From Synechococcus sp. A15-28 (GTDB lineage Bacteria > Cyanobacteriota > Cyanobacteriia > PCC-6307 > Cyanobiaceae): DNA of 32,000 bases. The notes beneath the pieces were generated by a model that did no database searches, was not told the origin of the DNA, and was given only the letters and a program-made list of their open reading frames with translations. Where the stretch lies: contig NZ_CP047931.1 in assembly GCF_014280175.1 (NCBI RefSeq), forward strand, positions 870,001 through 902,000, in the 5' to 3' direction. Made by a program: the position numbers and the translations under genes. Below are positions 1 through 32,000 of the stretch, one piece after another (within the stretch, counting starts at the first letter, position 1; every line of letters starts with the position of its first letter).

Positions 1-2
1 GC

Positions 3-128
3 CTGGCCCGTGAACGCGGTTACGGCGTGATCTTCTTTTACTGGGAGGGCCTCTGGGGTCGGCATGTGCCGGAGACCAACCGCCAGCAACGCTTCGATTC
101 CTTCCGGTTGCTGGGGCGTGAGGACTGA
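3..128 (+). CDS. 3' end of an unidentified protein-coding gene (partial, runs off the window start)
   Basis: Frame 3 is open from the window edge to TGA at 126-128 (...GYGVIFFYWEGLWGRHVPETNRQQRFDSFRLLGRED*). Third positions are GC-rich as in neighbouring genes. No family recognised. Confidence 0.3.
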   Translation: MARERGYGVIFFYWEGLWGRHVPETNRQQRFDSFRLLGRED

Positions 129-131
129 GCC

Positions 132-365
132 TTGACGGAGATCGAGCTCAACCGACTGCGCGCCAAGTTGCGGCGCCTGGCCTTCACCGAGGAGGCGATT
201 GACCGCACCCTGCGGCGATTTCAGAGGGATCTGGAGACCTTTGAATCAGCCAGCCGGATCATCGAGGGCCTTGAGCGTGAGAAACCAGAACAGCAGGTGC
301 TGCAAGCCCTGGCCTGTGGCCTGATCGCGGCCGTGTTGGGGGGATGGTTCGCCACTGTGAGCTAG
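132..365 (+). CDS. Small hypothetical protein with a C-terminal hydrophobic tail
   Basis: 77-aa ORF with a TTG start 4 nt after the previous stop. A charged helical N-terminal part is followed by a C-terminal hydrophobic segment (LACGLIAAVLGGWFATV). No family recognised. Confidence 0.45.
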   Translation: MTEIELNRLRAKLRRLAFTEEAIDRTLRRFQRDLETFESASRIIEGLEREKPEQQVLQALACGLIAAVLGGWFATVS

Positions 366-375
366 CTGATGAGAA

Positions 376-1152
376 TCAGGGGCGTTTGAACAGCAACAGC
401 CCCACACACAGCACGCCAATCAAAGGGCCAGGGGGGAGATCCGCGGCAACCGCGAGCATCATGCCGCCGCCACAGAGCAGCAGGCCTGTTCCCGCAGAGC
501 GCAGCATCAACCCCCGCAAGCTCAGGCAGCGGTCCACATGCACCAGCACAGGAGCACAGAGCAGGGCGATCACCAGCACGATGCCCACAGCCGTGATGGC
601 GCTGATCACCACGAGGGCAGTGATCACGATGGCGGTGAAACGAATTCTGGACACCGGGCGTTTGGCCGCGACGGCTCCATCGGGATCGACGCCGAGGAAC
701 ACCAGATCGCTGTAACACCGGCTCAGAAGCACCAGCAGCGCGACGGTTGCCACGGCGGTGCGAATCAGGTCTGCTTCGTTGGCGGCCAGAAGGTCGCCGA
801 ACAGCAGGGTTTCCAGATCAACCCGCGCCTGCAGCAAGGGCACCATCAGCACGCCAAGGGCGGTGAATCCGGCCAGAACAGTGTTCATGGCACCTTCTTC
901 TCGGCCTTTGAAGCGTTGGTTGAGTCGTTCCGCCAACAGCGCCCCGAGCAGTCCGCTGATCAGGCCGCCGATGGTTGGGTCGAGTTCGAAAGCCAGCGCC
1001 AGGATCAGGCCGGGCAAGACCGAATGGGCCATCAGATTGGCCAGCAGGATGCGCCGCTGGGTGATCAGCAGTGAGCCGGTCGCTGGGCAAATCAGCCCGA
1101 TCAGCAGGGCCAGGATCAATGGCGTCAGCCACCAGAGGTCGAGCTCAGCCAC
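376..1152 (-). CDS. znuB: Zn/Mn ABC transporter permease (ABC-3, ZnuB/MntB family)
   Basis: 258-aa polytopic membrane protein with ZnuB/TroC-like sequence. GTG start. It overlaps the upstream ATPase gene by 8 nt, indicating an operon. Confidence 0.85.
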   Translation of the reverse strand: MAELDLWWLTPLILALLIGLICPATGSLLITQRRILLANLMAHSVLPGLILALAFELDPTIGGLISGLLGALLAERLNQRFKGREEGAMNTVLAGFTALGVLMVPLLQARVDLETLLFGDLLAANEADLIRTAVATVALLVLLSRCYSDLVFLGVDPDGAVAAKRPVSRIRFTAIVITALVVISAITAVGIVLVIALLCAPVLVHVDRCLSLRGLMLRSAGTGLLLCGGGMMLAVAADLPPGPLIGVLCVGLLLFKRP

Positions 1153-1837
1153 AGCAATAGCTCCCCATCAAGCAGGCCATGTCGTTGAGCTGGTCGCGCA
1201 CCTCAGCGGGGGGTCCCGCGGCAAGCACCCTGCGATCCAGAACGATGACGTGGTCGTAACTGTCGAGGGCACTGCCCCAGTCGTGGCTGCTCACCAGAAG
1301 GGTCTGACCGGAGCTGGCCTGTTGGCGCATCACCCCGAGAAGGTGCTCACGGCTGGGGGGATCGATGGCACTGCAGGGTTCATCAAGCAACAGGACGTCG
1401 CTCTGCTGCATCAAGGCTCGGGCCAGCAGCACCCGTTGCTGTTGGCCACCGGAGAGCTGATTGAGACGCCGCCCCCGCATCTCCCCCATTCCGACCCGCT
1501 CAAGCAGGGTCTCGGCCGTCGTTGTGCCATGGCTTTTGGTTTGTCCAAGCCTGACCATGTCCCTCACGGTGATGGGAAAGGTCCAGTCGATGGCTGCCTT
1601 CTGGGGCATCAGGCCAATGCTGCCGCAGCATTCAAAGGTTCCTCCCGAAGGTTGGAGGCGGCCATGCAACAGATGCAGAAGCGTTGATTTGCCAGCGCCA
1701 TTGGGCCCAACCAGTGCCGTCAGCGTGCCGGGCTGGAGCTCCAGGTCGACACGCTCCAGTGTTGGTTTTGGGCCGTAGCTGTAGCTGAGATTCCTGGCTG
1801 CGAGATGCCCCTTGATGGACGAATGCGGTTCTGTCAC
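1145..1837 (-). CDS. znuC: Zn/Mn ABC transporter ATP-binding protein (ZnuC family)
   Basis: Walker A GPNGAGKST, ABC signature LSGGQQQR and Walker B LLLDEP. GTG start. It is divergent from the substrate-binding protein gene. Confidence 0.9.
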   Translation of the reverse strand: MTEPHSSIKGHLAARNLSYSYGPKPTLERVDLELQPGTLTALVGPNGAGKSTLLHLLHGRLQPSGGTFECCGSIGLMPQKAAIDWTFPITVRDMVRLGQTKSHGTTTAETLLERVGMGEMRGRRLNQLSGGQQQRVLLARALMQQSDVLLLDEPCSAIDPPSREHLLGVMRQQASSGQTLLVSSHDWGSALDSYDHVIVLDRRVLAAGPPAEVRDQLNDMACLMGSYCCG

Positions 1838-1899
1838 AGCTGCGGTGGGTTCACTTCATCATGCGGTCGCGATTGGGTTGCGCCAACCCGTTGAACTGT

Positions 1900-1921
1900 A
1901 AAAATGATAATCATTCTCATT
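1900..1921. promoter_or_regulatory. Fur-family (Zur-type) operator in the znuC / znuA divergent intergenic region
   Basis: AATGATAATCATT (1903-1915) is a 6-1-6 palindrome (AATGAT-A-ATCATT). The 19-mer at 1900-1918 matches the classical Fur box GATAATGATAATCATTATC at about 16 of 19 positions by eye. It lies between the znuC start (1837) and the znuA ATG (1930) and overlaps a TTGAAC -35-like hexamer at 1891-1896. Confidence 0.65.
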
Positions 1922-1929
1922 CGAGTGTC

Positions 1930-2850
1930 ATGGCGCGTCCTGCGCTTTTGGTCAAGGGTCTGGCGGTCGCCCTGGGCGTTGTCTCGGGTTGTTCAGTCGC
2001 GGCGCAGGCGGCCCAGCCAAGCGTTGTGGCTGTGGATGGAACCCTGTGTGACATCACCCGAACGCTGGTGGGAGCGGCGGCGAAGGTCACCTGCCTGATC
2101 CCCCCGGGTGGTGATCCCCACGGCTACCGCCTCAAGCCCAGCGACCGGCAGGCCATCGCAACGTCGGCAGCGGTGGTTCACATCGGCTTTGGTCTCACCC
2201 CTGCAGCCAATGAGATCACCAGTCCTGGATCTGTCGTGGCCGTTGGCGAACAGGTATTGCCGAATTACAAGGGCAACGACCCCCATGTCTGGCATGACCC
2301 AGCCAACTCGGCCGCCATGGTGTCCGCACTGAGCACTGCTCTGATTCCTGTTCTGCCCGCATCGGAAACAGAAGCTCTAAAAGCTCGCGCGACGGCAGCC
2401 ATTGCTGTGTTCAACGACCTCGGCCGTTGGGGAGCCATTCAGTTTGAAACGCTGTCTCAACCGCATCGGGTGATCGTCACCGATCACAAGACCTATAGCC
2501 ACCTGGCCGATCGCTACGGGGTGGATGAAATTGCCATGCTTGATAGCTACACCACTGGGGGTGTGCTGCGTCCCTCCAGCCTGCGCAGGATCAGCAAGGA
2601 GATCAAAACTTCAGGCGCCAAGGTGATTTTCACGCCATCGATTCCTCCCAACAAAACGCTGCGCAGGATCAGTAAGTCAACCGGATTGCCGATTGCGCCC
2701 ACACCACTGTTTGGTGAGGGAACAGCTGCCGGAGAAACAGCGATCTCCACGGCGGCGATCAACATCTGCACGATGGTGCAAGGGCAGGGCGGGACCTGTG
2801 ATAAGGCCTCTGCTGAGGCCCTGAATGATCGTTGGCAGGCCATTCGTTGA
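1930..2850 (+). CDS. znuA: Periplasmic metal (Zn/Mn) ABC substrate-binding lipoprotein, TroA/ZnuA family
   Basis: ATG at 1930 gives a lipoprotein signal MARPALLVKGLAVALGVVSGC (lipobox VSGC). Cluster A-I SBP motifs are present (GGDPHGY, NDPHVWHDP, VTDHKTYSHL). The ORF-track start at 1861 would run through the operator, so 1930 is preferred. No His-rich loop is visible in this protein. Confidence 0.85.
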   Translation: MARPALLVKGLAVALGVVSGCSVAAQAAQPSVVAVDGTLCDITRTLVGAAAKVTCLIPPGGDPHGYRLKPSDRQAIATSAAVVHIGFGLTPAANEITSPGSVVAVGEQVLPNYKGNDPHVWHDPANSAAMVSALSTALIPVLPASETEALKARATAAIAVFNDLGRWGAIQFETLSQPHRVIVTDHKTYSHLADRYGVDEIAMLDSYTTGGVLRPSSLRRISKEIKTSGAKVIFTPSIPPNKTLRRISKSTGLPIAPTPLFGEGTAAGETAISTAAINICTMVQGQGGTCDKASAEALNDRWQAIR

Positions 2851-2855
2851 TGCCT

Positions 2856-2894
2856 GCTTGACGTTCAGACGTCCAAGCATCCTCAATCTTTTTT
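2856..2894 (+). terminator. Possible hairpin terminator after znuA
   Basis: GCTTGACGT-TCAG-ACGTCCAAGC imperfect hairpin (one bulged C) at 2856-2878, followed about 10 nt later by a T-run at 2889-2894. The spacing to the T-run is not ideal. Confidence 0.3.
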
Positions 2895-2919
2895 CCTCTC
2901 TCTCAACATTTTTTCTCCC

Positions 2920-4023
2920 GTGTTCGTCTTCTCAGCCAAGCCACGTCTCAGGCTCCTGCTTCTTGGCCTGCTTCTGCTTCCTTGCACTGCAGCCCGTCCT
3001 GTCCTGGCCCATGGATCCCATGGGGGAGGTGATGAGGAACTTGAGGCTGGTGAGATTGATTTCACACCTCTGATCACCATCGAAGGGCATGGTGGGTTTG
3101 AAACCAACTTGGATGACAACCCCAAGCATTACGCCATTGATGGATCGTTTGGTGGCGTGTTCCAGTGGGGCTTGGGCAACGGCGGAAGTCTCACCATTGA
3201 AGCCGCCGTGGGACCTTCAGTGGTGTGGGGTGAGGCTGAACATTTTTACGGCAAGGTGCATGTTGATGATGATCATGGTCATGAGGACGATCATGATCAT
3301 CACGACGAACATGCTGAGCACGATCATGACGATGATCACCACGCCCGTCGTCGGCTTTCACGGGAAGATGATCACGACCATCACGATGACCATGACGATC
3401 ATCACGACGAGCACGCTGAGGATGATCATCATGAGCACGCAGAGCATGCCCACGATGAACACGGGCATGGTGATCCTGAGCTAAAACGAACAGACGTTCG
3501 TGGTTTCGTCAGCGTGCGTTACGCACCCAACGATCGCCTCAGCCTCACGGTGGATTGGTTGCCCTATTACGTCACCAAGGATCAAGGTGACGATATCCAG
3601 GGCTTAAAGAATGAGTTGGGTGCTGAAGTGGTTTGGGCGCTTGGCGATGGTGACGTTGATTTCGCACTGGGTGATGGTCTGGAGAACATTCTCGAGGGCG
3701 TTTTTCTCTCAGTGATGCACCGTCAGGGATGGGAATCCGATGGCACCTGGATGGGCAACTACACCGATCCCCGCCTGGGCGTTGGTTTCAACATTGATCA
3801 GATCAATGTCACCATCGATGCCGGGCCTCGTTTCTACACACCTGGCAGCTATTCAGGTTTGAGTCAGCGGACTGACTTTGCCGGTGAAGTGGAAGTCTCG
3901 ATCCCCGTTGGCGATGCCGTTCTGTTCGCCCATTGGAAGCCGACCTACAGCCCGGATGATTCTCCTGGCTGGGGTGAGGGATGGCAGCACCACCTCGGTA
4001 CGGGGGTGACTTTCAGCTTCTGA
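2920..4023 (+). CDS. Exported His/Asp-rich protein, putative outer-membrane beta-barrel metal-capture protein
   Basis: GTG start. Signal peptide LLLLGLLLLPCTAARPVLA|HG. A ~72-residue His/Asp/Glu tract spans residues 114-185. The C-terminal two thirds consist of alternating amphipathic beta-strand-like segments ending in GVTFSF with a terminal Phe, which resembles the OMP beta-signal. It lies directly downstream of znuA. Confidence 0.75.
   Translation: MFVFSAKPRLRLLLLGLLLLPCTAARPVLAHGSHGGGDEELEAGEIDFTPLITIEGHGGFETNLDDNPKHYAIDGSFGGVFQWGLGNGGSLTIEAAVGPSVVWGEAEHFYGKVHVDDDHGHEDDHDHHDEHAEHDHDDDHHARRRLSREDDHDHHDDHDDHHDEHAEDDHHEHAEHAHDEHGHGDPELKRTDVRGFVSVRYAPNDRLSLTVDWLPYYVTKDQGDDIQGLKNELGAEVVWALGDGDVDFALGDGLENILEGVFLSVMHRQGWESDGTWMGNYTDPRLGVGFNIDQINVTIDAGPRFYTPGSYSGLSQRTDFAGEVEVSIPVGDAVLFAHWKPTYSPDDSPGWGEGWQHHLGTGVTFSF
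3259..3474 (+). repeat. Coding low-complexity His/Asp/Glu tract with an internal duplication
   Basis: HVDDDHGHEDDHDHHDEHAEHDHDDDHH-ARRRLSRE-DDHDHHDDHDDHHDEHAEDDHHEHAEHAHDEHGHGD. The module DHDHHD(E/D)H...DEHAE occurs twice. The GAT/CAT/GAC/CAC codon runs also create spurious overlapping ORFs (3089..3484). Confidence 0.8.
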
Positions 4024-5346
4024 TCAGCCCGCCGGCAGCCAGCGGGCTTCCTTGATCGGTTCGTCCATCACTTCCCTCACGCGGAGAGTGTCGGCCTCGA
4101 TCAGGGCGGCTCGCCCGCCCTTGAGATCGGGTTGGTTCAACGTCATCAACAGAGTATTGCCGACGGGGTTGTGCTCCATCCCTGTTCCTGGGCTCAGGGT
4201 CCAGGGGGCCAGATTTCGCCGTTTAAGGACGGTGCCTTCGCTGTTGAACTGCACCAGTTCATGTTGGCTGCGCCGGCCCTGCCAGATTCCCAACACCGCC
4301 CAGATCCGATCGCCGGAGCCATTGCAGCTCACCGCCAGCACTGCCTGGTCTCCGAGGTGGAGTTGTCGCGGTGCCAGGCCTGGGATCACCAGTTCGATGG
4401 AGCGGCGGTAGTCCGGCCAATGGCGGATCAGCACCGCGCGGCCCGATGTGGAGCAGAAGGCCCCCAGTTCACGGCTGCCCGGCAGCACTTGGGGAGGCTT
4501 GCCGTTGTCCTTGAGTGGCCGGATGCTGATGCCGTCGTAGCCCGGCACCACCAGGCCACCGCCGGCTGGCAGCAGCTGCATCGGTCCGGAGGAGGGCAGC
4601 TCCAGCATCTGTCGCTCGCCGTTGGCCAGCAGCAGCTCAAGGGTTTCACTGCCCGGTTTCAATCCACCGGTCTGCACCAGCAGATCGCCATTGAGGTTGC
4701 TGCTGATGTGTCCAAACAGCAGATCGCCCTCACTCAGTGGTTCCAGAATGCCTTGGGCAGGAACTCCCAGCTGCTGTTGCGACAAGGCAAGGTTGCGGGG
4801 GGTGAGCCGTTTTTGCCAGATCGTCTCTTTGCCATTGCCGTTACTGCTCACCATGGCGATACCGCTGCCGTTGCCGAGGGGAACCAGGCTCTGCAGCGAG
4901 GCCCAGACAGGGCTGAGGGGATGCCACTGGCCTTGCCGGTCCTGCAGCTGCAGCTGCTCCCCGCCCTCTACTTGCCGCGTCACCAGCAACCACGGGCGTG
5001 GATCCCACCATCGCGTCTGAGGCGTCATCGGTTGCATGCGCTGGTCGCGGCCCGCCAACGTCAGTGAGATGGGGGCATCGATGGGCGTCATCCCCTCGAG
5101 GATCAACCGCAGTCGGTTGCCTTGGCCCAGCCAGCGATGGGGCAGTGCAGGGTCAAGGCTGCTTTCCGCCGCCAGGTAGTTGCGGTGCATCGCGCGGCTG
5201 AAGCTCACGTCCAGCGCCGCTCGCCCGGACTGCAGCCGTTGAGGCTGGAGATCAAGCAGCCGCGGGGCCCGTCGCAGCAGCAGCTGTTGCTGGAGGACCA
5301 CGGTCGCAGCAGCCAAAAGCAGCAGCAGCGTCAGCCTGCGCGTCAT
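4024..5346 (-). CDS. Exported or membrane-anchored hypothetical protein (440 aa), last gene of the permease operon
   Basis: N-terminal signal/anchor MTRRLTLLLLLAAATVVL. The start overlaps the stop of the upstream gene (ATGA at 5343-5346). The sequence is Gly/Leu-rich with repeated beta-like segments. No family confidently recognised. Confidence 0.7.
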   Translation of the reverse strand: MTRRLTLLLLLAAATVVLQQQLLLRRAPRLLDLQPQRLQSGRAALDVSFSRAMHRNYLAAESSLDPALPHRWLGQGNRLRLILEGMTPIDAPISLTLAGRDQRMQPMTPQTRWWDPRPWLLVTRQVEGGEQLQLQDRQGQWHPLSPVWASLQSLVPLGNGSGIAMVSSNGNGKETIWQKRLTPRNLALSQQQLGVPAQGILEPLSEGDLLFGHISSNLNGDLLVQTGGLKPGSETLELLLANGERQMLELPSSGPMQLLPAGGGLVVPGYDGISIRPLKDNGKPPQVLPGSRELGAFCSTSGRAVLIRHWPDYRRSIELVIPGLAPRQLHLGDQAVLAVSCNGSGDRIWAVLGIWQGRRSQHELVQFNSEGTVLKRRNLAPWTLSPGTGMEHNPVGNTLLMTLNQPDLKGGRAALIEADTLRVREVMDEPIKEARWLPAG

Positions 5347-5996
5347 GGCTCCAGCGGTCGCTCGGGGCGGGGGATGGGCTTGATCACGGTCGGCACCACC
5401 ACAGCGGTGGCTTCACCATTGCGCGGGGCGACCGTCATCCGGCCCTGAATCGCCAACCACTGATTGGCTTTTGGTTTGTCACCCTCTGGCCAGGCCACCG
5501 CCAGTCCCGCTGGGGTGGCATCGGCCAGGCAACAGCGCACGGTGAGCCTGGCGATCAACGGCGGCCCCTCGGGTTGCCGCCACACGAAGCCGCTGATGAT
5601 GACGGGATTTCCGTCCACCAGCTGCGGGTCGGGCTGGCTGCGCAGCAGTCGCACCCATTCCGTGAGGCTGCGCTGCTCCGGCGGCAACACGAAGGCGAGC
5701 TCTGCTGGCTCCGGCAGACCCTGGGGGCGGTTGCTTGCCAGATCACTGAAGGAGGGGTTCGGAGGGATCAGCAACACCAGACAACCCACTGCTGCGCTGA
5801 TCAGCCATGGCCGGCGCGTGGCCTCGCGGCGGCGGCGATGTCGGATCACAAGCAGGAGTCCTGCTGCGAGCAAAACGGCTCCAGAAGCACCCACGAGGCT
5901 GTGAAACACCCCACGCAGCAACAGATCCAGGCGGCCGCTCAGCACGCTCCAGATCACCATCCATCCCCAGAGGATCAGCAGCAATCCGCGACTCAT
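5343..5996 (-). CDS. TIGR03943/DUF1980-type membrane protein (partner subunit of the PF03773 permease)
   Basis: Two N-terminal TM helices, an RHRRRR stop-transfer segment, and a C-terminal soluble domain with the characteristic LTVRCCLADATP (CC-x-A-D-A) motif. It is encoded 14 nt downstream of the permease gene. Confidence 0.7.
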   Translation of the reverse strand: MSRGLLLILWGWMVIWSVLSGRLDLLLRGVFHSLVGASGAVLLAAGLLLVIRHRRRREATRRPWLISAAVGCLVLLIPPNPSFSDLASNRPQGLPEPAELAFVLPPEQRSLTEWVRLLRSQPDPQLVDGNPVIISGFVWRQPEGPPLIARLTVRCCLADATPAGLAVAWPEGDKPKANQWLAIQGRMTVAPRNGEATAVVVPTVIKPIPRPERPLEP

Positions 5997-6009
5997 GCCA
6001 TCCCCCGGA

Positions 6010-6966
6010 TCACAGCTGCCACAGGTTGACCCATTGGCCGATCAACAGCACCCCCAGGCTGGCTGCGACGGCGGTGATGGCAATGGCGCGGGGCCGCATC
6101 AGCACGGTGAACAATCCCGCCAATTTGAGGTCAACCACTGGTCCAAGCAACAGGAAGGCCAGTAGTGCCCCCGGCGTCACCTGCGCCGCGAAACCGAGGG
6201 CGAGGAAAGCATCAACGCTCGAGCACACCGACACCACCACCGCCAGCACCATCAACGCCAGGATTGATCCTGTCGGCGCCCCGCCGATCGCCAGCAGCCA
6301 GCTGCGTGGCAACCAGGTCTGCACGGTGGCGGCGATGACGCAGCCCAGCACCAACAGAGCCAGCAGATCCAGGAATTCGCGACTGCTCTGATCCAGCACA
6401 TCCCGCAGTGATGGGCGCTGCGGCCGTGGTGCCGTGCTGGCGGGCAGCGGTGCACCGATCAACCCGCTGCCCCGTTGCAGCAGGTCAAGCTTGCGCAGCG
6501 GTTGACTGAGGCGCCGTTCGCTCAACAACGCCGCTTCCAGCAGCTGTGTTTCAGGCAGTTGTGCCAGGAGCAAGCTCAGCAGGATGGCCAGAAGGAAGGC
6601 CCCCAGAGGCCTGGCGATCAGCAGCCAGGGTTGATCGGGAAAGGCCGCCCAGGTGCTGGCCAGCACGATCGGATTGAGCACCGGTGCTGCAAACAGAAAT
6701 CCAAAGCCTGTGCCCAGGGGCGCGCCACTGGCGAGCAGGCGGCGGGCGACCGGCACATTGCCGCACTCGCAGGCCGGCAGGGCGAACCCCATCAGTGCGC
6801 CGGTGATCGGGGCGAGCACTGGGTGACGGGGCAACCGGCTGATCCAGGCCCCCTGGGGCACCAGCCAACGGGCCAGGCCTGCGATCACCACCCCCAGCAA
6901 CAGAAACGGAATCGCCTCCAGCAGCAACCCCTGAAAGATCGCCCAGGCGGTGGCCACTCGTTCCAC
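6010..6966 (-). CDS. Predicted permease, PF03773 (DUF318/ArsP_1, COG0701) family
   Basis: 318-aa polytopic membrane protein with the family-typical ALPACECGNVP motif in an early TM segment. It is the first gene of a three-gene minus-strand operon. Confidence 0.8.
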   Translation of the reverse strand: MERVATAWAIFQGLLLEAIPFLLLGVVIAGLARWLVPQGAWISRLPRHPVLAPITGALMGFALPACECGNVPVARRLLASGAPLGTGFGFLFAAPVLNPIVLASTWAAFPDQPWLLIARPLGAFLLAILLSLLLAQLPETQLLEAALLSERRLSQPLRKLDLLQRGSGLIGAPLPASTAPRPQRPSLRDVLDQSSREFLDLLALLVLGCVIAATVQTWLPRSWLLAIGGAPTGSILALMVLAVVVSVCSSVDAFLALGFAAQVTPGALLAFLLLGPVVDLKLAGLFTVLMRPRAIAITAVAASLGVLLIGQWVNLWQL

Positions 6967-7045
6967 GTTCTGGCAGTTATACCTGAATGGATTCTCACAG
7001 CTTTACCAGCCATGGCGATGGCGCACTGTGCGACGTTGAAGGCTG

Positions 7046-7345
7046 GTGCGGGAGCACGCGGTGCCGTTACGGAGGGTGTTGTCAGGGCTGGTGTTGCTCT
7101 CAACCCTTGGTGCGGCTGCTCATGCTCAGACCCTCGACCAACGCTTTTTCCAGGTGCAGCTGCTGCTGGATCAGATCCAGCTGGCGGCCTCGACTGGAGA
7201 CGCCGCTGGGGTGTGTGCCCTGTCCCGCCGTGCCAACGACCGCTTGCTCGACATTCTTCCGGCCCTGCAGCGGCAGCGCCCTGGGCTTGATCACGCGGCT
7301 CTCCAGGACCGGATTCTTCTGGGGTTCAGCCGCTGCGATCGGTAG
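7046..7345 (+). CDS. Small hypothetical secreted protein
   Basis: 99-aa ORF with a GTG start and a signal-like N-terminus (VLSGLVLLSTLGAAAHA|Q). No family recognised, and a high-GC shadow ORF cannot be excluded. Confidence 0.4.
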   Translation: MREHAVPLRRVLSGLVLLSTLGAAAHAQTLDQRFFQVQLLLDQIQLAASTGDAAGVCALSRRANDRLLDILPALQRQRPGLDHAALQDRILLGFSRCDR

Positions 7346-7404
7346 GTCCACTCATTGCTGAGCGCTGATCCGCGATCCAGCTTGTTGTCAGTGAATGCAC
7401 TGCG

Positions 7405-7710
7405 ATGGAATTGATCCAGACCTTTCAGAACCGTCTGCTGCGCTATGAGTCGACGGCGCTACGGGATCGCCAGGCCCATTTCAGCGCTGCACGCAATCTG
7501 GCGCGGGCCCAGTTTCTGCTCGGGGATGCTGAACTCAGTCAGCGGTTGTGGCAGGACGTCGCCGATCGGGGGCTGGATGTCGAGCGGATTGAACAGCTGA
7601 TGTACGGCTGCTGGTTTCAGGACGATCCAGAAGCCATGGCTGAGGCCGATGCGGCGTATCAGAGCCGGACGGCACCGCCCGAATCACCAGGCATTTTCGA
7701 GCACTGCTGA
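7405..7710 (+). CDS. Hypothetical protein (101 aa)
   Basis: ATG-initiated ORF lying in the gap between flanking genes, with helical TPR-like composition. No family recognised. Confidence 0.45.
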   Translation: MELIQTFQNRLLRYESTALRDRQAHFSAARNLARAQFLLGDAELSQRLWQDVADRGLDVERIEQLMYGCWFQDDPEAMAEADAAYQSRTAPPESPGIFEHC

Positions 7711-7738
7711 TGGCTTTGCCGCCAGGTTTTGAGTTGCG

Positions 7739-8452
7739 GTGAACATCCTGCTGCTGCGCCCAGGGGACAACTGGCTTGATGCGACCACGGTGCACATTAC
7801 TGATCACAGGGCTGATCACCTCCGCCAGGTGTTGCGATCAGTTGTGGGGGAGTTGATCCGGGTCGGCGTTGTGGGGGGGCAGCGGGGTGATGCACGGATC
7901 CAAGCGATCGATGCCACCGGCGTGACCCTCAGGGTTGCACTCAACGAACCGCCCCCGCCACGGCACCGATTCGACATCGTCCTGGCCCTACCGCGCCCGA
8001 AGATGCTGCGCCGGATCCTGCGCACCGTGGCGGAATACGGGGTTTGCAACCTCTTCCTGATCAACAGCGCCCGGGTGGAGAAGAGCTTCTGGCAAACCCC
8101 GCTTCTGTCGACCGACAAGGTGGAGGAGGCCCTGATGGCGGGGATGGAGCGGGCCCGGGACACCGTGGCGCCGGTGGTCCATCAGCACCGGTTGTTTCGC
8201 CCTTTTGTGGAGGATCAACTGTCGACGATCTGCGCCGGTCGCCCCTGCTGGCTGGCGGAGATGGGATCAGCCCTGGCCCTTTCAGCGACCCCCGCCGTAC
8301 CGGCGGTGGTGATGATCGGTCCGGAGGGAGGCTTTGTTCCCTTCGAATTGGAGTTGGCCCAGTCGGTGATCGCGCAGCCGGTGCATCTGGGCACTCGGGT
8401 GCTCAGTGTGGATACGGCATTGACGGCCGCATTGGCGCTGGGTTGGCGATGA
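7739..8452 (+). CDS. rsmE: 16S rRNA (uracil1498-N3)-methyltransferase, RsmE family
   Basis: 237 aa with a PUA-like N-terminal part and a SPOUT C-terminal part carrying IGPEGGF...E motifs typical of RsmE. GTG start. Confidence 0.8.
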   Translation: MNILLLRPGDNWLDATTVHITDHRADHLRQVLRSVVGELIRVGVVGGQRGDARIQAIDATGVTLRVALNEPPPPRHRFDIVLALPRPKMLRRILRTVAEYGVCNLFLINSARVEKSFWQTPLLSTDKVEEALMAGMERARDTVAPVVHQHRLFRPFVEDQLSTICAGRPCWLAEMGSALALSATPAVPAVVMIGPEGGFVPFELELAQSVIAQPVHLGTRVLSVDTALTAALALGWR

Positions 8453-8796
8453 TGGATGGCAACGTCAACACTGCATCGATGGGTGAGATGAACGACCAGG
8501 CCGGACTGGAGGCGTTGGTGGCAGATCTGGGCAGCGGCAATGTGATCGATGCCGAGCTGCTGGAGGGTTGTTCGGTAGAGGCCCATGAGCTGGATGAGAT
8601 GGGACCCGAGGAGGCCGCCCAGGTCGCTGCCCACTGTTTTGCCACCTTGTTTGGCCAGACCGTGGAGTCCGCTCAAGGCAGCGAGGCCGATGCGGATGCA
8701 GGCCGCTGGGCCGGAACGCTGGACGGCTTTGGGTTCGTGATAAGCCGGGATGACCTGGGGGACCTGGTGCTGGACTTCAGCGGGCCGGCGTCCTGA
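8449..8796 (+). CDS. Small acidic hypothetical protein
   Basis: ATG at 8449 overlaps the rsmE stop (ATGATGG). The 115-aa product is strongly acidic (MMDGNVNTASMGEMNDQAGLEALVADLG...). The upstream part of ORF 8044..8796 is an alternative frame of rsmE and was discarded. Confidence 0.5.
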   Translation: MMDGNVNTASMGEMNDQAGLEALVADLGSGNVIDAELLEGCSVEAHELDEMGPEEAAQVAAHCFATLFGQTVESAQGSEADADAGRWAGTLDGFGFVISRDDLGDLVLDFSGPAS

Positions 8797-9058
8797 TCAG
8801 CAGCACGAGTCCGGAGACGGTCACCACGACGGTGAGCCCCCCGAGGATCACCGAATAAATCGGTTGAAGGTTGATCGGCCCGAAGTCTCCGGTGTGGATC
8901 TTCAGCAGCCAGAAGGCATCGATGTCATTCTCCAGGAGCAAGCTGTAAAGGGAACCGGTTCCAGCCGTCAGCAACAGCGGTGCTGCAGCGATCGGCACCA
9001 GCCAGCGGTGCAGGCGTCTAGCCTGGCGCTGTTGATTGCGGTTGGGCTGCCTCGTCAT
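8777..9058 (-). CDS. Small membrane protein (two hydrophobic segments)
   Basis: 93-aa ORF with a basic N-terminus and two TM-like segments (WLVPIAAAPLLLTAGTG and VILGGLTVVVTVSGLVLLI). Its start overlaps the stop of the upstream (9055..9264) gene by 4 nt. Confidence 0.5.
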   Translation of the reverse strand: MTRQPNRNQQRQARRLHRWLVPIAAAPLLLTAGTGSLYSLLLENDIDAFWLLKIHTGDFGPINLQPIYSVILGGLTVVVTVSGLVLLIRTPAR

Positions 9059-9264
9059 TGCTTGCGCATCTGCTGATGCAACTCCCGTTCATCGGAGCAG
9101 GGCATCCAACGACCGTTGTTCTGGTGAACCGTGGAGCAACCGATCTCCACCGCGCGGCTCATGGCCTCGGCTTCGTTTTCGTACATCCCCTTGCGATGGG
9201 CCTGAGCCCAACCGCTGTAGAGAAGGGATGTGCCAAGCAGCGCGAAGAGAGCGAACCGATGCAT
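9055..9264 (-). CDS. Small secreted protein with a DUF3721-like motif
   Basis: The internal ATG at 9264 gives MHRFALFALLGTSLLYSGWAQA| as a signal peptide. The mature part contains GCSTVHQNNGRWMPC, which resembles the G-C-x-G-x-H-x-x-G-x-x-W-M-P motif of small marine-cyanobacterial DUF3721 proteins. Confidence 0.55.
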   Translation of the reverse strand: MHRFALFALLGTSLLYSGWAQAHRKGMYENEAEAMSRAVEIGCSTVHQNNGRWMPCSDERELHQQMRKQ

Positions 9265-9280
9265 TGAACCGGACCCTGGA

Positions 9281-9538
9281 TCAACGGCCTTCGCAGTGCC
9301 GGAAAGCCTTGAGTTCGTTGATTCTGCCAGGTCCCTGCTGGCTGCCGGGATTAATGGCATCACGCATCTGGATCTGCGCATCGACGCAACGGTTGAAGCG
9401 GTGATGTCTGACCGCCTGAGGAATGAGCAGCAGCGCCATGGCGAACAGGCTCAGGCTGCTGAAAGCAGCCAGCACGGGGTAGGCGTGGGCTCGCACCATC
9501 TCCCGGGCGGAAAGGGACTGATTGATGTGGTCGGTCAT
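9281..9538 (-). CDS. Hypothetical membrane-anchored protein
   Basis: ORF 9281..9550 with a likely ATG at 9538 and one TM-like segment (YPVLAAFSSLSLFAMALLLIP). No family recognised. Confidence 0.35.
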   Translation of the reverse strand: MTDHINQSLSAREMVRAHAYPVLAAFSSLSLFAMALLLIPQAVRHHRFNRCVDAQIQMRDAINPGSQQGPGRINELKAFRHCEGR

Positions 9539-9636
9539 GACCTGGCACATTGCTTAGTCATTCTGGAGTGATGCTGATTGAGCCTTGCGTGGCCGGTAGC
9601 TTGTGGAGCCGATCCGAGCCCAGGGCCACACACCAC

Positions 9637-9791
9637 GTGGTGAGCCAATCCCGTTCTGCGAATCCTGCCGACCAACGCTGGGGTTTCTGGCCGCTGCTGC
9701 CACTTAGCTCTTAGTTGCAGGAACAGTTCTGAAGGGCTTGTCCCTGAGTTGTCCCAAGTTTTTTGTGCAACTGGGCCGATTTGTGGCCAAG
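9637..9791 (+). repeat. att-like unit A1: degenerate 5' fragment of the DUF4336-like gene + 26-nt core + conserved arm
   Basis: 9660-9701 aligns to 21210-21251. The core CGCTGGGGTTTCTGGCCGCTGCTGCC is identical at 9676-9701, 13515-13540 and 21226-21251. After the core it continues ACTTAGCT...GTCCCTGAGTTGTCCC...TTTTTTGTGCAACTGG, which matches 13541-13613 with about 10 mismatches in about 73 nt by eye. Confidence 0.85.
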
Positions 9792-9872
9792 CGAGCCTCA
9801 GCACTGCTGACCGATCTCCTGATCCTGCTTTTGAGTTAGGTGGAGCTGTTTTTTTGTCGTGGCTGTCGAATT

Positions 9873-10054
9873 ATCCCTGCCTTGATCCATTCTACCTCTG
9901 AATCACTGCATCGATAGTGAACGTTGTTGCTGGTAAGTAAGAATCCTGGAGATCAATGCTGATGTTTCTTGGCGTTGCTACTAATTAATTGTATTCACTA
10001 ATAGACAGCTTGAGATTCTTGTGCCTGATGTGTTTCTTTCGTTCTGTGTGCCTG
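9873..10054 (+). repeat. att-like unit A2: strongly decayed, AT-enriched copy of gene upstream region + 5' end + arm
   Basis: TCCCTGCCTTGATCCATTCTACCTCTGAATCACTGCATCGATAGTGAACGTTGTTGCTGG... aligns with 21141-21200 (ACCCTGACCTGATCCATTCCTCTGCAGAATCGCTGCATTGATGGTGAGCGTGGTGGCTGG...). GAATCCTGGAGATCAATGCTGATGTTTCTTGGCGTTGCT aligns with GAATCCTGCGGATCAGCGCTGGGGTTTCTGGCCGCTGCT. The following ACTAATTA...TCTTGTGCCTGATGTGTTTC...TGTGTGCCTG is a degenerate arm. Confidence 0.65.
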
Positions 10055-10327
10055 TTTAATTCATGATGAAGCTCGACAGGATGGCCTTATATGAGTTTAC
10101 GACTCTCTTGAGCTAGCAAAGAAATTAATGGTTGCACAGTAAATTCTGCTTTTCTTAGGCTCAAGTTGATATTTGGGATTCAAATTAATTATGTCTTTCA
10201 GACTTCCAACTATCTGTGGATCTTTCAATAAATTGCAGGCTCGGCTTTGCGGGCAGCCAGTGGCTTCGGCAAAGCAGTCACTACCACCCTCGTTTCTTCT
10301 AGCTTTGTTGCAGGAAAGGTTCTACAC

Positions 10328-11044
10328 ATGTCTTCTGGCTGGACCTCGATGCAACGTGATCGGCAGCCCGAAGTCATGGACCAGCCGGGGCTCGATCCAG
10401 CCGAGCACGACCGAGCCCTTCAAGGTCTTCGTCGTATCAACGGAATCAGTCGCTGTGTGCCAGGGCTGTTTCGTCACGTAGAGGCGCTCGCAGGTGAGAG
10501 TCCAGCCACTCAGCTGAGCGTGCTTGAGCTGGCTTGCGGAGGTGGCGATACGGCGATTGAGCTTGCTGCGCTTGCCCGTAGACGCGATTTGGATGTATTG
10601 GTTCAAGCCTGCGATCTGAATCCTGAAGCGGTGCGTCTCGCCCGCCGCAATGTGGCCAGATCAGACAGCAACGTTGGTGTGTTTGTTGCTGATGCTTTGG
10701 ACCCGTCTGAATCCAAACAATTTGACGTGGTGTACTGCACCCTTTTTGTTCACCATCTCGATCCACCCGATGTGGTGCGCCTACTCAAAGGGATGACAGC
10801 TAGGGCTCGTCGACTTGTGATTGTCGATGATCTAATTCGCAGCCGTCTTGGGTATTCCTTGGCTTGGATGGGTACACGACTGCTGAGTCGATCCTGGGTG
10901 GTTCATCACGATGGTCCACTGTCGGTGAAGGGAGCTTTTACTCCTTCAGAGATCCTGGACCTCGCCTCTCAAGCTGGATTGCACGATTGTGTCTTGGAAC
11001 GGACCTGGCCCGAGCGCTACCGGCTCTGCTGGAGACCCCACTGA
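10328..11044 (+). CDS. Class I SAM-dependent methyltransferase
   Basis: SAM motif I VLELACGGGD and an acidic loop after beta-2 (ACDLN). ATG at 10328 is preferred over the ORF-track start at 10247. The next gene starts 2 nt after its stop. Confidence 0.8.
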   Translation: MSSGWTSMQRDRQPEVMDQPGLDPAEHDRALQGLRRINGISRCVPGLFRHVEALAGESPATQLSVLELACGGGDTAIELAALARRRDLDVLVQACDLNPEAVRLARRNVARSDSNVGVFVADALDPSESKQFDVVYCTLFVHHLDPPDVVRLLKGMTARARRLVIVDDLIRSRLGYSLAWMGTRLLSRSWVVHHDGPLSVKGAFTPSEILDLASQAGLHDCVLERTWPERYRLCWRPH

Positions 11045-11045
11045 C

Positions 11046-12191
11046 ATGCAAAGCAATTGGGATGTAATCGTGATAGGGGCAGGAGTTGCCGGAGGCTTGG
11101 CAGCCTTCGATTGTGCAAATCGCGGCCTGCGAGTTCTGCTCGTCGAAAAACGGTCCTTCCCTCGCTGGAAGGTGTGTGGTTGCTGCTTTAACGCCAATGC
11201 CTTGGCAGCTCTGACTGCCACAGGCCTCCCGAACTTCTTTGATGATCAGGGTGCCGTGCCCCTCGATCAACTTCGTCTTGGTTGGGGTGGCAAGTCGCTC
11301 AAGCTTGAGTTGCCAGGCGGTTGGGCACTTTCGCGGGAGCGCTTCGATCAGGCTTTGGTCAACGCGGCTGAGGCTGCTGGTGCAACAGTGCGCTTTCAAA
11401 CCGGTGCCGTGCTTGAGGAGATCACTCCCGATGGGCGAATGGTGCGATTACGACCGCCGGGTGATGCTCCCATTGAACGGATCAGGGCCCGTGTGGTTCT
11501 CGTTGCAGCCGGACTGCAGCACCAGGTGATGTCCCCCTCCCATGCGGCCAGCTCGAGGAGCACCCCGGAATCGAGGCTTGGGGCAGGCTGCCTCATCAAT
11601 GATGACGACGGCTCCTACGAGTCAGGGGCGATTCATATGGCCATTGGCCAGCGTGGCTATGTCGGCTTGGTTCGACGTGAGGACTGTGCTCTCAACCTGG
11701 CGGCCGCTTTCGACCGCGCTGTGGTCAAGTCGTCTGGCGGTGTGGCGCGTGCGGCACAACTTGTTCTGACTCAAGCCGGCTTCACTTTGCCTCGAAGATT
11801 GGAGTCGTCTCGTTGGCAATTAACTCCTGCGCTCACCCGTCGTGCTGGTTTGTTCGCTGGGGATCGCTTTTTGTTGCTTGGCGACGCGACCGGTTATGTG
11901 GAACCGTTTACCGGTGAGGGTATGGCGTGGGCTCTCGCCGCTGGGGCGGCGGTTGCTCCATTTGTGGAGGAGGCTCAGGGTGAATGGTCAGCGGATCTCG
12001 AGCGTCGCTGGCAAAGGAGGTTGGTGGATCTGACGATCAGCCGTCAACGGGTTTGCAGTGTGTTGTCGACGTTGTTACGACAACCGCTCACCACAAATGT
12101 GTTGTTCAACCTTGGGTGCCAATGGCCTGCGATCCCGCAGCGCATTATTCGCAGCCTCAACCGGGTATCTCCTCTGATGGCGAGTTCCTAA
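11046..12191 (+). CDS. FAD-dependent oxidoreductase/hydroxylase (geranylgeranyl-reductase / UbiH-like family)
   Basis: ATG at 11046 gives MQSNWDVIVIGAGVAGGLAAFDCANRGLRVLLVEKR (GxGxxG plus acidic end of beta-2). A later GDATGYVEPFTGEGM motif (GD-x6-P-x-x-G-x-G) is typical of flavoprotein hydroxylases. Confidence 0.8.
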   Translation: MQSNWDVIVIGAGVAGGLAAFDCANRGLRVLLVEKRSFPRWKVCGCCFNANALAALTATGLPNFFDDQGAVPLDQLRLGWGGKSLKLELPGGWALSRERFDQALVNAAEAAGATVRFQTGAVLEEITPDGRMVRLRPPGDAPIERIRARVVLVAAGLQHQVMSPSHAASSRSTPESRLGAGCLINDDDGSYESGAIHMAIGQRGYVGLVRREDCALNLAAAFDRAVVKSSGGVARAAQLVLTQAGFTLPRRLESSRWQLTPALTRRAGLFAGDRFLLLGDATGYVEPFTGEGMAWALAAGAAVAPFVEEAQGEWSADLERRWQRRLVDLTISRQRVCSVLSTLLRQPLTTNVLFNLGCQWPAIPQRIIRSLNRVSPLMASS

Positions 12192-12194
12192 ACC

Positions 12195-13283
12195 ATGCCT
12201 CTCATCCTTCATGGCATTGGTACGGCGGTGCCATCTCGGCGACTGAGCCAGGCAGATGCCGTGCAGGTGGCACATCGCATTAATGCCGAAACCCCTGAGC
12301 AGGTAAGGCTGATGACACGCATCTATCAGAAAACCAAGGTGCTCAGCCGTGGAAGTGTGCTGCTGGAGAAGGATGGAGACGATGGCGCGATCCAGGAGCG
12401 TCTCAGTTTCTACGGCGAAGAAAGCCCTGGTACCGCCGAACGGATGCAGGCGTTTGAGGATCATGCCGGTGAGCTGGCTCTTGAGGCCGCTGCAAAGGCG
12501 CTAAGCGATAGCGATATCTCAGCCACGGCGATCACGCATCTCGTCACTGTCAGTTGCACCGGTTTTCAGTCACCAGGTGTTGACCTTTTCTTGATTGAAA
12601 AGCTTGATCTATCGCCGAGTGTTCAGCGAACCCATATCGGATTCATGGGATGCCACGCTGCGCTGAATGGCTTGCGTGTTGCCCACGCCTTTGCGGAGAT
12701 GGATCCCAAGGCTGTTGTTCTGCTGTGCGCTGTAGAGCTTTGCAGCCTCCATATGGCTTATGGCTGGCACCCAGAGCAGGTTGTTGCCAACGCTTTGTTT
12801 GCCGATGGGGCGGCTGCCGTTGTCGCCTCCGTCAATCCTGTCCCTACCCATCAGACCTTGGCGTTGCGACGCAGTGGCTCGATGGTGATTCCAAACAGCT
12901 CAGATCTGATGCACTGGGAGATTGGCGACCATGGTTTTGCGATGGGCTTGTCGCCCCTTGTTCCGGAAACGGTTGGCGCTGCCTTGTTGCCCTGGTTGCG
13001 AGATTGGCTCAAAGAGCAGGCCATTGATCTTGAGGCGGTGACGAGCTGGGCTGTTCATCCAGGGGGCCCCAAGATTCTCTCGACCTGTGCCGAGGTTTTG
13101 TCGCTGGACCCAGGCCTACTGCACGAGTCCAGAGGCATACTTCAGGATCACGGCAACATGTCATCCGCAACGATTCTGTTCATCCTTGAACGGTTGAGGC
13201 GGCGGGAATGTTCCGGTCCTTGTCTTGCACTTGCCTTTGGCCCTGGGCTGAGTGCTGAGGTAGCACTTTTTGATTTTCAATAA
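12195..13283 (+). CDS. Type III polyketide synthase (chalcone/stilbene synthase superfamily)
   Basis: Catalytic Cys in VSCTGFQSPG, His in WAVHPGGPKIL and Asn in HGNMSSATILF. 362 aa. It starts 3 nt after the oxidoreductase stop. Confidence 0.9.
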   Translation: MPLILHGIGTAVPSRRLSQADAVQVAHRINAETPEQVRLMTRIYQKTKVLSRGSVLLEKDGDDGAIQERLSFYGEESPGTAERMQAFEDHAGELALEAAAKALSDSDISATAITHLVTVSCTGFQSPGVDLFLIEKLDLSPSVQRTHIGFMGCHAALNGLRVAHAFAEMDPKAVVLLCAVELCSLHMAYGWHPEQVVANALFADGAAAVVASVNPVPTHQTLALRRSGSMVIPNSSDLMHWEIGDHGFAMGLSPLVPETVGAALLPWLRDWLKEQAIDLEAVTSWAVHPGGPKILSTCAEVLSLDPGLLHESRGILQDHGNMSSATILFILERLRRRECSGPCLALAFGPGLSAEVALFDFQ

Positions 13284-13452
13284 CAGTCAATCTTCGTTTT
13301 GCCTGTTTCACTGCCTGAGGAATTAATACCGCATCTGAACATCTCTGTCTGATCAGATGATGTTGCTCGGCGATGTCACACCCGGGTAACCCTAAGGCGT
13401 CAGTGGCGTAAATCTTTTCAATGATTTTGTGCTGCCTTGCCCCTTTCCTTCA

Positions 13453-13632
13453 GCAGAATCACTGCATTGATGGGGAGCATGGTGGCCGGAGCTGGGGTGA
13501 ATCCTGCAGATCAGCGCTGGGGTTTCTGGCCGCTGCTGCCACTTAGCTATCAGTTGCGGCAACAGGTCTGAGAGGTTTGTCCCTGAGTTGTCCCTCGTTT
13601 TTTGTGCAACTGGTGCTGATGTTGTGCAACTG
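13453..13632 (+). repeat. att-like unit B: well-preserved copy of gene upstream region + first 24 codons + core + conserved arm
   Basis: 13453-13540 aligns with 21164-21251 with about 6 mismatches in 88 nt. It diverges exactly after ...CTGCTGCC into the arm shared with unit A1. The arm contains a direct repeat of TGTGCAACTG (13603-13612 and 13623-13632). Confidence 0.9.
13470..13571 (+). pseudogene. Truncated 5' fragment of the DUF4336-like gene
   Basis: It translates MGSMVAGAGVNPADQRWGFWPLLP (compare MVSVVAGAGVNPADQRWGFWPLLP at 21181), then reads into arm sequence and stops at 13569-13571. Confidence 0.8.
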
Positions 13633-13707
13633 AGGCCTTTGTGGTTTTTGAAGCTGCCTTGTCAATCGTTTCCGATTGATTGGCTCTGATCAGTTGAGTC
13701 CCAGGTT

Positions 13708-15015
13708 CTAAGACCCCAGGATTGCTGTGCATTCCAGGCGTTCTTGGCAGGCATCACGGCGTTGTAAACGCAGATTGATCACTTGGGCGAGATAACGAGC
13801 ATCGTCGCTGACGCCGCAGAAGCGCCCAGACCCCCAGGTGTGCAGCCAAGGCAAGCCAATGAAATACAGCCCAGCGCTTTGGGTAACGCCGCGATCATGG
13901 GCCGGTAAACCACTCCCATCAAAAACGGGCGCCTCAATCCAGCTGAAGTTACTTCGGTAACCCGTGCACCAGATCACTGCGGCGAGCGGCTGTGAGCTCA
14001 GATCAATTCCTGGATCTTCGATGGGAGACGGCTGCCAACAGGGGGAATACGCCGGTTCGACTGGTGCATCGATCTCTTCCTGTTCGATCCAGCTGTCAAT
14101 GCTGGTGCGGATGCGGCAGTACACCGCATCGGCTTGATCAAGATTGTTGGCCAGGTCATCTGCGAAACCAACGTGTTCGCGGGAGAGGGTCAAGAGTCGG
14201 CCATGCAAATGCATGCCTTCCATCGCCCGTCGACGCAGATCAATCTCACGACCGCCGTCTCGGCCAGTGAGGTAGTGATTGGTCTTGGCTCGGACCGAGC
14301 GGGGATCCGCGTGATCGCTGATCGGCATGGCGTAGTAGCCCATGCGATCCAACCAATCCACAACGTCTTTGCCGCGATAGCGGCGTGGAGATCGTGGCGC
14401 TCGACCCACGCTCAGATGCACGGAACGACCTGCCAGGTGGAGATCTTCAGCGATCTGACTGCCGGATTGGCCATTGCCGACGACCAGCACTGGACCATCG
14501 GGGAGTGCCTCGGGATTGCGGTAGGACCGAGCATCCAGTTGCTGCACAGATGCTGGTAGGCGTTCGGCGTATGGATGACGTCGGGGGATGTGATAGCCCC
14601 CAGTGGCAACGATGACGTGTTCGGCCTCAATGACTCCCTCACTGGTGTCGAGGCGATACCCGTTCACAATGGGCTTCAACCGCGAGACGGCCACGCCCTC
14701 GCGAAGGTCGGCATTGACATGCTGAGCGAAGCGCTGGAGATAGTCCACAATCGACGACTTGCCCATGAAGCCTTCGGGCTGATCACCGTTGTAGGGAAAG
14801 TCGGGCAGACGGCATTGCCAGTTCGGTGTGACGAGGCAGAAGGAATCCCAGCGCTGTTGGTCCCAGGCGTACGCCACACGATTCTTCTCAAGAACGAGGG
14901 GTCGTATGCCTTGTTGCTGCAAGGCATAGGCAGCAGAAAGACCCGCCTGACCAGCACCAATGACCACTGCCGAACGTCGCTGGATTGACGTGTTGATTTG
15001 CGCGACCACTTGCAA
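13708..15015 (-). CDS. Flavin-dependent monooxygenase/oxidoreductase, MSMEG_0569-like (Nit1C cluster member)
   Basis: Two dinucleotide-binding motifs (VVIGAGQAGLSAA and VVGNGQSGSQIA), as in FMO/class B-like flavoproteins. TTG start. It is divergent from the rest of the cluster. Confidence 0.85.
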   Translation of the reverse strand: MQVVAQINTSIQRRSAVVIGAGQAGLSAAYALQQQGIRPLVLEKNRVAYAWDQQRWDSFCLVTPNWQCRLPDFPYNGDQPEGFMGKSSIVDYLQRFAQHVNADLREGVAVSRLKPIVNGYRLDTSEGVIEAEHVIVATGGYHIPRRHPYAERLPASVQQLDARSYRNPEALPDGPVLVVGNGQSGSQIAEDLHLAGRSVHLSVGRAPRSPRRYRGKDVVDWLDRMGYYAMPISDHADPRSVRAKTNHYLTGRDGGREIDLRRRAMEGMHLHGRLLTLSREHVGFADDLANNLDQADAVYCRIRTSIDSWIEQEEIDAPVEPAYSPCWQPSPIEDPGIDLSSQPLAAVIWCTGYRSNFSWIEAPVFDGSGLPAHDRGVTQSAGLYFIGLPWLHTWGSGRFCGVSDDARYLAQVINLRLQRRDACQERLECTAILGS

Positions 15016-15188
15016 CGTCGACTTGCAAAAAACCTTTTAAAGGTATTGCTCGCTAAACGAACGATGCTGTAGTGAAAAGCACGGAATCGTCAATTGAGTG
15101 ATCTGCTGAATTCGTTGATTTGGTTGCAATAGGCACATCGCTGATCGCCGCAGAAGAGTCACGATTGAATAGCTTATAAAAAATTTAC

Positions 15189-15671
15189 ATGCCTGCCGTA
15201 GATCGTCCCGCCAATCAGCCTGGCGACTTCCTGGTTGACTACGAGGAAAAGGTTTTTCCTGATGTGAAAGCCGAGCCTGGTGAAAAGGCTCTTGTCACAT
15301 TTCATACCGTCGCTTTCGAGGGCTCGATTGGCCTGGTGAATTTGCTTCAAGCCAGTCGGCTGATCAACAAGGGCTTCGAAACCTCCGTTCTGCTCTATGG
15401 TCCAGGCGTGACATTGGGCGTGATGCGCGGCTTCCCTAAGCTTGGTGATGCGGCATTTGATGGTCACCTGAATTTCAATGCACGCCTGCAAAAATTCATG
15501 GATCAAGGAGGGAAAGTGTATGCCTGTCGCTTTGCTTTGCAGGCCTTGTATGGCCACGGTGAAAAAGCGTTGATGCCTGGAATCACTCCTGTGAATCCAC
15601 TTGATGTTCTCGATATTGTCTTGATGCACCGGAAGGAAGGCGCCTTCATTCTTGACACCTGGACGCTCTGA
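15189..15671 (+). CDS. MSMEG_0572/Sll0783-like protein (DsrE-like fold; Nit1C 'hypothetical 1')
   Basis: 160-aa protein immediately upstream of the nitrilase. Its sequence ([20 protein letters not shown]...VLLYGPGV...KVYACRFAL) fits the DsrE/DsrF-like small proteins that head Nit1C clusters. Confidence 0.7.
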
Positions 15672-15693
15672 TTCTTTCCGGAGGCTCTCCACT

Positions 15694-16692
15694 GTGACCA
15701 TAGTCAAAGTTGCTGCCGCGCAGATCCGTCCCGTCCTGTTCAGCCTGGACGGATCCCTGCAAAGAGTGCTGGATGCCATTGCCGAAGCCGCGGCTCAAGG
15801 CGTGGAATTGATCGTTTTTCCTGAAACGTTTCTGCCCTATTACCCCTATTTCTCGTTTGTTGAACCTCCGGTCTTGATGGGGAGATCCCATCTGGAGTTG
15901 TATGAGCAGGCTGTGGTGGTTCCTGGCCCTGTCACCGATGCCGTTGCGGCTGCTGCCCGTCAGCACGGCATGCAGGTTCTGTTGGGCGTCAACGAACGTG
16001 ATGGCGGAACGCTTTACAACACCCAGTTGTTGTTTAACAGCTGTGGAGAACTTGTTCTGAAGCGGCGAAAAATCACGCCGACTTACCACGAGCGGATGGT
16101 CTGGGGCCAAGGGGACGGCTCAGGTCTCAAGGTGGTGCAGACGCCTTTGGCTCGTATTGGCGCTTTGGCCTGCTGGGAGCACTACAACCCCCTAGCCCGT
16201 TACGCCTTGATGGCCCAGGGGGAGGAGATCCACTGCGCTCAGTTCCCGGGCTCATTGGTGGGCCCGATCTTCTCGGAACAGACCGCCGTCACCATGCGCC
16301 ATCACGCTCTTGAGGCCGGGTGTTTCGTGATTTGTTCCACCGGTTGGTTGCATCCCGATGACTATGCATCGATCACGTCTGAGTCGGGTCTTCACAAGGC
16401 GTTTCAAGGGGGGTGTCACACCGCTGTGATCAGCCCTGAGGGCCGTTATCTGGCAGGTCCTTTGCCGGATGGAGAGGGGTTGGCGATCGCCGATCTCGAT
16501 CTTGCCCTGATTACCAAGCGCAAACGGATGATGGACAGCGTCGGGCATTACAGCCGCCCAGAACTGCTGTCGTTGCAGATCAACAGTTCTCCTGCGGTTC
16601 CCGTTCAAGACATTTCGACTGCATCGGTTCCATTGGATCCGGCCACAGCTCCCGATGCCCTGTCATCGATGGAGGCCTTGAACCATGTCTGA
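15694..16692 (+). CDS. Nitrilase (Nit6803/Sll0784-type, branch 1 nitrilase)
   Basis: Glu-Lys-Cys triad contexts VFPETF, KRRKITP and LACWEH. GTG at 15694 is preceded by GGAGG at 15679-15683 and is preferred over the ORF-track start at 15652, which overlaps the previous gene. Confidence 0.9.
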
Positions 16693-17773
16693 GCTTGGTC
16701 GCCTGGTAACTGAATTGCAGGTGCATGGCGTGCGGGTTGACCCTGTGAAGGGCAATCCGGGACGACGGGGAGGTGCAGGTCCCTCCGACCACCGTGCCTT
16801 GGATCTCGATGGCACCACCGTGATGGTGCCCGTCTACAACGATGCCTCCGCTGGGTCTCCCTACAAGTTGGCATCCTCCGGTGCTGCTCTTGCCATTGAG
16901 GGACCCGAGCAGCATTGCACTGCTGAGATCACAACACCACGTGAGCCAGCGTTTTACGGCTTGAGCACAGCCGATGGAATCTCCTACCGATCGATTGCCT
17001 TGCTGCACAGCAAGGATGTATTGGCCACAACGTTGCTGCAGACCTGCATTCGTTTTCGGGATCGATCCCAGTCGTGCCAGTTTTGCGCGATTGAACAGTC
17101 GATCGAGGACGGGGCCTTGGTGCGCAAATCGCCTGAGCAGGTGGCGGAAGTGGCGGCAGCGGCTGTCCGACTGGACGGGGTCAAGCAACTGGTGATGACC
17201 ACCGGAACACCCAACAGTGACGATCGCGGAGCCCGTCTGATGGCTGAAACCGCGGAAGCCGTCAAGCGTCGGGTGAATCTACCGATCCAGGGCCAATGTG
17301 AACCTCCGGAAGATCCGCGCTGGTACCAGCGCATGAAGGACGCTGGAATTGACAGTCTCGGCATGCATCTGGAGGTGGTGGAGCCGGATGTGCGGCGTCG
17401 GATCCTTCCCGGGAAATCGGAGCTCAGTCTTGAGCGTTACTACGAGGCCTTCGCGGATGCCGTTGCGGTGTTCGGTCGCGGTGAAGTATCCACGTATCTG
17501 CTGGCCGGCCTGGGTGACAGCAAGGAGGCCTTGCTCGACTGCTGCCTACGGTTGATTGAACTCGGGGTGTACCCCTTTGTGGTGCCCTTTGTGCCGATCT
17601 CCGGAACACCCTTGGAGAGCCATCCATCACCGGACAGCTCCTTCATGGTTGATGTGTATCAGGGTGTTGCCGCGATGTTGAAGGCGGGGGACCTTCGATC
17701 CGAGCGGATGTCCGCCGGTTGTGCCAAATGCGGGGCTTGCTCCGCACTCTCATTGTTCGAGCAAGTGTCGTAG
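16685..17773 (+). CDS. Radical SAM protein, MSMEG_0568-like (Nit1C member)
   Basis: The only N-terminal Cys cluster is [14 protein letters not shown] (C-x9-C-x2-C), followed by a TIM-barrel-like core (VMTTGTP..., GMHLEVV). C-terminal CAKCGAC motif. It overlaps the nitrilase stop by 8 nt. Confidence 0.8.
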
Positions 17774-17775
17774 TC

Positions 17776-18444
17776 ATGGTTTCGTGTCTTGATCCCAGCA
17801 GCTGCGGCATTGGCCGCAGCATCAGTTCCGCGCCCCACTTATTCACGCCCTCGGTGCGCGCTGGCATTGGTATCGATGCCGATGATTTCCGTCTGTCTCC
17901 CACCGCGAGTTCCAATCGTTTCACCTTTCATCTTCTGCGTGCCGACGCGCCGCTGATCCAGGGGTATTGGTCGTTGCGGCGCAACATCTTCTGCAGCGAG
18001 CAGCATGTGTTTGAAGCGTCTGATTGTGATGATCTCGACGCGATCGCCTACCCCATTGCGGCGGTGCATCACAGTTCAGAGCCAGCGCATGACGATGGCG
18101 TTGAAACCGATGTAGTTGGCGTGGTGCGGATTGTGGAAACAGAGCCGCGACTTTGGTATGGCGGTCGCCTCGGCGTGCATTCCGATTTCCGCCGTCATAA
18201 CCAGATTGGCAAGGGGTTGATCTGGAAGGCTGTCACCACTGCCAATGGCTGGGGATGTGACCGTTTCCTGGCCACGGTGCAGATTCAGAACGTCCGCTTT
18301 TTCCGCCGCTTGCACTGGACCTCGATCGATCAACTTGAGATTCGGGGCATACCCCATCACCTGATGGAAGCGGATCTCAACTACTACCTGCCCTCATGTG
18401 AGCAACGACCGTTCGCCTCGCATCACCTGTCAACTGCGGCGTGA
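17776..18444 (+). CDS. GNAT family N-acetyltransferase, MSMEG_0567/Sll0786-like (Nit1C member)
   Basis: ATG at 17776 lies 2 nt after the radical SAM stop. Acetyl-CoA motif A-like RRHNQIGKGL. The upstream part of ORF 17719..18444 overlaps the previous gene and was discarded. Confidence 0.8.
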   Translation: MVSCLDPSSCGIGRSISSAPHLFTPSVRAGIGIDADDFRLSPTASSNRFTFHLLRADAPLIQGYWSLRRNIFCSEQHVFEASDCDDLDAIAYPIAAVHHSSEPAHDDGVETDVVGVVRIVETEPRLWYGGRLGVHSDFRRHNQIGKGLIWKAVTTANGWGCDRFLATVQIQNVRFFRRLHWTSIDQLEIRGIPHHLMEADLNYYLPSCEQRPFASHHLSTAA

Positions 18445-19418
18445 ATAACGTGGGCCTTGTGAACGCCTTGCGCAGGACCAGTGGTCTGTTGGCGAAGCGC
18501 GATATTCGCTCGGCCGCTGCCACCTTTTACCATCAGCCCTTCCCGCAGCTGGGTTTGGCCGGGATGCTGGGTGATGACGCTGCTGTGCTGCCTGCGCAGA
18601 GCGGTCAACTGTTGTTGGCCTGTGAGGGGATGAATCCAGAGCTCGTTGAAGAGGACCCCTGGTTTGCAGGTTGGAGTGGGGTGCTGGTCAATCTCAGTGA
18701 CATCGCGGCTATGGGGGGGCGACCGCTGGCGCTTGTGAACAGCGTGTGGAGCGGCCATGTGGAGGGGATGAGCAGCCTTCTGGATGGGATGCGTTTTGCG
18801 TGTGATCGCTTCGGTGTCCCCATGGTTGGTGGCCACTCCAACCAGCAGAGCTTTTATCAGGCGCTCTCGGTGTCTGTTCTCGGTGTCGCGGAGGGTCCCG
18901 TCCTGTCCGCTCGCGCAGCACGTTCTGGCGATGAGCTGTGGATGCTGGTGAACAAAACAGGAGGCTTCTATCGCCACTACCCCTTCTGGGATGCTGCGAC
19001 CCATGCCCCGCCTGAGCGTCTTCGTGCGCAACTTGCCTTAATGCCCACGCTGGCCGCTGAACGGCTGGTGCACGCCGCCAAGGACATCAGCATGGGAGGC
19101 ATCACCGGCACCGCTGTGATGTTTGCCGAGGCGTGTGGTCATCAGTTAATCCTTGACCTGGATGCCGTGGAACGACCTGAAGACATCCGCGACGAAGCTT
19201 GGCTGACCTGCTTCCCGAGCTTCGGATATCTGCTGGCTGTCGCCCCTTCGCGTACTGCAGCCTTGACGCAATTGATCTCACGTGATTCCACGTTGATTTG
19301 TTGCCGTGTCGGACACTTTGCCATGGGCGATTGCAGCGTGCTGTTGCAACATTCAGGTGAGACCCATCATTTCTGGGATGGAGGCGATCCGCTCACTGGT
19401 TTTGGCTGTGTTCGATGA
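18441..19418 (+). CDS. AIR synthase-related (PurM/ThiL/HypE-fold) protein, Sll0787-like (Nit1C member)
   Basis: N-terminal GDDAAVL motif and a PurM-like two-domain length (325 aa). The GTG start overlaps the GNAT stop (GTGA). Confidence 0.8.
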   Translation: MNNVGLVNALRRTSGLLAKRDIRSAAATFYHQPFPQLGLAGMLGDDAAVLPAQSGQLLLACEGMNPELVEEDPWFAGWSGVLVNLSDIAAMGGRPLALVNSVWSGHVEGMSSLLDGMRFACDRFGVPMVGGHSNQQSFYQALSVSVLGVAEGPVLSARAARSGDELWMLVNKTGGFYRHYPFWDAATHAPPERLRAQLALMPTLAAERLVHAAKDISMGGITGTAVMFAEACGHQLILDLDAVERPEDIRDEAWLTCFPSFGYLLAVAPSRTAALTQLISRDSTLICCRVGHFAMGDCSVLLQHSGETHHFWDGGDPLTGFGCVR

Positions 19419-19470
19419 AACAGTCATGAGCAATGTTGCCGTGCAGAATCGATGAGTAAAGCAACGATCC

Positions 19471-19752
19471 ATGCCTGAAGTTCGCTTTCAACTGGAGTGG
19501 CCAGACGGGCAATCCAGTACGTTATATTCGCCATCAACGGTGATTCTCGATTATTTCCGACCTGGCGATTCGCTGTTGGTTTCTGAGCTTGAGGCGCGCG
19601 GAGTTGAAGCTCTTCGTGCAGCGTCAGAGCGCGTTCGTGCGAGGTTTGGCTTTGCCTGTACGCGTGCGGACGAAGAAGAATCTCTTCTGCGCCAATGGGT
19701 CTCTCGCTACAGCTCCAATGACACGGTTCATGTGACCAGTCAACTTTCCTGA
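19471..19752 (+). CDS. MSMEG_0570-like small protein (Nit1C 'hypothetical 2')
   Basis: 93-aa ORF in the position and of the size of the second conserved hypothetical protein of Nit1C clusters ([13 protein letters not shown]...). Confidence 0.65.
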
Positions 19753-19778
19753 TTGTCATTTTTACGGATTTCTTTTTT

Positions 19779-20246
19779 ATGTCTGGAAAACCTCCTTTCC
19801 CCCCGTTCACCCTGGAAACGGCTCGCCAGAAAGCGCGCATGGCGGAAAATGCTTGGAACAGTAAGGATCCCGACAAGGTCTCATTGGCTTACACCGAAGA
19901 CAGCGTGTGGAGAAATCGCAGTGAATTCATTCACGGCCGCGCTGAAATCCTCGCTTTTCTACAGCGCAAATGGGCCAAAGAACTGGATTACAAACTGATC
20001 AAAGAAGTCTGGGCCTGTAGCGATAACCGGATTGCTGTGCGCTTTCAGTACGAGTGGCATGACGCCGAGGGCCAGTGGTTCAGAGCCCACGGCAACGAGA
20101 ACTGGGAGTTTGCCGAGAACGGCTTGATGCGCAGACGTGAAGCCAGTATTAATGATGTTCCGATCGCTGAGAGCGACCGCCTGTTCAGCTGGGGGGATGG
20201 TCCGCGTCCGGACGATTTCCCGGGTTTGACGGACCTGGGACTCTGA
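19779..20246 (+). CDS. DUF1348-like NTF2/SnoaL-fold protein
   Basis: 155 aa. [27 protein letters not shown]...[25 protein letters not shown] is characteristic of the DUF1348 NTF2-like family. Confidence 0.7.
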
Positions 20247-20250
20247 ATTG

Positions 20251-21039
20251 ATGGGGCAAGGCCGCTACTCACTGCCGCAGGCAATCACCTCCATCGTGGA
20301 CCTGCGGCTGTTCATGGAACACCACGTGTTCGCGGTGTGGGATTTCATGCTCCTGCTCAAGACCTTGCAGCAGCACCTGGCTCCTTCCGGCGTTCCCTGG
20401 GTGCCACCAACCCATCCCGAGATTGCTGGCCTGGTGAACAGCTTGGTAGCGGAAGAGGAATGTGATCTTCTGCCTGGCAGCCTTGGGGGACCTCTTCATC
20501 TCTCCCATTTCGGGATTTACAGGCGAGCAATGGTGGAGATCGAGGCGAACACTTCGGTCATCGATGCGGTGTTGGAGTTGACGTCGTGTGGTGATCTCGC
20601 CTCTGCTTTGCACCATCCGGAAATTCCAGCGCCATCGGCTCGTTTCCTACGCACTACCCAGGCGTTGATCGCCTCCGGGGAAGTGCACGCGCTGGCGGCG
20701 GCGTTTGCCTATGGCCGGGAGCTGTTGGTTCCCAATCTGTTTCGCGGGCTGCTCGATCGCCTGACCGTGCTGGAGCTGCCTTGTCCGACTTTGCGCTGGT
20801 ACCTCGAGCGCCACATCGTTCTGGATGGCGACAGCCATGGGCCGTTGGCGGAAACGATGGTGCTCACCCTGGCCGGCAACGACCCTGCGGCGCATCAGAC
20901 GGTGCAGACCGTGAGGAGGCAGGTGCTTGCTGAGCGTTCTGCGTTCTGGGATGCGATTGAGAACCAGCTTCGGGACAGGTCTCAGACCAATCGATCCGGT
21001 GGCGAGCATTCACAGATGCTCTCCTCTGTTCTGGTCTGA
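20251..21039 (+). CDS. DUF3050-like protein (heme-oxygenase-like helical fold)
   Basis: HHVFAVWDFMLLLKTLQ near the N-terminus is typical of DUF3050. ATG at 20251 (TTG at 20248 in the ORF track). It starts 2-5 nt after the previous stop. Confidence 0.65.
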   Translation: MGQGRYSLPQAITSIVDLRLFMEHHVFAVWDFMLLLKTLQQHLAPSGVPWVPPTHPEIAGLVNSLVAEEECDLLPGSLGGPLHLSHFGIYRRAMVEIEANTSVIDAVLELTSCGDLASALHHPEIPAPSARFLRTTQALIASGEVHALAAAFAYGRELLVPNLFRGLLDRLTVLELPCPTLRWYLERHIVLDGDSHGPLAETMVLTLAGNDPAAHQTVQTVRRQVLAERSAFWDAIENQLRDRSQTNRSGGEHSQMLSSVLV

Positions 21040-21180
21040 CCTAACCCACACCGCATTGGCACAGGCGGCTTGTTTGGTGTTTTGGAGTGAGTTTGTGTCG
21101 TGTTGGCTGAGCTGATTGCCCCATCTGGTTTCCGGTTTTGACCCTGACCTGATCCATTCCTCTGCAGAATCGCTGCATTG

Positions 21181-22374
21181 ATGGTGAGCGTGGTGGCTGG
21201 AGCTGGTGTGAATCCTGCGGATCAGCGCTGGGGTTTCTGGCCGCTGCTGCCGCTCTATCCCTATGGCCGCCGCCACACGGTGTTCAGTGAGTTGATCCCT
21301 GGCCAGCTCTGGAGTCTGGAGCAGCTGCAGGGGGTGTATTACGTGGCCGTTCCGGTGCGGCTCACCGTTGCCAAGGTGCCCGGTGGCTTGATGTTGGTGA
21401 ACCCACTGCCGCCCACCGGTGAGGTTCGCCAAGCCATTGCCGGGCTGGAACAGCAGCATGGGCCCGTGCGCACGATCGTGCTGCCCACCGCCTCTGGTCT
21501 GGAGCACAAGCTGCCCCTCGGCCCCCTGGCCCGCGCCTTCCCGGGTGCAGAAATTTGGGTGTGTCCGGGTCAGTGGAGTTTTCCGGTGCAGTTGCCTCTG
21601 GCCTGGTTGGGCGTTCCGGCACGCCGCACCAAGGTCTTGTTCGACGATGGCGTCCCCCATGGCGATGTTTGTGAGTGGTTGTCGTTGGGACCCCTCGACC
21701 TTGGTGTCGGTCGTTTCCAGGAGATCTCCTGTTTTCATCGTCCGTCAGGCGCTCTGCTGGTCACCGACGCCCTTGTGGGCATCAGTGTTGAGCCGCCTTC
21801 GCTGTTTGATCTCGACCCCACGCCTCTGTTGTTCCACGCCCGCGAGCGGGGTGATCAGCCTTTGCACGACACGCCCGAGGCGCGTCGACGTGGTTGGGCG
21901 CGGCTGGTGCTGTTTGCCTCCTACCTGCGGCCGGAACCGTTGGAGGTGCCAACCCTCAAGGAGGTGTTTCGCCATGCCTTTCGCCCCGGTCTGCGATCGG
22001 CCAAAGCCCACTTCGGGCTCTATCCCTTTCGGTGGAAGCCGGGTTGGGAGGCCGCCGCTGCTGAGTTGATGAGGGAAGCGGAGCCCAAAATTCAGGTGGC
22101 GCCGGTGTTGGAGCGGTTGGTGTTACCCCGTGCCAAGAAATCTCTGCTCGATTGGTTGGAGCAGCTGGGTCAATGGAGCGATCTGCGCTGGCTGGTGTCA
22201 GCCCACTACAGCGCTCCCATCGGTTTCACGACAGGAACGTTGGCTTCACTTGTTCGGGATCTGACCGAACGCCCCTGGGCACCCAGCACCAGCAACTGGG
22301 AGTTTCTTGGATCGATTGATCAACGCTTGCTGGATCTCGGCGTAGTGCCTGAGCAACCTCGTCTCAGAAGTTGA
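21181..22374 (+). CDS. DUF4336-like protein (metallo-beta-lactamase-like fold); target gene of the island integrations
   Basis: About 397 aa with sequence conserved in cyanobacteria and plastid-bearing eukaryotes (WGFWPLLPLYPYG..., VTDALV). Its upstream region and first ~24 codons are the sequence reiterated at 9637, 9873 and 13453. Confidence 0.75.
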   Translation: MVSVVAGAGVNPADQRWGFWPLLPLYPYGRRHTVFSELIPGQLWSLEQLQGVYYVAVPVRLTVAKVPGGLMLVNPLPPTGEVRQAIAGLEQQHGPVRTIVLPTASGLEHKLPLGPLARAFPGAEIWVCPGQWSFPVQLPLAWLGVPARRTKVLFDDGVPHGDVCEWLSLGPLDLGVGRFQEISCFHRPSGALLVTDALVGISVEPPSLFDLDPTPLLFHARERGDQPLHDTPEARRRGWARLVLFASYLRPEPLEVPTLKEVFRHAFRPGLRSAKAHFGLYPFRWKPGWEAAAAELMREAEPKIQVAPVLERLVLPRAKKSLLDWLEQLGQWSDLRWLVSAHYSAPIGFTTGTLASLVRDLTERPWAPSTSNWEFLGSIDQRLLDLGVVPEQPRLRS

Positions 22375-22717
22375 GTTCGTCGTCCGGCTCGATGGCCATC
22401 TGCTCATCAGCGAACAAGGTCTCTTCCAGCTCCTTGCGCTGCTCCATCTGACGCAGGAAGTAGCCCGTCATCATGGCTGAAGCGAGCATGTTGGCCAGGT
22501 TGTCGCGGTTGGCTGTGACCTTCACTTCGAAGTGTTCACCGGGGAGCATGCCCAGCAACCCTTGAACGTTGTGGCGAATGATGTCCTGGATGTCGTTGCT
22601 GGCGGACTTGGCGACACGCTGCAAGGTGTCCGGTGTCTGCTCCTGCAGGTACTGGATCAGGCTGTTCCCCGCTTGACCGTCGTTGCTGTCAGTGGTCAGG
22701 AACTCGGGGTTGAACAT
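22364..22717 (-). CDS. DUF760-like protein
   Basis: 117 aa. LIQYLQEQTPDTL...NVQGLLGMLP...MMTGYFLRQMEQR matches the DUF760 pattern common in cyanobacteria and chloroplasts. It converges on and overlaps the previous gene by 11 nt. Confidence 0.7.
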   Translation of the reverse strand: MFNPEFLTTDSNDGQAGNSLIQYLQEQTPDTLQRVAKSASNDIQDIIRHNVQGLLGMLPGEHFEVKVTANRDNLANMLASAMMTGYFLRQMEQRKELEETLFADEQMAIEPDDELNF

Positions 22718-22765
22718 CCGTTGTGATCTACATCACGGACCTGACCCTAACGCAAGCACCCGTGA

Positions 22766-23359
22766 TCAACTGCCATCAGCAGGGGCGGGGATCCGTAAGG
22801 GACCGAACTGCTGCAACGGCCAATAGCGCCAGATCGCTGTTCCGATCACGTTGCGCTCCGGCAACGGTCCCCACAGATGGGAATCCAGGCTGGCGTTGCG
22901 GTTGTCACCCATCACCCAGAGCTGATCTTCGGGCACCTGAACCGGTGCCATGGCGTAGTCCATGGCTTCGCTGATCCAGGGCTCTTTGACCTCCTCACCA
23001 TTGCGGCGCAGAACGCCGTTCTCCACCATCAACTGATCACCGGGCAAGCCCACCACCCGTTTGATCAAGGCTGCGTTGGGGTCGTATCCCGCGGCCACCA
23101 GCTGCTGCGGCGGTGCAAACACCACCACATCCCCGCGCTGCAGGTGCCGATGCAGGCGTCGGGTCAGCCGAGGTCGGATCTTCTCCACCAGGATCCGGTC
23201 CTGCAGCTGCAGGGTGGGCAGCATCGACCCCGATGGGATCCAGCGCGGTTCCACCACCACCCAGCGCAGTAAGAGCGCCAGCAGTGCCCAGACGATCAGG
23301 TTCCGCCAGAACCCTTTGGAGCTCTCCTGGACGGGGGGTGTGGTGAATGGGGGCGTCAT
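22766..23359 (-). CDS. lepB: Signal peptidase I
   Basis: ATG at 23359 gives 197 aa with SGSMLPTL (catalytic Ser), KRVVGLPGD (catalytic Lys) and GDNRNASLDS boxes. The longer ORF-track version (to 23938) is antisense to menD and was discarded. Confidence 0.9.
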   Translation of the reverse strand: MTPPFTTPPVQESSKGFWRNLIVWALLALLLRWVVVEPRWIPSGSMLPTLQLQDRILVEKIRPRLTRRLHRHLQRGDVVVFAPPQQLVAAGYDPNAALIKRVVGLPGDQLMVENGVLRRNGEEVKEPWISEAMDYAMAPVQVPEDQLWVMGDNRNASLDSHLWGPLPERNVIGTAIWRYWPLQQFGPLRIPAPADGS

Positions 23360-23458
23360 TGACCCAAGATCGCACCAGCCAGACCCCCTGCACTGACCAC
23401 TGCCCGCGCCAATCTGCAGGCGGCCCTGACGCTGCTGGACGGTCTGCGTCAGCAGGGC

Positions 23459-25093
23459 ATGACGCGGCTGGTGCTGTGTCCGGGCAGCCGTTCCGGTCCA
23501 TTGGCGGCTGCTGCCGGGCTGTTGGCAGCCCGAGGTGATCTGGCGTTGACCACGGCCATTGATGAACGGTCGGCGGCCTTTCTCGCCCTGGGCATGGCCA
23601 CCGCCCGTGGTCGTGCTGTGGCGGTGGTCACCACCTCCGGCACAGCCGTCGCCAACCTGCTGCCGGCAGCCGTTGAAGCCGACCGTTCCACCCAGCCGCT
23701 GCTGCTGCTCACCGCTGATCGCCCCGCCCGGTTGAAAAATTGCGGTGCCAATCAAACCGTGAATCAGGAGCAGTTTCTGCAGCCGGTCTGCCGTTGGCTG
23801 GGCCATGGAGATCCAGCAGGGCTGGCGAGCCAAACGGCGGAAGCCTTGGGCCATCTGGCCACGGAGGCCTGGCGTTTCTGCCATGGCCATCCCCCAGGGC
23901 CGGTGCAGCTCAACCTTCCCTTTGAAGAACCCCTGCATGCCTCGGTCGCTGACCAGAGTGGCCTGCAGGGATCTGCTCCGCTGACCGCTCCAGCCGTTGT
24001 CGTGCAGGGCCCGTCAGGAGATGTTCCCCGGCTCAATCCCGAGGCCCCAGGTGTTGTGGTGGCTGGCCCCTGGCGGGGATTGGCTCCGGCCTTGCAGGCC
24101 TATCAGCGGGCTGCTCGGCAGTGGTTGATCCGCAGTGGCTGGCCGTTGCTGGCGGATCCGCTGGCGGCGATCCCGGCCGACTGTCCTGGGCAGGTGGAGG
24201 GCTGGGAACTGCAGCTCGACAGTCTTCCTCTCAGCTCGAACAGCCAGGTGCTGCGGTTGGGGCCGCTGCCCGCCAGTCGGCGGTTGGAAGCCTGGTTGCA
24301 GCGGCAGACGGGCCCGCAACTGCTGATCAGCGAAGGGGAGCCGCGCGGTCTGGACCCCCTGGGCATGGCTGCTCAATGGAGTGGTGGCCTGGCGGCCTGG
24401 TGGGCGGCACAGGAGCAGGACCCCGCTGCAAGTCCGTCGTTGGATCGTCCGACGCTTCACTCCGACATGGCAGCGCTGCTGCAGGGGCGACTGCCTCTGC
24501 AGGGGGCCATCAATGAACCCGCCCTGGCTTATTGGTTGCCGAAGCTGCTGCCGCCGAAGCTGCCGGTGATGCTGGCGGCCAGCTCCCCCGTGCGGGACTG
24601 GCTGGTCTGGGGGGGGCTTCAGGCCCACAACCGCCGCTGCTACAGCTTCCGCGGCGCATCCGGCATTGATGGGACCCTTTCCTTAGCCATGGGTCTAGCG
24701 CTGGAGCTGGGTCCCCTGGTGCTGGTGACGGGGGACCTGGCCCTGCTGCATGACAGCAATGGCTGGCTCCATGCCGCCCAATGCGATCCACCCCTGCTGG
24801 TGCTGCTGATCGACAACCAGGGCGGCGGCATCTTCCAGCAGCTGCCGATTGAGTCCCGCCAGTTCGACCGTCTCTTCGCCATGCCCCAACGGGTCAATCC
24901 CCTGGCCCTGGCGGCAGCCCACGGCATTGAGGGACGGCAGGTGGCCTGCCTGGAGGACCTGCCCGCTGCCCTCGACTGGGGACTGGCCCAGGGGCGGCCG
25001 GCACTGCTGCGGCTGGCGACGGACCGAGGGGCCGATGCCTCCCTGCGGAGTCAGCTGCGGGCCGCTGCGCAGAATGCAGAGCCGATGCTCTGA
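23459..25093 (+). CDS. menD: SEPHCHC synthase (2-succinyl-5-enolpyruvyl-6-hydroxy-3-cyclohexene-1-carboxylate synthase), ThDP-dependent
   Basis: [10 protein letters not shown]-terminal PYR-domain motif and a ThDP-binding GDLA...N region near the C-terminus. The true start is probably upstream of the first ATG (see findings), and 23459 is the first canonical start. Confidence 0.85.
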
Positions 25094-25098
25094 AGCTG

Positions 25099-25968
25099 AT
25101 GGCCGAGTCACAGCAGGTGCTCCCCGGTGACCCCGCAGCCCAGTGGCAACCCTGGGGGAGCTACACCGACATCCTGGTGGACCGCTGCAGCGAGGGCATC
25201 GCCCGGGTGGCGATCAACCGCCCCGCCAAGCGCAATGCCTTTCGGCCTCAGACCGTGGTGGAGCTCTGCGATGCCTTCAGCCGCATCCGCGATGACCGCG
25301 AGATCGGCGTGGTGCTGTTCACCGGCGTCGGCCCTGCCCCGGATGGTGGTTACGCCTTCTGCTCCGGCGGTGATCAGAGCGTGCGGGGTGACGGCGGCTA
25401 TGTCGGCGACGACGGCCTTCCACGCCTCAATGTGCTGGATCTGCAGCGGATCATCCGCAGCCTGCCCAAGGTGGTGATCGCCCTGGTGGCGGGATACGCC
25501 ATGGGGGGTGGCCAGGTGCTGCATCTGCTCTGTGACCTGAGCCTGGCGGCGGACAACGCTGTCTTCGGGCAGACCGGCCCCAAGGTGGGCAGTTTTGACG
25601 GCGGGTTCGGAGCCGGCTATCTCGCCAGGGTGGTGGGGCAGCGCAAAGCGCGGGAGATCTGGTTCCTTTGCCGGCGTTACGGCGCGGACGAGGCCCTGCG
25701 GATGGGGTTGGTCAATGGCGTGGTCCCCCTGGATCAACTGGAGGCCGAGGGGGTGCGCTGGGCCCGGGAGGTGTTGCAGCACAGTCCGACGGCGATCCGT
25801 TGCCTCAAGGCGGCGTTCAACGCGGAGACCGATGGGCTGGCCGGCATCCAGGAGCTGGCCGGTAACGCGACCCATCTGTTTTATCGAACCGATGAGGCGC
25901 TGGAGGGCCGCAACGCCTTCCTCGAGAAGCGCCCCCCTGACTTCTCTGAAACCGGCTGGCTACCTTGA
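25099..25968 (+). CDS. menB: 1,4-dihydroxy-2-naphthoyl-CoA synthase
   Basis: Crotonase fold with MenB-typical FCSGGDQ and GYAMGGG motifs and the C-terminal [10 protein letters not shown]. It starts 5 nt after menD. Confidence 0.9.
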
Positions 25969-25972
25969 GCTA

Positions 25973-26518
25973 ATGCTTCCGGTCACCCTCCCAGAACCCT
26001 TGCCCCTGCTGCAGGCGGCCTCGATGGATTCGGTGATGGAAGCCCTGGCGTCGCTGCCGGCGGAACTGCGTGATCAGCAGGATCGCCACATCGTTCTGCT
26101 GCGGGGGCGGCGGCGTCTGCTGCTGCTTGAAAACGGAGATTTGCGTCTCGCCTTTCCCGTGGCCACCGGCATGCCCGGGTGGGAGACCCCCACCGGCAGT
26201 TTTGCGGTGTTTCAGAAAATCGATCGCCCCGTCTGGGTGCATCCCGTCACCGGTGAGCGGGTGGAGGAGCAGGGGCCGGACAACCCCCTCGGCAGCCACT
26301 GGATGGCCTTCCATCGCGACTGTCTTGGCCGCGATGCCCATGACGGCGATCAGTGGATCACGATCAACGGTTGCACCACCACTGGCTTCCATGGCACCCC
26401 CCATCGCTGGACCGTGGGCCGGGCCATTTCCCATGGCTGTGTGCGTCTCTACAACGAGGACGTGAGCAGCCTCTACGGGCAGGTGACGATCGGCACGCCC
26501 GTGACGGTGCTGCCCTGA
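25973..26518 (+). CDS. L,D-transpeptidase (YkuD domain) protein
   Basis: ATG at 25973. Catalytic HGTP...SHGCVRL motif. The upstream part of ORF 25595..26518 is an alternative frame of menB. Confidence 0.8.
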
Positions 26519-26573
26519 GCCGGCAGATCGACGAATTCCCCTTAAAGTCGCCGCGCCAACGCCGATTTCATCC

Positions 26574-28115
26574 ATGCGCATCCTCTTCGCTGCCGCGGAA
26601 TGCGCCCCGATGATCAAGGTCGGTGGCATGGGGGATGTGGTCGGATCCCTGCCGCCGGCTCTGGCTCGGCTTGACCATGACGTGCGGCTGATCATGCCCG
26701 GCTACTCCAAGCTCTGGAGCAAGCTGACGATCTCCGAAGAACCCATCTGGCGCGCCCGGACGATGGGGACGGAATTTGCGGTTTACGAGACCAAGCATCC
26801 CGGCAATGGGATGACCATCTACCTGGTGGGCCATCCGGTGTTCGATCCCGAGCGGATCTACGGCGGTGAAGACGAGGACTGGCGCTTCACCTTCTTCGCC
26901 AGTGCCGCCGCTGAATTCGCCTGGAACGTCTGGAAACCGAATGTTCTTCACTGCCACGACTGGCACACCGGCATGATCCCGGTCTGGATGCACCAGGACC
27001 CCGAGATCAGCACGGTCTTCACCATCCACAACCTCAAGTACCAGGGCCCCTGGCGCTGGAAGCTGGACCGCATCACCTGGTGCCCCTGGTACATGCAGGG
27101 TGACCACACCATGGCCGCAGCCCTGCTCTACGCCGATCGGGTCAACGCCGTGTCCCCCACCTACGCCGAGGAAATCCGCACGGCGGAGTACGGCGAAAAG
27201 CTGGACGGGTTGCTCAATTTCGTCTCCGGCAAGCTGCGCGGCATCCTCAACGGCATCGACCTCGACGCCTGGAACCCCCAGATCGACCGGGCTCTGCCGG
27301 CCACCTTCAGTGCCGATGACCTCTCCGGTAAAGCGGTCTGCAAGCGGGTGCTGCAGGAGCGCATGGGCCTGCAGGTTCGTGATGACGCCTTTGTGCTCGG
27401 CATGGTGAGCCGACTGGTGGATCAGAAGGGTGTTGATCTGCTTCTGCAGGTGGCAGACCGCGTGCTGGCTTACACCGACACGCAGATCGTGGTGCTCGGC
27501 ACCGGCGACCGTGGTCTGGAATCCGGCCTGTGGCAGTTGGCCTCCCGCCATGCCGGCCGTTGCGCTGTCTTCCTCACCTACGACGACGACCTCTCCCGCC
27601 TGATCTACGCCGGCAGTGACGCCTTCCTGATGCCCAGCCGCTTCGAGCCCTGTGGCATCAGCCAGTTGTATGCCATGCGCTACGGCTCCGTTCCCGTGGT
27701 GCGCAAGGTGGGCGGCCTGGTGGACACCGTTCCTCCCCACAGCCCCGCCGATGCCAGCGGGACCGGTTTCTGCTTCGATCGCTTCGAGCCGGTGGACTTC
27801 TACACCGCCCTGGTGCGGGCCTGGGAGGCCTATCGCCATCGCGACAGCTGGCAGGCGTTGCAGAAGCGCGGCATGCAGCAGGACTACAGCTGGGACCGCT
27901 CCGCCATCGATTACGACGTCATGTACCGCGATGTCTGCGGTCTGAAGGAACCCACCCCCGATGCTGCGATGGTGGAACACTTCTCCCAAGGACAGGCGGC
28001 GGATCCCTCCCGCCCTGAGGATGATGGACTGACTGTGGCTCCCGCAGCGGTCTCCGCACCGTCTGGCCCGAGCCGCAATCCCCTCAACCGTCTCTTCGGC
28101 CGCAGGGCCGGCTGA
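26574..28115 (+). CDS. glgA: Glycogen synthase (ADP-glucose type)
   Basis: [27 protein letters not shown] (K-x-GG motif) and GT5/GT1 C-terminal motifs ([18 protein letters not shown]). Confidence 0.92.
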
Positions 28116-28117
28116 TC

Positions 28118-28768
28118 TTGCCCAACCTCCCGGCGCCCTACGTCAGCCCCTGGAAGGAGTTCGCCCGCAACCTTCGGGCTCTCTGGGCTGATCTGGGGTT
28201 GCGTGGTCGGGAGCTCTGGCGTCGCAACGGCGAGGGGGACCTCCCCATCCCGGGGTTCTGGCCCGATGGACTGGCGGCCTGGTTCTGGCCTGCCGTCGTG
28301 GCCCTGGTGTTGGCTACCATGGTGTCTGCAGGGGTTGTGATCAAAGGCAGCTCAAGGCAGCAGGCCAGTCCACCTCCGCCACCCCCGGTGGCGATCCGCG
28401 AACTTCCGGCCCCTGATCCGATCCCCGTGGAGGAGCCCGAGGTGATCCTTCCTGAGCCAGAGCCGACGCCGCCACCGCTGCGCATCGATCCGTTGCTGGA
28501 GCTGTTTCTGGACGGTTCGGCTCCAGAGGATCTGTTGCTGGCGGCCCAGCCCGATGCGGTGAACAACCGCCTGCTGCTTCGCCTGGCCGAAAGCTGGTGG
28601 GAGCTGACGGATGCCCGCCGCCAGGAGCTGGCGCAGGCCTGGCAGGACCGCTCGACGGATCAGGGCTACGGCGCGTTGCGCTTGCTGGATCGCGACGATC
28701 AGTTGATCGGGAGGTCAGCTCAGGTCGGCAGCGGCATGATCCTGTTCAACACTCCAGCGCCGGCATGA
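28118..28768 (+). CDS. Hypothetical Pro-rich membrane protein
   Basis: TTG start 2 nt after the glgA stop. One TM segment (WFWPAVVALVLATMVSAGVVI) is followed by a Pro/Glu-rich linker and a helical C-terminal domain. Its stop overlaps the murF start (ATGA). Confidence 0.55.
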   Translation: MPNLPAPYVSPWKEFARNLRALWADLGLRGRELWRRNGEGDLPIPGFWPDGLAAWFWPAVVALVLATMVSAGVVIKGSSRQQASPPPPPPVAIRELPAPDPIPVEEPEVILPEPEPTPPPLRIDPLLELFLDGSAPEDLLLAAQPDAVNNRLLLRLAESWWELTDARRQELAQAWQDRSTDQGYGALRLLDRDDQLIGRSAQVGSGMILFNTPAPA

Positions 28769-30114
28769 CTCTGCGGATCCAGCAGCTGATTGATCGTTGG
28801 GGGAAACCGGATGGTGCTGTGGCGAATCCACAGCAGACACTGGGGCCGGTCTGCACCGACAGCCGCCGTCTGACGGCTGGCGATTTCTTTGTTCCCCTTG
28901 TGGGGGAACGCTTCGATGGTCACCGTTTCCTGGAGCAGCTCCCGCTGTTGGGCGCCCAGGGGGCCGTGGTGTCGATGGGCTGGACAGGCGCCATGCCCGA
29001 TGGGCTGCTGCATTGGCGGGTGGATGACACCCTGGTGGCCTATCAGCAGCTGGCGTTGTGGCATCGCCGGTCGCTGGGGCTGCCCCTGGTGGCGGTGACC
29101 GGTTCCGCCGGCAAAACCACGACCCGTGAATTGATTCGGTCGGTTCTGGCACCGCTCGGAGCCATCCAGGCCAGTGAGGGCAACAACAACAACGACGTTG
29201 GCGTCCCCCTCACCGTGCTGGGAACGGGGGCGGGTGATGCTGCGGTGGTGATCGAGATGGGCATGCGGGGGCCGGGCGAGATCGCCCGGTTGTCCCGCTG
29301 CACCGAACCGGATGTGGCGGTGATCACCAACATCGGTACCGCCCATATCGGTCGTCTCGGAAGCCGCGAGGCCATCGCCGCTGCCAAGTGTGAGATCACG
29401 GCCGCCCTCAATCCGCAGGGGGTGGTGGTGATCCCCGCCGGCGATCCTTTACTGGAGCAGTCTCTCGCGTCCGTCTGGTCGGGACGGGTGCTGCGGGTGT
29501 GCTTGGAGGATGATCCGGACATCACTGCCGACCTGATCGGCGTCGTCCAGGGTGATCACCTCCTCGTGGACGACGTTTCGATTCCCCTGCCGCTGGAGGG
29601 TCGTCATAACGCCCGCAATCTGCTGCTGGCCCTGGCAGTGGGGTCCCATCTGGGGGTTGAGCTGGCCACCGCAGCGCAGCTGCAGGTGGATGTTCCCGGC
29701 GGTCGCAATCGATGCCTGCAACAGGGCGGACTCACCCTGCTGGATGAGACCTACAACGCTTCACCCGAGGCGGTGCTGGCGGCTCTGGACCTTCTCGCTG
29801 ATCAGCCGGGCCGGCGCTTCGCCGTGCTGGGCACGATGTTGGAGCTGGGGGATCGCAGCGTTGCCCTCCATCAGCAGGTGGCGGCCAGGGCCGCCGCATT
29901 GAAGCTGGATGGTCTGGTACTGGTGGATGGCGGTGAGGAGGGTCAGGCCATGGCGGAGGTTGCTGCCGGTCTGGATTGCCTTTCCCTGGTGGTAACCCCT
30001 GAACAAGCCGCTGTCCCACTGGGGCAATGGCTGCAGGCCGGCGATGTGGTGCTGCTCAAGGCCAGCCGCGGCGTCGCACTCGAGCGGTTGATCCCCCTGC
30101 TGCCTGCGGTTTAG
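28765..30114 (+). CDS. murF: UDP-N-acetylmuramoyl-tripeptide--D-alanyl-D-alanine ligase
   Basis: ATG at 28765 gives 449 aa. Mur ligase P-loop [10 protein letters not shown] and MurF-like N- and C-terminal domains. The ORF-track N-terminal extension overlaps the previous gene. Confidence 0.9.
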
Positions 30115-31463
30115 GCCGAACGGTCCGCCCAACCCTCCTTGCTCATCTGCCGGGCGCGACCGATGGCCAGGGCACCATCGGGCACATCCTTGGTGATCGT
30201 CGAACCAGCACCAACCGTCACCTTGGCCCCCAGGTTCACCGGGGCCACCAGCACCGAATTGGCACCGGTCTTGCTGCCATCGCCGATCACCGTGCGGTGC
30301 TTGCGCACCCCGTCGTAATTGGCGGTGATCGTGCCGGCTCCCACATTGACGTTCTGCCCGAGGCTGGCGTCGCCGATGTAGCTGAGGTGGTTCACCTTGG
30401 TGCCAGCCCCCAGCTGACTCTTCTTCACCTCCACGAAGTTGCCGATCCGGCAACCATCGCCGACATCCGCGGCGGGGCGCAGGTGCGCAAAAGGGCCGAT
30501 GGCGACACCGTTCCCCACCGTTGCCTCCCGAATGACGGACTGCAGCACGGTGACGTTGTTGCCGAGCTCTGCATCCTCCAGCAGGCTGCCGGGTCCAAGG
30601 CGGCAGTTGTCGCCGATCCGGCAAACACCGCGCAGATGGGTTTGCGGTTCGATCACCACATCGCGACCGAATCGGCAGTTCTCGCTGAGGGTGCAGCTGC
30701 CTGGATCGACGAAGGTGACGCCCTCCGCCATCCAGTGGTCCCGCAGGCGCTGCTGCAACACCGCTTCGCACTGGGCCAGCTGCTTGCGGTTGTTGATGCC
30801 GTTCACCTCATCGGGATCGGCGACTTCCACATGCATGGCCAGCGGCAGCATCGCCACGGTGTCCGTCAGGTAGAGCTCCCCCTGATCGTTGTCCGAGCTC
30901 AGCTTCGGCAGCACCTCCGCCAGGGCCCGCCAGTTGAAGCAGTAGATGCCCGCGTTGGTGAGATTGTTGCCCCGCTGCTCCTCGGAGCAGTCGCGGTGCT
31001 CAACGATGCCGCTCACCTTGCCCTCGGCATCGGCAAACACCCGTCCATACCCCGTCGGGTCCTCCAGCCGAGCTGTCAGCAGGGTCACATCCGCCCCGCT
31101 GCGTCTGTGACCGCTCACCAGGGAATCAATCGTCTCCGCCCGCAGCAGGGGAACGTCGCCGTTGAGCACCAGAAGTTCACCCTCGAACCCCTCCATCACC
31201 GGCAGCAACTGCTGAACTGCATGGCCGGTGCCGTTCTGGGGCTGCTGCAGCACTAATTCCAGTCCGCCGATGGCTGAGAGCTGCTCCTCCACCCGTTCGG
31301 CCTGATGCCCCACGATCAGCAGGCATCGTTCCGGCTGAAGGTTGGCGGCACTGGCGAGCACCCGTTCCACGAGGGTGGCGCCGGCCAGGGGTTGCAGCAC
31401 CTTGGGCAGAGCGCTCTTCATCCGGGTGCCCTTTCCAGCGGCCAGAACGGCGACGGCAAGCAT
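30111..31463 (-). CDS. glmU: Bifunctional GlcNAc-1-P uridyltransferase / GlcN-1-P acetyltransferase
   Basis: N-terminal LAAGKGTRM nucleotidyltransferase motif and a C-terminal left-handed beta-helix of hexapeptide repeats. Its stop codon interlocks with the murF stop (TTAG at 30111-30114). Confidence 0.92.
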
Positions 31464-31620
31464 TAGGAGTGAACAGCAAGGAAAGGAATCTACCTTTCTT
31501 TAGATGATCATGTCAGGATCATGAGTCAAGTTTGAGATGAGTGGAACGGCGTTCGGTTGACGTTTTGAAAACTCGCAATCAGTATTAGCGAGATTCCACG
31601 TTAAGAGTAGATCATTTGCG

Positions 31621-32000
31621 ATGGCAACTTTACGTCTTCCGACTACAGGCTCAGTTGTGACTGGTACGCAGCAGGATGATCTGTTGATTATTCCTTCTGG
31701 TTTTGCTCATTCCTCTAAATTCCTTGCCGAAGCTGGCTCTGACAGTGTCTAATTCTCTGTTGGTATACTTTCTGCAATTGATTTCAATGTTCAATTGCAA
31801 GGTGGTCCAGATAAATTTGTTGTCAGCGGTATTACCTTAAAGAGTTCTATTGTAAATGGTGGTGCTGGTTCAGACGTTATAGAATTTTGGATTCAAATGT
31901 TACCGCTATAACTGTTTATGGTGGATATGGAAGTGATGTAATACATGCAAAGTCTTCGAATCTCTCAAATGTTAGGGCGGGTGCAGGTGCGGATATTATC
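31621..32000 (+). pseudogene. Disrupted (or mis-assembled) RTX-like Gly/Asp repeat protein gene, runs off the window end
   Basis: ATG at 31621 is followed by an in-frame TAA at 31750-31752. The same frame continues (..NGGAGSDVIEF..) to TAA at 31909-31911. Another frame then reads LDSNVTAITVYGGYGSDVIHAKSSNLSNVRAGAGADII to the window edge. GGxGxDxI-type motifs occur in each piece. The region is AT-rich. Confidence 0.5.

Follow-up and report, generated by a model that had tools for sequence, protein, structure and literature searches.

Why the start of one conserved gene should recur several times upstream of that gene is the question raised by a 32,000-nt stretch of Synechococcus sp. A15-28 (NZ_CP047931.1, 870,001-902,000), hereafter the window, whose numbering is used throughout. 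The gene encodes a DUF4336 protein. A previous sequence-only reading proposed serial integration at one site in its 5′ end. Our analysis supports this proposal, given the locus specificity of the repeats, their polymorphism and the existence of recombinase-associated copies. Region 9637-21251 is very probably an array of integrase-less gene cassettes that arose by repeated site-specific recombination at a single site in the 5′ end of DUF4336.

Repeated gene starts and arms in the window

Pfam analysis of ORFs gave the gene order rsmE; DUF3721; methyltransferase, FAD oxidoreductase and type III polyketide synthase (PKS); then flavin monooxygenase, nitrilase, radical SAM, GNAT, AIRS, DUF1348 and DUF3050; and DUF4336, DUF760, lepB and menD. 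Earlier gene calls, including type III PKS, Nit1C and DUF4336-DUF760-lepB-menD, were correct. G+C content is 0.55-0.57 in the 9.7-21.25 kb region versus 0.62 and 0.65 in the flanks. Neither tRNA/tmRNA genes nor Rfam matches were detected in the window. The features are as follows.

9637-9701, + strand: A1, apparently the oldest displaced DUF4336 5′ fragment (GTG start, 21 codons, core 9676-9701); left junction (attL-type) of the array
9702-9793, + strand: arm X1, cassette left end, 92 nt (nhmmer E=2e-27; gapless alignment with 27 other arms)
9794-9869, no strand: X1-A2 spacer, ~76 nt, by sequence reading; no ORF, no homology to WH8102
9870-9979, + strand: A2, decayed upstream piece, gene start and core (73-78% identity to 21142-21248)
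9980-10070, + strand: decayed arm X2, left end of hid cassette (aligned with other arms)
10247-13283, + strand: cassette 1 cargo, methyltransferase, FAD oxidoreductase and type III PKS (Pfam)
13442-13540, + strand: B, right end of cassette 1 and former gene start (core 13515-13540; starts MGSMVAGAG...)
13541-13632, + strand: arm X3, left end of Nit1C cassette (nhmmer E=1e-27)
13708-21039, no single strand: cassette 2 cargo, Nit1C cluster (nitrile/cyanide; Pfam), made up of the next nine lines
13708-15015, - strand: flavin monooxygenase
15189-15671: 160-aa ORF
15652-16692: nitrilase
16685-17773: radical SAM
17719-18444: GNAT
18441-19418: AIRS-like
19471-19752: 93-aa ORF
19779-20246: DUF1348
20248-21039: DUF3050
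21137-21251, + strand: cassette 2 right end, serving as the live upstream region and initial 24 codons of DUF4336 (core 21226-21251)
21181-22374, + strand: DUF4336 gene, integration target (Pfam E=2e-117)

A 26-nt core, CGCTGGGGTTTCTGGCCGCTGCTGCC, occurs exactly three times in the window, at 9676, 13515 and 21226, all on the + strand, as had been claimed for A1, B and the intact gene. Its chance expectation is 0 (no match in 100 shuffles with 3 mismatches allowed). Between B (13453-13540) and the gene copy (21164-21251) there are 6 mismatches in 88 positions, which is precisely the divergence reported before, and identity between the two is 91% over 94 nt. Core and arm of A1 and B (9660-9774 and 13499-13613) are 89% identical over 115 nt, with 10 mismatches among 73 positions in the arm alone. 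The presence of a shared arm after the core was confirmed; however, its length is 92 nt in both A1 and B, not ~73 nt as first described. Within the window, TTGTCCCTGAGTTGTCCC and TTTTGTGCAACTGG are confined to these two arms. X1 contains both, as well as a degenerate second TGTGCAAC box, and X3 has two TGTGCAACTG boxes 20 nt apart. As a separate observation, a truncated ORF terminates within each arm, and the arm is often located directly beyond the 3′ terminus of a gene on the minus strand.

The description of A2 as heavily decayed is consistent with its low identity (measured over 9875-9979) to the upstream region and start of the gene and with the decayed arm behind it (CTTGTGCCTGATGTGTTTC versus CTTGTCCCTGAGTTGTCCC); this arm, X2, was too degraded for detection by nhmmer. 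The spacer preceding A2 is best read as an essentially cargo-free cassette, either minimal or emptied by deletion. A1 had been described as another repeat of the gene start. Its core is exact, but homology is limited to 9657-9701 (4 mismatches in 45 positions), and a distinct N-terminus (VVSQSRSANPADQRWGFWPLLP) is encoded from the GTG at 9637. With these features, A1 resembles an older or native start of the gene rather than a copy of the current one.

Cassette 1 cargo is a hierridin-type alkylresorcinol cluster (hid). This block is 98.6% identical to WH8102 over 9884-13543, and the adjacent DUF4336 just 92-94%. Cassette 2 carries Nit1C, a niche-linked gene cluster in Synechococcus (PMC10119275), and 99-100% identical versions of this cassette were present in several ocean metagenome contigs.

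The core spans codons ~16-24 of DUF4336, and the reading frame is intact past the junction; the crossover is predicted to lie within codons ~21-24. Among 115 homologues, N-terminus classes were uncoupled from the rest of the protein, two of them each being spread over homologues 69-99% identical in the remaining sequence. No match to the sigma-70 promoter consensus was found in 9500-21400, and the promoter supply suggested earlier for the repeated unit is putative. Upstream of the DUF4336 ATG only 44 nt are conserved, including CAGAAT 10 nt before the start.

Cassette ends in other picocyanobacteria

In the public picocyanobacterial loci examined, nhmmer detected 46 copies of the arm, distributed over 28 loci; every one precedes DUF4336 and has the orientation of that gene. 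None was found within 10 kb downstream of DUF4336 in these loci, and none in the Prochlorococcus loci examined. Within the sequence covered, the repeat is therefore locus-specific rather than dispersed. Twenty-eight arms could be aligned without gaps over 129 columns with three conserved blocks, and conservation stops sharply 92 nt past the core. The right end is equally well delimited: its conserved upstream piece starts sharply at 21137, and this boundary recurs in ~17 copies with different upstream cargo. Arrays of 2-5 units were present in WH8017, WH7803, MIT S9451 and MIT S1220, the largest having at least five.

The direct repeats of the arm had been suggested as candidate recombinase arm sites. 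This idea gained weight, as TGTGCAAC and TGTCCC repeats are conserved at fixed spacing in the 28 arms, and paired TCCCT/TGTCCC and TTGCACA boxes resembling those of the arm occur between DUF4336 and the integrase gene described below. These repeats are putative binding sites of that 407-aa recombinase. The right ends in the window ("type 2") contain no clear copies of the boxes adjoining the integrase; this counts against recognition in trans, which is accordingly putative rather than proven.

Presence, absence and portability of cassettes

Cassettes are gained and lost precisely. WH8102 and contig L079 have no Nit1C cassette, and in both hid directly adjoins DUF4336. In L075, a 99.5% identical Nit1C cassette stops exactly at the core (21251), after which come a further arm and a DUF411/DUF3721 module. 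In the window, the junction between the gene body and cassette 2 likewise falls at the core end. Cassettes of other genomes contain RTX and SwmB-like giant proteins, sulfatase, GAPDH and MFS, or DUF1214/1254, at different array positions. Given the sites without Nit1C and the alternative cargo, the locus is not an invariant 11.5-kb block.

Cassettes are also portable, with between-genome identities that exceed those of the core genes beside them: 95% for L021 8710-10068 and L015 3707-5066 (flank 83%), 92.5% for L056 1428-4591 and L021 4044-7171 (flank 75%), and 87% for L017 6238-10019 and L024 3085-6868 (flank 73%). The cassette shared by L021 and L015 terminates at the core; what follows is the gene in one of the two genomes and an arm in the second. 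B is 100% identical over 99 nt to the live gene start of WH8102, with the same N-terminus, MGSMVAGAG... The decayed A2 also occurs in WH8102 (L003 6416-6519); since A2 is dead yet common to both strains, the hid cassette did not move through it.

A candidate tyrosine recombinase

No recombinase was found by Pfam among the scanned window ORFs, and tblastn with the 407-aa integrase family gave no match in the window at E<1. These searches bear out the claim that 9.6-21.2 kb is devoid of an integrase, and the window cassettes are therefore non-autonomous.

Recombinase-associated copies, which the sequence-only reading had suggested looking for, were identified in about a dozen independent loci, next to the start of DUF4336. 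A gene for a 407-aa protein adjoins DUF4336 in L020, L026, L067-L072, L081-L085 and L090, and is exclusively linked to this site: it is divergently oriented beside the DUF4336 start in every integrase locus with readable upstream sequence. The protein has no Pfam (E<0.01), NCBIfam or PHROGs match. The family misses PF00589, with distant relatives reaching 26.2 bits against a cut-off of 27.1, and a profile search detected 39 relatives, none named, among 1.84 billion representative proteins.

Its predicted structure (pLDDT 80.5) has two domains, the C-terminal one being a catalytic domain of the kind found in Xer, Cre and lambda Int. In a Foldseek search against PDB, ranks 1-12 were all tyrosine recombinases (probability 0.98-1.00, E down to 3.8e-4), including XerH, IntI, Cre, lambda Int and Brujita Int, with modest TM-scores of 0.37-0.51. 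Tyrosine recombinases contain the catalytic residues R...K...H/R-x-x-R...H/W...Y. Judged by eye, 17 sequences share invariant residues at R241 (TGARG), K272 (located in a beta-hairpin), R354-x-x-R357-H358 and Y390, and the usual second His/Trp position is apparently Ser. The 407-aa protein is most likely a divergent, previously unannotated tyrosine recombinase and the enzyme of integration, a role in which it would catalyze cassette insertion.

Elements with this integrase variously encode defence functions, a primase-helicase or an HTH protein resembling excisionases. L026 and L020 have the integrase with a DUF3854/AAA_30 primase-helicase, L067 has type I restriction-modification cargo, and L070 has a giant helicase and an HTH_17 protein. 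In the complete ~10-kb element of L070, a displaced native-type start and an arm are on one side and the integrase and the gene on the other; the sole sequence common to both junctions is CGCTGCTGCC (10 nt).

Formation of the array and alternative explanations

A cassette consists of the conserved 92-nt left arm, cargo and a right end of ~115 nt, the latter comprising an upstream piece of ~89 nt with the first codons, followed by the core. In the proposed mechanism, recombination would occur within the last ~10 nt of the core, the sequence shared by the L070 junctions. The incoming right end would be joined to the DUF4336 body and become the new gene start, and the previous start would be displaced upstream and fused to the incoming left arm. 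Repeats of this step could generate the order A1, emptied cassette, A2, hid cassette, B, Nit1C cassette and gene. The 407-aa recombinase, encoded by autonomous cassette relatives in other Synechococcus genomes, would be the enzyme, and integrase-less cassettes may be moved in trans, with a contribution from homologous recombination between conserved ends.

Alternatively, the cassettes could be once-autonomous elements that lost their integrase by deletion, are now fixed, and are inherited vertically or with neighbouring DNA, with no mobilisation in trans. Integrase fossils and heavily deleted elements within arrays (L018 4571-5226; L019 10072-10480) fit such a history, as do the decay of A2 and its arm, with the same decayed copy in WH8102, and the absence of excised circles and of free attP from all collections searched. 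However, independent deletions should give varied end points, whereas the ~17 right ends with different cargo begin at the same base and the 28 left arms keep identical length. In addition, the same cassettes recur at other array positions, with a similarity between genomes above that of their flanks, and the two outer arms of the window are intact with no integrase nearby. We consider this history unlikely, if the strongest competitor.

Somewhat less probable still is that the ends serve only as portable homology, with RecA-type gain, loss and reordering after uptake of foreign DNA and no present site-specific role. In L073, the stretch that is 99-100% identical to the window extends beyond the core by ~750 nt of DUF4336 before identity drops, which points to homologous rather than site-specific recombination in that case. 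The hid block common to WH8102 begins at the left edge of A2, not at a core, and units 85-97% identical over 100-200 nt are sufficient for recombination. On the other hand, similarity is lost precisely where the core ends in several independent comparisons, the 10 nt shared by the L070 junctions are too short for homologous exchange, and a dedicated recombinase is tied to the site. Finally, the unit might not be an attachment site but a repeat of the dispersed type, a terminator or small RNA, or the outcome of tandem duplication that copied the gene start locally. This would suit the ORF ends in the arms and their location past minus-strand genes, but is highly improbable considering that 46/46 copies are at one locus in one orientation, that the 28 arms have no conserved RNA fold or covariation, that the window has no Rfam match, and that cargo between copies is unrelated.

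Relationship to known systems

The proposed cassette integration resembles that of tycheposons, described in Prochlorococcus (Hackl et al., bioRxiv 10.1101/2020.12.28.424599), with similar insertions at tRNA-Phe in Synechococcus (PMC8995045). Both have an optional primase/helicase module and adaptive or defensive cargo; in both, serial insertion at a single site displaces earlier elements inward, producing an island with partial target copies and integrase fragments, and intact elements are much rarer than islands. The modular organization of tycheposons (integrase at one end, optional replication module, cargo) is found in L026, L020, L067 and L070, whereas the window cassettes are cargo-only, and the serial integration of tycheposons is mirrored by arrays of stacked elements with decayed remnants and integrase fossils. 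The earlier comparison with tycheposons holds for the mode of working but does not extend to membership of the family, since integration is directed to the start of a protein gene, DUF4336, and not to a tRNA/tmRNA gene as in tycheposons. Tycheposons are also characterised by integrases from their own clade of tyrosine or large serine recombinases. Moreover, the majority of array units here are cassettes that lack an integrase and have standardised ends, which has not been described for tycheposons.

Elements of the dusA/prfC type also integrate in the first codons of a conserved gene and supply replacement 5′ coding sequence with an altered N-terminus, and have an integrase and a small directionality factor at their ends. 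They are further characterised by integrases of the DusA- or SXT-type families and by a functional promoter provided to the target gene, a function that is only putative here. As in these elements, the attachment site here lies in the 5′ coding region and the frame is restored by element DNA. However, dusA/prfC-type elements are proteobacterial, conjugative or plasmid-mobilised, usually single copy and have recognisable integrases, whereas the present host is a cyanobacterium, in which conjugation is not known, the integrase escapes detection by Pfam, NCBIfam and PHROGs, and arrays reach at least five units.

Integrons share a tyrosine recombinase beside the primary site, arrays of integrase-less cassettes with a conserved recombination end, and entry of new cassettes at the site closest to the recombinase. 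In contrast to integrons, the 28 arms have no conserved single-strand hairpin of the attC type, cassettes are multi-gene in either orientation, and the recombinase is located inside mobile elements with varying cargo rather than on a fixed platform. IntI and the 407-aa protein are linked only by the tyrosine-recombinase fold, and the integron likeness is a resemblance only.

Our data support a tycheposon-like system of 5′-end-replacing integration at the start of a protein gene, which stacks cassettes in marine Synechococcus. These organisms appear to collect gene cassettes, such as those for a hierridin-type polyketide and Nit1C, at one spot within the first ~25 codons of a conserved gene.

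Repeated gene starts in the window

The start of the DUF4336 gene is repeated upstream of the gene itself, and the units have the following layout (window coordinates).

9637-9701: A1, displaced DUF4336 gene start
9702-9793: X1, arm (the 92-nt conserved left end of a cassette)
9870-9979: A2, decayed displaced gene start
13442-13540: B, displaced DUF4336 gene start
13541-13632: X3, arm
13541-21251: cassette carrying the Nit1C cluster
21137-21251: right end (~115 nt), including the core
21181-22374 (+): live DUF4336 gene

The window contains exactly three copies of the 26-nt core, CGCTGGGGTTTCTGGCCGCTGCTGCC (at 9676, 13515 and 21226), and 100 shuffles of the window gave no chance match even with three mismatches tolerated. 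Past the core, A1 and B run into a common arm, and in the third copy the DUF4336 reading frame carries on; both A2 and the arm behind it are decayed. The sequence-only reading had described repeated gene-start units, and repeat detection returned the same pairs: 13450-13543 with 21161-21254 (91% identical), 9660-9774 with 13499-13613 (89%) and 9875-9933 with 21142-21200 (78%). The core count and the divergence of B from the live copy (6 of 88 positions, as claimed) were likewise in agreement, as was the gene content with gene and domain calls. G+C content is 0.55-0.57 inside the array, compared with 0.62 and 0.65 outside.

That reading had also stated that the array carries no integrase, and no recombinase, tRNA or match to a known RNA family (Rfam) was found within the window. 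A tRNA-based attachment site was rejected because the window has no tRNA, and an RNA-structure reading of the arm because the arm has no conserved RNA fold. A promoter scan of the right end, where a replacement promoter had been suggested, found no consensus site. No exact-protein match for the DUF4336 of the window is on record. X1 and the right-end piece of A2 are only ~76 nt apart (9794-9869). From the A1 core to the A2 core the unit is thus ~280 nt long and consists of cassette ends with hardly any cargo; it is a minimal cassette or else arose by deletion. Overall, the earlier interpretation, serial site-specific integration at the 5′ end of DUF4336, is supported, with solid backing from sequence comparison with other genomes.

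Origin of the Nit1C segment

In WH8102, whose DUF4336 is 94% identical to that of the window, the methyltransferase/FAD/type III PKS cluster directly adjoins DUF4336 and the Nit1C cluster is absent from the locus. The segment 9884-13543 is 98.6% identical to WH8102, against only 92-94% for the adjoining DUF4336 and 75-86% for genes farther on. B matches the live gene start of WH8102 without a difference over 99 nt; B therefore looks like a former start of the WH8102 type, displaced when a 7,711-nt segment (13541-21251) came in. L079, a contig from a closer relative, likewise has the arrangement without Nit1C.

Several ocean metagenome contigs carry the Nit1C segment at 99-100% identity. Among them is L075, where the match to the window halts exactly at 21251, and another arm and a DUF411/DUF3721 module follow in place of the gene. 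This DUF411 and DUF3721 pair lies at 8191-9241 of L075, to the right of the Nit1C cassette, and a DUF3721 segment 71% similar to it sits left of A1 in the window (8811-9152). On this similarity, what lies left of A1 in the window may be a further piece of old island, although no arm was detectable there.

Distribution across Synechococcus

Sampling one genome per species gave 62 loci. An arm profile detected 46 copies in 28 of the loci examined, all upstream of DUF4336 and co-oriented with the gene; no copy was found downstream of DUF4336 in these loci, and none in the Prochlorococcus loci examined. Arrays of 2-5 units were present in WH 8017, WH7803, MIT S9451 and MIT S1220, reaching at least 34 kb in the last. 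Twenty-eight distinct arms align without gaps across 129 columns, with three conserved blocks (CTTGTCCCTGAGTTGTCCC, TTTTGTGCAACTGG and TGTGCAACTG), and conservation breaks off sharply 92 nt past the core. At the other end, the upstream piece begins at the equivalent of 21137 in ~17 copies that have unrelated DNA on their left. The cargo of the units is varied, including RTX and SWM-repeat giant proteins, DUF1214/DUF1254 pairs, a hydrolase, a sulfatase, and GAPDH with an MFS transporter. WH8102, WH7803 and WH 8017 contain cassettes only; KORDI-52 and MIT S1220 bear the integrase. No locus examined had, within 10 kb, rsmE immediately upstream of DUF4336, the arrangement sought as an ancestral empty site.

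Giant genes on the minus strand, coding for RTX-repeat, DUF4347 and SWM-repeat proteins of up to ~1,470 aa, lie next to arms in three comparison loci, which implies that giant surface proteins are a recurrent cargo class.

Table. Minus-strand giant genes whose 3′ end lies less than ~100 nt from an arm
L015: 5207-9625 (-)
L064: 2712-6971 (-), 10252-14508 (-), 15304-19200 (-)
L019: 908-2311 (-), 2937-5660 (-), 6326-9532 (-)

Several other features of these loci were recorded. In single-cell genome AG-686-B21 (L016, 346-2700), rsmE is located between DUF4336 and DUF760, and in the window it is upstream of the array; thus, gene order around the hotspot is not fixed. A TPR/glycosyltransferase gene block directly precedes the decayed A2 in WH8102 (BX548020 981930-1003123; positions 1-6422 of this locus, L003), and the large WH8102 glycosyltransferase region may itself be cargo at the hotspot. 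Two contigs labelled as Salipiger bermudensis and Gammaproteobacteria MAGs (L020, CAXQPR010000123.1, and L063, NYVG01000051.1) look misbinned, as they carry a Synechococcus DUF4336, integrase or attachment unit.

Portability of cassettes and gene starts

Related cassettes were found at different positions of different arrays, and were more similar to each other than their flanks.

Table. Cassette pairs shared between comparison loci
L021 8710-10068 and L015 3707-5066: 95% identity, flank 83%; both end at the core end; adjoins the gene in L021 and an arm in L015
L056 1428-4591 and L021 4044-7171: 92.5% identity, flank 75%; gene-proximal in L056, further arms follow in L021
L017 (WH7803) 6238-10019 and L024 (MIT S9503) 3085-6868: 87% identity, flank 73%; gene-proximal in WH7803, one unit farther out in MIT S9503

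The N-terminus of DUF4336 varied in a similar manner among 115 full-length homologues: 42 had MGSVVAGAGVNPADQRWGFW-type starts (bodies 70-99% identical to that of the window), 39 had MAGDLSATEG...WPWW-type starts (bodies 69-96.5% identical), and the other 34 had different, mostly shorter starts. Near-identical bodies can bear different starts, and by these sequence comparisons the N-terminus behaves as a separate mobile piece.

Uniform boundaries, intact outer arms and portability argue that the cassettes of the window spread as cassettes. Elements also decay, leaving integrase fossils (L018) and gutted elements (L019). Homologous recombination probably also moves these segments, given that near-identity between contig L073 and the window extends ~750 nt into DUF4336 and that the block common to the window and WH8102 begins at the edge of the dead A2.

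A predicted tyrosine recombinase beside DUF4336

In MIT S1220 (L026) and contig L020, a 407-aa ORF is located upstream of DUF4336 and oriented divergently from it, ~114 nt from the gene start. The family had no match in Pfam, NCBIfam or PHROGs, its sequence profile gave only chance matches against all PDB chains, and nothing was found in phage and plasmid records (tblastn) or in a scan of IMG/VR. The predicted structure had a mean pLDDT of 80.5, and its 12 best PDB structure matches were all tyrosine recombinases, including XerH, integron integrase, Cre, lambda Int and a mycobacteriophage integrase. TGARG and R-x-x-R-H motifs and a tyrosine close to the C-terminus are invariant, their fit to the catalytic motifs being judged by eye. 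Predicted structure and motifs together point to a tyrosine recombinase, whose N-terminus, a three-stranded sheet and a helix in the prediction, appears to resemble arm-binding domains.

This integrase family is very small, comprising 38 members when clustered at 90% and giving 39 profile matches in 1.84 billion representative proteins. Four distant relatives score slightly below the threshold of Pfam PF00589, and two distant relatives lie on contigs of only 1.7-3 kb with no informative neighbourhood. The integrase gene was beside DUF4336 in every integrase locus with readable upstream sequence (KORDI-52, a MIT S9509-like contig, contigs L070/L071 and six metagenome contigs). Genes linked to it code for a DUF3854/AAA_30 primase-helicase, a type I restriction-modification system with NucS- and RmuC-like genes, and a 1,995-aa helicase with small HTH_17 proteins of the excisionase/AlpA kind, a gene set typical of autonomous elements.

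Crossover and attachment sites

Contig L070 contains a complete element of ~10 kb. A displaced short start (MNSENQRWGFW...) fused to an arm marks one end, and the opposite end comprises the integrase, the intergenic region and the live DUF4336. The two junctions have CGCTGCTGCC alone in common and differ at the T/C immediately before it, which places the exchange within those ~10 nt. The identity in the window extends to 26 nt simply because the starts there are of one type.

DNA between the integrase gene and DUF4336 contains two kinds of paired boxes: TCCCT/TGTCCC, spaced ~10 nt, and CTTGCACA, spaced 20 nt and inverted relative to the TGTGCAAC pair of the arm. Because an additional box falls within the ...DLSATEG... 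codons, attachment-site DNA codes for part of that N-terminus. Repeated boxes flanking a short core are the layout used by arm-binding integrases, and by analogy the integrase would bind them here. The cassettes of the window end in a type 2 piece with boxes that are degenerate at best (TTGACCCTGACCTGATCC; CTGCA...CTGCA) and no integrase. A search of 11 metagenome integrase loci yielded no excised form; all readable ones were integrated beside DUF4336.

Arm and core patterns gave a single match in IMG/VR, an AT-rich viral contig (L001, IMGVR_UViG_3300028191_000047) with a run of TGTCCC repeats. Four tandem TGTCCC-type boxes at 540-595 (TTTGTCCCTGATGTGTCCCTGGATTGTCTCCCGTTTGTCCCTGAGTTGTCCCTGG) are like the arm motif. 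This contig was dismissed as a related element because the integrase search finds no relative there, and the box run is probably a coincidence or an unrelated binding array.

Elsewhere in the window

G+C content drops to 0.41 at 31464-32000, directly after glmU, and WH8102 homology stops at 31463. This AT-rich DNA, with an ORF from 31621, may mark where a second variable region begins. A 367-aa ORF at 2920-4023 has long His/Asp-rich runs (DHDHHDEHAEHDHDDDHH...) and may code for a metal-binding protein; its neighbours are, by resemblance only, a ZnuA-type solute-binding-like ORF (1861-2850) and an ABC ATPase-like ORF (1145-1837, -).

Discussion

The DUF4336 locus is similar to tycheposons in its island-building logic but differs in its lack of a tRNA, and it has neither the hairpin nor the platform of integrons. 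Integration into the 5′ end of a gene with replacement of its promoter and N-terminus is on record for dusA-specific elements and for SXT, which targets prfC. The DUF4336 system differs from tycheposons and dusA/SXT elements in host group, in target gene, in an integrase family unseen by standard protein libraries, and in arrays composed mostly of integrase-less cassettes with standardised ends. A limited literature search (DUF4336, Synechococcus islands with integrases, Nit1C) found no published description of this hotspot.

We tentatively propose, with slightly more doubt than confidence, that marine Synechococcus has its own cassette system. Multi-gene, integrase-less cassettes with standardised ends of 92 and ~115 nt would be excised and inserted in trans by the "dark" tyrosine recombinase of autonomous, defence-carrying relatives, forming integron-like arrays at the DUF4336 start. 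If so, the N-terminus of ~70% of DUF4336 alleles would have been rewritten with attachment-site DNA. The system may extend to the region beside the motility-linked glycosyltransferase island of WH8102. Cassette ends and core are now base-precise, and the short attachment site and the integrase together would be a candidate system for inserting DNA site-specifically into marine Synechococcus.

We know of no plasmids, conjugation or prophages in marine picocyanobacteria, and for this reason exchange of adaptive genes among them is an old question. Tycheposons provided a partial answer for Prochlorococcus, at tRNA genes (Hackl et al., bioRxiv 10.1101/2020.12.28.424599). The DUF4336 locus represents a parallel system in Synechococcus, with a protein-coding target and a recombinase family annotated as hypothetical. 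The Nit1C gene cluster is known to track ocean niches (PMC10119275), and the locus gives a concrete vehicle for such clusters. If the proposal is true, this system would be one of the chief ways in which niche-defining clusters (Nit1C, hierridin-type polyketide and SwmB/RTX-type surface giants) move between clades.

Follow-up and report, generated by a model that had tools for sequence, protein, structure and literature searches.

The operon and its surroundings

Within the window (the whole stretch of 32,000 nt from Synechococcus sp. A15-28 that was analysed), three closely packed open reading frames lie on the forward strand, as a sequence-only reading of this DNA had proposed. The first encodes a HidA-like SAM-dependent methyltransferase (10328‒11044, +, 238 aa), the second a HidB-like FAD oxidoreductase (11046‒12191, +, 381 aa) that resembles geranylgeranyl reductases and is presumed to be a ring hydroxylase, and the third a HidC-like type III polyketide synthase (PKS) that is predicted to be a long-chain alkylresorcinol synthase (12195‒13283, +, 362 aa). 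The 3-nt gap given earlier for the second junction (TAA-ACC-ATG) is right, but the first gap is 1 nt (TGA-C-ATG) and not 2 nt. Pfam and NCBIfam domains clearly classify the three products as a methyltransferase, an FAD enzyme, and a type III PKS. The motifs described as intact were all found: the SAM motif of the methyltransferase (ELACGGGD, residues 67‒74), the GxGxxG motif of the FAD enzyme (GAGVAGG, residues 11‒17), and the Cys-His-Asn triad of the PKS (Cys153, His288, and Asn321). The dN/dS ratios calculated against three relatives are 0.10‒0.17 for the three genes (~0.11 for the methyltransferase gene), and all three genes are under purifying selection.

An AT-rich leader (9988‒10327, +, 41.5% GC) lies 5′ of the methyltransferase gene. 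It is the presumed promoter region and is kept together with the operon in the related loci L003, L157, and L081. A promoter scan of 9400‒13800 gave no promoter-like site, and the leader contains no sigma-70 consensus. In the same interval, the terminator scan returned 5 terminator-like sites against 5.0 expected; since this is the chance level, the hairpin at 13250‒13268 was given no weight as a terminator. An Rfam scan of 9000‒14000 with E-values up to 1 gave zero matches.

Relation to known phenolic-lipid operons

The gene content and order of the trio are those of the published hidA>hidB>hidC operon (PMC6836626, PMC8086630), which bears out the earlier suggestion of a hierridin-type cluster. 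We consider, with a probability of roughly 85%, that 10328‒13283 is a functional hidABC-type (hierridin-like) operon of marine Synechococcus. What is established in the window for this reading is the intact genes, the catalytic motifs, the conservation of the operon, the purifying selection, and the family placement, and the alkylresorcinol scaffold and its methylation are carried over from homologues. The trio belongs to an already known and catalogued kind of cluster, and is real but ordinary. Among 80 related loci, 59 carry the trio colinearly and with unchanged order, in picocyanobacteria, Planctomycetota, and Acidobacteria, and it is also present on a Paludisphaera plasmid; when plasmids were searched by tblastn with the FAD enzyme, the only match was on a planctomycete plasmid. 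Since the flanking genes vary among strains, the trio is the conserved unit.

The hidABC operon of Cyanobium sp. LEGE 06113 (Costa et al. 2019) shares with the window operon the three enzyme families, their order, and the lack of an acyl-activating gene. With genome operons and published motif tables as stand-ins for the HidA, HidB, and HidC sequences (HidC, QBC65480), identity to the colinear operons of five Cyanobium-group genomes is 50‒53% for the methyltransferase, 47‒51% for the FAD enzyme, and 51‒54% for the PKS, and an identity matrix gives 54‒57% between the PKS and Cyanobium-type PKSs. The window proteins are only ~50‒57% identical to this type, and the marine Synechococcus enzymes branch deeply apart from it. 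The hierridin-like clusters of Prochlorococcus and Synechococcus (clade 3.2222; Larsen et al. 2021) have the Met of the window PKS, whose active-site strings are those listed for WH 8102 and WH 8103, and 47 hierridin-like clusters have been reported, mainly from these two genera (PMC8086630). In the literature, no product is reported from any marine Synechococcus hid-type operon.

The planctomycete mtr-fdo-t3pks operons of Gimesia maris and Rhodopirellula baltica (Milke et al. 2024) have the same tricistronic order, with PKS identities of 47‒50%, and planctomycete PKS homologues made pentadecyl- and heptadecylresorcinols (C15 and C17) in C. glutamicum (PMC10896814). They differ in coming from another phylum and in the apparent C- rather than O-methylation by the Gimesia methyltransferase (PMC10896814). 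In the ArsABCD system of Azotobacter vinelandii, ArsB is a long-chain alkylresorcinol synthase, as is predicted for the window PKS, and ArsB and ArsC form the sister clade to the Hid clade in the tree of Larsen et al. (PMC8086630). However, ArsABCD includes its own type I fatty-acid synthase (ArsA) and, as a second PKS, one that forms pyrones, and it lacks a methyltransferase and an FAD enzyme, unlike the window operon.

The trio had also been equated with srsABC of Streptomyces griseus. The enzyme classes agree, but the operon is not the same one, since the gene order differs and SrsA and HidC belong to different PKS clades. srsABC and pkqABC of Mycobacterium smegmatis share the logic of alkylresorcinol formation followed by methylation and oxidation. 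In actinobacterial operons, the PKS gene comes first and the two tailoring genes lie downstream (PMC9927152), whereas the PKS gene of the window is the last of the three. SrsA, PKS10, and PKS11 fall in clade 2.22 of the Larsen tree and HidC in clade 3.222 (PMC8086630). srsABC is therefore only an analogue of the window operon.

The actinobacterial likeness also bears on the kind of product. Instead of a hierridin-type metabolite, the operon could make an alkylbenzoquinone or hydroquinone which, as polyketide quinones do in actinobacteria, acts in the membrane as a redox carrier or antioxidant. M. smegmatis and Streptomyces use these three enzyme classes to make polyketide quinones, which take the place of menaquinone under hypoxia or in spores (PMC9927152), and the FAD enzyme is the sole redox enzyme of the cassette. 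We nevertheless consider such a redox carrier unlikely, given the differing gene order and the separate clades of SrsA and HidC. Furthermore, the only product tied to the hid operon type in cyanobacteria is hierridin B/C (PMC6836626), and a patchy, island-borne distribution suits an accessory trait more than a respiratory component.

The three enzymes and the predicted pathway

The methyltransferase matches Pfam Methyltransf_25 (7e-15) and NCBIfam PRK06202 (310 bits, cutoff 243). HidA methylates 5-pentadecylresorcinol in vitro, by O-methylation (PMC6836626), and a corresponding step is predicted for the window operon under the hierridin-type reading.

The FAD enzyme matches Pfam FAD_binding_3 (4.5e-11) and DAO, and has a GD motif at residues 279‒280. 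It scores 108 bits against TIGR02032 (geranylgeranyl-reductase superfamily), below the cutoff of 158.8, and 65 bits against QhpG. The hydroxylase part of the earlier label, flavoprotein hydroxylase, comes from product chemistry; the sequence is geranylgeranyl-reductase-like. The segments PRxKVCGxC and GDAxGYVEPFTGEG are kept at ≥95% in 60 homologues. K-x-C-G and GDAxG...GEG motifs are common to geranylgeranyl reductases, and a reductase role is conceivable for the window enzyme since it shares them. The role of the Gimesia homologue was left open by its describers (PMC10896814).

The chlorinating enzyme of hierridin C has not been identified (PMC6836626), and a halogenase in the second position of the operon would explain this chlorinated compound; a C=C or quinone reductase is the other candidate in place of a ring hydroxylase. 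The top solved-structure matches are the flavin-dependent halogenases 5bva and 5bul, and a further match is digeranylgeranylglycerophospholipid reductase; the two conserved segments named above also fit this reading. However, the halogenase matches cover residues 4‒169 only, which is the FAD-binding part, and the halogenase motif WxWxIP is absent from the sequence, for which reason the halogenase reading was rejected. The full-length matches lead to monooxygenase-type families, namely QhpG, LodB/GoxB, and the UbiH-like hydroxylase 6ui5. Hierridin B requires one additional ring oxygen, and the cassette holds no other oxygenase. We thus regard a halogenase or reductase function as improbable, and ring hydroxylation as the presumed role of the FAD enzyme.

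The PKS contains the Pfam domains Chal_sti_synt_N (2.5e-27) and Chal_sti_synt_C (2.6e-20). Its triad residues Cys153 (in FMGC), His288 (in HPGG), and Asn321 (in GNMSS) do not vary in any of the 83 aligned sequences and line up with Cys175, His313, and Asn346 of PKS18, the best solved-structure match (2.6e-50, 175 bits, ~30% identity). PKS11, taken as a proxy for the SrsA clade, reaches 124 bits against the window PKS, compared with the 175 bits of PKS18; ArsC does not appear in the 60 solved-structure matches listed. Met250 aligns with Cys275 of PKS18, which, from the PKS18 structure paper, we take to be the position equivalent to Phe265 of CHS, and this residue is Met in the window PKS and at each of the 80 loci. 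The same Met is conserved in clade 3.2222 (Larsen et al. 2021; PMC8086630). The strings MGCHAA, LFAD, FAMGL, and HPGGPK are identical to the rows for WH 8102 and WH 8103 in the supplement of Larsen et al. By PKS identity, the nearest genomes are marine Synechococcus (83‒89%), whose PKSs form a deep branch of their own. The nearest 90% cluster has 131 members in ocean metagenomes, and an exact-sequence lookup of the window PKS returned no record.

With PKS18 as the top structural match, the PKS might be a long-chain alkylpyrone synthase that closes the ring by lactonisation, so that the operon would yield methylated pyrones; Larsen et al. do not exclude pyrone formation by some cyanobacterial enzymes (PMC8086630). 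The ~30% identity to PKS18 nevertheless contrasts with 50‒57% to HidC-type and planctomycete enzymes, Cys275 of PKS18 is replaced by Met as in the HidC clade, and all tested members of the window PKS clade make alkylresorcinols (PMC10896814). A pyrone product is very improbable.

For the starter length, the methylation position, the hydroxylase role of the FAD enzyme, the final product, and the physiological role of the predicted hierridin-type pathway, we can only infer. Primary fatty-acid synthesis would supply the PKS with a long-chain fatty acyl thioester, such as palmitoyl-ACP or palmitoyl-CoA, and the PKS would elongate it with three malonyl-CoA. Decarboxylative C2‒C7 aldol condensation would then close the ring to a 5-alkylresorcinol, such as pentadecylresorcinol. 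The methyltransferase would add a methyl group to the ring or its hydroxyls, and the FAD enzyme would oxidise the ring, most likely by hydroxylation, to give a methoxylated alkylphenol, hydroquinone, or quinone lipid. As had been noted earlier, there is no acyl-activating gene: none is among the three genes between the bordering repeat units A2 and B, and none accompanies the trio in any relative.

Repeat units and the insertion hotspot

The operon is set among partial copies of a DUF4336 gene that derive from its 5′ end. Unit A1 (9657‒9785, +) consists of the last 48 nt of the DUF4336 5′-end repeat and a conserved tail of ~80 nt; it is 87.5% identical to 13499‒13626 and 90% identical to 21207‒21254, and resembles what would remain at the left end if an older module had been largely deleted. 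Unit A2 (9877‒9987, +), the left border of the hid module, duplicates the promoter and 5′ end of DUF4336 in decayed form: ATG has become ATA and in-frame stops occur. It is 70‒73% identical to units B and C (E 8e-7 to 2e-12), and the decayed copy is found at the same place 5′ of the trio in L003, L157, L081, and L083. Unit B (13442‒13640, +) borders the hid module on the right and at the same time forms the left end of Nit1C. Its first 102 nt (13442‒13543) duplicate the promoter and ~24 initial codons of DUF4336, and a tail of ~95 nt follows, in which TTGTCCC and GTGCAACTG occur as paired motifs. The unit is 90% identical to 21154‒21254. The tail motifs are kept in 22 aligned copies; an RNA structure in the tail was ruled out, with three predicted pairs and zero covariation. 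A candidate attB junction sequence is GCTGCTGCC(A/G)CT. The window holds units A1, A2, B, and C; across the loci, there are 29 full DUF4336-type units and 22 tail-bearing partial ones.

Between A2 and B lies the trio only. In L081, a metagenome contig 96% identical to the window, homology jumps from 13543 to 21154, and the adjacent 7.6-kb Nit1C module is missing exactly between the two 102-nt repeats. The absence of this module and the location of the operon between a decayed (A2) and an intact (B) copy of the DUF4336 5′ end agree with the proposal of the sequence-only reading that the operon is an island module and a separate cargo. These observations support the view that the trio is a self-contained cassette and sits in a hotspot where variable cargo inserts, at the DUF4336 5′ end. 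That the operon is a decaying, non-functional passenger of this variable, low-GC island (0.575 against 0.62‒0.65 in the flanks) is scarcely credible: decayed repeat copies are adjacent and the methyltransferase gene of L081 is frameshifted, but the three ORFs are intact, their catalytic residues invariant, their dN/dS low, and the nearest metagenome cluster large, and misassembly of the 10x contig may account for the frameshift.

The arrangement resembles the tycheposon islands of Prochlorococcus (Hackl et al., bioRxiv 2020.12.28.424599), which likewise have tandem cargo modules split by partial target copies, and adaptive cargo such as phosphite, metal, and nitrogen genes. Tycheposons, however, target tRNA or tmRNA genes, whereas in the window a protein-coding gene, that of DUF4336, is targeted at its 5′ end; a tRNA/tmRNA scan of the window found none, and such genes were rejected as the integration target. 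An integrase was looked for in the window island and the sampled modules and not found. The annotated genes of the window island include none. In related islands, Pfam (30 ORFs) and PHROGs (102 ORFs) gave cargo genes, an IS21 pair, and transposase-family matches, and the 25 PHROG families listed, of 59 matched, contain transposases but no integrase. Carriage by phages or viruses was also rejected, since neither the att core and tail patterns nor the PKS had a match in viral contigs or GenBank phages.

We tentatively propose, at somewhat less than even odds, that marine Synechococcus has an undescribed system of site-specific cassette exchange which targets the DUF4336 5′ end, with the hid trio as one of its cassettes. 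Each cassette would start with ~102 nt that replace the DUF4336 promoter and first ~24 codons, and continue with a conserved arm of ~95 nt that carries the paired motifs. Since the cassettes would lack a recombinase of their own, one acting in trans would have to move them.

This operon extends the picocyanobacteria that have a hierridin-type cluster by a further marine Synechococcus lineage, which is common in ocean metagenomes. Because the marine branch has no demonstrated product, the cassette is a compact expression target of 3 kb. The insertion hotspot is a fresher lead than the known trio. Close relatives have gained, lost, and reordered modules at the DUF4336 5′ end, and this offers a concrete way for phenolic-lipid biosynthesis to spread horizontally, on which earlier papers had only speculated. 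If the cassette-exchange proposal is true, phenolic-lipid biosynthesis would be traded between lineages as a plug-in, beside Nit1C, phosphite, chromate, PhoX, and other modules.

The three genes of the hid trio

The region 10328–13283 contains three co-directional ORFs on the + strand. The first (10328–11044, 238 aa) encodes a class I SAM methyltransferase, which matches Methyltransf_25 (7e-15), scores above the cutoff for NCBIfam equivalog PRK06202 (310 against 243 bits) and carries an ELACGGGD motif. The second (11046–12191, 381 aa) encodes an FAD-dependent oxidoreductase with FAD_binding_3 and DAO matches and the GAGVAGG and GD motifs, and the third (12195–13283, 362 aa) a type III PKS (Chal_sti_synt_N, 2.5e-27; Chal_sti_synt_C, 2.6e-20). 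Cys153 (FMGC), His288 (HPGG) and Asn321 (GNMSS) of the PKS align to Cys175, His313 and Asn346 of PKS18 and show no variation in 83 aligned sequences. Motif reading and the alignment to PKS18 thus bear out the intact catalytic triad, SAM motif and FAD motif described in the sequence-only reading. The junctions are TGA-C-ATG between the methyltransferase and FAD enzyme genes and TAA-ACC-ATG between the FAD enzyme and PKS genes; the second gap is 3 nt as previously given, whereas the first, given as 2 nt, is 1 nt by the junction sequence. Against three relatives, dN/dS is 0.10–0.17 for each gene. The trio consists of real, intact genes that evolve under purifying selection.

Relatives and assignment to the hierridin-type clusters

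The genomes nearest to the window PKS are those of marine Synechococcus (83‒89% identity in single-cell genomes, 86% in strain MIT S1220), and the closest 90% protein cluster comprises 131 members from ocean metagenomes. Identity is approximately 77% to other marine Synechococcus enzymes, 54–57% to Cyanobium-type enzymes, 49–56% to planctomycete and acidobacterial enzymes, and approximately 30% to PKS18 and Steely1. PKS18 ranks top among solved structures because nothing closer has one. In neighbour-joining trees, the marine Synechococcus PKSs form their own branch inside the family, separate from the Cyanobium branch.

The methyltransferase–FAD enzyme–PKS order is colinear in 59 of 80 related loci, including those of Cyanobium, many Planctomycetota, Acidobacteria and Longimicrobiales. 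In the planctomycete Paludisphaera borealis, the trio is borne on plasmid PALBO1 (NZ_CP019083.1, 87177–90144) and adjoins two-component sensor genes. Since the flanking genes vary between strains (amine oxidase, chromate transporter, PhoH/PIN, LOG-like protein, sulfatase), the three genes form the conserved functional unit; no relative examined adds an acyl-activating gene.

The hid cluster was described in Cyanobium sp., where recombinant HidA methylates 5-pentadecylresorcinol (PMC6836626). Larsen et al. listed 47 hierridin-like clusters, the majority in Prochlorococcus and Synechococcus, with hidA>hidB>hidC as the usual order and Met conserved in the HidC clade at the position of CHS-Phe265 (PMC8086630). 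The window trio shares this gene order. Its PKS carries Met250 at the CHS-Phe265 position; Met is likewise present there in all 80 related loci, against Cys in PKS18 and Leu in Steely1. Its MGCHAA, LFAD, FAMGL and HPGGPK strings are the same as in the Synechococcus WH 8102 and WH 8103 rows of the supplement of Larsen et al. (PMC8086630). The proposal of a hierridin-like cluster, with a phenolic lipid as its predicted product, is correct and well read, and the cluster type is already catalogued in marine Synechococcus. The trio had also been matched, as the same set of enzymes, to srsABC of Streptomyces griseus. The two do agree in enzyme classes and pathway logic (alkylresorcinol formation, methylation, then oxidation). 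However, actinobacterial srs and pkq operons place the PKS gene first and the tailoring genes after it (PMC9927152), whereas the window PKS gene is last, and SrsA and HidC belong to different PKS clades (PMC8086630). By gene order and PKS clade, srsABC is accordingly an analogue from another operon family.

Three side observations concern these relatives. In MIT S1220, perfect 4.6-kb direct repeats (1–4614 and 16473–21086 of the locus, spacing 16,472 bp) flank the trio; they lie within a giant, highly repetitive gene and point to a recent duplication of 16.5 kb in this genome. In the metagenome contig L081, the methyltransferase gene (8133–8850) is frameshifted after codon 38 in an otherwise near-identical contig, which could be an assembly error (10x contig) or true inactivation. 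Many type III PKS homologues (clusters P0015, P0019, P0027, P0100 and others) are labelled "prepilin-type processing-associated H-X9-DG protein" by JGI/IMG, in what looks like a propagated annotation error.

Putative role of the flavoenzyme

Against TIGR02032 (geranylgeranyl-reductase superfamily; cutoff 158.8 bits), the flavoenzyme falls short at 108 bits, and its score on the QhpG monooxygenase model is 65 bits; by sequence, it groups with the geranylgeranyl-reductase-like FAD enzymes. In 60 homologues, PRxKVCGxC and GDAxGYVEPFTGEG are kept at ≥95%. The top structure matches are halogenases, through their FAD-binding halves, and a digeranylgeranylglycerophospholipid reductase; only a UbiH-like hydroxylase matches over the full length, and the WxWxIP halogenase motif is absent from the sequence. 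Since a third ring oxygen is required for hierridin B and the flavoenzyme is the sole redox enzyme of the cassette, product chemistry designates it a putative ring hydroxylase. Its kinship with the monooxygenases QhpG, LodB and GoxB points the same way. Milke et al. obtained pentadecyl- and heptadecylresorcinols in C. glutamicum from planctomycete PKSs of the same operon type; when the methyltransferase and flavoenzyme of Gimesia were added, a single methylation resulted, probably C-linked, and no role was assigned to the flavoenzyme (PMC10896814).

Cargo modules at the DUF4336 5' end

A segment of approximately 102 nt (21154–21254), spanning the promoter and first ~24 codons of the intact DUF4336 gene (21181–22374; PF14234, 2e-117), recurs around the hid module. 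Unit B (13442–13543), right of the trio, is 90% identical to it; to the left lie a part of the segment, unit A1 (9657–9704), and a decayed copy, unit A2 (9877–9987). The units previously termed att-like are thus real repeats of the DUF4336 5' end. Likeness to the intact gene ends abruptly past GCTGCTGCC(A/G)CT, and a shared tail of ~95 nt continues from units A1 (9705–9785) and B (13544–13640). The tail, conserved behind each truncated DUF4336 5' end, holds two TTGTCCC and two GTGCAACTG motifs in direct orientation, which look like protein-binding sites, and may serve the cassettes as a recombinase-binding arm. Neither a conserved RNA fold in the tail nor a recombinase matching it was found. 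Across all loci, we counted 29 full units. The first part stands alone in 34 copies, almost all of which are the intact DUF4336 gene itself, and in 22 cases a tail follows an incomplete first part. A separate repeat family, D1 (3232–3482), derives from the long His/Asp/Glu-rich stretch (DHGHEDDHDHHDEHAEHDHDDDHH...) of an ORF (2920–4023, +) with a signal-peptide-like N-terminus; this ORF adjoins a ZnuA gene and may encode a metal-binding envelope protein.

L081 is 96.3% identical to window 2138–13543 and then resumes at window 21154, whereas the window carries an extra 7.6-kb module (13544–21153) exactly between two 102-nt direct repeats. This Nit1C module encodes an MSMEG_0569 flavoenzyme, an MSMEG_0572/Sll0783 protein, a Nit6803 nitrilase, a radical SAM protein, GNAT, an AIR-synthase-like protein, DUF1348 and DUF3050. 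In L081 and a second related locus, L083, the trio directly adjoins DUF4336; in L003, the hid module has the Nit1C module upstream of it, on the opposite side compared with the window; and L103, L104 and L140 hold other cargo at the same site without hid. GC content is 0.575 in the hid genes, 0.415 in the leader and 0.62–0.65 in the flanks. Repeat borders, the absence of the Nit1C module from L081, variable cargo and lower GC together support the claim that the trio sits on its own island module. We found neither a tRNA nor an integrase in the island. Identity to L081 falls to 88.5% right of the DUF4336 junction (window 13543/21154); given this drop, the att site may double as a recombination boundary that separates genome segments of different history.

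Marine Synechococcus has a cargo hotspot at the DUF4336 5' end, as seen in the metagenome loci L085–L158. Its modules include a chromate transporter, SBF, PhoX, RimK, a PtxD-like dehydrogenase with a phosphonate-binding protein, Nramp, PepX, rhodanese/MBL with TauE, and a Phd antitoxin, as well as an IS21 IstA/IstB pair in L103. We consider the mechanism of cassette movement at this hotspot the most promising lead of the analysis, and one mostly beyond the original finding as stated.

What the first reader, a model, noticed from the sequence alone, without database searches (positions are those of the whole stretch)
13708..19752. Complete seven-gene Nit1C nitrilase cluster on a horizontally acquired module; product and chemistry unknown
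All seven members of the conserved Nit1C cluster, defined by comparative genomics of nitrilases (Podar et al. 2005), are present. They are the MSMEG_0569-like flavin monooxygenase (divergent), the MSMEG_0572/Sll0783-like DsrE-fold protein, a nitrilase with an intact Glu-Lys-Cys triad, a radical SAM enzyme, a GNAT, an AIR-synthase-like ATP-grasping enzyme and the MSMEG_0570-like small protein. The plus-strand genes are translationally coupled (8-nt overlap, 2-nt gap, 4-nt overlap). The cluster has been linked physiologically to nitrogen starvation (Synechocystis, Mycobacterium smegmatis naming) and to cyanide assimilation in pseudomonads. As far as I know, however, the substrate, intermediates and product of the radical SAM / GNAT / PurM-like / nitrilase / monooxygenase set are not established. 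An enzyme set of this kind suggests synthesis or salvage of a small nitrile- or amidine-containing metabolite. Its location on a mobile-looking module in an oligotrophic marine cyanobacterium suggests a niche-specific nitrogen or cyanide trait.
Basis: partly seen in the sequence, partly recalled or inferred. Interest (0 to 1): 0.85.

Follow-up and report, generated by a model that had tools for sequence, protein, structure and literature searches.

The report
Known Nit1C nitrilase operon on island cassette
This is an intact copy of the Nit1C nitrilase gene cluster, already described in marine Synechococcus; it sits with two extra genes on a 7.6-kb insertable cassette, and its chemistry is still unknown.

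Summary
All seven Nit1C genes lie at 13708-19752, each scores above NCBI's curated family cut-off over nearly the whole profile, and the junctions are as described. The annotation is not new. Podar 2005 described this arrangement, divergent flavoprotein included, in marine Synechococcus WH8102. Doré 2023 mapped the nitHBCDEFG operon across the oceans.

- **Unit size.** The inherited unit has nine genes. A DUF1348/SnoaL-like gene and a DUF3050 gene follow nitG in every close relative and are under purifying selection. DUF3050 is the family of HamA, a heme-oxygenase-like iron oxygenase.
- **Mobility.** The nine genes form a 7.6-kb cassette (about 13544-21153) bounded by a ~100-bp direct repeat of the 5' end of a DUF4336 gene. 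A 96%-identical relative lacks the cassette at exactly this point.
- **Regulation.** The divergent promoter holds two conserved NtcA-like boxes.

NitB has a DsrE-like predicted fold, an invariant cysteine and almost no amino-acid change. No paper in the searchable library defines the pathway.

Most likely function: a nitrogen-stress-induced scavenging pathway that ends in ammonia release by the nitrilase. A biosynthetic or redox role remains a serious rival.

Verdict: already known, modest interest.

The parts
13442..13543 (+). Left direct repeat: a truncated duplicate of the promoter-proximal region and first ~25 codons of the DUF4336 gene (att-like boundary).
   Evidence: the repeat finder family D2: 13450-13543 against 21161-21254, 91% identical. 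Relative L087 positions 349-450 align to both copies. Translation gives MGSMVAGAGVNPADQRWGFWPLLPL, then diverges.
13544..13639 (+). Conserved ~95-bp cassette-end element, shared with the left end of the neighbouring type III PKS cassette (9705-9790).
   Evidence: the repeat finder family D1: 9660-9774 against 13499-13613, 89%. nhmmer finds it upstream of nitH in L007, L008 and L009, and three times in L001.
13708..15015 (-). nitH: MSMEG_0569-family flavin-dependent monooxygenase with two dinucleotide-binding motifs, transcribed divergently.
   Evidence: TIGR04046, 640.5 bits. Pyr_redox_3/FMO-like. Nearest solved structures are type II flavin monooxygenases 4usr and 4a9w, N-terminal half only.
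15069..15082 (.). NtcA-like box 1 (GTAGTGAAAAGCAC). A TACCTT -10-like hexamer lies 23 nt away on the nitH side.
   Evidence: Conserved in the intergenic alignment A2. It is a perfect GTA-N8-TAC in L008. Sequence read. The function is inferred.
15123..15136 (.). NtcA-like box 2 (GTTGCAATAGGCAC), upstream of nitB.
   Evidence: The invariant intergenic columns across 12 picocyanobacterial loci (Synechococcus 5.1, WH5701, Prochlorococcus) include the GT and AC of GT-N10-AC. The function is inferred.
15189..15671 (+). nitB: Sll0783/MSMEG_0572 family, DsrE/YchN-like predicted fold, invariant Cys113, extreme sequence conservation.
   Evidence: TIGR04044. Alignment A1. AF2 model and Foldseek. 100% amino-acid identity against 48% third-position identity to KORDI-49.
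15694..16692 (+). nitC: Nit6803-family branch-1 nitrilase. GTG start at 15694; the longest ORF starts at 15652.
   Evidence: TIGR04048, 580.3 bits. 3WUY E=2.6e-148, with FPETF / RRKITP / ACWEH conserved. Homologous gene calls of 332 aa.
16685..17773 (+). nitD: MSMEG_0568-family radical SAM enzyme with a variant cluster motif C121-x9-C131-x2-C134, a C-terminal CxxCxxC motif and an N-terminal RRGGAGPSD motif.
   Evidence: TIGR04043, 562.8 bits; NF045502 variant_rSAM, 178.8 bits. Conservation over 77 homologues. Weak similarity to HydE.
17776..18444 (+). nitE: MSMEG_0567/Sll0786-family GNAT acyltransferase.
   Evidence: TIGR04045, 216.9 bits. Acetyltransf_1.
18441..19418 (+). nitF: sll0787-family PurM/AIR-synthase-like ATP-dependent enzyme with a conserved C-terminal PLTGF motif.
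   Evidence: TIGR04049, 436.6 bits. AIRS and AIRS_C domains. PDB relatives ThiL, PurL, SelD and PurM. Conservation.
19471..19752 (+). nitG: MSMEG_0570-family small protein with invariant Cys63. A confident model has no solved structural relative.
   Evidence: TIGR04042. Alignment A3. AF2 pLDDT 93. Best Foldseek PDB match E=0.72.
19779..20246 (+). DUF1348 / SnoaL-like (NTF2-fold) gene, co-inherited with the cluster.
   Evidence: PF07080, E=2.7e-66. Follows nitG in L001-L008, L015, L022, L026 and L028. Purifying selection.
20248..21039 (+). DUF3050 / HamA-type heme-oxygenase-like iron oxygenase gene, co-inherited with the cluster.
   Evidence: PF11251, E=6.2e-70. PDB 9vwb, E=3.8e-46. Present in L001-L008 and L026. 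HamA biochemistry from PMC12522199.
21154..21254 (+). Right direct repeat: the native 5' end of the DUF4336 gene.
21178..22374 (+). DUF4336 gene: the core-genome target next to which cassettes accumulate.
   Evidence: PF14234, E=2.2e-117. Contigs of close relatives start or break here.

Best explanation
**What it is (shown).** This is an intact, selectively maintained Nit1C operon of a marine Synechococcus. Its genes are nitH, transcribed divergently, and nitBCDEFG. DUF1348 and a HamA-type DUF3050 oxygenase gene follow nitG with gaps of 26 nt and 1-4 nt. The nine genes form a 7.6-kb flexible-genome cassette inserted beside the 5' end of a DUF4336 gene.

**How it most likely works (inferred).** Nitrogen limitation switches the operon on through NtcA acting at two boxes in the divergent promoter. 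The operon then works as one multi-enzyme nitrogen-scavenging pathway. Its terminal, ammonia-releasing step is hydrolysis of a planar or vinylic nitrile by NitC.

The other enzymes make, capture or process that nitrile, from cyanide or from an unidentified nitrogen compound:
- NitH, and in this lineage DUF3050, oxygenate a heteroatom.
- NitE acylates and NitF activates with ATP. The two are coupled, and they are fused in mycobacteria.
- NitD carries out a radical step.
- NitB, and perhaps NitG, each with an invariant cysteine, act as a hub or carrier that contacts several partners.
For: **Identity and integrity**
- Seven curated family models are passed.
- The catalytic triad aligns with 3WUY.
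- Codon positions 1+2 are more conserved than position 3 in all nine genes.

**Cassette**
- The homology block 13708 to ~21000 is shared with eight marine Synechococcus loci whose flanks are unrelated.
- L087 is 96% identical from 21154 onward and 94% over the PKS 3' end (13093-13543), and it lacks the block. The block is bounded by a ~100-bp repeat.
- In L008 the Nit1C and PKS cassettes are in the opposite order.

**Regulation**
- The invariant intergenic columns across 12 picocyanobacterial loci include the GT-N10-AC of box 2. Box 1 is a perfect GTA-N8-TAC in L008.
- No sigma-70-type promoter is found, as expected for an activator-dependent promoter.

**Nitrogen role, from the literature**
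- It is induced more than 500-fold by GlnR in M. smegmatis.
- In the ocean it is enriched in warm, low-nitrogen, iron-replete water.
- Neighbouring genes in relatives include an arginase-family gene with Ni-chaperone genes and an ABC transporter, amine oxidases and gamma-glutamyl transpeptidase.

**Hub idea**
- NitB has no amino-acid change where synonymous sites are near saturation.
- NitB has a DsrE-like predicted fold and an invariant Cys113.
- HamA acts on a carrier-tethered substrate.
Against: - Purified Nit1C nitrilases hydrolyse cyanide poorly. Even the best nitriles are turned over with low efficiency, and the authors doubt that nitrogen supply is the enzyme's main role.
- A radical SAM enzyme, a GNAT and a PurM-like enzyme look biosynthetic. 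In 19 loci outside the picocyanobacteria a GT4 glycosyltransferase sits between nitF and nitG.
- The mycobacterial and Synechocystis phenotypes concern peroxide resistance, the NADPH/NADP ratio and PHB accumulation.
- The window holds no exact GTA-N8-TAC, and GT-N10-AC alone is common by chance.
- No substrate, intermediate or carrier adduct is known.
- The NitB model has only medium confidence (pLDDT 67).
Confidence: 0.5

Rival explanations
1. Biosynthetic or redox reading. The cluster builds, and perhaps recycles, a small nitrogen- or sulfur-containing metabolite or cofactor that is glycosylated in other phyla. This product would buffer redox state under nitrogen starvation, with the nitrilase acting as a tailoring or maturation step rather than a nutritional one.
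For: - The enzyme set is typical of biosynthesis.
- GT4 lies inside the operon in 19 loci from filamentous cyanobacteria, Polyangiaceae and Betaproteobacteria.
- GAF-LuxR ligand-type regulators lie next to the cluster in 12 loci.
- The gpr operon of M. smegmatis confers peroxide resistance and raises NADPH/NADP.
- The nitrilase has poor kinetics, and its authors propose a metabolon.
- NitD's nearest named families act on small molecules or insert sulfur: LipS2, HydE, PylB, HmdB and BioB.
- NitD carries a conserved second CxxCxxC motif.
- NitB has a DsrE-like fold.
Against: - No product has ever been reported.
- Making a nitrogen-containing product under nitrogen starvation is counter-intuitive.
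- The genetic requirement in Pseudomonas is specifically for growth on cyanide as the nitrogen source.
- The picocyanobacterial clusters have no GT4.
Confidence: 0.3
2. Detoxification reading. The cassette protects the cell against cyanide or toxic nitriles released by other plankton, and ammonia is only a by-product.
For: Podar 2005 proposed detoxification of defence compounds. Doré 2023 and the Ace Lake study both leave detoxification open. The patchy presence and absence of a mobile cassette fits a conditionally useful resistance trait.
Against: - The conserved NtcA-like boxes and the control by GlnR and sigma-54 in other phyla point to nitrogen status, not a toxin, as the signal.
- No efflux or sensor gene lies in the cassette.
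Confidence: 0.12
3. Decaying cargo. The cassette is a passenger in a recombination hot spot and is no longer functional in this strain.
For: There is no integrase or transporter in the cassette. It sits in a low-G+C island among small ORFs.
Against: All nine ORFs are full length against their profiles. All show more conservation at codon positions 1+2 than at position 3. All catalytic motifs are present.
Confidence: 0.03

Closest known systems
Nit1C cluster of Synechococcus sp. WH8102 and Synechocystis PCC 6803 (sll0783-sll0787 with the divergent flavoprotein gene); nitHBCDEFG of marine picocyanobacteria (Podar 2005; Doré 2023)
   Same: The same seven families, the same order B-C-D-E-F-G with H divergent, and the same tight junctions. 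NitC aligns with Nit6803 at E=2.6e-148 and NitB is 80% identical to Sll0783.
   Different: There is nothing essential that differs. Here, and in other subcluster 5.1 strains, two more genes (DUF1348 and DUF3050) are part of the conserved block. The papers read here count seven genes and show these two only as neighbours.
nit1C (nitABCDEFGH) of Pseudomonas pseudoalcaligenes CECT5344 and P. fluorescens NCIMB 11764
   Same: The same seven structural families. [quoted passage not shown]
   Different: In Pseudomonas, nitH is co-directional and last, and a sigma-54 regulator, NitA, is present. There is no DUF1348 or DUF3050. Here there is no dedicated regulator, only NtcA-like boxes.
gpr operon MSMEG_0565-0572 of Mycolicibacterium smegmatis
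   Same: The families that give the NCBIfam models their names. Controlled by nitrogen starvation through GlnR.
   Different: The GNAT and PurM-like domains are fused, and an amidase gene is added. The phenotype described is peroxide resistance and a change in NADPH/NADP ratio.
Tandem integrative elements and their remnants in picocyanobacterial genomic islands (tycheposons, Hackl et al.)
   Same: Cargo cassettes for nutrient acquisition are stacked at one site and separated by partial copies of the attachment sequence. They are present or absent between close relatives.
   Different: Here the repeated sequence is the 5' end of a protein-coding gene (DUF4336), not a tRNA. No tRNA, integrase or replication gene is found in the 32-kb window.
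HamA (DUF3050) of the fragin/valdiazen cluster of Burkholderia cenocepacia
   Same: The same Pfam family (PF11251, E=6e-70) and a solved DUF3050 structure at E=4e-46.
   Different: HamA works with an NRPS-like carrier in diazeniumdiolate formation. No such carrier is encoded here. The ligand residues were not mapped.

Membership tests
Nit1C gene cluster | Nit6803-family branch-1 nitrilase (TIGR04048) with the Glu-Lys-Cys triad | tested here: met
   580.3 bits against a cut-off of 502.6. The triad aligns with 3WUY.
Nit1C gene cluster | MSMEG_0572/Sll0783 protein (TIGR04044) immediately upstream of the nitrilase | tested here: met
   272.9 bits against 109.85, profile 1-159/159.
Nit1C gene cluster | MSMEG_0568 radical SAM protein (TIGR04043) | tested here: met
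   562.8 bits against 303.7.
Nit1C gene cluster | MSMEG_0567/Sll0786 GNAT (TIGR04045) followed by the sll0787 AIR-synthase-like protein (TIGR04049) | tested here: met
   216.9 bits against 68.45, and 436.6 bits against 321.3. The two genes overlap by 4 nt.
Nit1C gene cluster | MSMEG_0570 small protein (TIGR04042) and MSMEG_0569 flavin oxidoreductase (TIGR04046) | tested here: met
   110.8 bits against 79.85, and 640.5 bits against 498.35.
Nit1C gene cluster | Cyanobacterial arrangement: B-C-D-E-F-G on one strand, flavoprotein divergent at the start | tested here: met
   Coordinates. The arrangement is described for WH8102 and PCC 6803. The nitH(-)/nitB(+) divergent arrangement is seen in the 41 of 43 picocyanobacterial loci whose contig reaches nitH.
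Nit1C gene cluster | Induction by nitrogen limitation or cyanide | tested here: inconclusive
   Two conserved NtcA-like boxes, but no exact GTA-N8-TAC in the window. There are no expression data.
Nit1C gene cluster | Supports growth on cyanide or nitriles as the nitrogen source | not testable with these tools
   Known only from Pseudomonas genetics.
Radical SAM superfamily (NitD) | Canonical CxxxCxxC cluster motif | tested here: not met
   The conserved motif is C121-x9-C131-x2-C134, at least 98% conserved in 77 homologues. It matches NF045502 'variant_rSAM' at 178.8 bits against 125, and PF04055. NitD is therefore a variant-motif member.
DsrE/YchN-like fold (NitB) | Three-layer alpha/beta fold, with a conserved Cys at a strand-helix junction | tested here: met
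   Seven of the top eight Foldseek PDB matches are DsrE/DsrF/YchN-family proteins (best E=8.4e-5, TM 0.5-0.8) on a model of pLDDT 67. Cys113 is invariant and lies at the end of strand 109-113. Sulfur transfer itself cannot be tested here.
HypE-type PurM-superfamily nitrile-forming enzyme (considered for NitF) | Conserved C-terminal cysteine that carries the carboxamide/thiocyanate | tested here: not met
   The C-terminal Cys of the window protein is not conserved. The conserved motif is PLTGF.
Tycheposon-like integrative element | Integrase and replication module inside the element | tested here: not met
   No recombinase domain in any ORF scanned.
Tycheposon-like integrative element | Flanking partial copies of the attachment sequence, and presence/absence polymorphism | tested here: met
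   The attachment sequence here is the 5' end of a gene, not a tRNA.

The most novel reading that the evidence does not exclude
Nit1C may not be a simple nitrile-catabolic operon. It may be a carrier-based machine.

- NitB, a DsrE-like protein with an invariant Cys113 and essentially frozen in sequence, and NitG, with an invariant Cys63 and no solved structural relative, would carry a thiol or persulfide-linked intermediate.
- NitD would modify that intermediate. Its closest named families include the sulfur-inserting LipS2 and BioB, and it has a second Cys cluster motif.
- NitE/NitF and the oxygenases NitH and DUF3050 would act on it as well.
- Cyanide or another nitrogen unit would be trapped as a covalently bound nitrile or thiocyanate, and NitC would hydrolyse it to ammonia.

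This would reconcile the cyanide genetics, the redox phenotypes and the poor activity of the nitrilase on free nitriles.
Probability: 0.1. Interest if true: 0.75.

Novelty: already known. Interest (0 to 1): 0.3.

Why it matters
Nit1C has been an orphan pathway for twenty years. It occurs in cyanobacteria, proteobacteria, actinobacteria and myxobacteria, is linked to nitrogen stress and cyanide use, and is abundant in nitrogen-poor ocean water. Solving its chemistry would matter for marine nitrogen budgets and for cyanide bioremediation. This window does not make that question more tractable than published genomes already do.

It does add a sharper definition of the unit to express or delete in marine Synechococcus: nine genes, with mapped cassette ends and a candidate NtcA-dependent divergent promoter. 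It also gives a clean example of cassette stacking next to a protein-coding gene rather than a tRNA.

Tried and rejected
- **Exact NtcA consensus.** GTA-N8-TAC has no match in the window. I replaced it with a phylogenetic footprint.
- **tRNA and Rfam scans.** Neither found anything, so there is no tRNA attachment site or known RNA.
- **Promoter and terminator scan.** Nothing above chance.
- **Source genome via the PKS protein.** Exact look-up found nothing on record. The MenB-like flank protein worked instead.
- **PDB sequence searches.** NitB gave only spurious DARPin matches and NitG gave none.
- **NitG fold.** The model is confident but has no PDB match, so no inference can be drawn.
- **NitF as a HypE-like nitrile former.** Rejected, because the C-terminal Cys is not conserved.
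- **Integrase or transposase.** None found in the flanking or island ORFs scanned.
- **Published pathway.** Four literature searches for a paper defining the chemistry found none. The library omits most subscription-journal papers, so absence is not proof.

Full report
**Observation**

The region 13708-19752 contains exactly the seven ORFs described. Against NCBIfam, each passes the curated cut-off of its Nit1C family model and is matched almost end to end: nitH TIGR04046 (640.5 bits), nitB TIGR04044 (272.9), nitC TIGR04048 (580.3), nitD TIGR04043 (562.8), nitE TIGR04045 (216.9), nitF TIGR04049 (436.6) and nitG TIGR04042 (110.8).

Pfam agrees for the five genes with known domains. With the start codons used in homologous gene calls, nitC/nitD overlap by 8 nt, nitD/nitE have a 2-nt gap and nitE/nitF overlap by 4 nt.

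NitC aligns with the crystallised Nit6803 nitrilase (3WUY) at E=2.6e-148, and the Glu, Lys and Cys motifs are kept. There are no frameshifts. The one wording error is 'ATP-grasping': NitF belongs to the PurM/AIR-synthase superfamily.

An exact-sequence look-up of NitB returned marine Synechococcus chromosomes and metagenome contigs. In all six places shown, nitG is followed by a DUF1348/SnoaL-like gene and a DUF3050 gene (Pfam now calls it HamA_HO-like).

BLASTN shows that the block shared with these loci runs from 13708 to about 21000, at 73-91% identity, and that the flanks are unrelated. A scan of 185,579 species genomes gave 80 more loci, and a tblastn table of them shows the following:
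- The seven core genes are present wherever the contig is long enough.
- DUF1348 accompanies the cluster in all marine subcluster 5.1 loci that reach that far, in several Cyanobium/Regnicoccus loci, and sporadically elsewhere.
- DUF3050 accompanies it only in marine Synechococcus 5.1 and, at 39% identity, in Ca. Regnicoccus frigidus.
- The Prochlorococcus clusters have neither gene.

All nine genes are more conserved at codon positions 1+2 than at position 3 in comparisons with two relatives. The two extra genes are therefore maintained, not decaying.

**Mobility is shown directly**

A look-up with a core flank protein found contig L087. It is 96% identical to the window from 21154 onward and 94% identical over 13093-13543. 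In L087 the 3' end of the type III PKS gene is followed directly by the DUF4336 gene. L087 positions 349-450 align both to window 13442-13543 and to 21154-21254.

Relative to L087, the window therefore carries a 7.6-kb insertion (about 13544-21153). It is bounded by a ~100-bp direct repeat, 91% identical between copies. The repeat is the promoter-proximal region plus the first ~25 codons of DUF4336. The left copy translates to MGSMVAGAGVNPADQRWGFWPLLPL and then diverges from the native protein.

Further partial copies lie at 9660-9704 and 9875-9960. A ~95-bp element follows the repeat at the left end of both the PKS cassette (9705-9790) and the Nit1C cassette (13544-13639). The same element occurs upstream of nitH in L007-L009 and three times in L001.

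In the single-cell genome L008 the two cassettes are in the opposite order. G+C is 0.52-0.60 in the cassette against 0.63-0.69 in the core flanks.

No tRNA, Rfam family or recombinase domain was found in the window. The pattern resembles the tandem integrations separated by partial attachment sites described for picocyanobacterial islands. Here, however, the attachment sequence is the start of a protein-coding gene, and the enzyme responsible is unknown.

**Regulation**

The 173-bp region between nitH and nitB has no sigma-70-type promoter and no exact GTA-N8-TAC. I aligned it across 12 picocyanobacterial loci.

Apart from the nitB start codon and two isolated upstream columns, the invariant columns all fall in box 2 (15123-15136) and its immediate flanks. 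They include the GT and AC of a GT-N10-AC motif. Box 2 reads GTG-N8-TAC in Prochlorococcus and WH5701.

A second box at 15069-15082 is conserved in subcluster 5.1 and is a perfect GTA-N8-TAC in L008. Box 1 lies 23 nt from a TACCTT hexamer on the nitH side.

GTA-N8-TAC placed about 22 nt upstream of a -10 box is the established NtcA-activated promoter layout (general knowledge). NtcA control is therefore an inference from conservation and spacing, not a demonstrated fact.

**The proteins**

- **NitB.** It has no sequence relative in the PDB. A medium-confidence model (pLDDT 67, pTM 0.67) gives DsrE/DsrF/YchN-family proteins as seven of its eight best Foldseek matches (best E=8.4e-5); the eighth is a designed protein cage. 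Cys113 is invariant and sits at the end of a strand just before a helix. NitB is extraordinarily constrained. It is 100% identical in protein to the KORDI-49 copy while third codon positions are only 48% identical, and it is still about 82% identical in Myxococcota and Proteobacteria.
- **NitG.** It gives a confident model (pLDDT 93) with no significant PDB match. Cys63 is invariant.
- **NitD.** It lacks the canonical CxxxCxxC motif. The conserved motif is C121-x9-C131-x2-C134. There is also a conserved C-terminal CxxCxxC and an N-terminal RRGGAGPSD motif. It matches NCBI's 'variant_rSAM' model, and more weakly LipS2, PylB, HmdB, BioB and HydE.
- **NitF.** It resembles ThiL, PurL, SelD and PurM. 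A HypE-like C-terminal cysteine is not conserved; the conserved motif is PLTGF.
- **NitH.** It is closest to small class B flavin monooxygenases and to the ArsO family.
- **DUF3050.** It matches a solved DUF3050 structure at E=3.8e-46. The characterised family member HamA is a mono-iron, 2-oxoglutarate-binding, heme-oxygenase-like oxygenase. It acts on carrier-tethered valine during diazeniumdiolate formation.

**Other phyla**

In 19 loci outside the picocyanobacteria, a ~380-400-aa ORF sits between nitF and nitG. Eight of the ten such ORFs I scanned are GT4 glycosyltransferases. A GAF-LuxR regulator is adjacent in 12 loci. Podar 2005 had noted the glycosyltransferase in Betaproteobacteria.

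**What is already known**

- **Podar et al. 2005.** They defined Nit1C and listed Synechococcus WH8102 and Synechocystis PCC 6803 with the divergent flavoprotein gene. They assigned ORF1 to a YchN-like fold and suggested detoxification.
[quoted passage not shown] The purified enzyme prefers planar vinylic nitriles, handles cyanide poorly and is inefficient. Its authors state that the biological function remains obscure and raise the idea of a metabolon.
- **M. smegmatis.** The operon is induced more than 500-fold by GlnR. It confers peroxide resistance and a higher NADPH/NADP ratio.
- **Doré et al. 2023.** They reported nitHBCDEFG as a seven-gene co-occurring cluster in marine Synechococcus and Prochlorococcus, enriched in warm, iron-replete, low-nitrogen water.
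- **The Ace Lake study.** It drew the cluster with the ntf2 and DUF3050 neighbours.

No paper in the searchable library defines the substrate or product. That library omits most subscription-journal papers.

**Mechanism**

Shown: the gene content, its integrity, the cassette structure and the conservation patterns.

Inferred, at about 0.5: a nitrogen-stress-induced (NtcA) scavenging pathway whose last step is ammonia release by NitC. The remaining enzymes would generate or process the true nitrile, and NitB would be a multi-partner hub.

The main rival, at about 0.3, is biosynthesis of a small metabolite related to redox state. It is supported by the enzyme types, by GT4 in other phyla and by the mycobacterial phenotype. 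Detoxification (about 0.12) and decaying cargo (about 0.03) are less likely.

**Verdict**

However, the finding restates published knowledge, and this copy does not make the open chemical question easier to test.

The nine-gene extent, the mapped cassette ends at a DUF4336 hot spot, the conserved NtcA-like boxes and the near-absence of amino-acid change in NitB are useful refinements of modest novelty.

Noticed in passing
window 10247-13283: A second cassette lies immediately to the left. It encodes a SAM methyltransferase, an FAD-dependent oxidoreductase and a type III polyketide synthase. It is bounded by the same DUF4336-derived repeats. In L008 it lies on the other side of the Nit1C cassette. 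From memory, this gene trio resembles alkylresorcinol or hierridin-type phenolic-lipid clusters; I did not test that.
   Followed up: partly
window 9660-9704, 9875-9960, 13442-13543, 21154-21254; also 9705-9790 and 13544-13639: There are four full or partial copies of the DUF4336 5' end, plus a ~95-bp conserved element at cassette left ends. The same element occurs in L001 (three copies), L007, L008 and L009. This looks like a cassette array at a protein-coding attachment site with no recombinase nearby. No paper in the library links DUF4336 to such a site.
   Followed up: partly
window 15189-15671 (nitB): nitB shows no amino-acid difference from the copies in L001-L007 although third codon positions are only 48-68% identical in the four copies measured (L001, L002, L003, L006). 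The exact protein is indexed in 1985 blocks of the public collection. This degree of constraint is unusual for a 160-aa protein of unknown function.
   Followed up: partly
window 19471-19752 (nitG): The AlphaFold model is high-confidence (pLDDT 93) with no significant structural match in the PDB (best E=0.72). Cys63 and the YSPS and WPDG motifs are invariant.
   Followed up: yes
window 16685-17773 (nitD): The radical SAM cluster motif is the variant C-x9-C-x2-C rather than C-x3-C-x2-C. There is also a conserved C-terminal CxxCxxC and a near-invariant N-terminal RRGGAGPSD motif of unknown role.
   Followed up: partly
L055 13969-15087, L059 10147-11379, L075 14555-15730, L077 10703-11980, L085 13935-15329 and others: In 19 Nit1C loci outside the picocyanobacteria (filamentous cyanobacteria, Polyangiaceae, Betaproteobacteria) a ~380-400-aa ORF lies between nitF and nitG. 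Eight of the ten scanned are GT4 glycosyltransferases. It is absent from the window.
   Followed up: partly
L066 19177-20478 and 11 other loci: A GAF-domain LuxR-type regulator recurs next to Nit1C outside the picocyanobacteria. The window has no dedicated regulator.
   Followed up: no
L068 11504 onward: In one uncultured cyanobacterial chromosome the DUF1348 homologue lies between nitC and nitD, inside the operon. This strengthens the functional link between DUF1348 and Nit1C.
   Followed up: no
L003 and L006 (KORDI-49) 1-4032 and 16250-19700; L002, L004, L005 15851-18673: In other strains the Nit1C block lies next to other likely nitrogen-scavenging genes. These include an arginase-family gene with hypA/cobW-like genes and an NMT1-type ABC transporter, a gamma-glutamyl transpeptidase, and a flavin amine oxidase.
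   Followed up: no
window 2920-4023: An ORF in the left flank has a weak, sub-threshold match to the cyanophage outer-membrane-protein-like beta-barrel domain (E=1.4e-4, 22.5 bits against a cut-off of 27). It lies next to znuA- and znuB-like zinc-transport genes.
   Followed up: no
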